Positions 1-64,000 of a stretch of DNA of 64,000 nucleotides are shown piece after piece. The notes under the pieces are model-generated. The model saw only the letters and a program-made list of their open reading frames with translations. It searched no databases and had not been told where the DNA came from. The position numbers were made by a program, and so were the translations under genes. The stretch comes from Tubulanus polymorphus (taxonomy: Eukaryota; Animalia; Nemertea), in assembly GCF_964204645.1 (NCBI RefSeq), contig NC_134036.1:1674001-1738000 (forward strand), written 5' to 3'. Positions within the stretch are counted from its first letter, which is position 1, and each line of letters opens with the position of its first letter.

Positions 1-349
1 GATAGAAGGGGAGAGAGTTTTGAAGATGGAGAAGCCCGATGATGAAAGCATTCACTATATTACCGATTACCCTATTAACTACTATGTTTCAGCCCAAAAG
101 TTAGGATTTAGTAGTTCGCAAGAACGGTAAAACCTTGGCTAAAATAAAACAGGATATCTGTGGCAAGTCTCGATGCCATCGGGTCCAAATCCCTGCGAAA
201 TATTTTTGGAAACCTGTCGTTCTATGATGCACTGAATTCTATCCTGAGTCAACAATGCTTTAACTCTGAATATCTATTACACGCTTACGCTGTATAAGTT
301 TGATGTTATTGATTAATGTTATATGGTTTAATTTTTTTTGTAATTACAG

Positions 350-2088
350 CTGTATTATCAGGTACTCAACTTCGGGATGATCGTCTCCTCGGCGCTGATG
401 ATATGGAAGGGTTTAATGGTCGTCACCGGTAGCGAGAGTCCCATTGTTGTCGTACTCAGGTAACGTCAGAGTCCGATTTCTACTTTTCGTGATTTTTTGA
501 TCGGTCATAAAATGTGCGTTTTTTTTTTTTAAACGATATTCCTGTACAGTGGATCGATGGAACCTGCATTTCACCGTGGCGATCTGTTATTGTTGACGAA
601 TTACGAAGAAGAACCGATCAGAGTCGGCGATATAGTCGTATTTAAAGTTGAAGGTCGCGATATACCGATTGTACACAGGGTACTGAAAGTACACGAAAAG
701 TAAGTTTATTTAAAACTTGCGTCTATTTGAACTTTGGTTGAGAGGACGTTGTGCGAACATTGTCAAAAAGGGGTCGAAAGAAATTGACTCGATAATTTGA
801 ATGTGTAGCGCTATGTTACCATGCCTACATACCTATGAAAAATGGTAGACATATATGGAAAAAACATTGTTAAACTTGATTTATCTAAGAGAATGTCGTC
901 TCGGTCGTTTCTCTGAAGACCTTTTTGACACTGATTCCATAAAGCGTAGAATGGATCAAAAATCGATGTTTTAGTTGATTATCCATTCAGCTGGTTATCC
1001 ATTCTGGTCCTATTGATAGCTATGTCAGATGTACCACTAAAACTGACTGAGCTAGGCCACCTGATGTCTTTTTAAGCAAAGTTGAAATAGACATTTTAGC
1101 TAAACAGAATGCGCTGTACAATCAGTTCTCTGAACCATGCACCTCCTTCAGATAATCAGATATTAGATTTTCCATGTATGCCGATTAAATTGCTCTGGTG
1201 CTTTCTAAAGTAAAAAATTGTAGTTCATTTTCATAGGTCAAATTTTGATATCCTGTTGTTTTTTTTTTCTAATGAATTTGCAGAGAAAATGGAGAAGTGA
1301 AATTTTTAACAAAAGGTGATAACAATTCAGTGGACGACCGAGGTTTATACGCTCCCGGACAGCTGTGGTTACGGAAAAAAGACGTCGTAGGCAGAGCTCG
1401 AGGGTACGCATTTTAGTCTTATCTCTTGCTTTACGTTTTTGTTGTTCAGATCTTGGGGTTTCCCGGACTTAGTAAGAAAAATCAGGGAATTTGGATTTTT
1501 GGTGTCTTGTTGTTCTTGCTGGTGACCAGTGACAAAGGAACCTCTTGATAATAAACAGCCTCCATTGGTTTAAGTGAGGACAAGAAGAACCTCTTGTCCT
1601 CACTGAGGTTTTCCTGTAATTTAATCAGGGAATTTGAATTTTTGGTGTCTTGTTGTTCTTGCTGGTGACGAGTGACACAAGTAATCTCTTGATAAGAAAC
1701 AGCCCCAAATGAGGATCTCATTCTTAGGTCAATCAGGGAATTTTGGATTCGCTGATCTGTGTGAACCCGGTTGTGAATGAGCACAGATAACTTGACCAAT
1801 TTTACTTGAACTCATGAAACTGGATCCAGATTTTAATTGTTTATTTCTGTGTTTTATTTTCCCTGCAGGTTTTTACCGTACGTTGGAATTATAACGATAT
1901 TGATGAACGATTATCCAAAATTTAAGGTACGAATATTTTCGAAATGTCATGACTATGCAACCGGCCCCTGGGTCCTTCCTATTTTGATTCTTTTCACTGA
2001 AATAAATGAAATTAATTGATTTATCTATTTATTTCAGTATGCTATACTAGCACTGCTGGGAGTGTTCGTTCTAATACACCGTGAATAG
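350..2088 (+). CDS. SEC11: Signal peptidase complex catalytic subunit SEC11 (first coding exon lies upstream of the window); exons 350-459, 550-699, 1284-1403, 1869-1926, 2038-2088
   Basis: Spliced translation [52 protein letters not shown]...[12 protein letters not shown]...[16 protein letters not shown]...FLPYVG...VLIHRE*. Catalytic S-M-E-P and H motifs present; all introns GT-AG with consistent phase. Confidence 0.97.
1480..1760. repeat. Intronic tandem duplication of about 143 bp (two copies plus a partial one)
   Basis: AATCAGGGAATTTG[G/A]ATTTTTGGTGTCTTGTTGTTCTTGCTGGTGAC at about 1480 and 1623; partial copy at 1731. Confidence 0.8.
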
Positions 2089-2883
2089 TTCATAGTCAAA
2101 TAGTAGTACATCGTCATCATCAACTACACCGTACGGTGCTGCCGTCTTGTGTCTGAATGCGGAATCAGTCGATAAACGCACTGATCGGTGCTGCCGCCTG
2201 GTGTATGAATGCGTTAAACTCAAGTCATTCTTCATTTTATATTTTTGAAACAATTCCACGATTCATCATATGTGTTCATATAACAACAACAAAACAACTC
2301 AAATCAATCAATAGTACGATATATCAAAAAGGGTTCAGGGGGTTTTTGCGAAATGATAATTTTATTTTGTTTATCGAATCAGGCGTTGAAAGGTTTTGAT
2401 TCGTAGTTAAACTGCACACGAAATATTGCGTTCTATAAAAGAAAATTCTTATCGTTGATTTCAATTCATCTTCCATCTTGATTTATTTATTTTTGCTAAT
2501 AAATCTTTGTAAGAAGTTGCTTTCTAAAACGAATCGCAGCTTTGATTCTGTAAAAGTCTTTTGTCTATCTCGATATTTGAGTTTGGGTTAAGTTAATTGT
2601 ATCTGTTGCTTAGATTATAGTTGAACTGGGATAAGCTGTCTTTTGATAACTAGTCAGATAACTGAAATAATCTCTATTTTGAGAGTCAATTAGTATTTCC
2701 GATTCAAATTACGTGTTGTCATTTGGATAAGTCGTCACATTACTGAAGTCATCTCTATTCTCGAGTCAAAATTCAATCTTCTTAAGTCTTTGATCCTTTC
2801 AGGGCTGACTAATTGATACCCTATAGTGCGGGAGATAATTTGACAATTTACAAAAATTCCACTAATGTGTTGAATAACGGGAA

Positions 2884-3079
2884 TAGCACTATAGTGTGTC
2901 TACACCGCGGTGCAGTGTATCATTAGTTACTAGTATTTCACAATGTTTGACAGGTGCTGCCATTTTTCAAAAGCTGAGAGATGATTACTTATTACATCAA
3001 TACACCGCATTGCAGTGTAAAGCAAAGTCTATCACTGATTTATACACCGCACTGCGGTGTAGACGCATTGAAAGGGTTA
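2884..3079. mobile_element. Short inverted-repeat element (MITE) with a piggyBac-like right end
   Basis: GTCTACACCGCGGTGCAGTGTAT is inverted as ATACACCGCACTGCGGTGTAGAC; right end ...TTGAAAGGG-TTA. Confidence 0.5.
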
Positions 3080-3949
3080 TTGCTGAATATTTAATCGTAG
3101 ATTCACTCCAGATGCTAAAAAGATAATCAATTTTTTTAGGGACCTTCCTGTTCTTAATTCCTAAACCTGCCTAAACACCCGATCATTAGGATTCAAGTCA
3201 TCAGATGTTACAACTGTGACCACTTAACTGGTCTCAAATATTCTCTATACTTTCTTTGTGTTCAATCTCATCTCAAACATGAAATTTGATTACTGCTTGC
3301 CTGTCTAGAAATAACATAGTACTTATTACGAATCTGAAGAATCATGTGTTTGTTGTCGGAATCAAAATAGGAAGTAATTTCTTAATATTTCCGTAGTAAA
3401 AATAGAGGAGTGAAAATTGATTTTGTATTTTATTTGTGGTGTATTGTATTTCAATATTGATATTTATGGTGTAATAATTCATTGAAGCTTGTGTGCGTGC
3501 GTGCGTGTCTGTGCGTGTGCGTGTGTGCCGGGAAATCCGTCATTGATTAAGAAGTGTTTGTAAACGGTTTTAATTGTAATAAATATTCCGGGTTACTATG
3601 GTTATGTAAATTGACTTTTCTTTTGAAATTTGTTTTCCGGTCCAGTTGACTAAAAATCGATTTCAACGTGAGCAGGTGAATTAAGGAAGGACTTAGATTT
3701 TTAAGAGTCAGGAAATCTGACCCTGAGTCTGAGAGTCCAGTTTCCACAAAAAAGTTAAACTCGAATTTTTGATTTAATTCTTATCGGTCATTTCATGTTT
3801 TCAATGCTGGCAAAAATTCAAACTTAAACTTTATGATACATAATTAAAGAGTCGTTTTTCTATGAATGGAATTTGTTCGCCGATTGGAGGTCCTGTCTTC
3901 CAAGCAAATTAATCAAGGACCTCCTGGTACCAAATAATCAATATCTAAT

Positions 3950-4641
3950 TGCGTCACGGGTTTCCCGTCCGGGTTGGGAAAAACAGCCAGTCGCTATCAC
4001 TGACGCGCTGTCCTTATTAGGATATTCCGGGTCACGCTATTTTTAGCCTCTCCTCTTATGGAATGCGTCCTCGCTGACAACAACGGCTGCCGCGCTGAAC
4101 TTCCTGGAAACAAAAAAACCGTCATCTTTAAACATTAATCTGGGTCAATGGCGAAATAGACAATTCTTATCGAAACAGATTCTTTTTAGTATCGGTATAT
4201 CTTTCATTTTCTCTATTGGACACATATTTTGTAGTCGTTATTTCAAATATTTGAACTGATTTACGGGCGCTGGTTCCGTTCAGTAAAACAGTGTGGCGGC
4301 CACCCGTGCGCAGCTGCGCGCATGGGAAAATACGCTAGCGGTCACCTTGAAAATACTACGTTCATTCATAAATGTTGACGTCATCGGAGGCGCGTCGCCT
4401 TTGCTGGTCGATGATTCGCCCTGACGTCATAGGTAGTGTCTACGTGCTAGTGATTTGATTGGTTGGCGTAGCGAACCGCGTGGACGGTTAAATACTTTAC
4501 CAATCCGGTTCTATAGTCATAAACCTCTGACAGATTCTAAACGCAACATTGAGGAGCAGTTTTACTCACATTTGAACGACGAGAAATAGTAAAATAAAGA
4601 GTTTAAAACAAGACTGGTGCTGCTGACACGAGACAAACGAG
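3950..4641 (+). promoter_or_regulatory. Promoter and probable non-coding first exon of the C15orf48-like gene
   Basis: GC/CpG-rich island. Full CRE TGACGTCA at 4376 and 4422, TACGTG (HRE core) at 4441, ATTGG at about 4458, TTCCTGGAA (GAS) at 4101, GGGTTTCCC at 3958. Strong donor GAG|GTAAGC at 4641. The link to the exon at 13388 is inferred. Confidence 0.6.
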
Positions 4642-5625
4642 GTAAGCGAAATTTCTTTTCATTCGGAAATGTTGACATTAGTCATGAAAATGTGTCGTCG
4701 TGTTTCGGAATTTAAATTTCTCAAGTTTTGATGATTTTGAATTTTGAATCATTTTGGTGGAAGTTCATCAGAGTTATTCTAATCGTATTCTAATCTTATT
4801 GGGAGTTCAGGATGAGGAATATTTTTGGTTGGCATATCTCTAAATAATGAACGTATGCGTTTTGTGATTTTGAATTACCGAAATCGCATTTTTAGGGCCA
4901 TTTGATTAGAAATAGTCGGACTTTTTAGATAACAATTAAAATTTAGTACTGTTGCCTACTTTGAAACCGGTTTGATTATTTATCGATTGATTGGGATTTA
5001 AATATAATGTTTCAATAGATCTTCGATCTTAATTGAAAACTCTGAATAAACTTCTAAAATTTAGGTGTTTTTTTCAGTCGGGACCAATTTGGTGACCATA
5101 CCTCAACACCATCAACTTTAATCAAATTTTGTAAAATAATTCTAAATTATGGATAAAAATGATAGGCTATTTAAGTCCGAAAATGTTTTTGCTTGGGCTT
5201 GTAGTTTAGGCTATATGACGTTCCGGTTATATTCTATTCATCTTCAGATCTTCATGATCGTTTAAGACACTGGTGATTTAGATTTTAAACCTCCTGGAGG
5301 TACCACTAGCGGTATTAGAGAGGGGTTTTTGAATTTTTATTTTGTACCATGTACTAACTATTTCACTGAATTAAATAAGGATGTGTGTCAGGAGGAAGTA
5401 GGTTACATTCCTATGGTTGTTCAATGGGGAATGTTCTAGTAGTAGGTCCATACAAAAGATTCGCTCCAGATCGGCACATTTCAAAGCCACCCTCTCGGAG
5501 CTCCTTCCTAGTTCTTCAGTAGATGAGAGAGAGTTGGAAAATTCGTTTCTGCGAAATACTTGTTGATCATATGATTTTAGATTTGAGATATTTTATGAAG
5601 TCATCTCATCTCCTTCCTAGATCTG

Positions 5626-5763
5626 GGGCCGGTAGCATAGTCGCGACTTAAGTCCAAAAGTGGTCTTAAAACTTAAGACTGGTCTTAAGTTGTTAGATTG
5701 GCTATAGAACGAAGTTGGTCTTAGACTGGTCTTAAGTCTAAGCCATGACTCTGCAACCGGCCC
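5626..5763. mobile_element. PIF/Harbinger-like MITE, family A (related copies at about 24200-24337, 31928-32118, 47542-47680)
   Basis: TIR GGGCCGGT...ACCGGCCC flanked by CTG/CTG; the 24200 copy is flanked by CAG/CAG (CWG target-site duplication). Shared CTTAAG-rich interior. Confidence 0.8.
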
Positions 5764-8700
5764 CTGGTCTAGACTTAGAGCAGAGCCGAAGCAGAAAGAC
5801 AATAGAAAAATTAATTTCTGTCAAATATGTGCTGATTATTGGCGTAGTTTATTATATTTCATTTTGATAAGATACGTGAAACCTTTTTAAAAAAATTCGG
5901 CTTTTTAGATCTAAAACAATTGGAATAGTTAGCTAGGCCTATAATTTCAAATTCGATTTTAAGGTCATTTAGAACTTATGTGGATGGGAAGTGCATCCAA
6001 GAATAGGCCTAGGTGGATTAATAGATGATGACATGTGTGGATAGCTTTGTGGAAAATTTTGGGAGATTCTAAATGTAACAATTTTCTAATTCTGACCATT
6101 TTACATTTGGATTAGAACTTTCTCTATAGATTCGAGTTCAGCTATCCAAATTTTTTTCAAATTTACCAGAAAAAAACAAATGGAATTTATCACAAAAACC
6201 TTAAAAACACATCAGACTGACACTCATACATTTAGCTGATAAGTTGAATGTTATCAGTAGGTACCTATTTCAATTCTTATCAATATCATATGCATAAAAC
6301 ATGATATATCATCGATTAATTGGTAAAATTGCCGGTTATTTTTATGTTTTGCCACCTGGGGGGTTGGGAAACTAAACTATGGCAGATGTGATGACGGCGG
6401 GGCCTACGTGACATGAGTAATACATCTCTAACCGAAAACACAACACTACAGTCTCGACTCCTCGTTCTGTCACTCTCCGATAGCGAGCGGGAATATTATA
6501 TTTACCACTTCAAATAAATGAGATAGGCCTACAACAAAATATTCTATCGCCCACGCGGGCTAGCTACAGCACCATAGAAAGTTCCATCCTGTAAGAGGGA
6601 TCCATGCAACAAATCAAATGTTGTCATTTCGTTCCATTTTGACATCATAGATTTCTCAAACGTGTGTCCCGTAGGCCTATAAGATACATCAATTTGTTTC
6701 ATTATTTCAACTTGGTCGAAATCCGTTGGTGGTTCGAATTTCAAAAAATTGTCCACGCGATTCTTGAAATCTAGCGGGATCCCGAACAGTGAACTGGTGG
6801 GACGGGTTTAGAAAAAGGGCTAGTACCCTTTAAATCCTTTTTAAGATCACATGCAATCGATTTCGGTCAAACAAGCTTTATTCTAAATAAAACTCGTCGA
6901 ATTATGCTCGGCTTGTGAGTAATTTGTGGAATGTACAATATCTTTAGGCCAGTAGGTTGGGGGGGGGGGGGAGGAGACCCAGTCATTTGTAGAAAATGCG
7001 AAAAATATCTTCTGCCAGGAAAAGCGCACCGACTGAACTCGATTGTCTTTGTGTGTCACATCTGTCGGTGGTGTACGTGACAGTATCCACGCAACGCGCG
7101 TGCGCTACATGTCAGAGCCGACCATTCCTGGCAATAAAACGCAAAACAGGTGCGTGTTTGTTACACTTATGACGTCATTCCATCGTATATCGATCGCGAA
7201 ATAGCGCTGGAAAATAGAACTCGAACAATAAATAGAATCGTCGCTTATAGAAAAATACCGTTCATTAAATATTTCCAACTGTTGCCAATTCTATTCCGCG
7301 TTTGAATATTTGAATTTTGAAACAGGACGCGTCGGTTGGGTTTTTGTAATAACGGGTGATTTTGGGGATTTCCCAGCCCGTGTGACTGCGGGCACACCTG
7401 ACACTCGTGTGTGACAGATAGATAAATCAACCCGGACTTAGAAATGAAGTCTAAAACATTATCTTTTAGCCTCAATACTGAATAATAAAACGAGGCCGAT
7501 TTCGAACCAAAATGCAATTTAATGCAATTCAGTTCACTTATTTAATGGTCCTTTGTTAACAATCGCATAACATATCAGATTCCCAAATTCAATAAAGTTA
7601 CGCATTTTAGAATAAGAAATAAGAATTAAACAATAAACAAAACACAAACATTAAAAATATACCACATAGAAAACACATACGTAGGCCTATATTATAAACA
7701 TTATTCAGCATTTAAATCTGGCTTTGATCAACTAATATAGATTTATCTGATACAGGCCCTTGCCTGAAGGGAAACAGAGGGAATCAACTGCAGCCGCTGC
7801 TTTTGATCATCGTGTTATCATATTATAAAAATAGTCTTTCATGTTCTTGTGTTCATGTTCGTTGTTGATATGTTTTCAAAAAAACTGGCACACCACTCCG
7901 CACACGATCACAGAATTCAGTGTGCCGGCGCCACCGTCGTGTACATGGAATACTTCCTGGTTTTGGTGCTGCTGGTGCTCGCTTTGTGATGTGAGCTCGC
8001 GAGTGGGAAGAACTATTTTGCGATTGGTTTCCCTAAAAATACCCTGTAATCTTTCTGTTTCATTAGTCAACGAGACACTTAACGTGACAGAAAACTGTTG
8101 ATTAAATCGATGACAAATTCAGATTCGATTCTCGACAGAAAGAAAACAAATATCATTAACGGTTGTCACCGACGACGCTACCATTGTTGATCATTTTAAA
8201 TATGCTTGGAAATCTAGTCACCGAAAAAAGAATCTCTGATGAAATAGGCCAACTCGGTAACGAAATTATTGATGAGAATTTGACGCAGTGCTGTAATATC
8301 CTACATGCAGGCGGACGGGTAGGGGGTTAATTAATTACTAAAATAAAACGGCTTTTGTTGTCGACAACATCAATGTGAAGGTCGAATTTTATTGCTATTT
8401 CGATACTCCGTCGAAAGCACGTATGTATAATTCACGATTAGAACCGGGCCGTCGTCGCTATCGGGTTTTATTGAGAGCAAAGATTATTTTTATTTTTATT
8501 GCTTTTTCAACTCATGTGATTAGTGCAATAAAATATCAGAGCAAACGTACGTTATAGCTTTCGTGGTGACTCATAACTAGGGCAGAGCGATTTCTTTTTA
8601 AAATTTTCCGATGTTATTTTATATTTTAGTACTTTCATATTTCGACCCCACGCTTTTGTTGGAAAAATCTAATTTTTCTATCTTATCTTCTTCTGATGCA

Positions 8701-9394
8701 AGGATGCCCCAATTTTCTGTGCGGAATTTTTAAGGAAAATCGATCGGTTTTGAAAATACTGAAATATATCTCAATCAAGAAAAGATGTGAACATCATTAG
8801 ACATTATTACAAAAATAAGGATGAGACATGTAACGAGATAGAAGATGAAATAGGTTTTGCAGTCCGCTTCGCAGTGCCTCATTGTTCTTCTACGGCCCTC
8901 TCTTCTGATTCACTGACCCTTTCTGCTGTCTGACCTTCCCTCTCCATTTTCATCATGTTTTAATTCTTGACGATTCCGCTCACTCCCGTGTTGGGTCCAG
9001 GTTGGAGTAATCATTTGACAAATGATTACACACAAGGCCCAGGTTGTCAACAACAGCGTGGTCATTCTTCTAGTAACATGAGAAATTGCGTATGTTTTTT
9101 TTCGCGTGATTTCGCAGCAAGCACAGCACTGTATCTAGACCTAGCTGTTGTACGGTGTTGTACAATCTCTATGTGACGTGTTTCAGCACACTAATTACTC
9201 TCCTAGTAACTACTTGCCTTCAGCTTCTACGGAGGAAATTAGTTTTTGTTGCGACGGTCGTTACGGTTCTCTGAGGAGGACCGCTTGGGGGTCTTGTAGA
9301 TCTGTAGAGTCGTTTTTTTCGTCGTCAAGCATATGCCAGAAAATAAATATTGGTTTGATTCGCATGTTGTGTACCTGAATATGAAAGATCTTCA

Positions 9395-9692
9395 TAAGGG
9401 TCTTAGCTGGTGTCACTGAAGGTCTTACTGTTAATGACTGATTAATTTGAACAGAAATATGAAAGATGTTACTGAAGGTCTTACTGTTGATTACTGATTA
9501 ATTTCAACAGAAATATAAAAGATGTTACTGAGAGTCTTACTGTTGATTACTGATTAATTTGAACAGAAATATGAAAGATGTTACTGAGGGTCTTACTGTT
9601 GATTACTGATTAATTTGAACAGAAATATGAAAGATGTTACTGAGGTTCTTACTGTTGATTATTGATTAATTTCAACAGAAATGTGAAAGATA
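9395..9692. repeat. 56-bp tandem repeat, about 5 copies
   Basis: Unit ACAGAAATATGAAAGATGTTACTGAAGGTCTTACTGTTGATTACTGATTAATTT[C/G]A recurs at 9451, 9507, 9563, 9619. Confidence 0.92.
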
Positions 9693-12600
9693 TTACGTAT
9701 TACCCCCTTGATTACTTGTTAGTTCATAACTGATGGCATTCCAATTCTTATTGACAACACTTTCAATAGGATGGCATGGTAGTCCTGGAAAAATTTCTTT
9801 CCGATACTACCTCGGCTAGGCTTAACTTTTAACTTTATTGACAATCTTGAAGTCATAGTCACATGGATGGTCGAAAACAAACTGTGATCCATGTTGTTTA
9901 CGCTAAACCTACAGTCTTCGTCGAAACGAAAAGAAAACCTTTGTCTGTGTCATCGACACGTGTTGCTTATGACGTCACTAATCGGTGCTAATGTTCGATC
10001 CGGCGCAAGATGTCTTTCTTTTAATTTTTTTGTCGTCTTCGAAATCTGGCGGGCCATTAGTAACAGCTGTGGCCAGTGACGATTTTCTGCAAGGTTTGCA
10101 TGGTGATTAGAGTGGTCTGTTACCCTGATATCTGATATGCCAGCTTGATCATCTGTGCTAGGGTTACTGTGATTGGCTAGCTCAAGGTAGGCCTATCTGA
10201 AATGAAATTGAAATGAAATTGAAGTTGGCTAGAGTGGTCTGCTAGGGGTACTGTGATTGGCTGACCCAAGTAGCTGGTCACTGATTGGTCAGTGGTGGTC
10301 ATGTGATCTCAGTGAGTAGTGATCAGGTGTCATACACTACTATACACTGCCAGTTGTAAACAGATATTTAGGGCCCCATTCAACATTCACATGTTTCATA
10401 TGGCCTTATAAGATAAACATTATCCGTATGGGCTGCACATATCATAGATAGATAACATATTATGCTTTTAAATGTCGTGTCTAAAAAGAAGGAATTTTAG
10501 TTCAACTAATTTCACAATCAGTTCATACTGGCTTTCAATTATAAAGTGAAGTTTGTCAGATCAAGGAATCTAAAACGTTGTCCATGGTCCGATTTGCAAA
10601 CTTTCCTCTTAATTCTCACAGTAAACGGAAGAAATGATTACTATCATCTTCGTTCCAGACGAACTAATCCCTCACTTCACGATCCCCTCCCCTCCTCCCT
10701 CTCTCTATCTCACAGACAAACCACCGGTCATCAATAACCAATAATTACCCGACAGTCGCTAGCTCAAATTGTCCGTCTGGTATTTAAGGACGGTATTCTT
10801 CGTCTACCGTACATGAATGTCATCCAGGAAAAAAGCCAGACATTTCATCATTACGCGTCAAATCACCCACACATGCGCCATTAGATACAAAATAAGCTTA
10901 GCACTTTTTATTCCTTCAATATTCGATCGACGTAACAGGATAGGAAGTTATTATCCGTGTGATTCTCTGCGACAGACGAGTGGGGAGTGTGGGGAGGGGG
11001 GTTTCAATCAAGTCGAGCAGATTATTGGGAAAGAGGGGTTGGAAAAGAAACTAAAAATAAACTACTGGTCCACTGGTTCGGAAAATTGGAATATCATGAA
11101 TTGAATAGTTTTGAGGTGAGATGAAATCAAATTTTCATTGTGAAGTTGATTATGAAAAGTTTGCTATAGATTATAATTTTCAGTCAAAATATTTCTATAC
11201 TAGAGGGAAATTAAAGTTAGTTTTTCATCAGCAATTGGTACTTTAGAAAATGTGTTTCGTCTTTTTTATGGTCAAAATTCTGTTCAAGTTCAATTCTAGA
11301 AATTGTCTTGAGCGAAATCGGGTTGTTTCCAGGCAACGGCAACAATTTAGACACGAGTTACTATTTTCATCGGCGAAAACAAATTCCTGACGTATTTTTA
11401 CGCGGTTACCGCAACAACAAAGTCACGTCCCTCTAAACCTCGGAGTAAACAGTTTATAGTGACGCAAGCTGACTCCAATACGTGATGTTTATCTGCCGCT
11501 TTAAAAAAAAACATTTTTAAACTTTTTTTTTGAAAACGAGTACCGATAATAACTGTAACCATTGTTATCACAATAGCAACAAACGGCAGTCATTGTTATA
11601 TTTATAGACGGAAATCTCGAGCAGTCCGCTTATTGGCTCCAATTCCAAACTTTAATTTAAAAAAATTCTCGTTGAAAATATTTCTGACGTACTCGTGGTG
11701 AAAACGATGTTGATATAAATCAGTTTGTAAACAACCACTTTGTGCGAGGAATTCATCACCTTGACTCTCTACCAGTTCGTGTTCGGTCGGGCAGAGGTAA
11801 TAAATCAAAACATACTTATATATTTATTTTTAAAACTCTTGATCGGTGCTTTCTGCCCTTAGAGAACTCGGAGAAAGAGATGAGATTGATATTGAGAAGA
11901 TGAGAGACCTTCAAATGTCAATATATCATGTTTTATGCTAGAGCGATGTTTCTTTCAAAAGCAACACCGCTATTGATGCTGATTCTGTGGTAGTTACCGA
12001 TACTGCTGCTGCTGCTGTTGCTGCTGTTGCTGTTGCTGGTACATGGAAAACCATTCATCAATTTATTCTTTTCCTCACCCTTGTTTGAACCTGCTGAAGT
12101 CAACATGACGTAGGCCTAGATTCATTCATCATCAGAAATTGATTTATTGGATACAAATGCGTTATCGGCGGCTTGCCAATCAGAAACGAGCTCCACAGTA
12201 ACTGTCTGCTGTTGGGAAATCCATCCAGGGTCAAGTTATTTAATTCGGTTCTGAACCTAAATTAGAAAAAAGTGCTACATTATGGTGGGTTTAATTTGAC
12301 TGTGGACCCAGTTCTAGAGTTTTGTGGCCTTTTGACACTAGACCCGGTGCCACAGTTTTTAAGGTTCAACTTGATGATTCTCTTTGCCCAGTTCCACAGG
12401 AAGCTCTTTGGATCCGCTTGGGGAACTTAGTGCAGGCAGCATCCTGGCTGACTGTTAGGATGAAAAATTCGAAATACTTCTTAAGAAAAATTATTCTCTG
12501 CAGGGGACTCTTTAACGAAAGGTCACAAAGAAAAAATGGACGCCGTTGGACATCTATTTAGTAAAGATCACAACATTTTTATATTCTTTTCAGTAAAAGG

Positions 12601-13464
12601 TCTTAAGATGTAGAACGAATTGAACCCAGGCCACACAGCACACTATTGACTTTCTGTTGGGATTCTTTTTTGTAGTTACGAAGGATTTTATACTCCACTG
12701 TAGCCATAATCAGTTCAGGTTTAGCAGGGAAAAATTCATATTCATGTTTCGTATTAGAAGCATCGATCATTGAAAAGGTCATAAAATATTGAACCAGGAA
12801 AAAAGTCTCCCAGTTATTTCCGCGTTTAGGACGAATTGACCTCCCACATTTTACCGGGAGGTTGATTCTATACTGGCTGTAGAGGATTAACTGATTTGTA
12901 AAATATTTTTAATGAATTCTTCCATGAGGAAATAGTTGTAAAGGTTCGAGGTGAATGGATGTTTCAGTTTACTGGAGTATATTTTAGTTCGGGTTGAGGA
13001 AAGTCCAAACGGTCGCTTTGGGGGTCGGGGAACATCGAAGGAAAGTAACATGCGGGCACAAGGTAGATTTTTACAGCAGGTTCAACTTCAAGGCATCTTT
13101 CTGTTGAATATGGGAAGCTAGTAGGTTGAAAGCTAAACTATGTATCATGGGTTCAAATGAAATACATGTTCAAATCTTTTGGACATCTTCAATTTGTATT
13201 TCAATGTGATGGATTGAAGATTCCTCTTTGACTAGTGTCACCATGAATGCAACAGGTTACATCCGAAATATTGTGGCTTCAAACTTCAAAACTCTTATTT
13301 TTTTAACTTACCCTACAATACCTTATTGTTTGTGGGACCTCTTTAATTTGTCCTATTCCAATCATGTTTAATTTCTTATGTTTCCAGATATTTCGAAAGA
13401 GAAAATAACAAGCATCTTTTTGAAGAAACAAGAGACAAGACTCGAGAAACTCAAAACGCATAAA

Positions 13465-16400
13465 ATGCCTTCAAATACAGAACAGGTTAAACGACTGAAG
13501 ACGTTCGGATTCGGTTTGAGCGCTTTGAGAAAAAAGTGGGAGGTACGTGCTCTTAGACAAAATAGACCGGTGCGTATTCTAATACGATAATCTGTAGATT
13601 ATAGCCGCTTATGGATTAGGAGGTACTAACCCTGGTTTTAGAATGCAGTGTGAGTGCGTGGATTATCTTAGTCTCCGGTATAGAGTTTGTATTGTATTAA
13701 CACGCTTTAAGTCGTCATTTGGATCGGTCGTCAAATTACCGAAATCATCTCTAGTTTCGATAGTACCTATTTATATTTCTAATTCAATTCACTTGAAGTC
13801 TAAGTTTTCGAAGTCATTTTAGGCTAAAATGAAATGATACCTTGTTTCTCCTAATCGGCCGAGGTCACTTTTATAAACTGCAATAACATTTGTAATCAGT
13901 TCACGAGAAACAAGGTGTCAGGTTTTTTTGCCTTATTTTTCAATTTCACTTAGTATTATGTCCACTTTGAATAGGTTTACGACGTGGTCCCAAATGCGAC
14001 TTAAAGCGAGTTTTCCTGTCTTCCCTCTAGACTATCGAAGTTGACAGATTTGGTTCCATGTTGTTGTGACTCAAAAACTTCGCCAATGAATTTATTTAAT
14101 TTCCCAGTTCGCCGTTTGCCCAATTTTCGGTTTAGACTTTCTTACCAATAGATTTGAGAAATTTTGACTTTTAACCAAATGTCACGTTTCAGTTTTTCGA
14201 ACTGATTTCTCGCTCGAAATTCTCAAAATCATTTTGGAGAGGAGTTTAGAGTCGAGTTGCACCTCATGCAACAACCTGTGGAGCCAATTCCAGTTAGCCA
14301 ACCTACAGTTTACGCACCGTTCTGATTTTCATATTTTCTTGCATTTTTTCCTATCTCATCTTTTTTACGACTAATATGTAATATAGCTATTGCATGACCA
14401 CCACTCCCACACCTTCGAGAAGAAAGCAATGTAATATTTCTCAAAGACATTACAGGTGAAATAGAGTAGTTTGACATTTCGGGCTTCCTATTTCTTGACA
14501 CTTGATATAATTCGGCGCACAAGATTAAAGTCTATAAATATGTTCTGATTTGACATTAATGTCTCCACTAGCCCTGATTTCAACAATAGTTGATGTTAAT
14601 AAGAATTTTTTTTTCTAGGGTAAAATGATACCTTGTTTCTCCTAATCGACCGGGTCATTTTGGCAAACTGCAATAAAATTTGTAATCAGTTCATTCTGTT
14701 ATTGTTAGCTTGATCATGAGTTTAAAAAAAAAGTAATAATGTACGTCCGGAGGCGGCCAGGTTGGTCCAGCAGAAATGAGAGAAACCAGGTACCCTTTTT
14801 TCTAGCCTAAGAATTTGTTTTCAAATTCTTTCTGCATTCACCTGTCAAATGAATAAATATATCATTTGCAAGCAACGAAAGTAAAAATCTGTTGACATTG
14901 CTAAAGACATCGAGGTCTCGATCGCGAATGAATAAAGACTGTTTGATTTAGATTTGTCTAGGGTACACGATAGCTTGACATTGCATTCGATCACAAATTC
15001 GATTGTTATTCTTTCCGATTAGACTTTCAATAATAAGTTACAATTATGAAACCAACAGGTATCAAAGAAATATTTATTTAGATCCAATATTTCAAGTATA
15101 TATTCAGCCCAGACGATCATATTTTCTATTTTTGTCCCAGCTCTGAAAACAAGCTCCATTCAGTGTAGTGTACATTGTTTGCAGACTATGTTCGGTTGCA
15201 TAACAGCTTGTGTTCCCACAATACCTGTCTCCGTGCTTCAATAATCGATTTAAAAAACGCTTTTGATTTCGTCCGTTATGTACTACTGCTTGAAAGCTTT
15301 TATTGGAAGATTAAGGGTAGGACAATTATTCGTGGTTTCTCCTAATCGGCCGGGTCATTTTTGTAAACTGCAATGAAATTTGTAATCATATCATTTTCTA
15401 TAACTGCTGGGTCTGTTATGGTTAGCTTGATCATGATTTCAGAATAGGGTAGACAGGCGGCCGGTCGGGTCAGCTTTAAGGCCCAGCAGAAATTTGAGAA
15501 ACAAGGTATCAATTTTTGTAGCCTAAAATGCGAACCTTTGTAGATAGATCTTTATTGAAAGGAGGGGTATAGACCGCAGAATTTGGTAAATTAACTATTT
15601 CAGTTAAGCTCAGCAGAAATGAGAAACAAGGTATGAATTTTTTAGCCTAATCACTTTCGAAATAGACTTTAGAATATTGTTTTTCGGATGGTCGTAAATC
15701 TTATTCCGGCGACACAGCACGAAGGTTGACGAATTTGATTTCGAGCCAATATATTTTCGTGCGTGCTAAACTTAGCGCTAATATCGGCGACAAAAATGTT
15801 CGGAAGCGCGATTAATTGCATTCGAATCCCGACGGTGCGTTCTCCGCGCGATTGAAATAACGTATTGTCACGCGAGACTGACAACGAGAATTGAATGATT
15901 TTAGATGGGATGTCGTGACGACACGGGAGGTAGGGGAGAAGTAGGGGAGGTATGGAGACATTTCTGAACTGGGCGCGGTTTCACGAAAAAGTTTAAGCCT
16001 AAAACGGTTTAGTTTGAATTGTTTGAACCAATGGCAATTACACCAAAAATTTGAGTTTAACTTATTTGTGAAACTGGGCCCTGGGGTCCATCCGTCATTT
16101 TGGACGCCCACTAGATCAAGCACATTTCTGTCGTGGTATGGACGGGCAGTTTCTGAGACGATATATTATGTTTTCACAGGCTATACATTCCTATATAGGG
16201 AACACATGGAAACTAGATGAATAAAGTGAATATCCACGATACAGTGAAACTAATTATATGAGCCATTTTGAAAATATAATTTATTGAACAGTTATAACAA
16301 TGCAGAGGGAAGATGGAAGCGACAAGGTTGCTAAGTGATGATTATTCAGTGGCTGCTTCTTGGTCGAGGAGTTTTTTTGGGTAGAGAAATTTAAGTTGGA

Positions 16401-17491
16401 ATTTCAGTCGTGAAATCATGCGAATTTCTAAAAATGATCGTATTTTTTCACTTGTCTATGGAAACAAAAACGGTTAAAATGTTGACGATACGGATCGCTA
16501 GGAGACGGTGCTGAAAGGGAGGTGGGGAGGGATGGTAGATAGAGACATTTCTGAATAAATTCGATTTTGTGAACGGCACGCGACCGCTAGGGAACCGATA
16601 TATAAATGTTGACGATAAGAATGTAGACGTTTAGGAGATGGCGCTGTCTTTATCGTTTACCGGGAGAAAAACGGTTAATCAAAAGTGATGTTGTCGAATG
16701 CAGACATCATAGCCGCCGGATCGATATCCTCCCATAAACCACTCAGACACAGACAGATATACCGGGGATTGTGATACTGAATGCTGCTATAATTGGTGAA
16801 ATGTCAAAGTTCAGTCCGATTCTTGTTCGACTTGATGCGGTAACATCAGCCTGTAACTTGGACCCTCCTGAGACATTCAATCACTATAAACGTTATCACC
16901 ATTCTAATTCACTCCGATTTACGATAAGTCCACATTTGGTGAATGTCTGAAATGGGAAATATTGGCAGCTGCGGATTGCTGCCATTCTTAGCGATACTAA
17001 AAAGCCAGTAGTTGATATGCAAAGCCACTGGCTGCATGATGAAGGATAGAGTGAGGACTTTCAGTTCTAACTGCAGATGACACCTGCTTCAAGCCAGGAT
17101 ACAAACCCTGTTAATGCTGTGTTTCTGTTGAAGACGAAATTCGTTTAGCACGATGCTTTCCAGAATATCCCAGCTATACATAATTAAGATCTGGATAATA
17201 CGAAACCTGTTTAAAATACTTGACTATTTCGATACTTTTGTCCACAAGATTCGAGTATCAACGAGGTTCCACTGTATTTCACAGGTTCCACTCTATCTAA
17301 GAGGTTCCACTGTACTTTGACTGCAAATTGATACCTGGTACAGGAGACTAGATATCGGATACATTGATACCTGCTCTAAGCCGGTATGATGATATTTAGG
17401 TGACTGTGTAGTCTGTATATTGATGATACCTGACGACTAGATTGTGTTTGGGTGCCTCAGTTGATGTCGAGTCAACTGAGTGTAAAATTGC

Positions 17492-17533
<42 letters not shown>

Positions 17534-18683
17534 ATGATACTGTTTTTGTTATTGCTGTTTACGCCCCAGGCTATGAACGTCTGTCAAACGAAATAAATAC
17601 CGATCTGGAGCCAGGAAAAAATAGATATCGGTTCGGCGCACTCTAAAGCAATGTGACATTCAGCAGACGCGCTCCAACCTTTAACTTTCCAATAGACACA
17701 TACATGTAAAAAAAGGAAATTTCTGAACAGATTCGTGTGGGGGATGGACTCAGAGATAAGTTTGACGAAGAAGAACACTAAGAAAATAAGAAATCCATTT
17801 TCCAATATAGAAAACTGAAGCAAGAAAAGGTTGATTCTATTTTCAGGTTCTCGCCTGACAACCGGCTAATGCTATTACTGATATCTCCATTTTTAGCCAG
17901 GGTTTATCAGTCGAGGCTGTCGGCTGATAAGCTTATCATTACGAACATAAATCTTTTTCTCCAAACGTAATAAGCGGCTCTATAAAAAAGATAAAAGACT
18001 TATCCTTAACCCGGTGCTCCGTTCTTTCCTTTATCTTATCCTTAGCCTTTTCCTACCTTTGGTACGCAGGTTGCTTTATTGTGTTTCAAGGGAGACCCAG
18101 TAACACAAAAATTGTCTTTAGAACTAAATTAGATTATTTTTTAAGTTGAGCTTTATTCGTTTTGCTGAAATATTTGATCAATATTCTTTTTGTTTTGTCT
18201 ATGAAATTGAGTTCAAGTTCAAATCGAGTTGATTTTCATTCTGTTTTTCCGTTGAGTCATTTTTACATATATTTTATTTACATTTTGCGACATTTTTTCT
18301 GTCTTTTCAGTTGATTCCGTTGGTGACGATTATAGGTGGCGCTTGCGTAGGTGTTTCGGCGTTTTGCGTGTACGCCATGACGACGAAACCGGATGTAGTG
18401 TAAGTATCCAAATCTATTCGTCATCCTCGATTCCCAGGGCCTGTTCTAATAACAACATATAATGATAGAATGCCCTAAGAATCTTTTAGGGATGTTCTTG
18501 TAAATTTACACGTAATTTGCATACAATTTGCATATTTCTGATTTCAGAACGAGGCGAGGTATTCCGCGTTTCGAAGCGCTGGACCCGGAAAAACCCGTCA
18601 AATTGGTCACGTTAAACCAACAATACCGGAGCATTCCCGAATTGGAGAAACTACGACACGAAATCGGAAGTTTCCGATCGTAG
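13465..18683 (+). CDS. C15orf48: NDUFA4/COXFA4-family cytochrome c oxidase subunit, C15orf48 (NMES1/COXFA4L3)-like, 100 aa; coding exons 13465-13542, 18311-18399, 18548-18683
   Basis: Spliced MPSNTEQVKRLKTFGFGLSALRKKWE-LIPLVTIIGGACVGVSAFCVYAMTTKPDVV-TRRGIPRFEALDPEKPVKLVTLNQQYRSIPELEKLRHEIGSFRS*. It matches recalled NMES1 motifs ELIPLV, K.DV, DP..P.KL.T.NQQ. One transmembrane helix; AATAAA at about 20112. Absent from the ORF track. Confidence 0.88.
15971..16080. mobile_element. Harbinger-like MITE, family B (copies at about 19172-19297, 22082-22211, 43231-43381, 45978-46235)
   Basis: Termini GG[G/C]CC[A/G]GTTTCAC...GTGAAACTGGGCC; shared interior AAGCCTAAAACGGTT...AAAATTTGAGTTTAAC. Confidence 0.75.
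17496..17533. repeat. (CTG)n microsatellite
   Basis: About 12 consecutive GCT units in intron 2 of the C15orf48-like gene; source of the poly-Ala ORF 17452-17646. Confidence 0.95.
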
Positions 18684-21081
18684 ATCGACGGAAATTGCCG
18701 AACGCCACCAATAGGATAGTGTATCATAGAAAGACTGAAACAAATATATTAGGAAATTTTCTCGTTTTTTTCGTTTTTCGTTATAAAGATTCGCGAGTGA
18801 AATGTTGATTGTGAGGAACTCGTCGCGCTTGTGGGGGGTAGGAGGCCCTCTACCCCCCGAGCAAACCTGCCAAAACTCCTTTTGTCTCAGACGAACGTCA
18901 TTTGTGCCAATTTCGAGACGCTTCGTCAATCGATATAAATCAGTTATTTCGCCGTTTTTCGCCGTGATTGGAACTCTAGACTAAAACGTCATTCGTCGAC
19001 TGGAACTCGCTGAAAAAGAAGTGACATCGATTTCAACGATGATCGCGTGGAGATTCGAACCTGATGGTATCCAAGATGTAGAAACTTACAGCATATAAAC
19101 TTTAGCGATAGGAACTAAACTACGTTTTTAATAGATTCGTTCGTAAAAATAACCGATTGTCAATCTAAGCGAGGGCCCAGTTTAGCGAAAAGTATAAGCC
19201 TAATACGGTTAAAGTTTGAATTGTTGTCCTCATTGAAAGTATGAAGTCACCAATGGCACCAAAATTTGAGTTTGACTTTTTTTGTGAAACTGGTTCCAGG
19301 ACCAACAAAGTCAACCTCTAACGACTATTGCAAGTTTGCTGAGTCTGTGATGTCATGATTACGTGCTGATCCCCCTTTACCGTGGGTTGATGGCTTGCCC
19401 TAAAGCTCCCTTATTCTTTTCGCGCAGCAGTGACACCAGATCTCAGCTAAAATTGGTGTTTTTTCCGATAAAATGCCGCTATTTCTTTCTTCGCTGAAGC
19501 AAATTCCGCCACGCTTTGCGTCTAAACCTGATATGTCTTCTATAATAGCCGCCTAGTCTTCAGTGTGCTGAAATCTAATGTGTTCATTTTGAGGAAACAA
19601 ATCGAATTTCCAGCGAAAACTGAAAAAATTCTTATTTATTCTAATGGATCAAGTTCTACAATTCTCGATTTGATTTCAGTCTAGAATTGTGGAACTGGGT
19701 CCTGGGGATCCAGTTCCAAACGTTTTTGTCAATTTCCAAGGATCTAATCTTAAATTCATATCAGAAAATTGACTACAGATACATTTTAGAACTGGATCCC
19801 CATAAGTTTGTTGATTCACCATTTAAAATCACACATAGCATCATCTGGTTATTAGTCATTAATTAACCTAATTGACTTACCAATTATCTAACTAGCGATT
19901 TGCATTGGTATTAATTAGTAATCTAATTATCGTAATTATTTATTAATTGTATTTACTTGAAGTGCGTTAGTCGTGTGCGGCGAGTGCGTGTGCGAGTAAT
20001 ATTTACTGAAAAAAGCAAAAAAAAAATTGTTGTGTATTTAATTCAACATCCCGTCACTGCTAAATTAGCAAATGATATATCATATTCATCAAAGTTGTAA
20101 GTATTTTCTACAATAAAATATCGTATAGGTCCATACATATACATATTCTAAAGAAAACGTGTTTGAATATTTTGTGATGGTCTCTTCTTCGTTTTGATGA
20201 CGGATTTTGTCCGAAGGATTCTGGAAACGTTGGAAGTTTGGACGATCAAGAAGAATAGTGGTGATTAGGCTAAGAAATGATGCATTGTTTCTCCTAATCG
20301 GCCGCGCGTCATTTTGTGAACTGCAATAAAATTCGTTAACAGTTTATTTCTATAACTGCCGGGTCTGTTATTGTTAGTTTGATCATGATTTTAAAAAAGA
20401 GGTTAGACACAGATATAGCTTAGCGGCTAGCCGGGTCAACTTTAAAGCCCAGCTGAAATGAGAAACAAGGTATTGATTTTTTAGATTTAGCATGGAATGC
20501 CTGATGGAGCGCACAGGTCCCAGGCGGATGATTGATGCATCGATGGAGCGATCAAAATTGGAATTGTCGGATTTGGAAAAACTCAAATTTTCAAAAGCTC
20601 TTCCAGCACGACCCTTCCCATCATGCAGTATGAATACCTCAACAATAACGCGTGTCCTAACAAGCCCTCGCCAATATCGCAGTGTATTATGGGAAGTTTC
20701 GAAGTCCTTGACGGCGGGAAATACGATTTACTGAAGATGTAGGTTACATCAGTCAGTGAGGTATTGTAAGACGGTTCTCTCTGCTTTCTTGCTTCGATGG
20801 CCATGTAACGGTTGGGGAAATGAAGCCACTCATATATATCGTCCAGTACAGTGCATTTTAACCATGTTAGTGGTCGGTGCGGAGTTGGACTATATTTCTG
20901 ACAGCCAAAGGAAACTGGACTATACGTGTATAGAGCCGGACTATATTTCTGACAGCCAGGGGAAACTTAAAATCACCGGTAAGCGCTTCTACTCCACTTC
21001 ATCAAGTTCTTTAAATTGGACACCGATTAGTTGAAGGTCATGGTAACCTGTTTAGTCAGGTAATCATACATAAACTTCTTG

Positions 21082-21226
21082 GTCCAGTTCCACAGTTCTG
21101 AGTTAAGATTTGACTTATTTGACCTGATTTAAGGGTTAACTCTATATTCTCTAGTTAAGAAATAATTGAAAATGAACTAACTTTAACTCAGAGTTAACTC
21201 TAAATCACAACTGTGGAACTAGGTCC
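21082..21226. mobile_element. Harbinger-like MITE, family C (copies at about 23586-23730, 38239-38337, 19646-19800)
   Basis: TIR GG[T/A]CCAGTTCCACAG...CTGTGGAACT[A/G]GGTCC with GAGTTAACTC interior motifs. Confidence 0.75.
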
Positions 21227-22259
21227 TTAAGAGTAGAACCTCGGATATGACGATTTACCGGCTAAATTTCAAACCTAGAATTTAGACATAGATAGGACGA
21301 TTTTCATACTGGATATATCATAATGAACGGATACTTGGGATCGAAGTTCTGGGAGATTGTAGGTAACGAGGACCTGCTGTAAATAGTCTTTAGGTTTAGT
21401 AGTCATGCTGTGTGCGGGGTAATCTGCTTAGTGTAATTGTGATTCTCAGTCCAGATGAGATATCGTTAGGTCACGGCATAAACTAGATATATCATCGTTA
21501 GGTCACCACCAGGCCCCCACCTGACTACCTGACTCTAATGGGGCGTGATGTAGCTGTAATGAAGTTTCCCATTAGACATTAAAAGATTATATCAAAAAGT
21601 CATCCTAGGTAAACTCCTTAACGTCTTTAAACACAGCGCAGGTTTAGAAGGCTAAGGGAATACTCTTGAACCGCTAAACCAACATCACATCACTGGTGGA
21701 TCATCAGTGCATCGCTTGCCTTGTTCCACTTTGGGATTTAATTCTTCGATTACAAATGTATTCAATCGTTTGGCTGACTAGTCATCAATGTCCAGGAAAG
21801 GACGATCTCTGATACATCTTAATACGTCACAAAATACAAGGAAAGATGAAGATATTTTTTACAGAATACTATTAATAGCTAATTTGATAATATCAGACAT
21901 AACACTAGTGTTTCAATAATAATAATATTTGCATCATTCGCTATCACAGAATTTGAAGTAAGAAGACTTTGAAAAGTCAGGACGATTTTTTTAAACATTG
22001 CATTGTTAGAATTTCGAGCGTACACACCGTAAGATCAACAATTGCCATTAGAACAGGGTTTAAATCTCAATATTTGTAACTGGGTCCAGTTTCAGGGAAA
22101 AGTTTAACCCAAATTTTTCCTTTAATCACTATTGGTTACTTCATCTTTTCGATGGGACCAACAATATAAACTTAACCGTTTTCGGACTAATATTTCTCAT
22201 GAAACTGGGCCTTCAGATATCAGTAAATCTCATCGGAAAACTAGAAAATTCAAATCGTA

Positions 22260-25200
22260 TCATTTTTTCGTCTGTTTCGTTTGATAGTTCGTTCCGAACC
22301 AATCGTCGATGGTTCCCATGGCGATGAATAACTGTAACGAAACGACCGTGTTCTTCGCCGTCGATCGATCCTGCGAAATACAGAGAATATTTATATAATA
22401 ATAATAATAATAATCGGGTAGTGAAATTATATAATTTACATCTGCTCATTGTTCCGATAATAACTAACAATGTGGGGAAAAACGATAGAAATCCCACGAT
22501 AATTAAGCCAAAAATCTCAATATCTGGAACTGTCATTTTTGGCTTGATTTATGATTGTGGCTCGCGTTTATTCATCAAACCTCCTGTTTTTTTCAAGGCA
22601 GGTGAGATCGAAAATAAATCTACTCGATCCAAACAATCAGATAAATGGGAGGGACAATTTCCCCGAGTAATAGATTTGAAAAAAAAATATTGGGATAACT
22701 ATTTCACCTGAATGAAGTACCCAATCTACAGTAACTTCTTTATTTTCTAACAGTATGAAGTGGGAAAAATATCTCTTTGAATATATATCACAAAAAAAAA
22801 TATAATTTCATTATCAATTTAACATTTATCTCCCGTACAATCACACTTACACAGTCAATCAATAAGTTGATATACCCTTTACTATCTCGGTAATGTATTC
22901 CGCGTTTGTCTCCTTCGAATTCAAAATCGATATTCTGAGCAGACTGTCTGATCGATACGGGTGAGCTTTGAGAAGATGAGAAAAAAAGGAAAAATATAAA
23001 TATGTTTGTTTAGGCTAAAACAATTGATAACTTGTTTCTCTCGTTTATGCTGAGCTTAAAAGTTGACCCAATCGGTCGCCTGTCTACCCTGTACATTACT
23101 TGCTTTGGAGATCAAGCTAACAATAACAGACCCGGCAGTTATAGAAATGAACTGATTACAAATTCTATTGCAGTTTACAAAAATGACCCAGCTGATTAGG
23201 AGAATCAAGGTATCATTCTATTCCAACCTTATTCTTGGCTTCGGTACCTTTCTTTAAAATCATGGTCAAGCTAACAATAATAGACCCGACAGTTATAGAA
23301 ATGATTACAAATTTTATTATATTTGACAAAAGTGATCCAGCCGATTAGGGGAACACAAGGTATCATTTTTAAGCCTTAGTTTAAACAAGCACAGAAAAGA
23401 CTGTCACGTTTTTAACAAATTGATGGATGACGGATTCGACCGGTAGGAAAAGTCTGATCGTAGAAAATATCAAGTCATTAGTGGACGTGACGTTGAATTA
23501 GATTTGAAAGTTAACCACAAGATTCTGAGAATTTCTGAGAATTAGAAAGTTTACCAAACAGTTCTATATCACTGATATCACTTCTGGACCCAGTACTACA
23601 GTTGTGAGTTAACTCTTGAGTTGAAATTAGTTCATTTTCGATGAGTTAAGTCTGAGTTAAATCCTAAACTCAGAAATCCTAAACTGAGATTCAAACTCAG
23701 AATCCTAACTCAGAACTGTGGAACTAGGTCCTGAAGTCATCAGTACATCGAAGTGGAGAAGTAGATGCTTAAAGGATGTCGAAGGCGTTGGCTTCTAATA
23801 TGATCTTTAAGGTTTTCAAAAAGGTCCACTGCTTTAGAGGAGGGCTGTGATACAGCGAATGTCATTAATCGCACCATGCAATTTGGAAAGCAAGCACCTC
23901 AAAATGATTCCTGAGATTGTCGACTCTAAAGTTACGAAGGAAAAATCGATGGACATCTTGTTCTTCCTCGTTTCGCATGAAGAGTGGGCGCATCCTAGAA
24001 AGTGACTGTCCGTGCTGCCATCTTTCTAATGTGTAAACAGCTCTACAGAGAGAAATGGGAGAGGGATTGGTCGTCGCTCACCTGATTGTCCAAATTGGGA
24101 GCTCGTGTTTGTCCAACACCGTCACATCCATAATACACATATCCTGGAATAGATTAAAAAAAAGAAGATGGATTTCAGTGAAGAGACACGAGGCACCAGG
24201 GGCCGGTTCCATAGTCGAGACTTAAGACCAAAAGTGGTCTTAAATCTTAAGACTGGTCCTAAGTTGTTTGATTTGCTATAGAACTATGTTGTTCTTAGAC
24301 CTGCCTTAAGTCTAAGCCATAACTATGGAACTAGCACCAGGACAAGCATTGGGCAGCATGCGACGAGGTTGGCAGCAGAAGTGAAGAGTCTTGAGACGAT
24401 AGAGAAGAATTTGAAGAAAAGCTAAGCTGCAGTCATCAAGCTGCATAAATTGGGAACTTGGAAGCTGTTGGAACCGTTGTCTTTATTTAGAAAGCAGAAC
24501 GACTCTTTATATACACACAGGGACACTAGGTCTACACATGGACGACGTCCATGGTCTACATACATTACCTGCATGATGCCTTTAAAAAGATCGGTCTTCC
24601 ATGGAAAATTCAGTTTCTTCGACAAGACTTGATGATAGACGTTGTCCATCGCATCAATAGGCGATAGGCACACGTGATCACCTGGAGAAAATAAACAGAA
24701 TCAAAATCATCCGGGACATTTTGCACGCATCGCGTGGAATTCCCTACAACAGCCGATCCCTCCATGGCACTGATTCTCCTCTCATATCCCATCAAGATCT
24801 AACTGTCACCTTTCCACCTTTATGACGGAATAGTTTTATGGTTAGGTTACGTACGGAGCCATTAAAGGGACATCTATGTAAACTGCAGTCACCCCAAGAC
24901 TCTAAGCAAATTAATAATCCTTTGCTACCATAGCAAGTATTATCTAAGGAACCACCTATTGTCATAGCTGTTTGGTGGTTGCCAAAATATCTGATATCGT
25001 CAGCCCCAGCTGAAAACATTTCTGTACAAGTCATCACATGTTTCTGGAGAATGCCTTTGATGGTAGTTCTACTATTAAGGAAGGCCCTAATACAAATTCA
25101 TATTGCTTTCAAGATTATCCAAGGAACCAACTATATTGACCTAGCTGTTCGGTGGTTGCCAAATCTCAGATATATCGTTTTTTACAGACCTGACATATTC

Positions 25201-28200
25201 GTGTTGTCGAGATTCAAAAACTGTTCGTTCCATAAAACATTTCTTTGATCACGCACCTCAATGATACAACTGTAGCCGTAGAATCCTGGAAATAGCAAGC
25301 ACATATCTATAGATGGTTGTGGGATTTATGATTTTTGAAAGGTTTGGGATTTTAGAGATGATAGTAAGAGGGTATTTGACGTTTCGACTTAATAAAGAAG
25401 TTTCCAGTTTCTAGGCGCCATTTTGTGGCGGTCCCTCGAGGTCCCCATTGTTGCGATAATTAGCGCTCATTTTTAAAACATTAGATTGAACTGGAAACTT
25501 CTTTATTCTATTGAAGAAGATTTTAAAGAAATGAGTCTAAACATCACTACTCAGTTTTTGAAAATGTCTCATAGATTTGAGTCTAAACGTCACTACTCTC
25601 TTAGTTTTTGAAAATGTCTCATAGAATTGAGTCTAAACGTCACCACTCTCTTAGTTTTTGAAAATGTCTCATAGATTTGAGTCTAAACGTCACTATTCTC
25701 TTAGTTTTTGAAAATGTCTCATAGATTTGAGTCTAAACGTCACTACTCTCTTAGTTTTTGAGAATAGCTCATAGAATTGAGTCTAAACGTCACTACTCTC
25801 TTAGTTTTTGAGAATAGCTCATAGAATTAGTCTAAACGCCACTATTCTTTTAGTTTTTGTTCACGTGGCTCCTAGAATTGAGGCGAAACCGTCAAATGCT
25901 GTCCTTTATATTGTTAGATTTTCATCAAACATCTTACCATATTTGCCATCGAGATCTTGACGTTTAGGTTTCCGAGTTTGGAGGTTAGCGCACCTACAAA
26001 TTCATTGCTTTTTAAAGACAATTTAAATTCTACGAATTTCAAAAACCGGGCAATATAGTCAACCTACCCGTACGCGTTGCCTTGGATACACCTGTCCAGT
26101 AACTGATGGGCGTGAAATGATACGGTGATAAATGCGAGTTCACCATCACCCTGAAAATAACAGCAGGAAGTTTGTCTTGTAGCATCGGAAACTTCGGAAG
26201 CTTAAAATTGCAAATACAAAAGATCATACGTAGAGATATGAAATTTTTGATAAAATACTATAATGTGAATTGCAGGACATTTTGAACGTGCTGTATGACC
26301 ATAAGAAATCAAATGCCAAGGTAATGACATTATTCCATTACAAGTACCTCCATTCAAAACTTGTTTGACATGATAGTTACGTAAATTACCTTCCAGTTAG
26401 AAACGGCTACACCATCTCCGAAATCAAATACTCTGATAGCCTCATCTTCGGACAGCGGTGTTTTATCCTCGCACCATCTCGACCAGTGGAAATCTCTCTC
26501 CAGCAACAACGACCTCTGACTCGGACTGTAAGGAAAATATATCAACCGCATCGGTCAAAAAACTATGAACTTCTGACTCTTGTGAATTGGTTGGCGAATT
26601 TTGTTTATCCAAAATCCGGCTCAAATCGGGAGGACTCGAGAACTGTAAAACAACGTCTGAAGCAATACAGTTTAGCCACATGTTAATAACAATATTCAGT
26701 GTCTTGAACAGGTTTTAAATATTCTCTTGTTAAACAACATCTTGGTATTCAGCCTGCCATCTCACAATTACTGTAAGCAGTTAGAAGGCATTCATTGTAG
26801 ACTGGAAGAAGACGTTGCCACTAAAAATACTGGAAATCGTAAAAATATGCATCCTCATAACTTGCACCAGTACAAAACGTTATCACTATAACAAATGGCA
26901 ATATACATATTTACCTGCCTTTAAATCGCATTTCTGCAAAATTGGAAAATAAAATGGCGCATCGCATACTATAATAAAGTTTAACACATATTTCGGATAC
27001 ACAATAACCCCGAGACATTTTAGAATGTACATGCAGTTTTATAGGGTTCAGTCTTACTCTGCAGGAGTTAGACCGTATCACATTAGTCCGAAGTACTGGT
27101 ATCTTTAGTTTACTCGTCACTATTCTCTCAAAGCTGCCGAATACAACAGTGCCCTTCGACCATAAATCCCTGTAGTCCCTGTAGAACTATGTCTCATTCT
27201 CTTATCGTTATGGAATTTTAATGAAACCTGAATAAAACTTTTGACCTCAAATCCCTATTGTTTCTCAAATCTTACGTTTTTAAACAATCCCATATATTAC
27301 GCACCTGTTCGGAGAGGCTTTGCCTTTCTTGTCGACGAACACAGGGTTCATACTGTATATTTTAAGCTTTCTTATTCTGTCGACAGGGGGCAGTTGGAGA
27401 TCGTACCAGCGGACGGTTACCGACATGGCGAAATAGTAGACGTCTTTACACGTGACCGGATGTTCGTTACCATCGGAATCGACGAACGACAACAACCAGG
27501 ATATCCCTAACAACCTGACGAAGGTAAGGCGGAAGTTTTAACTATTATTGGTAAATCCTGCAGAGGAAATACTTATTTAGCAGTTACGGTAGACTCCGGT
27601 AACGCCGGAGTAGCCGGCTACGCCTAATGATACGTGTTCTAGGAATAGTTCCAGTGATTGTCCCAGAATTCGAGAATTTAGTGGGCCCTTGATTTGAGGC
27701 AAGCGCTCACAGTCTGCTATCTCATTCAAGGAGGTCTTTATTTACATACTTATCATCAAAATCAAGTCAGGACAAAGTGGTAACTAAATTGTCGCAACAG
27801 ATAAGTCAGTAATCAAAGAGGCAAGGTAATACCTTCCATAACTAAACATGAACAAATCTGAACAAATTTTTTTTGGAACAAAAACAGCTGCCAGACACGG
27901 ACATTAGGGACATTTCGAAACGACTGTATTTCCAGATTCTTTTTGGCATTTACGGAGAGCAATCTCCCATCTTTATCAAAAGCGCTACCATTCTCTCTCT
28001 CTCTCCCTCTAGTGGAGTTCTCACCCTGACTCGGGGAAGACTCTATTACTTACTGTAACGCCTTGTTCAGATCAGCCGGTAATTTCGTGTAGGGACTTTT
28101 CTTTTTTAGATATTTACCGATGAAACCATTCCTATTCGCGACTCCCCTAAAAATTGATGATGATGGTATTTATATATCAGCAGTATCTAGATCACATCAT

Positions 28201-30617
28201 TGAGAAATCAGCGAGATTTTCTCTTGATCTGATACTGAAAACTCTCGTCTGTATCGCGTGTCTTGACAGTAAACCCCGCCTCACATTGGACTTGGTACTA
28301 ATTCGGACAAGAAGAAATAAGTTTCTGATTTCCGTAGCATCTCTCTCGTTTTCTTCGTAGATCCTTTTCACGGACCTCGCTCCGACGCTAATTTTGCCAG
28401 TCTCAGATTGGCGACACTGTAGTACTCTGAAGCCTATTAAACCTCCGCACTTAACTCGCTCAGACATGGCCAATTCAGACTTTTGACTTTCGAATAACTC
28501 GGGACTAAATTACGAAATCATTTTACAGTCTACCTCGGATGTAACGTAGAAAAAATACGGTATATTCGAGGCCTTTTTTAAAGGCCTAATAGAAGGAAAA
28601 ATTGGACCTGGGGAAAAATACGATACAAGTGAATCTACGGTAAATCCAACGACGTTACATCCGAGTTTGACTGTATTGACTTATTTCTTTCTCTTAATGT
28701 ATTTTCCTCGAACTTCACCAACACCTCGGTCCGATTTCTCCACCGGTCCCAATTTAGACAGATTTCTAAGGCAAGGTTTACTGTACCGGTACTTATTCAA
28801 GTTTGGTCGTATATTGATTAAAGCCCTATTGATGAATCAAGGTAAAACTGGTAAAACAAGTTAAGATTAAAAGGTTACCCTTTGATGCATTCAGTCTTCC
28901 AGTAACCGGGAGGCGGATCGAGCGGTTGAGCGATGCATTTCTTCTTGTCTTTCCGAATGTGTTCATCAAATATCGGCTTCCAAATTAAACTACAATCGAC
29001 AGCAAAAATAGTTGTGCAACTTCGATTTTGATATTTCTAATAATTCATTAAAATTGGAAACAATTCAGACATTCACTATTGTAATGGTAACAATCCGCAG
29101 CTTGGAATCCTGCACCACTTCAGACATTCACTATAGTGTAGTGGGGCGATGTGTGGATGATCAGTTTTTAAATGTGCGCTGGTCTAATGTCTGATGTTTG
29201 TAGTTCATTTTTCAATTAGAAATGTCTCAGGTGAAGCACTGAACACATATGAAGTGTGGACGATCAGTTTTTGAAAGTGCGCTGATAAAATGTCTAATGT
29301 CTGGTGTTTGTAGTTCATTTTTCAATTAGAAATGTCTCAGGTGAAGCACTGAACACATGTGAAGTGTGGACGATCAGTTTTTGAAAGTGTGCTGATAAAA
29401 TGTCTAATGTCTGGTGTTTGTAGTTCATTTTTCAATTAGAAATGTCTCAGGTGAAGCACTGAACACATGTGAAGTGTGGACGATCAGTTTTTGAAAGTGT
29501 GCTGATAAAATGTCTAATATCTGGTGTTTGTAGTTCATTTTTCAATTAGAAATGTCTCAGGTGAAGCACTGAACACATGTGAAGTGTGGACGATCAGTTT
29601 TTGAAAGTGTGCTGATAAAATGTCTAATATCTGGTGTTTGTAGTTCATTTTCAATTAGAAATGTCTCAGGTGAAGCACTGAACACATGTGAAGTGTGGAC
29701 GATCAGTTTTTGAAAATGTGCTGATAAAATGTCTAATGTCCGTGGACGGTAAAAAATCGGTGTACCAGACTACAGATTGATAGCTCTATGAAATTAAGTT
29801 TTATTTGCCCCTTGAAAACGTACTTATCATTTGTTAGATCGCGCCACCTACGACAAACTCGAGCCGCTAACAGTAAATCACTGGGTGTTAAAGCGCTGAA
29901 CACTTGCAACAGAATCTCGTCTGGTAAACTGTAAAATAAAATCCATCACGATCTCAACTTTTGACAAATTTCTTTTTAGACTCTGCCATGAGTTGACTTA
30001 AGTCTTGATTTGGTTTGGGTTTCTCAGACAAGCGACTGGAAGAAAACACAGACTCATGAATGTGAAGCTTTGACCCGAATGCCACAAGCCATTTTCCAAA
30101 TATATGAACATTTTTTTTGGAGAATGGCTCATAGCATTTGAATCGAAACGTCCAAATCGTCTATTCGTAGTTTTTACTCAGTAAAATTTTCGGGTTTCTT
30201 TGTTTCGGAGATCTGTTTGCAGAGGTTTAAATGAACTTACTTCGACAGACACGGCTTCCCTTTGAACACGGGACGAGATTTCGGTTGGAATTTCTTCGAT
30301 GGAGTTTCCCTACAGAATTACACATTTATTATCAAACTTATGCCTTTAACCCAAGGAATCATCCTTAAGATGGTTCGGTTCAGAGAAGTTCAGTCGTGTT
30401 TAAATTTGTGATTGTTATTCTTGATAACATAGATTACGTTTTTAATCGTATCATCCATCCTCTGGCAAAATACCTTTCTCTTTGAACTACTCGTTTTCAA
30501 GTACTGCGTACTGTGTTACCTGTTTGCGTTTTCGTGAACGGGTTTGTTATTTTTAGCCTCACGACGATTCCTCATGTACCCGGCTAGATGGGTCCGGTGT
30601 CGCCCCCCGGTGGCCAT
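22260..30617 (-). CDS. FBXO15: F-box only protein 15; 14 exons: 30617-30520, 30309-30241, 29928-29824, 28989-28879, 28146-28054, 27514-27305, 26525-26390, 26150-26068, 25993-25938, 25285-25190, 24681-24569, 24143-24082, 22965-22851, 22370-22260
   Basis: MATGGR start; F-box LPDEILLQVFSALTPSDLLLAARVCRRWRDLTND; FBXO15-type motifs YWK, SPYTKLP, LGISW, DLDGKYGFYGY, WKTDLFKG, MDVTVLD, SSPV and C-terminal IDDWFGTNY. Intron phases are consistent. Confidence 0.9.
25394..25504. mobile_element. 111-bp MITE related to the 55001-56322 element (ISL2EU-like, AT target-site duplication); another related end at about 46655-46725
   Basis: AT|AAAGAAGTTTCCAGTT...AACTGGAAACTTCTTT|AT; shares AGGCGCCATTTTG.GGCGGTCCC with the large element. 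Confidence 0.75.
25529..25897 (+). repeat. 50-bp tandem repeat, about 7 copies; unit resembles a degenerate minimal hammerhead ribozyme
   Basis: Unit TTGAAAATGTCTCATAGATTTGAGTCTAAACGTCACTACTCTCTTAGTTT; period 50 (25561, 25611, 25661...). Confidence 0.9.
29140..29750. repeat. 110-bp tandem repeat, about 5.5 copies, in FBXO15 intron 3
   Basis: AATGTCTCAGGTGAAGCACTGAACAC at 29221, 29331, 29441, 29551, about 29660. Confidence 0.95.
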
Positions 30618-30684
30618 CTCTCGTACCAGTATCCTCGATTTTATCCGACTTACAATGAACCATTGAAAGAAACAAATATAGTAA

Positions 30685-30903
30685 GGCTAAACAAAAATGA
30701 TACCTTGTTTCTCCGCAGCGGCCGGGTCATTTTTGTAAAATATGATAAAATTTATAAACAGTTCATTTCTATAGCGGCCGGGTCTGTTGTGGTAAAATTG
30801 ATCACGATTTAAAAAAAAGTTATGTATAGGGTAGATAGGCGGCCGGCCGGGTCAACATTTAAGCTCAGCAGAGCGGAGAAACAAGGTATCTATTTTTTTA
30901 GCC
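30685..30903. mobile_element. MITE with GG termini and TWA target-site duplication (Zator- or Harbinger-like); copies at about 13822-13932, 14618-14807, 15317-15523, 20268-20485, 23013-23228, 23250-23376
   Basis: TAA|GGCTAAACAAAAATGATACCTTGTTTCTC...GAGAAACAAGGTATCTATTTTTTTAGCC|TAA; shared interior GGGTCATTTTTGTAAACTGCAATAAAATTTGTAATCAG. Confidence 0.82.
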
Positions 30904-32368
30904 TAATTTAAGCCATCTACTGTAACCACATTCCAGAAATGAAATAACAATGTAACGCGAGGTATGGGAATCTAGAGTTTTAACATTTCCTGCTTTTCAG
31001 ATTCAAATGAATCAAAATCATGAATCGTCATCAGAAAAGTCGTCACAATTCACAGCATTATCTTTTTAAGTCGTCAACATGATCGTCACAGAGTTTGGCA
31101 TCACCCATCATCATAGACATAGTCATACTATCTTCTATCTCCTCACACACGGACAGTCAGGGTCAGTCAGTGAGTGAGTGTCTCAGCTGTGTGAGGAGAG
31201 AGGTTCTACTGACTCTGAGGGACCTACTGAAGTTTGGTAGAACTTTGAGGGGATCTAATGAATGAAATAGATCAAATATCTCCTATGTAAATTATACACT
31301 AATCAAGGGCAGGGGAATGAGGGCTTAATACACAATATTACAATTTGATCAAAATGTACCTATAAACTTCTAAAGCTAGACGAAAATATTTGTTTGGCTC
31401 AACGACCTTGACAACGACGACAACAACAACAACCACAATAGTGTCTTCGTCACCTTAGAATAGAGTCCTATTAACCGAAAGAGACACAATTGAATCGTCA
31501 AAAGCCGTCCTCTCGATACAAGCACAGACCACAAAAACAAACAAATGTACATTTATAACATTATTTAATTGTTAACTGATTCCAAAATGTACATGACATA
31601 CATATCACATGTGCATGTTGTCCACATGTGCATGTAACATGTTGTCACTCACATTAACATGTTATCATCATAAATATCCCATTGATAAACATAGTTTCAA
31701 GACAATTCTAAGACGAATCTTTTAATTCAAAGTGTACATGTTTTATTTACACATGTTACATGTTTATCACATGTTTTGTTACATGTACATTTTTAGATTG
31801 TTATATTTTCTATAAACCGAATTCAGAGTAGTATCTATTCATGATTAACACATGTGATGGGAAATAATATTCTTGACTTTGACAGAAATTCTAATAAATC
31901 AACCATGATTTTAAGTTTTATGCCACAGGCCTTGTTGTAACGAAATCACTTAGTCTAAAAGTAGTATCTCAAATCATAAGACTGGTCTTAGGTTGTTTAG
32001 ATTAGCTACAGAACCAGAATCAGCTTTATACTAGTCTGCAGTTGTAAGATTGGCAATGAAACCAATTTATGGTCTTATGGCTGGTCTTCAATCTAAGCAA
32101 TTACTGTGTAACTGACCCTACCGTTTATCTCAGCCTAAATTAAATACATGTACATTTACAATAAATACCTCATGTACAGTAGACTCAGTGATGACAGATA
32201 TTTACAGCAGTTTCAATGCTTCACAGTCTACTGAACTTAAAATGTACCATCATCAAACAAGGCAGCAGAATAAATGCTTTAATAACCGCTTTTAATTAAT
32301 TAAACCCCGCACAAATTCTAATAACTATAATTAACTTTTTAACAAAAGTTTTTTCTTGTCTCTTATTT

Positions 32369-34912
32369 TTATTCGAACCATTTTGATTTTTTTCGTTTAT
32401 TCGAAGTTGTTTTCGAGTTCGTGTCGAATTTCTGTCGATATTTATTCACTAACTGATCGAAACTATCAGCGCCCCCTGCTGGTGCTTTCCTCTTACCGTT
32501 TCTCTGTTTCGGCTCTCGTTGCTGCGCCGGAACTGAGTCCGATTTCTCGACCGTTTGTCGTTTCAATTCGCTACGACTCGGTCGCCCTTTCGGTTTTTCG
32601 GGTAGTTTTTGCGGACCGCGCGGTTTGTGACGTATTTTCGGACCCCAATGCGACGGCAGACCTTTTTTCATTTTACCCGCTGAAACGGCGGCGGCGCCAT
32701 CTGCCGCCGGTACGGGAACCACGACCTGATTACCCGCGACGCGACCTTTCCTCGGGTTCGCGGTTTTCCCCGACGATTCCGCTAATTTCGCCTTCGAGCG
32801 CTCGAGACGTTTCTCCTTGGCGAGAAGTTTCGCCTGATTCTCGAGCGAGAATTCGACAATCGGTCGTTTCTCCGCGCCGAACAACTCCGCGTTATTATTC
32901 ATCGCGCGCAACGCCTTCAACGCGTCGTCATGGCTACCGAGAGCGACGAACGCGTATCCTAGCGACTGTCCGACTCCGCTGGCGTTTAATTTCTTTAAAT
33001 CTCGCATGACGCGACATTCAGTAACCCGCGCCGATGGGACGATCTGTTTAAACGTACGGCGCAACTCGGCGTCTCCGACTCGTTTCGGCAGGTTGTGAAC
33101 GCACAGACGCGTCGACGACACGAATATATTCAGATTTTTCAGCTTGGCGCGTTTAACGGCGTCCAAACGGGCGCGTTTCGCCAGATCGGTTTTCGAGAGG
33201 TTTTCGGCGGCGCGCGTACCCGGTCGTATCATACCCTCGCGTACCAGGTGCAGATTACGTTTATCGGTCGAAGGTTTGTTTCTCTTCTCTTGTTTCTTGG
33301 CCGCGTCGTTCGCTGCGCATTTCTCCCGCGAGATGGCGACACTGACGATCAGACGGCGTCCGTCGAGCGTGATACCGTCGTCGTCCTCGCTCGCCGCAGC
33401 AGCGATACACCGCTCGGCCGCCGACTTCTCGAGGAATTTCACGAACGCCGTACCGCGTGATTTATCGGTATCCGGATTCACGACGATACGCGAGTATTCG
33501 ACCTCGCCGAATTTCTCGAACTCGGTGTCAAGGTCGTCTTCGACGCTGTCGTACGACAGATTCTTCACGAACACGGTTTTACCTTGTTCCACGTCGTTGC
33601 TACGATACGCTTCACGCGGCCGTTTATCATCATAATCATCATCGTCACTCATACTGTCATCATCATCTTCATCGGAATTCGATTCATCATCGCTTTCCTT
33701 TTCATCTTCACTAGATTGGTCATCATTCTCGCTATCAATCTCTGCATCTTCATCGCTAACCATCTCCTCCTCATCTTCACTGGAATTGTCATCATTTTCT
33801 CCATTTTCATCATCGTTAGCGATCTCTGAATCGCTCGCATCATCGTCATCATCATCATCGTCATCACCGCTAGCAACAGCTTGGTCGTTTTGTTGCGACT
33901 CCTCGTATCGACTCTTCGCGAGCGCCCAGTCGACGGCGACCGGTCGACCGGCTATCGACTGACCGTTCATCGCGTCGAGCGCCCGCCGGGCCTCGGCGGT
34001 CGATCCGTACTGGACGAACGCGAAGCCGAATTTTCGCCCGTTGTCGCGCGTCGGTATCCGAGCGTCGGTCAGACGACCAAACGCACGAAACGTTTTACGT
34101 AATAAATCCTCGTTACACGTAAACGCTAAATTACGTACGATCAATCGGGACTTTCGTTCGGATTCCGATTCGCTGATCGCTTTTTGTAAAACGACTTTTA
34201 AAGATTTTCCGCCGATTTTCATCATTTTTAATCGTTTAACGGCGACGATCATCGCGTCCTTCGTCGCGAAGTTCAAGGTCGCTCGATTCTGATTGGTCGA
34301 ACGTTCAAACGCGAGATTCTCGACGTTTTCGATTTTCGAGAATTTTTTCGCGTTGATTTTCGCGTCGCAAAAAACGTCGACCGCATACGTCTTATTCGAG
34401 ACCTTTTTATTCCGCTTTTCACCGACAGGCGGCGCCACTTTCTCTTCGACTTCCTCATTCTCACCGACGCTTTCATCTTCGATTTCCTCCTCATCTTTTG
34501 CCGCCGTCGGTTTTTTCTTTTTCTTCGTCTTTTTCTTCTTATCGGCGAGAACGACCACCAGGGGGCGCCCGTGAAGTTTCGGTTTAAGATTCAGAGCTTT
34601 CTGGGCATCGTCGGGCAGCGAGTAGGTAACGTAACCGAACCCTCGACAGACGGCGGGCGTCGCCGCGATGTCCGACGAATCGCCTCTTCGGTTATTGTTG
34701 CCGCTGACAACGAAGCATTGTTTCATCGGTCCGATCGAACTGAATACTTTCTCCAGATCTTCGTTCGTCGTTTTCGGATGTAAATTCCTTACGAATAACG
34801 TGTTTTTAGAGACGGTCGATCGAACAGCAGCGCCCCCTACTGCTACACCCTCGCCAGGGCTGCCTTCTACACCCTCGCTATCATTTGATGGGTTTTTTGC
34901 TGTTTTTGTCAT
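32369..34912 (-). CDS. RBM28: RNA-binding protein 28 (Nop4 homolog), 847 aa, single coding exon; 5'UTR intron about 34917-35333
   Basis: RRMs (TLFVRNL...RGFGYVTY; RLIVRNL...GFAFVQY; TVFVKNL...GTAFVKF; RLCVHNLP...GYAFV), central acidic tract, DKRNLHL.REG.I motif, RPIVEFSLEN, C-terminal KWFE. The true start is probably the ATG at 34912 after the acceptor TTTCAG; the track's start at 34936 is intronic. Confidence 0.95.
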   Translation of the reverse strand: MTKTAKNPSNDSEGVEGSPGEGVAVGGAAVRSTVSKNTLFVRNLHPKTTNEDLEKVFSSIGPMKQCFVVSGNNNRRGDSSDIAATPAVCRGFGYVTYSLPDDAQKALNLKPKLHGRPLVVVLADKKKKTKKKKKPTAAKDEEEIEDESVGENEEVEEKVAPPVGEKRNKKVSNKTYAVDVFCDAKINAKKFSKIENVENLAFERSTNQNRATLNFATKDAMIVAVKRLKMMKIGGKSLKVVLQKAISESESERKSRLIVRNLAFTCNEDLLRKTFRAFGRLTDARIPTRDNGRKFGFAFVQYGSTAEARRALDAMNGQSIAGRPVAVDWALAKSRYEESQQNDQAVASGDDDDDDDDDASDSEIANDDENGENDDNSSEDEEEMVSDEDAEIDSENDDQSSEDEKESDDESNSDEDDDDSMSDDDDYDDKRPREAYRSNDVEQGKTVFVKNLSYDSVEDDLDTEFEKFGEVEYSRIVVNPDTDKSRGTAFVKFLEKSAAERCIAAAASEDDDGITLDGRRLIVSVAISREKCAANDAAKKQEKRNKPSTDKRNLHLVREGMIRPGTRAAENLSKTDLAKRARLDAVKRAKLKNLNIFVSSTRLCVHNLPKRVGDAELRRTFKQIVPSARVTECRVMRDLKKLNASGVGQSLGYAFVALGSHDDALKALRAMNNNAELFGAEKRPIVEFSLENQAKLLAKEKRLERSKAKLAESSGKTANPRKGRVAGNQVVVPVPAADGAAAVSAGKMKKGLPSHWGPKIRHKPRGPQKLPEKPKGRPSRSELKRQTVEKSDSVPAQQREPKQRNGKRKAPAGGADSFDQLVNKYRQKFDTNSKTTSNKRKKSKWFE

Positions 34913-35409
34913 TTTTCTGAAATAAGATAATATCATTGATCGAATTAGAGATTTTTGACTCAGATTTGGTACTTATTTATAACAATCCTTCACAACCTAA
35001 TCTTTCTAGGCCCCTTCCAAAGACCCCAACCAGAACCACATTTATTGATTCTTTTCAATTCAATAACACTAACTAAACCATCGCACAACACATTGAAAGG
35101 CAACCTAAATTTACCCTAACCAGCATCCCTTACCTTCAACCCAAAACTAACAGCAAACCTGTACTGCTAACTGTTTATTTTATCATGACTGGCTGACTGG
35201 ACTGTGAGGATAATAATAAATTTTTGAATTGAATTTGCATCGAAAAATGGTTTATTTCTCGAATAATACTCAACTCGTCACGTGACTTCAACATCGAAAA
35301 TTATAATCCAACAGTTTAAAACGTGAAGTTTACCTCGAAATCGTTTATTAACCGCTCAGCAATTCAGATTAATCACAAATACCACTTTAATCCGATCAGA
35401 AAATATACC

Positions 35410-35564
35410 ATGCGGTAGTGGGGGTTTCCTAATGTAGCGGAATCCCCGTGCTGACGCGTCAAGCGGTGAGGGATTCCGCGCACCTGCCCGTGTAGCTGGA
35501 AAAACCCCTACCTCTCGACGCGATTTTAACTGTCATCGAATTTTGTGGCCTTGTTTGCGCGAAA
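35410..35564. promoter_or_regulatory. Compact bidirectional promoter between RBM28 and PEX11G
   Basis: Head-to-head genes; GC-rich spacer of about 150 bp with nested inverted motifs. Confidence 0.7.
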
Positions 35565-37570
35565 ATGACGAGTTGTCAGTCAAAATTCGAGGCGTATTCG
35601 AATTTAGTAAAGTCGAGTAATGGCAGAGATAAAGTGATTAGACTCTGTTCTTATTGCAGTAGATTACTGGGAGTACTCGCCTCCCGCGGTGGTGGGCGCT
35701 CCTCGAGCCCAGGGGCTGCTGCTGGGCCGGGCGCGATGCTCGGCTCTATCGCCGATCGGTTAAACGCGTGTCGTGTAATACTACGTCTGTTCGATGATAT
35801 TCCGATGGCGCTATTCACAAAGTCGTACGGCTGGGGACATACTGTAAGTTCAACCATGTTACACAACATTTGATTTATACCGTGACAATCTTGATGCCAT
35901 CAGGTTCAAATCCCTGCTTAGACAGATTATCGTTTTTAAACTACCAATAACATTTACAAAAAGGGCGCTTTCCAAGATTTCTAACTGTTCCCCGCGTGTA
36001 CGACCCTGGCTGCATTACTTAGGCCTACTATAACTAGAGATATTTGGATATACAGGGGCGGGTGCTTAGCCCTAGCTTACTTACCACAAAACCTTCTAGG
36101 CCTACCTATAAACCTGAGTTGATTGATGACTTGTCTTTATCAATGATGTCGCTTTGGTTTATTTCAGGAGAAACATCCCATCATGTCGTTGTTAGGAGTC
36201 GCCAGTAACATAGTTAATCAACTGTTCTACCCAGTGGAGCATATAGCCTGGTTAGGGGAACTTAGACTAGTACCGGTTAATGTCACTAGGTGGCAGACAT
36301 GGAGCGTGGCTGTATGGGCTATATCATTACTAATCAGTATTATCAGGTAAGAAGCCTTCATCTACGCTTAAAAGGTCGATCCTGGGTTCTGTTGCGCAAA
36401 ATTAAAGATCTGGACCTGCAGTTTCTCAAATGTTTGTTAAAGAGTTAACCAGTGGATATTTGACTTAGTCACAATTAAAAGTTCATTGTTTCTATGGTCT
36501 TTATCTGAAGCTGCAGTTGCTTGGTTAGAGTTAACCGGTGGATAGTTGACACAGTGACTATCAAAAGTGAATTATGGCATCGTATGAGCGTGGCATTTAT
36601 TTGATCGTTAAATATTTTAACTAGCTTGGGTAACTGGCACATCTAAACTCTGTTGGTCACTGAGAGGTGCTGAAAGGTTGGTTATAGTTAACCTCTGGAT
36701 ATAGTGACTATTTAATTATAACTGCAATTTAACTATGTTATTAGGCCAACTAATTATGAGCAACAGCCCCAGAAATGAATTTCATTAACTAAAGCTGTTT
36801 TATGTTTGTGTTGATATTTTCAGAAACTGTTTAACGATTTACGGTTTACGTGTGAACTTGAAGAGATTGAACAAACGTCAGTCGATGAATTTGTTAGAAG
36901 CCAGGTAAATATCAAATCTTCTCCGCCGCCGCTATTCAGCGGGTATCAATCTGCTGCTTGTATTAGAAGTTTGATGGTGAACTGTTGCTTATCCCTGGTA
37001 CTAGTACCCTGTGGTCACTCTCTCTTTGAATGGTGAATTGAACGTCCAGAGGGTGGCAGGTTCCAGGCTGAGGAGGTGCAGTAGGGTGGCTACTCAACTT
37101 GAAATCAGTGGTGAGGAGGGGAGAGACTGTGTTAATTGATTGGATTCTCGGCAGATCAAAAAAAAAAAAGAAGCCAACTTGAATAACAGTTGCCACCCTG
37201 TGCTGGTTACAGGCTGTCAAGGGGTGCAGGTTCCAGGCTGGGTAGATTTGTACCCGTATTTTTGTGGATATCACTCTCTCTGAAATGTTTCCACTTTCTA
37301 TATATCCACAGAGACAGCGCTGCAACATCTTCCACTGATGAGCAGATCCACCTGCTCCGCCGCACTCTCCACACTCAAACGGTGGAACTCGTACGGAATG
37401 TCGCCGATATGATGAACGCCGTCCACTGGCTGCCGAAAGGATTCCTCTGGGCCGGGCAACTGTCGCCCTTGATATCGGCTTTATTCGGTACCACGTCCTC
37501 GGTCGGGTTCGTTTACCTGGCAATAGCAAATCAAAAATCCACAGCAGCATCGGGAAAAAGTAAAGATTAG
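35565..37570 (+). CDS. PEX11G: Peroxisomal membrane protein 11, gamma-like; exons 35565-35843, 36168-36346, 36824-36904, 37312-37570
   Basis: GRDKVIRLCSY, CRVILRLFDDIPM, QLFYPVEHIAW, DMMNAVHWLPKGFLWAGQL, FGTTSS are diagnostic PEX11G motifs; GT-AG introns in phase. Confidence 0.93.
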
Positions 37571-37658
37571 AGATTAGAGACAGATTAACCAGTAAGTAGA
37601 TCTAAACAATCTACAGGACTGTATGTTTCTGATTGGAAGGACAAATTCAGTTGAGATC

Positions 37659-38109
37659 CAGTGGAACCTTGTTACAACGAACTCTTATACAGAGATTCAT
37701 TAAGAATATAAAATTGTGCCCCGAATAAGAGAATCTAATTATTTTCATACTGGATATAACAAATTTTCAGTTATAACGAACAGATTTTCTGGTCTCCTGA
37801 AGTTCGTTGTAATGAGATTCCACTGTATTTAGAACTGTTGGTTATGATGGACAGATTTTCTGGTCTCCTGAAGTTCGTTGTAACGAGGTTCCGCTGTATA
37901 GAGAACTATCGGTTATAACGAACAGATTTTCTGGTCTCCTGAAGTTCGTTGTAACGAGGTTCCGCTGTATATAGAACTATCGGTTATAACGAACAGATTT
38001 TCTGGTCTCCTGAAGTTCGTTGTAACGAGGTTCTGCTGTATATAGAACTATCGGTTATAATGAACAGATTTTCTGGTCTCCTGAAGTTCATTGTAACGAG
38101 GTTCCAGTG
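37659..38109. mobile_element. pogo/Tc1-type MITE (CAGTGGAACC TIR) whose right end is amplified as a 71-bp tandem array of 5 copies
   Basis: CAGTGGAACCTTGTTACAACGAAC at 37659 and GTTCGTTGTAATGAGATTCCACTG|TA ending at 37825; CAGATTTTCTGGTCTCCTGAAG at 37781, 37852, 37923, 37994, 38065. Confidence 0.82.
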
Positions 38110-39190
38110 TAGTAGAGGAAGTCTTTGTAAACTACATATCATCCATGGCAGGGGTTCGTGCTGTGGCTGAGTGTAGCGATGCGATCAGGTTCGAATCCCG
38201 GCCAAGGAAGGATGACTACGTATGTACTTTGGTATGCTGGATCAAGTTCCACAGTTATGAATTGTAGTGGGAAGTTCATTTTCAATGAATTAACTCTCGA
38301 TTGCAATTCCAACTCAGGTCCTGTGGAACTGGGGTCCTGCTGATTGAAGTTTGTTTAGGTTGTGAGATCTGCTGCAGTTTCTTAGAAGATTATAAGTTCA
38401 TATCCTCTTCAAAATACAGTCAGTCTGTTTTGCAAAGCCGCCATCTTTTTAATGCCATTTTGAAATTTGCTCAAACTCGAATTCAATGGAAATACCATTC
38501 TTTTAATATTCATAGAACCAAATTCTGTTTTTGTTTTTCATTGGTCTCAACAGTGGTGGTAATTACAACTTATACTATTTTTTATGAAATTTAGTAAATA
38601 TTTCAAAAAAGAAACGTGCCAATTGAATATAAATTCTAGTGATATATTTTATGAATTATAATTATATGTATAATTTTAACAATTAAAACTATTAGTAAAA
38701 TAAAGTATACTTAATCTTAGAAAATTGATTTGATATCGTCTACATTTCTTGGAAGGTAGGACAGTAGGTTTAGTTCGTTGCAATACAGGTGAATCTTAGG
38801 AAACAACTCGATTTAACATACCTTCTACAATACTCTGGGTTTTTCCAGTTTGAGACTGTAAGAATCTTTCCTCTCCTCAAAATTCTCATCGTCATTACGT
38901 CTTGTTCCTTCCTCTACTAATGCGTTTTTCAACGGAATTAACAATTGTCGATCCTCCTTAATTTCAATTCCTCATAAAAACCGCGAATCATTTGAAAAAG
39001 TATTTCACGCAAGTTTTTCTTTAGAAATTTACAGAAGTTCATATTTATTTCTTTACAAGAAGTTTTTTTTTACAAAAAATGTTTAAGAGTATTTACAGTT
39101 TTGCTTCAGGTTTTTTCCGACCGCTGCAAGGATTCGCAAAGTAAATAAGGCTGCTTGTGTTTCACGATTTGGCCAGTAGGGGGCGTTGAC

Positions 39191-42100
39191 TCAAACCGGA
39201 CAATCGTACACGTGAATGGCTCGATCGTCCGACACCGAGACGACCTTCGACCCCGTCGCGTTGTAACAAGCTCCCCAAACCTGTAAAATAAATTCGGTAA
39301 GTTTCAACTCGAGTTTGAAGTGGTGAAGATGAACTTGTCCAGAATAGGACATAAATAAAAGAAATGGCGATGATTTTGTGTAGAGATGATGTCATTGGGA
39401 GATTTGTGGAGGCAGCGATCTTATTTGGAATTATCAATTCGATGATGTCATAGGAAGATTGATGAAGGCAGCCATCTTATCTAGAAGTATCTATTTGATG
39501 GTGTCATAGGTAGATTCATGGAGGCAGCCATCAGTCAAGAAACAAACCTCTTCAGAAATATTACCAGGCAGCAAATAACAATTTTATGGATCCAGTTCAA
39601 CAGTTTGTGGGTCAAATTTTATTAACTCACAACTAGATGGATTGTTTACGGAAAACAAGATGGCGTCCGAAACGTACCTGGTCCATATGGTCGTAGAAAG
39701 TGTGAATGCATTGTCGCGAACCGGCGTCCCAAATCTTCACTGTTTTATCGGAGGAACTGAAAAAAAGTGATTCAAACCGAGTCTTACCGCAAGCGAATGG
39801 TGATGAGGGATTCTGTACTAATTATGGTTTACAATACTGGTTGTCATGTATCTTACCAGGTAACAATGTGCGCGTTGTCGGGTGAGAATTTAGCGTTTAA
39901 TACCCACGATCCGTGACCCGATAAACTGCCGGCTAGGTTTCCGTGTTGCCTGGAAAATTCATCGAAAAAAATCAAATTTGACGAAACTGAAATGGCAGCA
40001 AACCTATCTACTACATTACTATGAGGAGAGATCTGCAATTTGAACAACTTTAGTCGCTCTCTTCTTGATCTTGATGAGTTACGCCAACAGCAACCAATTC
40101 TGGCTTTTTCGTTAGTGGGGGATAGAGGGTTAACTGCACTTAGATAGACTGGAGCCGCCGTTTGAAGGCTTCAGTCGACGGAGAGTTTATCACTTCCTCA
40201 GAGAGATGGTTCCAGTCAATGGTAGTCCTCACAAAGAATGAGTTCGAATGACTTCTTACGATTCAAGCACATTTAAAAGCATTTTACATTTAGAAGGAGC
40301 TTTTAAGGAATCAAGAAGTCGTAGGGACCTTGTACTAGTGAAGCTGCTGAAATGGCAGTCAATCTACTATCGGTACATCTTTCTTCAGAAATAAAAGATT
40401 TAACTACATTTAAAAGATCTACAACTTTCTACTGAAAACAGTGAAACAGATTAAACACTTACACGTCGTATATTTTACTGTGACCGTCGTCCGACGCTGT
40501 GACGAGTAGCTGAGAATCAGATGAGAAACACAACGCCCGTACGGGCATCGCGTGGCCCTCGAGGAACGCGTGCATCAGTTTACCGGTCGTCATGTCGAAT
40601 ATATTGATCGTACCTTCTATTGAACCGGCTGCGATGTACCTCCCGTCCGGACTCTGTGTAAATACAATCATATCATTCAGAACTGATCATTTGCTCAAAG
40701 GTTTATTAGAATTAACCAGTGGCTAGGTGACTTTTTCTAGGACATTCAAGGGCTGCAGTTGATCAAAAGTTGGTTAGAATTAACCAGTGGATAGTTGACA
40801 TATTGACAATTAAAAGTTCATTGTTACTATGGTATTTATCTGGGGCTGCAGTTGCTCAATAGTTGGTTCAAGTTAACCAGTTAAAGTTAGAGTTAACCAG
40901 TGGAGAGTTGACAATTAAAAGTTCATTGTTACTATGGTATTTATCTGGGGCTGCAGTTGCTCAAAAGTTGGTTCAAGTAAACCAGTTGAAGTTAGAGTTA
41001 ACCAGTGGAGAGTTGACAATTTAAAGTTCATTGTTACTATGGTATTTATCCGCCGGTTATCTTTAACCAACTTTTCAGTAAGTGGCTCCGATCTATAAAA
41101 TAGGTTCTGCTATTGAAAATTGTGGCATTACTTTGTACAATTATACGAACTGAATGCAGTATCTTGGGATTATATGATGATGTCATAGGGGGATTTATGG
41201 AGATAGGGATAGGGTTGTAAATTTCTATAGCGCCTTGTAAATAGCAGGGCTATTATCAAAGGCGCTCTCCAGACGAAGATGGTGACTTGAACAGAAATGT
41301 CTTGAGCTGTGCTTTGAGATGGCTATCTACTGTGTCATTGCCTGGTACAACAATCTGATGGTGTACTTTCTCTTGAAGAGCCACTTAATCAACTTGATGA
41401 TGTCATAGGGGGATTTACGGTAGGCTCCATCTTAACTCAAGTATCTAAACTCCACATCCATTTGAAGATGTCATAGGAGGATTTATGGAGGCAGACATCT
41501 TTTCTGTGATGTAACAGAAAACCCTAAATATAGCTGCAAAGCAGCAATAACGGGTTTTCTGCACAGTCTTAGAATCCTGTTCAACGGTGTCAATCTATGA
41601 GCAGAATAGCTGGATATTGAGGAGACTCTGAAAGAGATTTCCCAAATTTGGGAGAATGATTTGAACTTACGTAAGCGACGCTGAGTGTAAACTTCATCTT
41701 ACAATCGAGAGACGTCTCTTTCTTTCCGGACTCGATTCCGAACAAGTTGATTTTACCGGTGTGCGAACCGGTCGCTAGGAAACGTGAATCCGGCGAAAAA
41801 CAGATTGACCACGCGTCAACTGAAAAACGACAACAATAGATTTGTTACTATAGAGATTCGAGACTCGTCACGTTGGATTTGAACCCAGAGGGATTCAAAA
41901 AGCTTTAGACCAAATAATGGTAAATAATGCTGGGTTCGAACCCGATGGTATAATGTAAGATTCTAGAAAGTTTTTCCCTCTCAGCCTGATTCTAATAGCG
42001 CCTTACAACAAATACTGAACTGGTAAACAATTTCTAGGGGGGGATCTTGAAGCCATCAGCAATATCAGGTTCGAGTCCATATATCGTCCAGAAATGTTGT

Positions 42101-44023
42101 TTAGTTAGATTAAGAAAGTTTACTAGGGACCCAGTGAGATGTTTTACGTTTTATTCTGGTGCCAATGAGACGAGAGGGGCGTTTATTTTGGGAGAGGTTT
42201 TTTTTAATACCTGGTCCGGCGTCGAATGATTTCAGCTGTTTGCCCGTTTCAAGATCCCACAGTCGTATGTGACTATCGAGACTACTCGACGCTACCATTG
42301 TTCCGTTTAAATTAATATCCACGGAAACGATACCAAGTTGATGTCCTTCTAGTACGTGACGTAATTCTAGTTTATTTTCACCGGTCCTACGAGAAAATAA
42401 ACAATTAACAAACTTTCAAAATATGAGCACAGTGGCCATTCTTATTTGACTTGCATTTCTCCCTGACATGCATGTTGTTTTCCCTGTCCTGATCTGCTAA
42501 GAATCCAATCAGTTAACACAGATTCAAATTGATTTTAAGCGCAATCTAGCAATCTCAACAAATTTTTCTCTGACCTGTACCCAATTTTCGCTCATTTACA
42601 AAATTAGTTGATCTTTTTAAAGAAAAGAAAATTCCCCGAATTTCTCTGATTACCAGTGTCCGGTTTCATAGACTGAGTATCAAAGTTATCCCTAGGGATA
42701 AATTCTCAATCTGGGTGACAACCAACATAGCAACAATGAGAAACCATGGTTAAAACTGACGAATTTCAAAATATTCCCAGGGATTATTTTTCTTCCACAT
42801 ATATGAAACCCAGCCCAGAAGTATTGTTTCTAAACCAACAGTCAAATTGACTTCAAATCCAAGTTCTGAATTTTCTAATTTATCTATCTCAATATGACCC
42901 ACAATAGGCTTATGTACAGATATATAGTCCATGTACAGATATATAGCCCAGAGGTATAAAAGAAGTGCCACTATGACTAAACTAGAGAATAAAAACATCC
43001 TAGAATATGACCTGAGGCTGAATGAGAAGGGGATTATTTTGTAAACACTTTTACTCTCACCACTTCCAACATTTGACGATATCGTCCACTGCTGCAGTGA
43101 CGATATTTTCGACCCCATCTCGCTCGCTTTTACCCCAAGCGCACGTCCAAATACTGTCTTCATGAGCTACAGAAACAAAACACAAGAGAGAAATATAATT
43201 AAATCTGAAATAGAAACTATTGTAGGCCCTGGGCCCAGTTTCACAAAAAAGTTAAACTAAAATTTTTGGTATAATTGCCATTGGTTACTTCATGTTTGCA
43301 ATGAGGACAACAATTCAAACTTAACTGATTTCGGCTTAAATTTCATTTTATCTTTAGGCTTTTTCTGGCTGAAACTGGGCTCTGGTATCAAAATGCATAT
43401 TGTATATCATAGATATTTGATTGCAGGATCGAGTTTTAGATATTCTAACAAAATATGGGAATGAATCTCTTTAATTAGGTAGATTTTGCCGAGAGGGAAT
43501 TTGGAATCAAACAAACTTACCTTGTTCTTCTTTGTAAATGATAGAATACTGAAGCAAATAAAAAACCAAAACATTTAGATTGAGATTACCTAAATAACAG
43601 AGGAAGGAGGATTACAAATAATAAGTAGGCTAGAAAACTTTTAAGTGATTGATTGGTTTTGGGATTAAAAATTGAAAGGAGGCCAAGAAAGGAAGAACAG
43701 AGTCTTTAGTAACTTTTAGTGGTCCAAGATAAAATGCCACTAAATAGCAATAAAACAGTTAATTTCTACTCAGTTGATTATTCCAAAAATTCTAACTACT
43801 CAAGTGGGATTCGAACCCATCTAGGATTGGTGTACCTGGTAACCGGTATTTAAGGGTTGTTTAAGGAAGCTTTAGGCGCGCAGATACGCCTAGCAAACGA
43901 TCATATCATTTAGTACATATCGGATCTTCGATTAAGCTTGCGATCACGATTTTCTGATCGCTCGAAAAGGAGAAATTTAATTTTTAACCCTTGAAATGAA
44001 CAATTTTGGTCGGTACTTACCAT
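39191..44023 (-). CDS. WDR61: WD repeat protein 61 / SKI8; 9 exons: 44023-44021 (ATG only), 43548-43521, 43166-43061, 42386-42211, 41819-41671, 40653-40463, 39949-39857, 39756-39678, 39280-39191
   Basis: [22 protein letters not shown]...[13 protein letters not shown]...[31 protein letters not shown]...[27 protein letters not shown]...IHVYDCPV*, colinear with recalled human WDR61. Confidence 0.96.
40690..41089. mobile_element. MITE family D with internal tandem amplification; related copies at about 36415-36640
   Basis: GGGCTGCAGTTG[C/A]TCAAAAGTTGG...TTAACCAGTGGA.AGTTGACA...AAAGTTCATTGTTACTATGG repeated three to four times. Confidence 0.7.
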
Positions 44024-45427
44024 TGTCAACTTCCGCGACAAGGTGAATGTTCAGAGCGCCGGTACTTGATCAGGTTCGAATCCCATATTTTCCTCATGAT
44101 GCGCGGGTCCTAATTTCCGCAGATAAAGGTTTATACCGTGGAAATTGCGTATTCAAATATAATCATATTCAGATGTTGATTGATAGCACCTATTTATACA
44201 CGTAGAAATAATCTAATATTTTAAAATAGAGAAAATATGGGTTACTGTATTGAATTGAATTGTGGTGGCAGCACCGTAGCGCCTAATTCAAATCAAGGTT
44301 TTATATTGAACACGAATAAGAGCAATGGCGGCGGTGACGACGGGTGGTTTCTGGACGATGGCAATCCCGAGTTTCTCAACTGGTAAGCGCTTTGATATTT
44401 ATTTATCTCGACAAAATTGCAGGTCCAAAATCGTTCGTAGATTGTAATTCTTTTATGGTAAAACATTTGCCGTCATCTTGGTCACCGTTTTTGGTCTTGG
44501 TGCTGGCGGCGCGACTCGCCAACTTTTTTCGGCTCGTGACCAAGAACGTTCACGTTTTGGGTTTAAAACATCAATTCCATTCGCTGTAGGAATTCGGAAT
44601 TAGAATTCACGTTATTTCTTAATTTTTTTTGGTGGAACAGGTTTTGATAATGGTCCCGTTTGGCTATGTGTTTAAAATGTAACATCATCGGAGGCGCAGT
44701 GCCAGGCTCCTGTGAAAACTTTTCAGACGGTTTATCCTTTAGTTCCATTCTATATCTGCTTATTTTAATTGTTATCTAAAGTAAGCTCCCCCGGTTGATT
44801 ATTTGAACAGCTCAACCACCCTGGACGTAAATTTTATCCATTGAAACATATGGGAAAAGAAACAAAAGTTGGCGGTTCTCAACTCGGTAAAATATTTTGC
44901 GTCAGACTCATTCTGATATTTGGCCGTAATATTTCAATCGTCCTATGCATTTGGCTAATTCGTTTTGGGTAAAGGATATTACAGTTTTTGAGGTCTTGAA
45001 TTCGCGTAGAGAATATTTTTGATGATTTGTCTGATATTCTAAGCTATGATGACCAACCAGTTCTGAATAATAGCACGTACGTTTCGAAATCGATGAAGCG
45101 ACGATCATTTGTATTGTGTCCGTTCCTCGTTGACCTTGCCCCTGGTCTTTTCAAAGCAGAAATAATCAATTTCCTATTTCGAAATCATGTTAAATCATCC
45201 ATGGCATTTAAAGTATGAATAAGTGAGATATTTTTGTGGAGCCCCGAATTGCAGACCAAAAAATAGTTGGCATATTCTTCATCAAACGAATTATAAACGA
45301 TCAGATCATGTATTAGAAATACATAGAAGTTGAGAAAGAGTAGAAAGTCTTATTTAAACATGAAGCCATTTTTAATCGAGATCTTGTACATGATATAAAT
45401 ACATATTTTTGGAATATATTTAAAGTT

Positions 45428-47934
45428 CTAAGTTTGTCTGAGTTGTAGAATTCGATCGACCGCTTCGGGGAAGTCGTTGCAAACTAAAGTCGGCGCGGCC
45501 GGATCTATTTTAGACTCATCGCCTGGTCTGTATTTTCCTGGAGAAATTATCAGCATAAAACTTTAGAAACGTTGAATTCGAATTTTGAAAATCATATTTA
45601 TCATTCCCAGTAGTTTTCATTATTTTTAAAGCCGTTTAGATTTTTTATAATCGTTTTTATGAAATCTGGATTAAATTCAAAATCAGATATTTGCTTTTTA
45701 TTCGTTGTGAATGTTTACCGGTTTTTACAAGAATACCCATCATGCCCGCGTCCATGGCGCCCTTTACGTCATCGCGCACATCCTGGAAATAGAAATACTC
45801 GATCTGATGGCCCAGTGGCAACCTGGGGTATAGATTTCTATATCAGTTTTGAATGAATTCAATAGATATTTCGTCACAGTTTACTGGGACCAGTTGGTCA
45901 AAAGTTTGCTAAAATACTCATCGGATAAACCATGATGATCCCGCTAGGCACTACACGAAGCTGTTGCAACTAGCCGAAGGATCCAGCTTCACCAAAAAGT
46001 ACTCAAATAGTTAGTTCAATTGCTTATGGTTACCTCACGATAAGGACATTACAAACTTGCATTCAACAATTCAAACGTAACCGTTTTAAGCTTAAACATT
46101 TCAATGAAACCGCATCCTGAGTCACTTAAAAGGCTAAAACGGTTAAATTTGAATTATTGTCCTCATTGAATACATCAAGGTTGCCAAAAGTAATTAAACT
46201 AAAAATTTTAGTTAAGCTTTCTTTATTAAACTGGACGCTGCCCTTATCGTATTGGAGTTTGAACTGTCAGATGAACTTACATCTCCTATCATGACAGTGT
46301 GTTGAGCCTGGCAGCCTAATTCTCTGAGGGCTTCTTGAAAGAATGATTCACTCGGTTTTCCTACAATCTCCGCTATAGTACCGTCAGTCGCGTATTCCAA
46401 GGCGGCCACAAACGGGCCTTAACAAAAAAAAGATACAGAAAGTGTCGTCTCAAATCAAATACGTTTTATAATTTCGACATTCAATTCACAGAATTCGATA
46501 GTCGACATAAGACATACCAGCTCCTAGATTTAGTCCAGTGGACGTTTTGTAATATCGAGCTTTGTTGATAGCAATCAGACTGGCTCCGTTTAGCACCAAC
46601 CTAAATGTTAATAATTTCACACATTTTGATTAAGATTAAAAATAATTTTTACAATATGGGATTTTCCAGTTACCAGGCGCCATTTTGCGGCGGTTCCGCA
46701 TTGTTGAACAAATTTTGACATTTTAATAACTGTTTTGCTTGTGAGTATAGTAAGTAACCTGTGATCTTTAAATCAATTTTAACATCGCTTTGCGACCATT
46801 TTGTATAAAAGCACAATATTCTTAAATGAACATTTCTATAACAATAACCTAAAAATAGTAAAGATTTAATATTTTTATTGAATTTTTCAATCTTTTATCG
46901 TTTCTTTAGGTAGCGGTGTCACGATCGATAAGATTCGGCCCACCTGAATGCGTCGTTCATATCAGCATAATTGAATTTTGTCGGAGCCAACCCGACCACG
47001 ACCGCGTTCGGATCATTACAATCGATTCCTGAAATCAACACTCAACAACATTTCAACAATATTTCGGTAACAATGGTAAGTTCGATTGGTTTTTCTCCCA
47101 AAAAGTTCAGTGCTTAAGTAAGTTTAAGTTTTTTTTGGATTGAATGATTTTAATTTTTGATGAACATCTTCCATCTCCCGAACTAAACATACGAATCTTT
47201 GAGAAAATGTTTATCTTAAATATCACTAATCAAAACAATAAAGAAAAATCATTAAGATAATCTAAAAATATCTCAAGAATGTCGGTGGGCTGACCTTGAA
47301 AATCTTCTAAAGCAACCTCCTCTAGAAACAATCTGGGTCGCAGACGCCTCCTTTCGACCAGTCGCCGCGCCGCCGTTAACGAAGTGAAAATATCGTCTTT
47401 ACTCAAATCGAATCCCAAACTACAGAGTCGTTCGTGCAGACGATTTAACGATTCTTTAGTCGTATTCGTCACGAATTTCACCTTGACCTTCGCTCGTTTT
47501 AACCTAAAACAGACGACAGAGTTTCAGAGTTTTACTTCTAAGGGCCAGCTGCCCAGTCATGACTTAGATTTAAGACCAGTCAAAGACCAATTTAGTTCAA
47601 TAGCCAATCTAAGAACTTAATACCAGTCTTAAGATTTCAAGAATACTTTCGGACTTAAGTCACTGCTGTGCCACTGGGCTCAGTTTTTTATTGGACCAGT
47701 TTAAATCTTAATCGTGGGGTACAATTCATATCTCCAACAATAAAGTATAAATGCCGGGGTTGAATTAAAACCCATTTTTGGTGGGTTTTGTTCGAAAGTA
47801 GTCTTAGATAAAATCGGTTAAGTTAGGTTTGATGCATACCTTTCAAGTGCTTCCTGAGCGCCACATATCGCCTGGTTTTCTATGTGTATAGTTCCGCTCA
47901 AATCAACCATAACCGCATCGATAGTTCGTCTCAT
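45428..47934 (-). CDS. HDHD2: HAD-like hydrolase HDHD2; exons 47934-47840, 47503-47295, 47028-46944, 46600-46518, 46417-46281, 45782-45719, 45537-45428
   Basis: [10 protein letters not shown] (HAD motif I variant), [69 protein letters not shown]. Confidence 0.95.
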
Positions 47935-48050
47935 CGCCGCTAGGAGTAACCGCGCTCCTGTTAGGTGCATCGAATCAACGTCGCTTCAAACCTTCAATTA
48001 GAAATTGAGAAATTAAAACATGAAATAATTCAGACGTTAAATGATTTAGA

Positions 48051-48266
48051 ACAGTGCTGCTGTCAACCTCTGAAAAGTGCTATCTGTAACAAATTGAATT
48101 TTTTTTCAGTAATATTTCATTGAAATATGAACGAAAATGTTCAAATTAATCAGTAATCAACAGTAAGACCTTCAGTAACATCCGACATATTTCTGTTCAC
48201 GAAATCAGTATTTCTGATTATAGAATAGTAACAAATGCTGAACACCAATAACGGTTGACAGCTCTG
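48051..48266. mobile_element. Small hAT-like MITE just upstream of the HDHD2 first coding exon
   Basis: CAGTGCTGCTGTCAACC ... GGTTGACAGCTCTG inverted termini. Confidence 0.4.
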
Positions 48267-49341
48267 TTAGAATATGATGGGACATATTCTCAGTTGGATT
48301 GTTTCTATAATCCCTTTATTTTTCTTTATTCCATCCAGGTGTCGCTGAACTTTACAGTGATCATCCAACTGTAACAATTAGTGAATTTAGTACATTTCGT
48401 GAACGACTGGATTTCGGTTAACAATGTGCAAGAAAAAGTGGAGCAAGGAACCGCAATAGAATGGATGGATATGGGCGGCTACGGTAAAGGTATAATTCAT
48501 TCACCCCTCTCTTCCTCTCATCTCTCCTCTTTCCATTTATCTCACCTACTCTCACCCATTTTTCCCTCGTGTCTCACTCCTTTCAATTTTTCAATTCTCT
48601 CACACCTCTCCTCTCCTACATCACCTCTCTCATTTCTCACTTCTTTCACCGCTTCATCCATTTTTTACTTTGTCTCTCTCGTCTCTCTTATTTGAACCGA
48701 TCTCACTGAAATAAGCGCCTTCGCGATAATGCTCATTTCTGACACACCAAAACCGGAAGAAATGGCGAGAAAATGGGACTCGAACCCAAACAACATTTAA
48801 TGCTTGACCGGTAGTTGTATATTTCTATAGATGGCGCACCGGTCAAGTGCATTAGCACAGAACGGTGGCTATCAATGACTTGCGTACGCTTTATAAACAC
48901 GGTTACGATCAATGGAATAAAACTATTTGTTATGTATCAAGTGCTTGACACCAGGACCTACAAAAATATGATGTCAAAATAGTAGTTGCTCCTATCAACC
49001 TCCTCTATCCCACAGGCCTTCTCACAATTCCTTTACCTCTCACTCCTCTAAGTTATGTATTAAATCTAAAAGTGCTTGACACTAGCAAAAACCGATGTCA
49101 AAATAGAACTCCTCTCACAGGCCTTCTCACAATTCCTTTACTTCTCAATCCTCTCACTTATTTGCAATGACTATTCATTTAAATCATTATCTCTTCTATG
49201 CGTCTTTTCTCATCCCGTTCTCGAACACTCGTCCATGTCATCCTCCCATCTCTACATCATCCGGCAATCTATCAAAGCGTCTTTCATTTTTCTTTCTTGT
49301 GGATTGCATGATAATGGATATTTATTTGATTTAATTTCAGG

Positions 49342-51200
49342 TTCTGAGAGTGGAATCTTTCTGGATGCGAGTGGAATTGTGACTTGTTGCGCATGTGGAT
49401 TCCAGCTGTGAATAGGACTTTCCGCAGCAACAGCAGTGGATGCTCATCATCAATGATAATATCGGGAATGGCAAGATAAATCTCAAGAATCAGACGCGAA
49501 CATTTTAATGACTTGTGTTTGTTGATCAGGACTAAATCAGATGAACTAGATAAGATATCTAGATATGTGGGAAAGTTTTAGAACTCTGAATCTTCTCATT
49601 GAGAGGATAAACAAACGAACACAATGGGAGAACTTGACTTCAGTTATAGTGAACTAACTGGACTATCAATGCATTGGTACTCGTAAAAAAGAAAACCATT
49701 CAGTGGTGGACTTCTGGAGGTGTGGAATTGTGGAACCCGGTGGAATATCATCACTGCTAGGCAAAGACTTGTGTGAGTAGAACTTATTATTAGTTTCCAA
49801 AACAATTATGAGAAAGCAGTTTTATCTATTTAGACATATTGTTTACTGAATTTCATAAGAATTGTCAATCGGGTTATTTCAGCAGCCTGTATTACAGGAA
49901 TTATAATTCAGGCTTTAAGTAAGAGTATCAATTTCTGGCTCAAAAATTATTTGAATATTTGGCTGATTAGAAAGAAAATCGTATTTCTGAACCAAATTTC
50001 ATCAAAATTAGTGACGAAATTAAGGGTCAAATCGCTAAATCCTGAATATTTCATTTTAGGGATTTCAGATCCAAAAACTAACTTCATATTCGTGATCAGC
50101 ACCCCAAAAAACATATCTGTACTAAATTTGATTATAATTGGGTCAAAAAAAATTTTTGACTTTGTACCCCATTTTTGAGGTGCATATTTTGGCCATAAAA
50201 ATCCTAATTTGGCCATGAAGATGAATTCCGATTCAAAATCTGATTGCAGATCCGGATTCTACACGCCAGAATACATCTTCCTACCAAGTTGCGAAGGAAT
50301 CAGAGAAAAAAAATTTTTCGCCGAAAAAAAACTCCTTAGATTTTTGCCATTTTTGGCAAAAAAATCGAATCTCTTCGATTTGCTTGAAATTTTAGTCCTA
50401 CGTAATCTCAGGGGTGCTGATTCCAAATCTGCAATCAGATTTTGAATATCTCAAAAACTCTGGGGTCCAAGGCCTTTTCAAATTTTAGGGGTCCGCCCAA
50501 AAATTCGAATTTCTCATTTCTGGTGCCCTGGATCCGACGAATTTTTTCAGATTCGTGATCAGCACCCGAGAATACATGTTGGTACTAAATTTCATCGAAA
50601 TCGGAGACAAAACATATTTTTACCTTAACCCTCATTTTGGGCTGTACCTTAGATTGCCATTTCTCTGATACACCGGTAACTGATTGGTAGCCTCAAATGT
50701 ATTATATTAAGTTTCATGTTTAATTTTAGGACGTTTGTCATCGATACGGTGGAACTATTGACGTTTGTGTTTGTTGATCAGGACTACATCAGATGAACTG
50801 GATAAATATGTGTGGGCAGTGTTAGAACTCACCGAGAGGATAAACAAACAAACGAACAAATATTGGGAGAACGAACTACATAGAACTTATAAGGAGAACT
50901 TGACTTCAGTTACAGTGAACTTTATGTCCACGAGGACTAAATATGTGACATTGCTGCTGATGGGATAAATATCTGTTTGAACTGAAAAATCTAAAACTGC
51001 TCGCGGCATCTAGAATCTGACGGATAGAAAACAACAAGGAACATAGAAGTTTAGGTGATATGCCATCCTATCCTATCTATCATTCTCTCTGCCTCATTCT
51101 CCATCTGCTTGCCATCTACCGGGTTGAGATAGGAACTAGTTCCTGTCTCGCCCGGTAGATGGCATTGTTTTTTTTAAATAAAATGTGCTTAAGCAATGGA
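49342..51200 (+). ncRNA. Possible spliced lncRNA divergent from HDHD2 (candidate exons about 49342-49771 and 50730-51200)
   Basis: Acceptors TTTCAG|49342 and TTTTAG|50730, donor GTGAGT at 49772, AATAAA at about 51177. The two exons share a duplicated segment (about 49513-49650 and 50764-50920). No credible ORF. Confidence 0.3.
49939..50650. mobile_element. Arm of an unclassified DNA transposon
   Basis: Repeated subterminal motif TTCGTGATCAGCACCC...GTACTAAATTT at about 50089 and 50552, with an inverted GGGTGCTGATTCC at about 50412. The ORFs here lack protein character. Confidence 0.55.
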
Positions 51201-51237
51201 TAAATAGGACTGACTTCCCCTGCGGGTTGTCTAGTGC

Positions 51238-51302
51238 GTCCCTGTAGCGTAGTTGGTAGGGTGCTGGACTGCTAGCCGAATGGTTGGTGGTTCAAATCCC
51301 GT
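51238..51302 (+). mobile_element. tRNA-derived SINE head or pseudo-tRNA fragment
   Basis: A box TAGCGTAGTTGG and B box GGTTCAAATCC at tRNA spacing; no acceptor-stem partner. Confidence 0.55.
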
Positions 51303-51620
51303 ATTTTGTTAAATGGCTGAATAAAATGTTGAATTTTACTTTTGCAAACAAGCTGTAAGAAATTCCTACTTTGAATTTGGAATAAATGCTTTGATTTGTA
51401 CTTTGCGTTTGTCCTTTCCTTTGTCCCTTCCTATGAGAAGTTGTAAGCGGAAGAGTCCTTTCCTTGGAATAGAGTCCTTTCCGAGGTCGAGTGTGAAGTT
51501 GTGAGGGGAAGAGTCCTTTCCAGAGCAAAGTGCCCGAGACAGAGATTTTTAGTAAAGACGAGCATTTATATAGATGTACGTTTATTTATTTACGTTACTT
51601 TATGCGGCAAAACGAATTAA

Positions 51621-52660
51621 CGGAGTAAAGTCTGCGTCTCCAGAGGTTTGAAGATGGTGCTGTAGTCGGAGTAGAGTCTGCGTCTCGAGGTTTGAAGATG
51701 GTGCTGTAGTCGGAGTAGAGTCTGCGTCTCGGGGTTTGAAGATGTTGCTATAGTCGGAGTAGTCTGCGTCTCGAGGTTTGAAGATGGTGCTGTAGTCAGA
51801 GTAGAGTCTGCGTCTCGGGGTTTGAAGATGTTGCTGTAGTCGGAGTAGAGTCTGCGTCTCGAGGTTTGAAGATGGTGCCGTAGTCGGAGTAGAGTCTGCG
51901 TCTCGAGGTTTGAAGATGGTGCCGTAGTCGGAGTAGAGTCTGCGTCTCGGGGTTTGAAGATGGTGCTGTAGTCAGAGTAGAGTCTGCGTCTCGAGGTTTG
52001 AAGATGGTGCCGTAGTCGGAGTAGAGTCTGCGTCTCGGGGTTTGAAGATGTTGCTGTAGTCGGAGTAGAGTCTGCGTCTCGAGGTTTGAAGATGGTGCCG
52101 TAGTCGGAGTAGAGTCTGCGTCTCGAGGTTTGAAGATGGTGCCGTAGTCGGAGTAGAGTGTGCGTCTCGAGGTTTGAAGATGGTGCTGTAGTCGGAGTAG
52201 AGTGTGCGTCTCGAGGTTTGAAGATGGTGCTGTAGTCGGAGTAGAGTCTGCGTCTCGAGGTTTGAAGATGGTGCTGTAGTCGGAGTAGAGTCTGCGTCTC
52301 GGGGTTTGAAGATGGTGCTGTAGTCGGAGTAGAGTCTGCGTCTCGAGGTTTGAAGATGGTGCTGTAGTCGGAGTAGAGTCTGCGTCTCGAGGTTTGAAGA
52401 TGGTGCTGTAGTCGGAGTAGAGTCTGCGTCTCGAGGTTTGAAGATGGTGCTGTAGTCGGAGTAGAGTCTGCGTCTCGAGGTTTGAAGATGGTGCTGTAGT
52501 CGGAGTAGAGTCTGCGTCTCGAGTTTTGAAGATGGTGCTGTAGTCGGAGTAGAGTGTGCGTCTCGGGGTTTGAAGATGGTGCTGTAGTCGGAGTAGAGTC
52601 TGCGTCTCGAGTTTTGAAGATGGTGCTGTAGTCGGAGTAGAGTCTGCGTCTCGAGGTTTG
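51621..52660. repeat. 44-bp tandem repeat, about 23.5 highly similar copies
   Basis: Unit GTCTGCGTCTCGAGGTTTGAAGATGGTGCTGTAGTCGGAGTAGA; produces the 44-aa-periodic ORFs 51617-52735 and 51972-52763. Confidence 0.97.
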
Positions 52661-53795
52661 TGTAAAAGCGGCTGAAAAACAAATTGATATTGAAATAAAG
52701 TGAATGTCTAATGAAGACGATAATTGAAAATCCAAAGATGATTTTTACGTACCAGAGCAGCAATAACTGTTTGTTCGATCCGGTTCTCGGGAGTAGCAGT
52801 TGCTACAGCAGCAGCAGCAGCACACGTGTTTGATGTTGACGGAAGTGGAAATTGGTTACAACCTAAACAAAAAACAAACCAGTCGATTTACAACTAAACG
52901 ATTCGATTCAAAATCAAAAGCATTTTGAGTAGTTTACATACACTAAATTTCTAACCTCATCAAAATATATGTCGACTTGAAAACTAGTAACAATCCGAAA
53001 ATCAGCAACAAAAGCAACTAGTCATCTGCTGTAGCGATCCGTGGTAATCCGCCATCAGTAGCAATAGCAGCAGCACCAGTCTCCTCTCCATCTCGGGATC
53101 TCCTCCGCAAACGTCAGGACCAACAGTAGCTGTCTCATATTGCGTTCTCAATCGCCAGGTGTCTAAAATTCCTCGACGTTCCAGTCTTTCCTAACATCAT
53201 CGGACGCTAATTAGTAAGTTGTTCGCTTGAAACCATACGTTCTTCACGCCTTTTGGTGAGCTCATATAGGTTGACCTTCATCGCTGGACATCGGTTCTCG
53301 GACTGGCATCGGGAGGCTCGAACCGCGCTTCTAATACCTACGTCGACCAATCAGCGACGTTGCATCATCGAGGCGACCGGAGTGGATCAATCAGAAGGCT
53401 CGATCGCGCATTCCTGTGGCAGACCCGAGTCCGTGACGCTAATCCTCGAGAACCATTCAATTCGTGCCAAACATTTTCAATGGGGCTTACAGGTCATCGA
53501 GTTTAATTCGACTATTCATAGAGAAACATATTGTTAAAGATAGAATACCGAATGTTACAATTTTAGCTTAAAGTATCATACTGCAATTTCATCTAAACTA
53601 TCCAACAAACTTTAGTGAAGATGTCCCCTTTATTTACGTTTAGTTTTGAACTATAATTCCGGCTCAATTTTACTATTTTCGAGTTTTGCTTCAGGAATAT
53701 TGAAGTTTGTGCAGTCACGCGGCACTATTGTGTAGCAGAGCGTATGGCAGGTCTCCAGTGAGCGATTCTCTATTCGATTGTCGTTTTTAGCCGAT

Positions 53796-54380
53796 TTTAT
53801 ACACACGTTTACCAGACATCGCTACGTACACATCTACTCTGAGTCTACTCTGGCGAAGTTTAAAAAATCATTGAAGTTTTGTCAATTTACCTGGAGATTG
53901 ATGGCTGCATTACTTACATTACATCTGCATTACATCTACGGAATTCTCGTTGGGATTTTTTCGAAACAAAAATAAACAATTTCCCAAACCCTCACCAGTC
54001 AACTTAAAATAACAAACTAATATTGTAAAAAAATCGAAGGTCCCTGGGGGAAATACTCCGCAACCTGGACCGGCATTGTGGGATAAATAAATAATTCAGC
54101 CAGAAACGACTGAATTAAACATAATTTACCCCACGCCAGATATTCTGTAGGACTCACGCATTAGCAACCTCATTCCAGGGAGGACAGTACTCTCGACTCG
54201 CCCGCTTACCGGAGATCACTTGCCACATCCTGACCCGCCTCCTCCGAGACTCGAACCTGGGCCACAGCGGTGACACGCTAGTCGCCGACCGACTAAGCCA
54301 TCCGGTCCGCCCGATTGGTGCCGGTAAACATTCACAGATATTCGCCGACCATTCACATTCGGACAAAACACTGTGACGTC
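53796..54380. repeat. Direct repeat copy 1 (about 590 bp), paralogous to 59644-60250
   Basis: Manual alignment from TTTTAT.CACACGTT.ACCAGACATC through GTGACGTC; offset about 5.87 kb. Confidence 0.95.
54027..54312 (-). ncRNA. Structured Pol III-type RNA with tRNA/SINE-like head, copy 1
   Basis: A box TGGCTTAGTCGG (54300-54289), B box GGTTCGAGTC (54257-54248), long hairpin 54139-54070, T7 terminator 54033-54027. Confidence 0.7.
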
Positions 54381-55000
54381 ACAGTGTGTTGAAAGCCAAT
54401 GCACAGCATTGAATCAGAAAATCAGAATTATTTCAACGATTAAATAATTTTCGAACTTTCAAATGAGAGTTTTTTAACTGCACCAGCAGTTGAGCGTGTG
54501 GCGTCCTGGCAACATGCCAGCTTTTCACCTTAGTGTCTGATGTACCACAGTATGGTTGTACTAAGAACGACGGATATCTCTGTCGAGACCAGGACTGAGT
54601 GAACCCAGCTTTATATAGCGGTCCTGGAAATCTACATGTCACTATCTTCTGATAACGCGCTCCTATTTCCTCTCATCACGGGAGTTCAGACCAAATGTCT
54701 TACACCAGAACAAGTTTTATTTCATTTTTTATTTTTCTATTTCGATTAATTTAGGAATTTCAGGGCGATTCGTTAGATTGGTTATAGAAACGATCTAAAA
54801 TTCTAAGCAATGATTGTACAACTGTCCTCAGAATGATCCAGGATGATATGAAAACCTGAGACAAATTTGACTATAGTGGAATTTAAAACTGGATAATGAT
54901 AATGATATTTATTTGTGTTATATTTTCTTTTTACAATATTAAATCGTAATTAAATACATTATTATAATAATTCCAATAATAATTAATATTTTTTTCAAAT

Positions 55001-56322
55001 AGGGAAGTTTCCAGTGACCAGGCGCCATTTTGAGGCGGTCCCGCATGGTTGGACAGATTTTAACATTTTTTCAACTAAAACTTTAAGCGCGATTCATTGT
55101 AGTCCACCACTCTTTTAGCACAAAAATTAAAGTCATGAATCGTTAAAAAGGTGACCATTTCTATTTTCTGATGGTGTTTAATTCATTTTTCTCGACTGCA
55201 ACAATCGAACACAGTTACAGTTTAAAAAAGATACGTCACTTTAAGGAAGGCGTACTTCTCAAAAAATTGGTAATTTTGTGTTATTGACTGTAACTTTTTC
55301 ATGTTAAGAGATACAATGTAGAATTTTTCATTGAAGATAGAGTTTTATCTCAGGATTTTGTTGACACTGCATTCGTAAAAATATCTTCATAGAAACGCGC
55401 GTGGCCACCGGTTGAGTCAAGCGCAAAGCGCGCACGAGTGGATGACCGTCGAGTTTCTGCATGCGCGTATTGCGCTATTTTTATGGCAATTTTCTAGATA
55501 CTAAATATTTTTATAGATTAAAATCAGATACTTTGCATTAGGAAAAAAACTTGTCTTATCAAGAAACTTGTCAAGAAACTTGTCTTATCTGACCTAGAAT
55601 GTTCAATCGTCGAACGTTAAACATTGGACCGAGCGCAGTGTCGATCGAATAGAGGATAACGGCTTCTAGGTGACACGACACAAAGATGCAGTCTTTCAAT
55701 AAAAACAAGCGGTCGTTGTAAACATCAAGCATCGTTTCAAATCTAATTATGCTGGGGAGACACCAAATACCCTCAATTCAACATGGAAACAATCAAACGA
55801 TGATTTAAATTAAAAAAAACTTTAAAATTTCCATGAAATTGGCTTAGAACGGGTATGCAGAAAATCGACGGTCAACCACTCGTGCGCGCTTTGCTCTTGA
55901 CTCAACCGGTGGCCACGCGCGTTTCTATGAAGATATTTTTACAAATGTAGTATCAACAAAATCCTGAGATAAAACTCTATCTTCAATGAAAAATTCTACA
56001 TTGTATCTCTTAACATGAAAAAGTTACAGTCAATAACACAAAATTACCAGTCTTTTTGAGGCGCATTCCTTAAAGTGACGTATCTTTTTTAAACTGTAAC
56101 TGTGTTCGATTGTTGCAGTCGAGAAAAATAAAATAAACACCATCAGAAAATAGAAATGGTCACCTTTTTAACGATTCATGACTTTAATTTTTGTGCCAAA
56201 AGACGAATGGACTACAATGAATCGCGCTAGAAGTTTTAGTTTAAAAAATGTTAAAATCTTTCCAACGATGCGGCCCCCGCGGGACCGCCTCAAAATGGCG
56301 CCTGGTAACTGGAAACTTCGCT
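55001..56322. mobile_element. Non-autonomous foldback DNA transposon with about 490-bp TIRs, AG...CT termini and AT target-site duplication (ISL2EU-like)
   Basis: AT|AGGGAAGTTTCCAGTGACCAGGCGCCATTTTGAGGCGGTCCC ... GGGACCGCCTCAAAATGGCGCCTGGTAACTGGAAACTTCGCT|AT; inverted similarity spans about 55001-55495 and 55822-56322; no ORF. Confidence 0.88.
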
Positions 56323-56593
56323 ATTGTTTTCTTTTGCGATACAATCATAATTGATTACATTCTCACAATAATTCTAATAGAAATTACTTTTTTCGTCAAA
56401 TTCTTTCTTCTTAACTTTTAGTCTTTTTTTCTGTTATGATATATAACGTAATAGAATGAATGAGAGTCTCATTCCATAAACAGGTCCTAAAAAGATACAT
56501 TCTTTAACTTTTAAGAAATTCACATATTTCAACTATCTATGGATTTAATCCTTGATGAAACGTGTTATATCATGTTTGATTAAAACCGAATTT

Positions 56594-58508
56594 CTATTTT
56601 GTACGAGTGAGTACAGTGTTTATATTATAAACTCGCAGTGAGTCCGTTTTATTACTGTTATCCCAGTGACGGATAACTACAGTGTTACTGTCATATATTT
56701 TGTATATCTCATATGTCACACTGTCAGTAGAGTTCAATACTATACGCGGGTGATCTATAAACCCCTCATCATTATATCTCATACTAATCACGGCTCCTTT
56801 GTTACCAGTCCTAGAGTTTACCGATAATAATACATGTTTATCATTGATTATACACGGGGACCCCGCAAGTGGATCAAATGTTAGTCCGGAATCTTCCACA
56901 TTGATAAAACTGATCAATTCCGCATCAGCTGTTAGATAGAGTAATCTTCCCGATCTATTACAGTATACAAACATGCGTCCCCGCGTGTCGACATCTAAAC
57001 TGTTGATATATTCGTACTCTCCATCCGGGAGCTGATATTTTTTCACACGGTTTCTATCAATTAAACTATTTACAGGGTTTTCTAATAGACGTAAAACACG
57101 AACGTCTCTATCTAACTGGATGTAAATATTGTTACCGCGAATGACTAGTGTTCCACATCCAGACACAATATCAGTGACATCTTCCTCTAACACTTTGTCC
57201 TGATCTTTATATTTTCTCAGGCAGAGTTTCTTGTTTTTCTTCACGACTACAAACAGGTGACCGTTACTATCTGTATCGAGTCCTCGTACATAATCATCAA
57301 CACACTCTATATATCTCTTCATTACATTATTATCATCCATGTAATATATATCACTGGACCCCCAGAGGTCCGCACATATTATACGTGACTGTTGACCCGT
57401 CTGCTCACCAGGTAATGACGTCACTAGACTGGGTCTGAAGTCTGTCTGAACCTGTTTACTGATCGTTAATGAATCAATGACGTCACCAATAGAACTCTCC
57501 ACTTCATCCATTCTCCCTATGACGTCACCAATAGATATCTCCAATTTATCTATTCTCCCTTTGACATCATTGATTGTTCTTCCTGTGACGTCATCGATAG
57601 TCTTATTCAGTTTTACTTCCAGTTGTTGTTCAGTACATGCTTCAAGTTGTTGTTCAGTACAGCACCGGTTCAGCCTCTCTTCAAGTTGTTGTTCAGTACA
57701 GCACCGGTTCAGCCTCTCTTCAAGTTGTTGTTCAGTACAGCACCGGTTCAGCCTCTCTTCAACTGTGTCTATAGTGCGCTTAAATTGAGAGAATTGATTT
57801 TCTAAATTATCATGAAACAGTTTGACATTGTCAATTAGGGAATGATGACGTTGATCAATGTCTGGTTGAACTGTTCGCGCTTCACTGATCGGTACAGTGT
57901 TCACTCTAAACACGTATTCGTTTCCGTGACGACAAGCACCGATTACAAGACCCGAACCTATTGATTGCGGAGATTGTTGAAGTTTCGATTTGTAGATTTC
58001 ACACATTTCTTCATTTTCACATTTAACAATAAACACCTGATTCTGAGGTTGATGATTGAACGGGATCGGATGATTCGGTATCTCCACACCAGAGGGCGCA
58101 TCTCCCCATTCTAATTTCACCTGAAATAGAAAACGACATTTTTATTTGACTCTCACCTCGCAGTGGTCACCCGTTTAGTATCACACGCGGGTGATGATGA
58201 AACTGAAGATGAGAATTACAGATTCTTACCTCATCAAACGGCATCATCTGCACCGCTATTACGTGACCTGTATAGATGGTTTTTAGTTCGTGTTTAATAG
58301 CAGCCTCTAATTCTTCACACCACAGAGTTATATCAAGTTGTAATATATTTCCATCCGCAGTTATTCGATCAGATTCCAAATTAAACAGCGGCTGATAAAA
58401 GTAATTTTGTGTCGTTCTGTACTCATTATCCTGATCGGACCAAACGTTAACGCGACGCCCTTTGAAAGGTACGGAAATCTCGAAACGATCCGGATTACTT
58501 GTAGCCAT
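56594..58508 (-). CDS. Two-exon 601-aa protein (58508-58230, 58120-56594): uncharacterised N-terminal domain, coiled coil with 13-aa repeats, C-terminal NHL/SMP-30-like beta-propeller
   Basis: The two track ORFs join in phase 0 across a 109-nt intron (GAG|GTAAGA ... TTTCAG|GTG). Heptad-like region; propeller-type blades VRGLDTDSNGHLFVV and INSLDVDTRGRMFVY. Confidence 0.8.
57620..57762 (-). repeat. Coding 39-bp tandem repeat (EERLNRCCTEQQL x3 plus a partial copy)
   Basis: TTCAAGTTGTTGTTCAGTACAGCACCGGTTCAGCCTCTC at 57641, 57680, 57719; identical copies. Confidence 0.95.
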
Positions 58509-59643
58509 GTTGACCGTCAGTAATTAACACCAGCAATGAACTGAATGCGGTTTGGGCGTTTAACAGTCAGGTGATATTAGTCCCAAGGTCTGATTCTAAT
58601 CGCGGTGACCGGTATTTTCGGTTACGAACCCGATTATCAGATCTAGTGACGCAGTTTAATGTGTCTGATAAATATTATAGACATACTAGAAATGGTTTCC
58701 TGTGAACTAGATAATAAGTAATCAACTCAGGTGTTTTATAAGAAAATTCATGTGATATGTCCAGGGTCTGATTCTAATCAGGGTGACAAATCGGTATTTT
58801 GACATTCCTGTCAAATGTCATGAACGCAGTTTTTTGTCGACATACTTTGAAAAGACACAAATAAAATTGATAACAAGAGTTTCAAGTTCTACGTTCCCAC
58901 TTGGAAAGTGATCTGAAATCTGGTGTTTGATTAGTATTTGAAAGCATCCGTAAAGCGAATCTCTTGATTATCATAAAGGCCAAGGGCAGGAAACCACCAA
59001 ATGACATCCGCCGTATGAAAATTGTCTTCAAGTGGCGAATTAATATTTCGGATCATTTTCAAATAATCTATGCGCATGACTTTGTTATCACGGATTTTTT
59101 TCAAATATGACTCACGAATGTGTCAAGAGTCAAGTGCACGTCATTGAACTATGGAACATTAATGTATAAATGTCTGGGACGATTGAACCGGTTTCGAGCG
59201 GGCGACAAAATCTGGTTTTTTTTTACATTTCATAATCAAGTTTATGGAATAAATCAATAGTTAACTTTATCTGGTAAATCGCTGCTCATAAGAACTCGAC
59301 TTGAACTAAAATCTGTAAAAGGTGAATTACCACATTTAATTTGAAAACATATATTGCAACAATTCATGATAATTTTAGTTTTTCAAACTCGAAGTATCGA
59401 CTGAACCAAGTCACTGGTCAGAAATTAACTTCCAGTTAAGAGTCTACTGTATCTGTGTTTGTTGTAACGAGGTTCTATCCGTTTGAATAAACTTAATAAA
59501 CTGAGCATCATGGATTACCTAACAAGGTCTCAAATGAATCAGTGTAGGTCTAGTCAACCTCCGGGTATCGGCAGCAAACAGATCCCGATGATGAGAAAGT
59601 AAGGAATCGCTGATCTGGAAAAAGCAACGTCGATTGAACACGT

Positions 59644-60250
59644 TTTATGCACACGTTCACCAGACATCACTGCGTATACATCTACTCTGAGTGGAAGCTG
59701 GCGAAGTTTAAAGAATCATGGAAGTTTGTCATCACTTGTAATGAAATTACCTGGAGATTGATAGCTGCATTACTAACAAAGATCTACGGAATTCTCGCTG
59801 GGATTTTTTCGATTTCTTCGAGGAATTAAACAAGAGTAAAAAAAAATTTCCCAAACCCTCACCACTCAACTTAAAATAACAAACTAATATTGTAAAAAAA
59901 TCGAAGCCCCTGGTGGAATTACCCGCTGCCGGGACCGAGATGACGAGATAAATAAATAATTCAGCCAGAAACGACTGAATTAAATAATACTTTACCCCGC
60001 CACCGGTGGGATATAGGACTCACGCATTAGCAACCTCATTCCAGGGAGGACAGTGCTGCGCGTAGCCACCGTCCGCTTACCGGAGCTCATTGCCACATCC
60101 TGACCCGCCTCCTCCGAGACTCGAACCTGGGCCACAGCGGTGACACGCTAGTCGCCTACCGACTAAGCCATCCGGTCCGCCCGATCGTAGCCGGTAAACA
60201 TTCACAGATATTCGCCGACTATTCACATTCGGACAAAAGGCCGTGACGTC
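59644..60250. repeat. Direct repeat copy 2 (about 605 bp)
   Basis: Aligns to 53796-54380. Confidence 0.95.
59894..60182 (-). ncRNA. Structured Pol III-type RNA with tRNA/SINE-like head, copy 2
   Basis: Same A and B boxes as copy 1, hairpin 60007-59934, T7 terminator 59900-59894. Confidence 0.7.
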
Positions 60251-60499
60251 CAAATGGAAAGACGGTGATCATGGGTTAACAACTAAACCCACAGACTGTC
60301 AAACAACTTCAATCGGGCTCAATTGTAAATAAATGCAACTTCTACTTTAGAATCTAACTTTCCACATCCCACATATTTTCATTGAATTGCAAGCTGTTGA
60401 TTTGATTCTATTTTAAGAATTATTCATCGGCTTTTTTCACCCTACATGTTAGCCATTTGAAACGTCTCTTTGTTTTGATTTTGTCAAAAAACTATTCGT

Positions 60500-62000
60500 T
60501 TACTTCTCTTCAACCCAGATGCATTTCCCTAATCGTTTTTGAGTTTTGCTGATAAATAAATTACTCAACTTTTCTACACCTATACCTAGCTTCCCTGGTG
60601 GTGGTTAAACAAGTCTCCTGCGAATCTTTGGTACATGTAATACCTAAAAAGTCATTCATTGATATTTCTACACTCTTCGTGCTTTCCTAGCGAATTTTTG
60701 GTACATAACCAAGAACTCATTCATTGATCTTTCTGCATCCCTCATGCTTCCCTAGTGGTTTACGAATATAACACCCAAGCAATATGGCTTAGGTTTAGTT
60801 AAAAATTGATCTACAAACATTTCTGCAACTCATATCCATTACCTATTAGTCTGGTTTGGCAATGAGCCATTGGTGGTATTCGGTATTCGAATGATGCCTA
60901 GGGCTAATGAAAAACACCGGATTGGAAACGCATAACGCCTAATTCCAGGTAACATCCAAGAAATTGATCAAAATCCCTACATGAACTATGCGCACAAGTT
61001 CAGTAAATAGTAACGAAATTAGGTCATTTTCAAGAAATTAGGCGTTGTGTGTTTTCCGATTCGGTGTTTTTTTATTAGGCGTTTTTCGAGTAGTACTATA
61101 GAAATTATTGTGCATCCTATATTTGCCTCCCTAGATTATCTGGTCTTGTGTCACTGCAATAACGTATTGGTGTCAAGATTATTCATTGACCCTCTACACC
61201 TTACATGCTTAGCTAATGGTTTTAAAAGTCTTATCTCCCTGCAATAAGGTATTGGTGTCAAGATTATTCATTGACCCTTTGTGCACTATTCATGCTTCCC
61301 TAATGGTTTAACCGGCGATAAGTGAATATGGTATGGAATAGAACCATCCTGAAAAAAAACTTATTAATATTTCTACACATCACACGCTTTTCCAGTGGGT
61401 TAACAGTGGCGAAATGCTCCCTATATCATAACGTTGTAGTCTAGATAATACCATGATAATACTAAGCTGTCACTCTATATCCACTGTCCAAAACATGATG
61501 GCGAAAGGTATTACTGGTGTGGCATCCCTACCTTAAGCCATAAGGCATTACTCAAAAATAATTTGCACCCCATTTGCTTCCCTTGGGGGTTAAGAAATCT
61601 AATATATCCTTGCAATATTGTTTGAGTTTTGTTAAACAAATTATTCATTTTTCTGCATGCCGCGTGCTTCCTTAGTGGATTTACAAGTCTTATATCCCAG
61701 CAATAAGGTATTGGTGTTACCCCAAAAATCATTCAACAACCCTTTTGCACCTACATACATGCTTCCCGGGTTGGTCTACAAGTCTGGTATCCCTACAATT
61801 ACCCATTGCTGATACCTGAAAATTATTATGGACTTAATTTTCTTCCCAAGACGTTTTTTAAGTCTTGTACCGTATCCCAGCAATGTTGCTTGGGTTTTGC
61901 TCTGACAGATTCATTGATATTTATAAAATATTGATATTTATGTTTGGCACCCTGCATGCTATCGTACCCTAGAAATATTCATCAACTTTTATACACATCA
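60500..62000. repeat. Old, diverged tandem array with a unit of about 85-90 bp
   Basis: Recurrent ATTCATTGA...TCT[A/G]CA...ATGCTTCCCT..TGGTTTA...GCAATA.GGTATTGGTG; best pair TGGTGTCAAGATTATTCATTGACCC at 61168 and 61254. Confidence 0.7.
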
Positions 62001-62594
62001 TCCGCAGAAGTTATTCATGATTTCATCCCCAATAACAAACCAAGAGTCCAAGAGAAGTAGTTTAGTACCTAGCCGTCGTTCGTAGGGAACCGGTAACAAT
62101 GGCTGGTATTCAGACTACAAGAGATGGTGCCAATGATAGGGTGTTACTACTACTATGTAGTTAGTAACCTAATCGTTGGTGGTAAGCTTTTTATAATCGG
62201 ATGGGCTTATACCAACTATAACTATCACTATATGTGGTTTGTGAAAATATCCGATCGTGAAACTAAACTACACTGTCTACAGTCAGGATACTGACTAACT
62301 ACTAGGCCTATGCATTTCTATTTCGTTGATTTTGCCCAAAATACATCGCGTATGGCCCATTTCTGAGTTGGAAATATCAGCCTAACCTTATTTGTATATA
62401 CTCAATTACTGTCGCAGTTCTCAGCTTCGCGTTGTTGCTTCCAAATAAGTCTAAATTAGATTCCAATGTTTATCAATTTACTCCATCACATTTGCCTTCC
62501 GTGTCTACGACCTTCAGAAAATAGATCGCGCGCGACTCGGAGTGTGTTTGGGGCTACCGGGAGTAGCTTCAAGCCAGTTGGGAAACGCGCCAAA

Positions 62595-62860
62595 GGACTA
62601 GTGGCCGAATGGTGAAACGCTTGACCACTGGTCAAAGGAATGCTGGTTCGAGTCCCACTGTGGGCAGGATAATTTCATTTACTCTAATTGATAAACGTCA
62701 CTTGATTTTTTTGGTGGTTTTGTTTTAAGCTTTAATTCATCACGATTAATCACCCCTACCACCACAAGGATCGTATGGCGACTGACGTGGATCACTGTTG
62801 AAACAACCACTCCCGGGACTCTGGGCGAACATGTTTATGATGTTAGGAGCGCTTTCCTTA
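62595..62860 (+). mobile_element. tRNA-derived SINE
   Basis: A box TGGCCGAATGG (62602), B box GGTTCGAGTCC (62645), no complete cloverleaf, body of about 200 nt; 3' boundary approximate. Confidence 0.6.
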
Positions 62861-62869
62861 AGTTGCCAA

Positions 62870-63045
62870 CTCCTATGGAACTTTGGCCACAAAGCAGCAT
62901 GTAACAGTAGTGTTGATCTTATGGGTACGGCCCAAATGGTCTCAAGATTTTCCTCGTTGCTCTATGGAACTTTGGCCGTATGAACTGGCCCGCAAATCAG
63001 CATGTGACAGCAGTGTTGATTTTATGGGTATGGCCCAAATGGGCG
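62870..63045. repeat. Local duplication of about 100 bp
   Basis: CAGCATGT.ACAG.AGTGTTGAT.TTATGGGTA.GGCCCAAATGG occurs twice; CTATGGAACTTTGGCC occurs twice. Confidence 0.7.
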
Positions 63046-64000
63046 ATTCCGACAAAGATGATATTTAGGCCAATCGTCTGACCAATACAACAATTACAAT
63101 AATTCCACGGAAATAAAATACAAGAAAAAACAACTAAATATTTCATCAATTTTTTATTTTTTTTATTACATGATGTTTTTTCATTTATTATTATTATCAT
63201 TATTATTATTGTAATTATTATTATTATATTCATCATATAAAGAACAAATATATAAGAAACGTATAAGGTTGATTCTGCTAGTCGCTACTAGATGGCGCTC
63301 AAAATTCGCCATTCTATATGGTACATAATAATGTATATAGTCATATATGTTAATTTCCCCTTGACGACAGATTATTACAAGGACGAAAGTTACGAAGCGC
63401 AGTTTCCATGACGACTGGTATTTACAGTAAAACGAAGAGTGCATTTTTTCACAATCAAATTCAATTAAATCATATTGAGAAACAAGAACAATCCGAGTTT
63501 AGAGAAGTCTGCATAGATATTCATAGTCAGTAGACGATCATCACAATTTCAAATTGCTTGCGTTGGTTTTTGAGCGTGAAACCGAGAAACAAAAAATGAA
63601 AAAAATTCATAATTTTTTTTCAGGCGATAAATAAATTCGGAAACGTTATATTATGCAATTGAGGGGCACGTGACTTGCTCTATTTACAAAAAACCCTTGC
63701 TATGCACTGCGCAGACGCCCAGAGATAACTGATCGTCATAGAAACCAAGCATGCGCAACAGACGTCCGGTAATTTACGGTGTGGGGGAAATAGAAATTGG
63801 ACACAAAAAATGGGTTTTTTGCTTATTTCGAGAGTAAACACTTAAATTTGAGCAAATTTGCGAATTGCACGTACATTCAATATTTAGTAAACCGTCTCAC
63901 TACGAGAGGGCGCTGAAGCCACGTCACCATCTACACGCCAAACATGAAACTAACAATCGACAACCCCTTGAATAAATTTCACTTCAAATTTCAAATTTAA

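Follow-up and report, generated by a model that had tools for sequence, protein, structure and literature searches.

The window, a 64,000-nt stretch of the genome of the nemertean Tubulanus polymorphus, carries two paralogous units on its minus strand, referred to here as copy A and copy B. When aligned on that strand, 54027-54312 and 59894-60182 alternate between constant blocks and unrelated slots, in agreement with the first-pass annotation of this DNA. The heads of the two units are near-identical, with 1 difference over the first 92 nt, and two further blocks are the same in both; a shuffle control for constant-block identity gave 0 matches in 100 shuffles. The slots of A and B cannot be aligned, and the 3' segment is patchy. 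Both copies share flanking DNA over about 75 nt on the upstream side and about 250 nt on the downstream side, which is far more similar than the slots, so that the alignment also bears out the earlier claim that the slots have diverged further than their surroundings. More than 40 other genomic copies are 95-100% identical to copy A. Copy B is duplicated identically at C12:124165 and C12:174713. The units and their parts are as follows.

54027-54312, minus strand: copy A, of the commoner isoform A; its G at 54312 and its T-run bound a unit of about 280-286 nt
59894-60182, minus strand: copy B (isoform B), 289 nt, with 3 genomic copies
54148-54188 (A) and 60014-60054 (B), minus strand: 41-nt invariant block, identical in A and B
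54082-54119 (A) and 59947-59984 (B), minus strand: 38-nt block, identical in A and B
54189-54201, minus strand: slot 1, state a (13 nt), in 57 of 65 copies
60055-60072, minus strand: slot 1, state b (18 nt), in 8 of 65 copies
54133-54147 (A) and 59999-60013 (B), minus strand: slot 2, 15 nt in each
54070-54139 (A) and 59935-60005 (B), minus strand: hairpin 2, 70 nt in A
53988-54026, minus strand: conserved stretch of about 40 nt past the T-run, nearly as conserved as the RNA (mean pairwise identity 0.94-0.99 to +325)

Promoter elements, terminator and database searches

Elements of a Pol III gene are recognised within and upstream of the units.

54289-54300 (A) and 60159-60170 (B), minus strand: A-box-like element (RNA positions 13-24), fitting the consensus TRGCNNAGTNGG by eye
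54247-54257 (A) and 60117-60127 (B), minus strand: B-box-like element (RNA positions 56-66), 10/11 matches to GGTTCGANNCC
54337-54344 (A) and 60207-60214 (B), minus strand: TATA-like box CGAATATC at -32/-25
54374-54381, minus strand: CRE/ATF site TGACGTCA at -69/-62 of copy A
60244-60251, minus strand: one-off CRE variant GGACGTCA upstream of copy B
54027-54033 (A) and 59894-59900 (B), minus strand: T7 run, the presumed Pol III terminator

The B box follows the A box by 31 nt, within the type-2 Pol III spacing of 30-60 nt, and both boxes are identical in copies A and B and nearly invariant in 39 sequences. The T-run is T6-T8 (at least 6 T) in 49 of the 49 intact copies sampled and an interrupted T4 in 2 decayed copies. 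The internal boxes and T-run of the first-pass annotation are present in both units and kept across the sampled intact copies. Of 51 copies, 32 have the exact CRE (TGACGTCA) between -41 and -69, and further copies have near-matches; it is absent from a C9 subgroup, seven of the sampled C9 copies being without it. Box spacing, T-run and the upstream TATA-like box and CRE give the sequence the layout of a type-2 Pol III gene. Internal boxes combined with a TATA-like box and a CRE have been reported for the 7SL, EBER, vault, 4.5SH and 4.5SI genes (PMC7279448). In bona fide type-2 Pol III ncRNA genes the TATA-like box is found at about -31/-24, and the promoter combination with an upstream TATA-like box and CRE is absent from SINE copies (PMC7279448).

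The unit was described earlier as lacking the signatures of known Pol III RNAs or of a complete tRNA, and the searches agree. ARAGORN found 0 tRNA genes in the window, and there was no Rfam tRNA match at E <=10. No Rfam 15 family matched at the gathering score within the window; in a permissive search of 53800-54500 nothing overlapped the unit at E <=10, nor did anything at E <=1. The covariance models for the SRP, 7SK, RNase P/MRP, vault and Y families gave no match to the unit. Exact-word scans with the conserved blocks returned 0 matches in metagenome and viral collections, the conserved sequence words had 0 matches in literature full texts, and no orthologue in another species was found in these metagenome, viral and literature scans. 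The only public runs found to contain the sequence are five of unspecified kind, none recorded as RNA. Over the unit their contigs reach about 10-30x the depth of the upstream flank, which is low-copy, and coverage extends to every flank. This pattern agrees with DNA copy number and bears neither way on transcription.

Copy number, repeat context and conservation

The genome search with a constant block that had been proposed earlier was run with the 34-nt core of the 41-nt block. Allowing <=3 mismatches, it gave exactly 65 matches in the 268-Mb genome, 62 of them mismatch-free. The copies are found on contigs C9, C11 and C12, with one each on C8 and C22. They cluster in parts of three contigs, where the spacing between copies ranges from 6 to 1400 kb and some runs are about 42 kb apart. 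Upstream and downstream flanks are common to every examined copy and no flank copies without the RNA unit were found, which argues for spread by DNA duplication. To judge from these flanks, the family copies are DNA-level duplicates and not retroposed SINE copies. Most of them lie at one end of a repeat that is about 5 kb long or longer, and the two copies in the window have the following context.

49647-54386, minus strand: long repeat unit with copy A at its 5' edge, consisting of the RNA gene, about 1.1 kb, a 44-nt satellite and about 2 kb more
51621-52660: the 44-nt satellite inside copy A's long repeat unit
59644-60257, minus strand: short unit around copy B, in which family homology reaches no further than about 75 nt on the upstream and about 250 nt on the downstream side

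An unrelated protein-coding gene comes after copy B's short unit. Part of the long unit is a repeat of much higher copy number, and the 5' limit of homology varies between subgroups of copies. The long unit was also considered as a transposon; no Pfam domain was found in its ORFs, and no defined ends.

The core of the unit evolves several times slower than its flanks. Sequence-level statistics were taken from 51 copies, and the slot census from pattern matches across all 65. Identity over the 286-nt core is about 0.965 (about 96%) in every flank-identity class from 0.75 to 0.98, and the conservation profile falls sharply at -24 and +325. The 2 decayed copies are the outlying L058 and L059, which have extra substitutions, a deletion and a broken T-run. 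Gene conversion alone could account for part of the core uniformity. CpG decay was considered as a test of constraint and abandoned, since the window as a whole has a CpG observed/expected ratio of about 1. The view that these are not decaying SINE copies has held up, since the core is constrained, promoter and terminator are conserved and the hairpin shows compensated changes.

Hairpin 2 and the slot states

At the base of hairpin 2, slot 2 pairs with the opening part of slot 3, and the invariant 38-nt block supplies the top. The hairpin is present in both isoforms despite their unrelated arm sequences, with folding energies of -31.5 and -29.4 kcal/mol in A and B (z -7.5 and -8.8). Folding of the whole RNA is not unusual (z -1.1 and -1.5 in A and B); hairpin 2 alone stands out. 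On the plus strand the same region folds more weakly, at only -19.7 and -6.7 kcal/mol, the hairpin being strand-specific because of its G-U pairs. Four pairs have changed on both sides, a count reached by 0 of 500 shuffles. At pair 183/245, U-A, C-G and G-C were all found among 39 sequences, with no uncompensated intermediate. This covariation is limited to paralogues of one genome, because no orthologue was found in other species, and represents few independent events; within that scope hairpin 2 displays the compensatory change of a structured RNA.

Slot 1 contributes the 5' strand and the tip to a small hairpin, which the start of the 41-nt block closes. Slot 2, like slot 1, occurs in two states (about 62 and 3 of the 65 copies). 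Beyond these states, only point variants were found in slots 1 and 2 among the 65 genomic copies, and the hypervariable, diversifying slots proposed by the first-pass annotation reduce to two versions each. The states combine as mosaics on near-identical flanks, and flanks are up to 98% identical between copies with unalignable slots. The mosaics point to gene conversion. Patchy conversion had been named in advance as an outcome that would count against the proposal of diversifying slots, and the mosaic states match it.

Interpretation and related systems

The units are probably members of a lineage-specific family of about 63 intact genes and 2 decayed copies, whose product would be a structured RNA of about 280 nt made by Pol III. 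Conserved, structured, Pol III-type and absent from Rfam, the family corresponds to the undescribed small RNA proposed from the first reading. By its motifs it has a SINE-like architecture, in which the tRNA-related head carries the A and B boxes and is followed by a body and a T-run. The account takes the copy number, common flanks, core constraint, motifs and compensated strand-specific hairpin as observed, and for the family RNA we infer transcription, the polymerase, protein binding and a function. The family would have multiplied via DNA-level duplication of a multi-kb repeat unit and not by retroposition. RNA polymerase III would start about 12 nt before the A box, aided by the TATA-like box at -32/-25 and, in most copies, by a CRE at about -41 to -69, and the transcript would end at the T6-7 run. 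The predicted fold of the RNA comprises a 5' head domain, a central region with the 41-nt invariant block, and a long hairpin, rich in AU, whose top is invariant. In a ribonucleoprotein, the invariant blocks would probably be the surfaces that bind protein. Slots that serve as a hairpin tip and helix arms, where pairing counts and sequence does not, would allow isoforms A and B to coexist. Purifying selection and gene conversion among copies may together have produced the uniform core and the shuffled slot states.

The Pol III unit has also been considered as an internal module of a large, selfish, unclassified non-coding repeat of about 5-10 kb, conserved as a promoter or cis-acting RNA for the spread of the element and not for host use. 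Nearly all copies do occupy one and the same edge of the multi-kb unit that carries the 44-nt satellite, part of that unit has a much higher copy number, and the clustering of copies, with its runs about 42 kb apart, is in keeping with such an element. However, the repeat showed neither defined termini nor target-site duplications nor coding capacity, the 5' homology limit differs among subgroups, and copy B has an intact RNA module with no more of the unit than about 250 nt. The combination of a CRE and a TATA-like box is, moreover, a signature of host Pol III genes (PMC7279448), and this reading is considered unlikely.

Ordinary SINE subfamilies, with retroposed non-functional copies whose patchiness results from subfamilies and gene conversion, would explain the tRNA-related head, the A and B boxes, the SINE-like length and the mosaic slot states. 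This explanation is already largely refuted and now very improbable: there are only 65 copies, all with common 5' and 3' flanks; no A-rich, simple-repeat or LINE-derived tail and no target duplication were found, the T-run being followed by conserved flank; and the core is several times slower than the flanks, with terminator and upstream promoter elements kept. A guide-like RNA, in which the slots would be diversifying targeting segments, draws on the observation that the A and B slots differ far beyond the neutral flanks, faster than drift. Yet each slot has two states in 65 copies, and the slots are not free single strands but make up helix arms and a hairpin tip. Four slot probes had no antisense match in the genome at <=3 mismatches in 22-23 nt, and neither did the 34-nt constant block; these sequences hit family copies only, in sense, apart from one chance-level 3-mismatch match. 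Two versions per slot indicate two isoforms of one structured RNA and not a diversifying guide system, and the guide-like proposal is left with hardly any likelihood.

The lineage-specific family resembles rodent 4.5SH (and also 4.5SI, primate snaR and BC200) as a small RNA gene that is restricted to one lineage and derives from a SINE-type Pol III unit. Unlike the putative Tubulanus RNA, to which it has no sequence relationship, 4.5SH has a 7SL-related and not a tRNA-related head, and forms a tight tandem array of hundreds of copies as against 65 scattered ones. The Tubulanus RNA would be about three times longer. Both have A and B boxes with a CRE and a TATA-like box, at about -31/-24 in 4.5SH, and a multi-kb repeat unit amplified as DNA (PMC7279448). 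The tRNA-derived SINEs also begin with a tRNA-related head containing A and B boxes, after which comes a body of 150-200 nt, but the family is without hallmarks of retroposition, has low copy number, common flanks and a constrained core, and where SINEs have an A-rich tail it has a conserved internal T-run. The vault RNA, 7SL and EBER genes have the same hybrid promoter of internal boxes, TATA-like box and CRE/ATF site; their covariance models do not match the unit, and their CRE lies at about -50, whereas that of most family copies is at -69/-62.

The TMERs of murine gammaherpesvirus 68 combine a tRNA-like head with pre-miRNA hairpins in a Pol III unit, the tRNA-like 5' part being followed by stem-loops and a T-run. 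Hairpin 2 matches a pre-miRNA in size and stability. The family is, in contrast, cellular and not viral, and neither ARAGORN nor the Rfam tRNA model recognised a cloverleaf in its head, which makes processing by tRNase Z doubtful. A modular Pol III regulator or precursor, in which the head would drive transcription, the invariant blocks would recruit proteins and hairpin 2 would yield small RNAs with ends in the replaced stem base, is entertained as a quite improbable reading. If the precursor reading is true, the small RNAs of isoform A would differ in their seeds from those of isoform B, and the family would be, in an invertebrate, the cellular equivalent of the tRNA-miRNA units of herpesviruses or else a modular regulator resembling 4.5SH.

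To our knowledge, lineage-specific Pol III RNAs from SINE-type units, such as 4.5SH, snaR and BC1/BC200, are few and almost all mammalian. A regulatory function has recently been assigned to 4.5SH. A family of 65 copies in an invertebrate, with no Rfam entry and far tighter conservation than the DNA around it, would be a non-mammalian addition to the lineage-specific Pol III RNAs. Its two isoforms provide a natural contrast for experiments, and the family would show cleanly how dispersed RNA genes undergo concerted evolution together with compensatory change.

Layout of the unit and its promoter

When the minus strands of copies A and B are aligned, constant blocks alternate with segments that cannot be aligned, as the first-pass annotation had described. 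The head of ~92 nt holds a single difference, and the 41-nt and 38-nt blocks are identical. Slot 1 is 13 nt long in copy A and 18 nt in copy B, the two slot 2 segments have equal length (15 nt), neither slot is alignable, and the 3' part of the unit shows patchy likeness. The window contains two occurrences of the 41-nt block, whereas none of 100 shuffles has any. The flanks common to the two copies cover ~75 nt upstream and ~250 nt downstream. The earlier by-eye view that the unit lacks the signatures of well-known RNA classes agrees with the searches: ARAGORN found no tRNA in the window, and Rfam 15 gave no family in the window at gathering score and, with E values up to 10 allowed, none whose match overlaps the unit.

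Features of the unit, its two loci and two decayed relatives (window or contig C12 coordinates; promoter elements relative to the RNA start)
54148-54188 (copy A) and 60014-60054 (copy B), minus: 41-nt block, identical in both
54082-54119 (copy A) and 59947-59984 (copy B), minus: 38-nt block, identical in both
RNA positions 13-24: A box motif in the unit
RNA positions 56-66: B box motif in the unit
-32/-25: TATA-like box CGAATATC, upstream of the unit
49647-54386, minus: long unit with copy A, from locus comparison
59644-60257, minus: remnant around copy B, the only stretch kept; an unrelated gene then follows
C12:9255295-9258328: L058, decayed copy outside the main clusters
C12:10618820-10621853: L059, decayed copy outside the main clusters

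Of 51 copies, 32 have an exact CRE, TGACGTCA, somewhere from -41 to -69, and further copies have near-matches; the CRE is missing from seven sampled copies on contig C9, whose upstream DNA is replaced up to -20. A T-run of six or more, the presumed Pol III terminator, follows the unit in all 49 intact copies sampled. Real type-2 Pol III RNA genes (7SL, EBER, vault, 4.5SH and 4.5SI) have been described as marked by a TATA-like box at -31/-24 together with a CRE/ATF site near -50, and SINE copies as being without them (PMC7279448). The present family has the same kind of promoter layout as these genes, although its CRE lies further upstream.

Copy number and spread as DNA

The window corresponds to C12:1674001-1738000 of a 268-Mb assembly (77 contigs). 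In this assembly the constant block's 34-nt core has exactly 65 matches at up to three mismatches, 62 of them exact; a control pattern gave 0. Contig C12 holds 25 copies, C11 22, C9 16, and C8 and C22 one each. Most lie within the first 4-6 Mb of C9, C11 and C12, at spacings of 6 kb to 1.4 Mb, with one run at ~42 kb intervals.

Whether the query was the head alone or 0.9 kb of downstream sequence, genome searches gave one and the same set of 65-66 first-look candidates, and thus showed neither a cloud of retroposed copies nor, with the downstream query, a flank lacking the RNA unit; each downstream-flank match lay directly past a head, among the matches listed. Comparison of 3.3-kb and 10-kb loci placed the unit at the 5' edge of a long repeat, which runs through ~20-75 nt upstream (more in some subgroups), the 286-nt unit, ~1.1 kb, a 44-nt satellite and then 2 kb or more. 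Because the copies examined share flanks, and neither retroposed copies nor unit-free flanks were seen, the family spread as DNA, not RNA. The RNA unit might belong to a selfish long repeat as one of its modules, a reading we consider rather unlikely; neither transposon ends nor coding domains were found in the long unit.

The satellite (51621-52660; 23.6 copies, 95% matching) is present in the long unit of nearly every family copy and is the source of spurious minus-strand ORFs of 263-372 aa. Another piece, 53070-53300, belongs to a far higher-copy repeat, since contig depth in public runs reaches ~16,850 there, whereas the RNA unit has ~200-2,300. On the strand opposite the long unit, a 94-aa ORF (53253-53537, plus; no Pfam match) is still open in two diverged copies, on the minus strand of each (L052 3790-4107; L053 3795-4271).

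Genes adjoining family copies vary from copy to copy. Directly upstream of copy A, an inverted repeat pair (54998-55493 and 55824-56325; ~500 bp, 90.7% identity, spacer ~330 bp) is probably a foldback or terminal-inverted-repeat element. Immediately downstream of copy B lies a protein-coding gene (56594-58508, minus) with ORFs of 113 and 508 aa, no Pfam match and an in-frame 39-nt tandem repeat at 57640-57762. Upstream of one C11 copy, an ORF (L053 802-1614, plus) encodes five ShK domains connected by threonine-rich linkers.

Slot states and constraint on the core

The slots had been proposed to be hypervariable; the genome-wide census instead returned two states per slot, point variants aside. 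In pattern searches printing the matched letters, 56 copies have the copy A version of slot 1 (state a), one further copy has a deletion variant of it, and 8 have the copy B version (state b). For slot 2, state b occurs in 3 copies; the other copies examined are in state a apart from one or two point variants that are distributed by chromosome. Five C11 copies are mosaic, with slot 1 in state b and slot 2 in state a. Slot state is not predictable from the flanks: over 820 nt of flank, locus L032 (B core) is 98.3% identical to locus L010 (A core), but the two cores are 88% identical, and L035 vs L030 show the same pattern. Mosaic states on like flanks are the mark left by gene conversion between dispersed copies, a process that the earlier annotation had named as an alternative source of the slot differences. 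No other genomic source exists for the B-state segments, and they diverge from the A-state segments far more than any flank does. Both B-state slots (59999-60013 and 60055-60072, minus) contain the 7-mer CGGTGGC, and state b of slot 2 contains a perfect 10-nt palindrome, CCACCGGTGG; these features hint that the B segments may have had a templated origin.

Across 48 aligned copies, mean pairwise identity in 25-nt bins is 0.90-1.00 between +1 and +325, the slots being where it dips. Directly past +325 it falls to 0.75-0.85; on the upstream side it is 0.84 over -24 to 0 and lower beyond that. Core identity stays at 0.95-0.97 in all flank-identity classes from 0.75 to 0.98. Core divergence is therefore independent of surrounding divergence, and the earlier remark that the unit does not behave as a decaying SINE holds. 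That the copies are ordinary SINE copies is accordingly very unlikely. L058 and L059, outlying at 9.26 and 10.62 Mb, show an example of constraint loss in the family: both have additional substitutions and small deletions, and their T-run is interrupted; their flanks are 78% identical to copy A, with the CRE at -41 rather than -69.

Predicted structure and nature of the family

In the predicted fold of both isoforms, slot 1 supplies the tip and the 5' side of a small hairpin, which is closed by the first bases of the 41-nt block. A second hairpin, of 70 nt, has the invariant 38-nt block as its top; its two basal arms are slot 2 and the initial portion of slot 3. The energy of the 70-nt hairpin is -31.5 kcal/mol in A (z -7.5) and -29.4 in B (z -8.8), with unrelated arm sequences; whole-RNA folding energy is not exceptional. 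The plus strand reaches only -19.7 (A) and -6.7 (B) kcal/mol because several pairs are G-U. Since the hairpin folds well only on the minus strand, the RNA strand is, on this predicted fold, the minus strand. In a 39-sequence alignment, pair 183/245 is U-A in 24 sequences, C-G in 13 (all from the C12 cluster) and G-C in 2, with no uncompensated form, and pairs 185/240, 207/222 and 17/34 likewise show two-sided changes. The count of such pairs was reached by 0 of 500 shuffles and slid registers give 0-2, the events being few in number and all among paralogues within one genome.

The slots had also been read as guide-like. With up to 3 mismatches allowed, the genome contains no antisense match to four slot probes (22-23 nt) or to the 34-nt block, and their matches outside the family amount to one 3-mismatch hit, at chance level. 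A diversifying guide RNA is thus the least credible reading, and we give it hardly any weight. Five public sequencing runs contain family sequence, none recorded as RNA; they were read as DNA data because their contigs span the flanks and depth is greater over the unit than over the low-copy upstream flank by a factor close to the copy number. No relatives of the unit were found in metagenome collections, viral collections or full-text papers.

Every 4.5SH gene lies within a 4-5 kb repeat (PMC7279448), and the candidate family is organised like these rodent genes. On balance, we lean towards an undescribed, lineage-specific, SINE-like family of candidate Pol III RNA genes with two isoforms, kept uniform by selection and gene conversion.

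Follow-up and report, generated by a model that had tools for sequence, protein, structure and literature searches.

A long hairpin found in two sequence variants on the minus strand of the window (the whole stretch of 64,000 nucleotides analysed here) belongs to a genome-wide family of near-identical, gene-like units. We give an even chance to the reading that this hairpin is one domain of a structured, non-coding RNA of ~283 nt whose multi-copy gene is specific to the lineage. To our knowledge, lineage-specific Pol III RNAs are almost unknown beyond mammals and a few model organisms, and none has been described in ribbon worms. The family is of interest for its clean, gene-like promoter, for a predicted structure of some size in which compensatory evolution begins to show, and for its strikingly regional distribution. 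Should the RNA be expressed, it would be a candidate for a new abundant ribonucleoprotein in a spiralian, and the invariant tip of the hairpin would be an obvious handle for its protein partner.

The long hairpin in the two copies of the window

Both copies of the window fold into the long hairpin on the minus strand (Table 1). The hairpin of copy 1 consists of a basal stem of 16 bp (5 + 11 bp, separated by a 3-nt bulge), an internal loop and an apical helix of 10 bp that closes a loop of 6 nt. In copy 2, the basal stem measures 17 bp (4 + 13 bp, 2-nt bulge), and the apical helix and its loop are the same as in copy 1. On the minus strand, the folding energy is -31.5 kcal/mol (z -7.5) for copy 1 and -30.6 kcal/mol (z -9.0) for copy 2, and for both hairpins none of 200 shuffles folded equally well. 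The 24-nt sequence of the apical stem-loop has two exact matches in the window, compared to zero expected. Thus, three statements of the original prediction, a long minus-strand hairpin in both copies, a basal stem of ~16-17 bp kept despite the difference in sequence and an invariant apical hairpin with a 6-nt loop, are borne out by the folds, energies and z scores and by the exact apical sequence.

G-U pairs had been used to assign the strand, and this assignment holds as well. Three of the 26 pairs in copy 1 and five of the 29 pairs in copy 2 are G-U on the minus strand, where no A-C mismatch occurs. All wobble pairs are G-U on this strand; they occupy six distinct positions, for which the two-sided chance is ~0.03. 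Folding of the plus strand yields much weaker energies of -19.7 (copy 1) and -11.2 kcal/mol (copy 2). This supports the minus strand as the sense strand. When the plus strand of copy 2 was folded as DNA, the basal stem was absent, which rules out a DNA cruciform or a single-stranded-DNA hairpin.

Table 1. Positions in the window of the two units, their parts and the repeat that follows copy 1.
Feature	Position	Strand	Remark
Copy 1, predicted Pol III transcription unit	54027..54311	minus	~283 nt plus U tail
Perfect 18-bp palindrome holding the CRE	54371..54388	minus	~70 nt upstream of the predicted start
Canonical CRE TGACGTCA, inside the palindrome	54375-54382	minus	exact match
AT-rich TATA-like box, -32/-25	54336..54343	minus	AT-rich octamer in 63/64 copies
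A box TGGCTTAGTCGG, +12	54289..54300	minus	same position in 64/64 copies
B box GGTTCGAGTCT, +55	54247..54257	minus	invariant, 64/64 copies
Local hairpin, its tip being the first 'variable slot'	54182..54204	minus	two sequence types, both fold as hairpins
Long hairpin of copy 1	54070..54139	minus	fold, pair probability at least 0.99
Apical stem-loop, 24 nt	54093..54116	minus	63 exact copies in the genome and one copy with 1 mismatch
T7 run, predicted Pol III terminator	54027..54033	minus	T6-8 at ~+279 in 63/64 copies
Composite repeat after copy 1	49647..54026	minus	~1.3 kb conserved DNA, minisatellite, ~1.4-kb module
Copy 2, predicted transcription unit of the rare type	59894..60181	minus	both slots differ; type common to only two other copies
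Long hairpin of copy 2	59934..60007	minus	folding energy

Family size and distribution in the genome

The genome comprises 268 Mb in 77 contigs, and the window is located on contig C12. The apical hairpin was found genome-wide in 64 copies at up to two mismatches, 63 of them exact. C12 has 24 of the 64, C11 has 22, C9 has 16, and C8 and C22 have one each. Whether the query was the whole unit, the head alone or the tail alone, BLAST returned 65 candidates. A covariance model of the 3' domain gave 65 matches genome-wide as well, the sole new one at C12:10.62 Mb, and found no more distant relatives in the genome. Truncated or scattered solo copies were found genome-wide neither by the three BLAST searches nor by the covariance model. 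Since BLAST and covariance model arrive at 65 matches, this family of near-identical gene-like units is closed and young, and it is no high-copy SINE. Alignments of individual copies and promoter counts given below refer to 64 fetched copies. Viral contigs do not contain the exact apical hairpin.

The copies are not distributed evenly. Of the 65, 62 lie within the first ~6 Mb of three contigs, and these intervals make up 5.5% of the genome. Over these parts of three chromosomes, the copies are dispersed at one per 40-600 kb. Subfamilies are contig-specific and have long upstream flanks in common. At C11:1025940-1153300, four family copies in one orientation are spaced 41-43 kb apart with extra 1.4-kb modules (see below) between them; the region resembles a tandem segmental duplication of ~42-kb units.

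Anatomy and predicted promoter of the unit

As +1, we use the first G of GGCGGACC, a start position placed by its distance from the A box. The A box has a single variable position, which changes together with its pairing partner, and the spacing of the internal A and B boxes falls within the 30-40 bp expected of type-2 Pol III genes. The long hairpin begins ~110 nt past the B box and is located within a closed multi-helix domain. Thirty-three of the 64 copies have an exact CRE, which lies between -42 and -71 and in most of them between -53 and -71; the C9 subfamily and some C11 copies do not have it. In known type-2 Pol III genes, the CRE/ATF site lies at about -50. Type-2 Pol III genes like those for 7SL, EBER, vault, 4.5SH and 4.5SI combine CRE/ATF, a TATA-like box at -31/-24 and A and B boxes, and CRE sites are absent from SINE copies (PMC7279448). 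In its predicted promoter layout, with the CRE in about half of the copies, the nemertean unit corresponds to true type-2 Pol III genes (7SL, EBER, vault and 4.5SH, among others). Among the sequencing runs at the locus, three are DNA-contig-like and cover everything, and one possible RNA run has zero cover.

Searches for a known identity of the unit were negative. ARAGORN did not find a foldable tRNA in the unit head. Rfam, whose families include SRP, 7SK, RNase P/MRP, vault and Y RNAs as well as ribozymes, returned nothing relevant for the whole window at gathering score and, at E of up to 10 across 53700-54500, no tRNA and only two chance snoRNA matches with E above 5. An SRP RNA was excluded, as four canonical SRP RNA genes are located elsewhere in the genome. 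A link to chromosome ends was discarded, too: the chromosome-end word GCAGACGA matches once in the window, compared to 1.04 matches expected.

The unit heads a composite repeat

The unit forms the 5' edge of a non-coding composite repeat of ~5 kb, in which it is also the part with the highest conservation. Mean pairwise identity amounts to 0.95-0.98 in the unit, falls to 0.90 over the 50 nt that follow and ranges from 0.8 to 0.93 in the 1.3 kb beyond. Family-wide homology starts ~70 nt upstream of +1; farther upstream on C12, the flanks are unique to each copy. The ~55 nt past the T run are also well conserved, which is not accounted for by a transcript that stops at this run. The downstream composite is common to most copies; copy 2 has only ~620 bp in common with the family. 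Downstream of both window copies, a CAG|GTAAAT resembling a splice donor was noted and dropped, as it is not part of the family consensus.

The minisatellite of the composite has a 44-bp period and occupies 51621-52660 with 23.6 copies at 95% identity; it is present downstream of most family copies. It yields spurious ORFs of 263 and 372 aa. For the ~1.4-kb module (49647-51100, minus strand), the genome has ~250 candidate copies; elsewhere, on C9 and C11, it occurs in arrays with a period of 3-3.5 kb. It contains a fold-back with arms at 50231-50270 and 50408-50447, which gives good folds on either strand (z -6.0 and -7.3). Open frames of ~190 aa recur downstream of the module; a Pfam search with these and with the ORFs of the window retrieved only an unrelated RRM protein.

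Few variable sites and three states of the basal stem

Across the 64 fetched copies, variable sites are few: 38 distinct sequences were counted over the unit alone and 39 over the unit plus the first downstream bases. The basal stem occurs in three states. Columns 186/248 of the alignment form a C-G pair in 15 C12 copies including copy 1 and a U-A pair in 46 copies, so that 61 of the 64 copies have essentially one stem sequence apart from this one compensated pair. The third state, the wholly different stem of copy 2, is limited to three C12 copies. For the other slot, there are two types, the rarer one in eight copies. Slot and stem types are combined as a mosaic, which points to exchange between copies.

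The original prediction had proposed variable slots. Copies 1 and 2 do differ in these slots, but the variability was overstated, as there are only three stem states and the type of copy 2 is confined to three copies. This calls for caution: two diverged copies that happened to share one window mimicked 'hypervariable slots', whereas the whole family displays three states only. Two outlying copies look like decaying pseudogenes. In the most divergent one, L063 (C12 9.26 Mb), an apical pair is broken, the A box is altered and no T run is found at its usual place. The other one, L039 (C9), carries a 25-nt insertion in the basal stem.

Selection on RNA structure

The consensus fold comprises 90 pairs with 99.7% of cells paired, and the long hairpin has a pair probability of at least 0.95 in every variant. 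Among the 90 pairs of the consensus, 72 are invariant and both sides change in only 3; this covariation comes wholly from young paralogues within one genome and has little power in the classical sense. More can be learnt from individual branches. One branch, comprising 12 copies, changed exactly two positions of the unit, and both are partners (columns 20/37, U-A to G-U). A second branch changed three positions, two of them being partners (columns 186/248, U-A to C-G). The chance for such double substitutions to hit partner columns is ~0.001 and ~0.003, respectively. A template-switch copying error would give a Watson-Crick pair and not G-U, so it does not account for columns 20/37.

Single substitutions follow the same trend. 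Seven substitutions in paired columns are common to at least two copies, and all of them keep the pairing; the five pair-breaking substitutions are each private to one copy (Fisher p 0.02 for shared vs breaking). Altogether, 14 substitutions were counted in 180 paired columns compared to 24 in 101 unpaired ones, an approximately 3-fold difference in rate (Fisher p 0.0004). The stem of the copy-2 type differs from the common stem at ~10 positions and has its bulge moved, and stability is kept. When nine random substitutions were placed in the zones concerned, only 1.7% of 5000 mutants kept the stem stability. The substitution pattern argues for selection on minus-strand pairing in several helices, beyond the long hairpin. 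The proposed selection on RNA structure is therefore upheld by the partner double substitutions, the pairing kept in 7/7 shared changes and the lower number of changes in paired columns.

Not all helices suggested before are part of this fold. The CCCUGG/CCAGGG complementarity was found in the family consensus fold with a probability of up to 1.0 in the common types, and the single variable pair of this helix remains paired. By contrast, a second co-varying helix had been considered plausible and is not supported. In copy 2, its GGUGG/CCACC pairing has a probability of 0.0 in every type-2 copy, because the slot forms a local hairpin of its own (closing helix 0.70-0.99 in type-2 copies); CCACC is also present in nine copies without GGUGG. 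In copy 1, the corresponding GAGUACU/AGUAUUU pairing has a probability of 0.045 and depends on a T that is private to copy 1 and disrupts a consensus pair. The GGACCG/CGGUCC pairing is weak, with a probability of 0-0.3, and overlaps and competes with the basal stem.

Comparison with known Pol III genes

The closest parallels to the predicted nemertean genes appear to be the rodent 4.5SH and 4.5SI genes and the primate snaR genes, all of them lineage-specific type-2 Pol III genes that arose from SINE, tRNA or 7SL sequences and were multiplied as DNA. Similarities include A and B boxes, a TATA-like box near -30, a T-run terminator and, in about half of the nemertean copies, an upstream CRE-type site (PMC7279448, PMC10137851), and in both cases the 5' and 3' ends are complementary (PMC3440375). 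Furthermore, a narrow taxonomic range and many near-identical copies inside longer DNA repeats are common to all of them. The 4.5SH genes are carried within a longer DNA repeat unit. For snaR genes, arrays have been described (PMC3045588). In contrast to these genes, the nemertean unit is ~283 nt instead of ~100 nt long and has an elaborate 3' domain, and its copies are dispersed every 40-600 kb on three chromosomes and do not form a single tight array. Its CRE is located at -42 to -71 and missing in about half of the copies.

With the 'mixed' type-2 promoters of 7SL, EBER and vault RNA genes, the unit shares the combination of TATA-like, A and B boxes, to which a CRE is added in about half of the copies, and with 7SL a similar size and a terminal helix. 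It differs in that neither its sequence nor its structure matches any Rfam family, and the true SRP RNA genes are located at other sites.

A proposed gene for a structured RNA and the competing explanations

From the family, its anatomy, the folds and the substitution pattern described above, we infer transcription, the polymerase, the RNA ends and the binding of a protein as follows. Pol III would initiate ~11 nt upstream of the tRNA-derived A box, aided by the B box, the AT-rich box at -32/-25 and, in about half of the copies, an upstream CRE, and would terminate at the T6-8 run. The RNA is predicted to fold into a short terminal helix formed by its 5' and 3' ends, a tRNA-derived head of hairpins, a local hairpin whose tip is free and a 3' domain shaped like a rod, which would bear the long hairpin. 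An invariant tip over a drifting base suggests a partner that reads the tip by sequence. Hence, the apical stem-loop may be recognized by its sequence, probably by a protein, and the basal stem may need pairing only, so that its sequence could drift via compensated changes. The genes may have multiplied as DNA, as the 5' module of the ~5-kb non-coding repeat, with local homogenization.

Alternatively, the unit might be the Pol III promoter and RNA part of a non-autonomous mobile or self-amplifying composite repeat, either SINE-like or similar to the TRIMp3 elements Helenus and Ajax, with its structure kept for the spread of the element and not for the host. We consider this possible, if rather doubtful. 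The unit is confined to parts of three contigs, tied to one repeat and always found at the 5' edge of the same ~5-kb non-coding sequence with the minisatellite; the large number of ~250 candidate copies of the associated ~1.4-kb module is in agreement with such an element, and contig-specific subfamilies with common upstream flanks are a sign of local amplification. Helenus with tRNA-like LTR sequences is known from two other nemerteans, and like Helenus and Ajax, the family places a small-RNA-derived Pol III promoter inside a non-SINE repeat (PMC10886601). However, the nemertean repeat is far longer than a TRIM, and no LTR pair was found: no second LTR copy is within reach of any family copy, and a search for close, co-oriented copy pairs found none besides the two diverged copies of the window. 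A supported PBS is missing, too, as the PBS-like word TGGTGAGGGTTTGGG, 27 nt past the T run, does not have a matching tRNA 3' end in the genome (one match with a mismatch vs three control matches). Moreover, the strong T run would halt Pol III ahead of the remainder of the element, and neither reverse-transcriptase nor transposase remnants were found in the nearby open frames. The unit resembles tRNA-derived SINEs in that a unique body follows a tRNA-related head, which contains A and B boxes, D-arm-like words and T-loop-like words. Unlike such SINEs, it exists in only 65 copies in one fixed downstream context, without truncated or scattered solo copies genome-wide, and a T run replaces the A-rich or LINE-like tail. 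Its conserved upstream CRE and TATA-like boxes are features of genes that SINE copies do not have (PMC7279448).

The unit might also lack a function of its own and represent either a relic tRNA-derived insert whose copies are kept similar by gene conversion or the most constrained 5' part of a long, non-coding, CRE-driven Pol II RNA. Young copies that are homogenized within contigs, conservation extending beyond the T run and a G+C content above that of the flanks, which could favour biased conversion, are consistent with this view, but gene conversion creates neither compensated partner changes nor a G-U bias on one strand, and L063 looks like a decaying pseudogene beside constrained copies, as does L039 with its 25-nt stem insertion. 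We judge a functionless unit to be unlikely. The regional distribution raises the idea that the units are cis-acting marks of chromosome domains, i.e. TFIIIC/Pol III boundary elements or the source of a domain-acting RNA: about 62 Pol III-type units, each heading a macrosatellite-like repeat, are found in the distal third of three chromosomes. This idea has little probability. Still less probable, in our view, is dicing of the basal stem into differing small RNAs in the manner of the tRNA-microRNA units (TMERs) of murine gammaherpesvirus 68, to which the unit had originally been likened. A box, B box and T run of a Pol III unit are present, as is a stable downstream hairpin, which with 26-29 bp is very stable on the sense strand. 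However, the two defining features of TMERs fail: the head is not a foldable tRNA, i.e. there is no cloverleaf with an acceptor stem for tRNase Z, and the hairpin does not adjoin the tRNA-like part, but follows ~110 nt past the B box inside the closed domain. In addition, the setting is cellular, an invariant tip above a variable base is the reverse of what is seen in microRNA genes, and one stem common to 61 of the 64 fetched copies, bar one compensated pair, does not support dicing into differing products.

Further features of the window

Between the two copies, an intact single-exon ORF of 508 aa without Pfam match is located at 56594-58120 (minus strand). It contains a 13-aa coiled-coil repeat encoded by a 39-bp tandem repeat, and its C-terminal half is beta-rich. 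It is one of a large family, for which 147 matches were counted; clusters are found near 2.0 Mb on C12, at 0.2-0.76 Mb on C8 and near 22.4 Mb on C6. A copy with 93% identity lies 2.3 kb upstream of a sister unit at C12:2.058 Mb, which implies that copy 1 and the 508-aa ORF gene were duplicated together. A second single-exon ORF of 855 aa (32369-34936, minus strand) lies in a G+C-rich island and encodes four RRM domains (Pfam E 2e-60).

A short repeat family was found at 13831-13905, 14621-14695, 15321-15395, 20274-20482 and 30694-30898. Its end segments are mutual reverse complements (AAAATGATACCTTGTTTCTC ... GAGAAACAAGGTAT), and it looks like a miniature inverted-repeat transposon of ~210 bp. 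Further minisatellites are located at 29072-29731 (110 bp), 25500-25878 (50 bp), 9355-9696 (56 bp) and 37755-38109 (71 bp).
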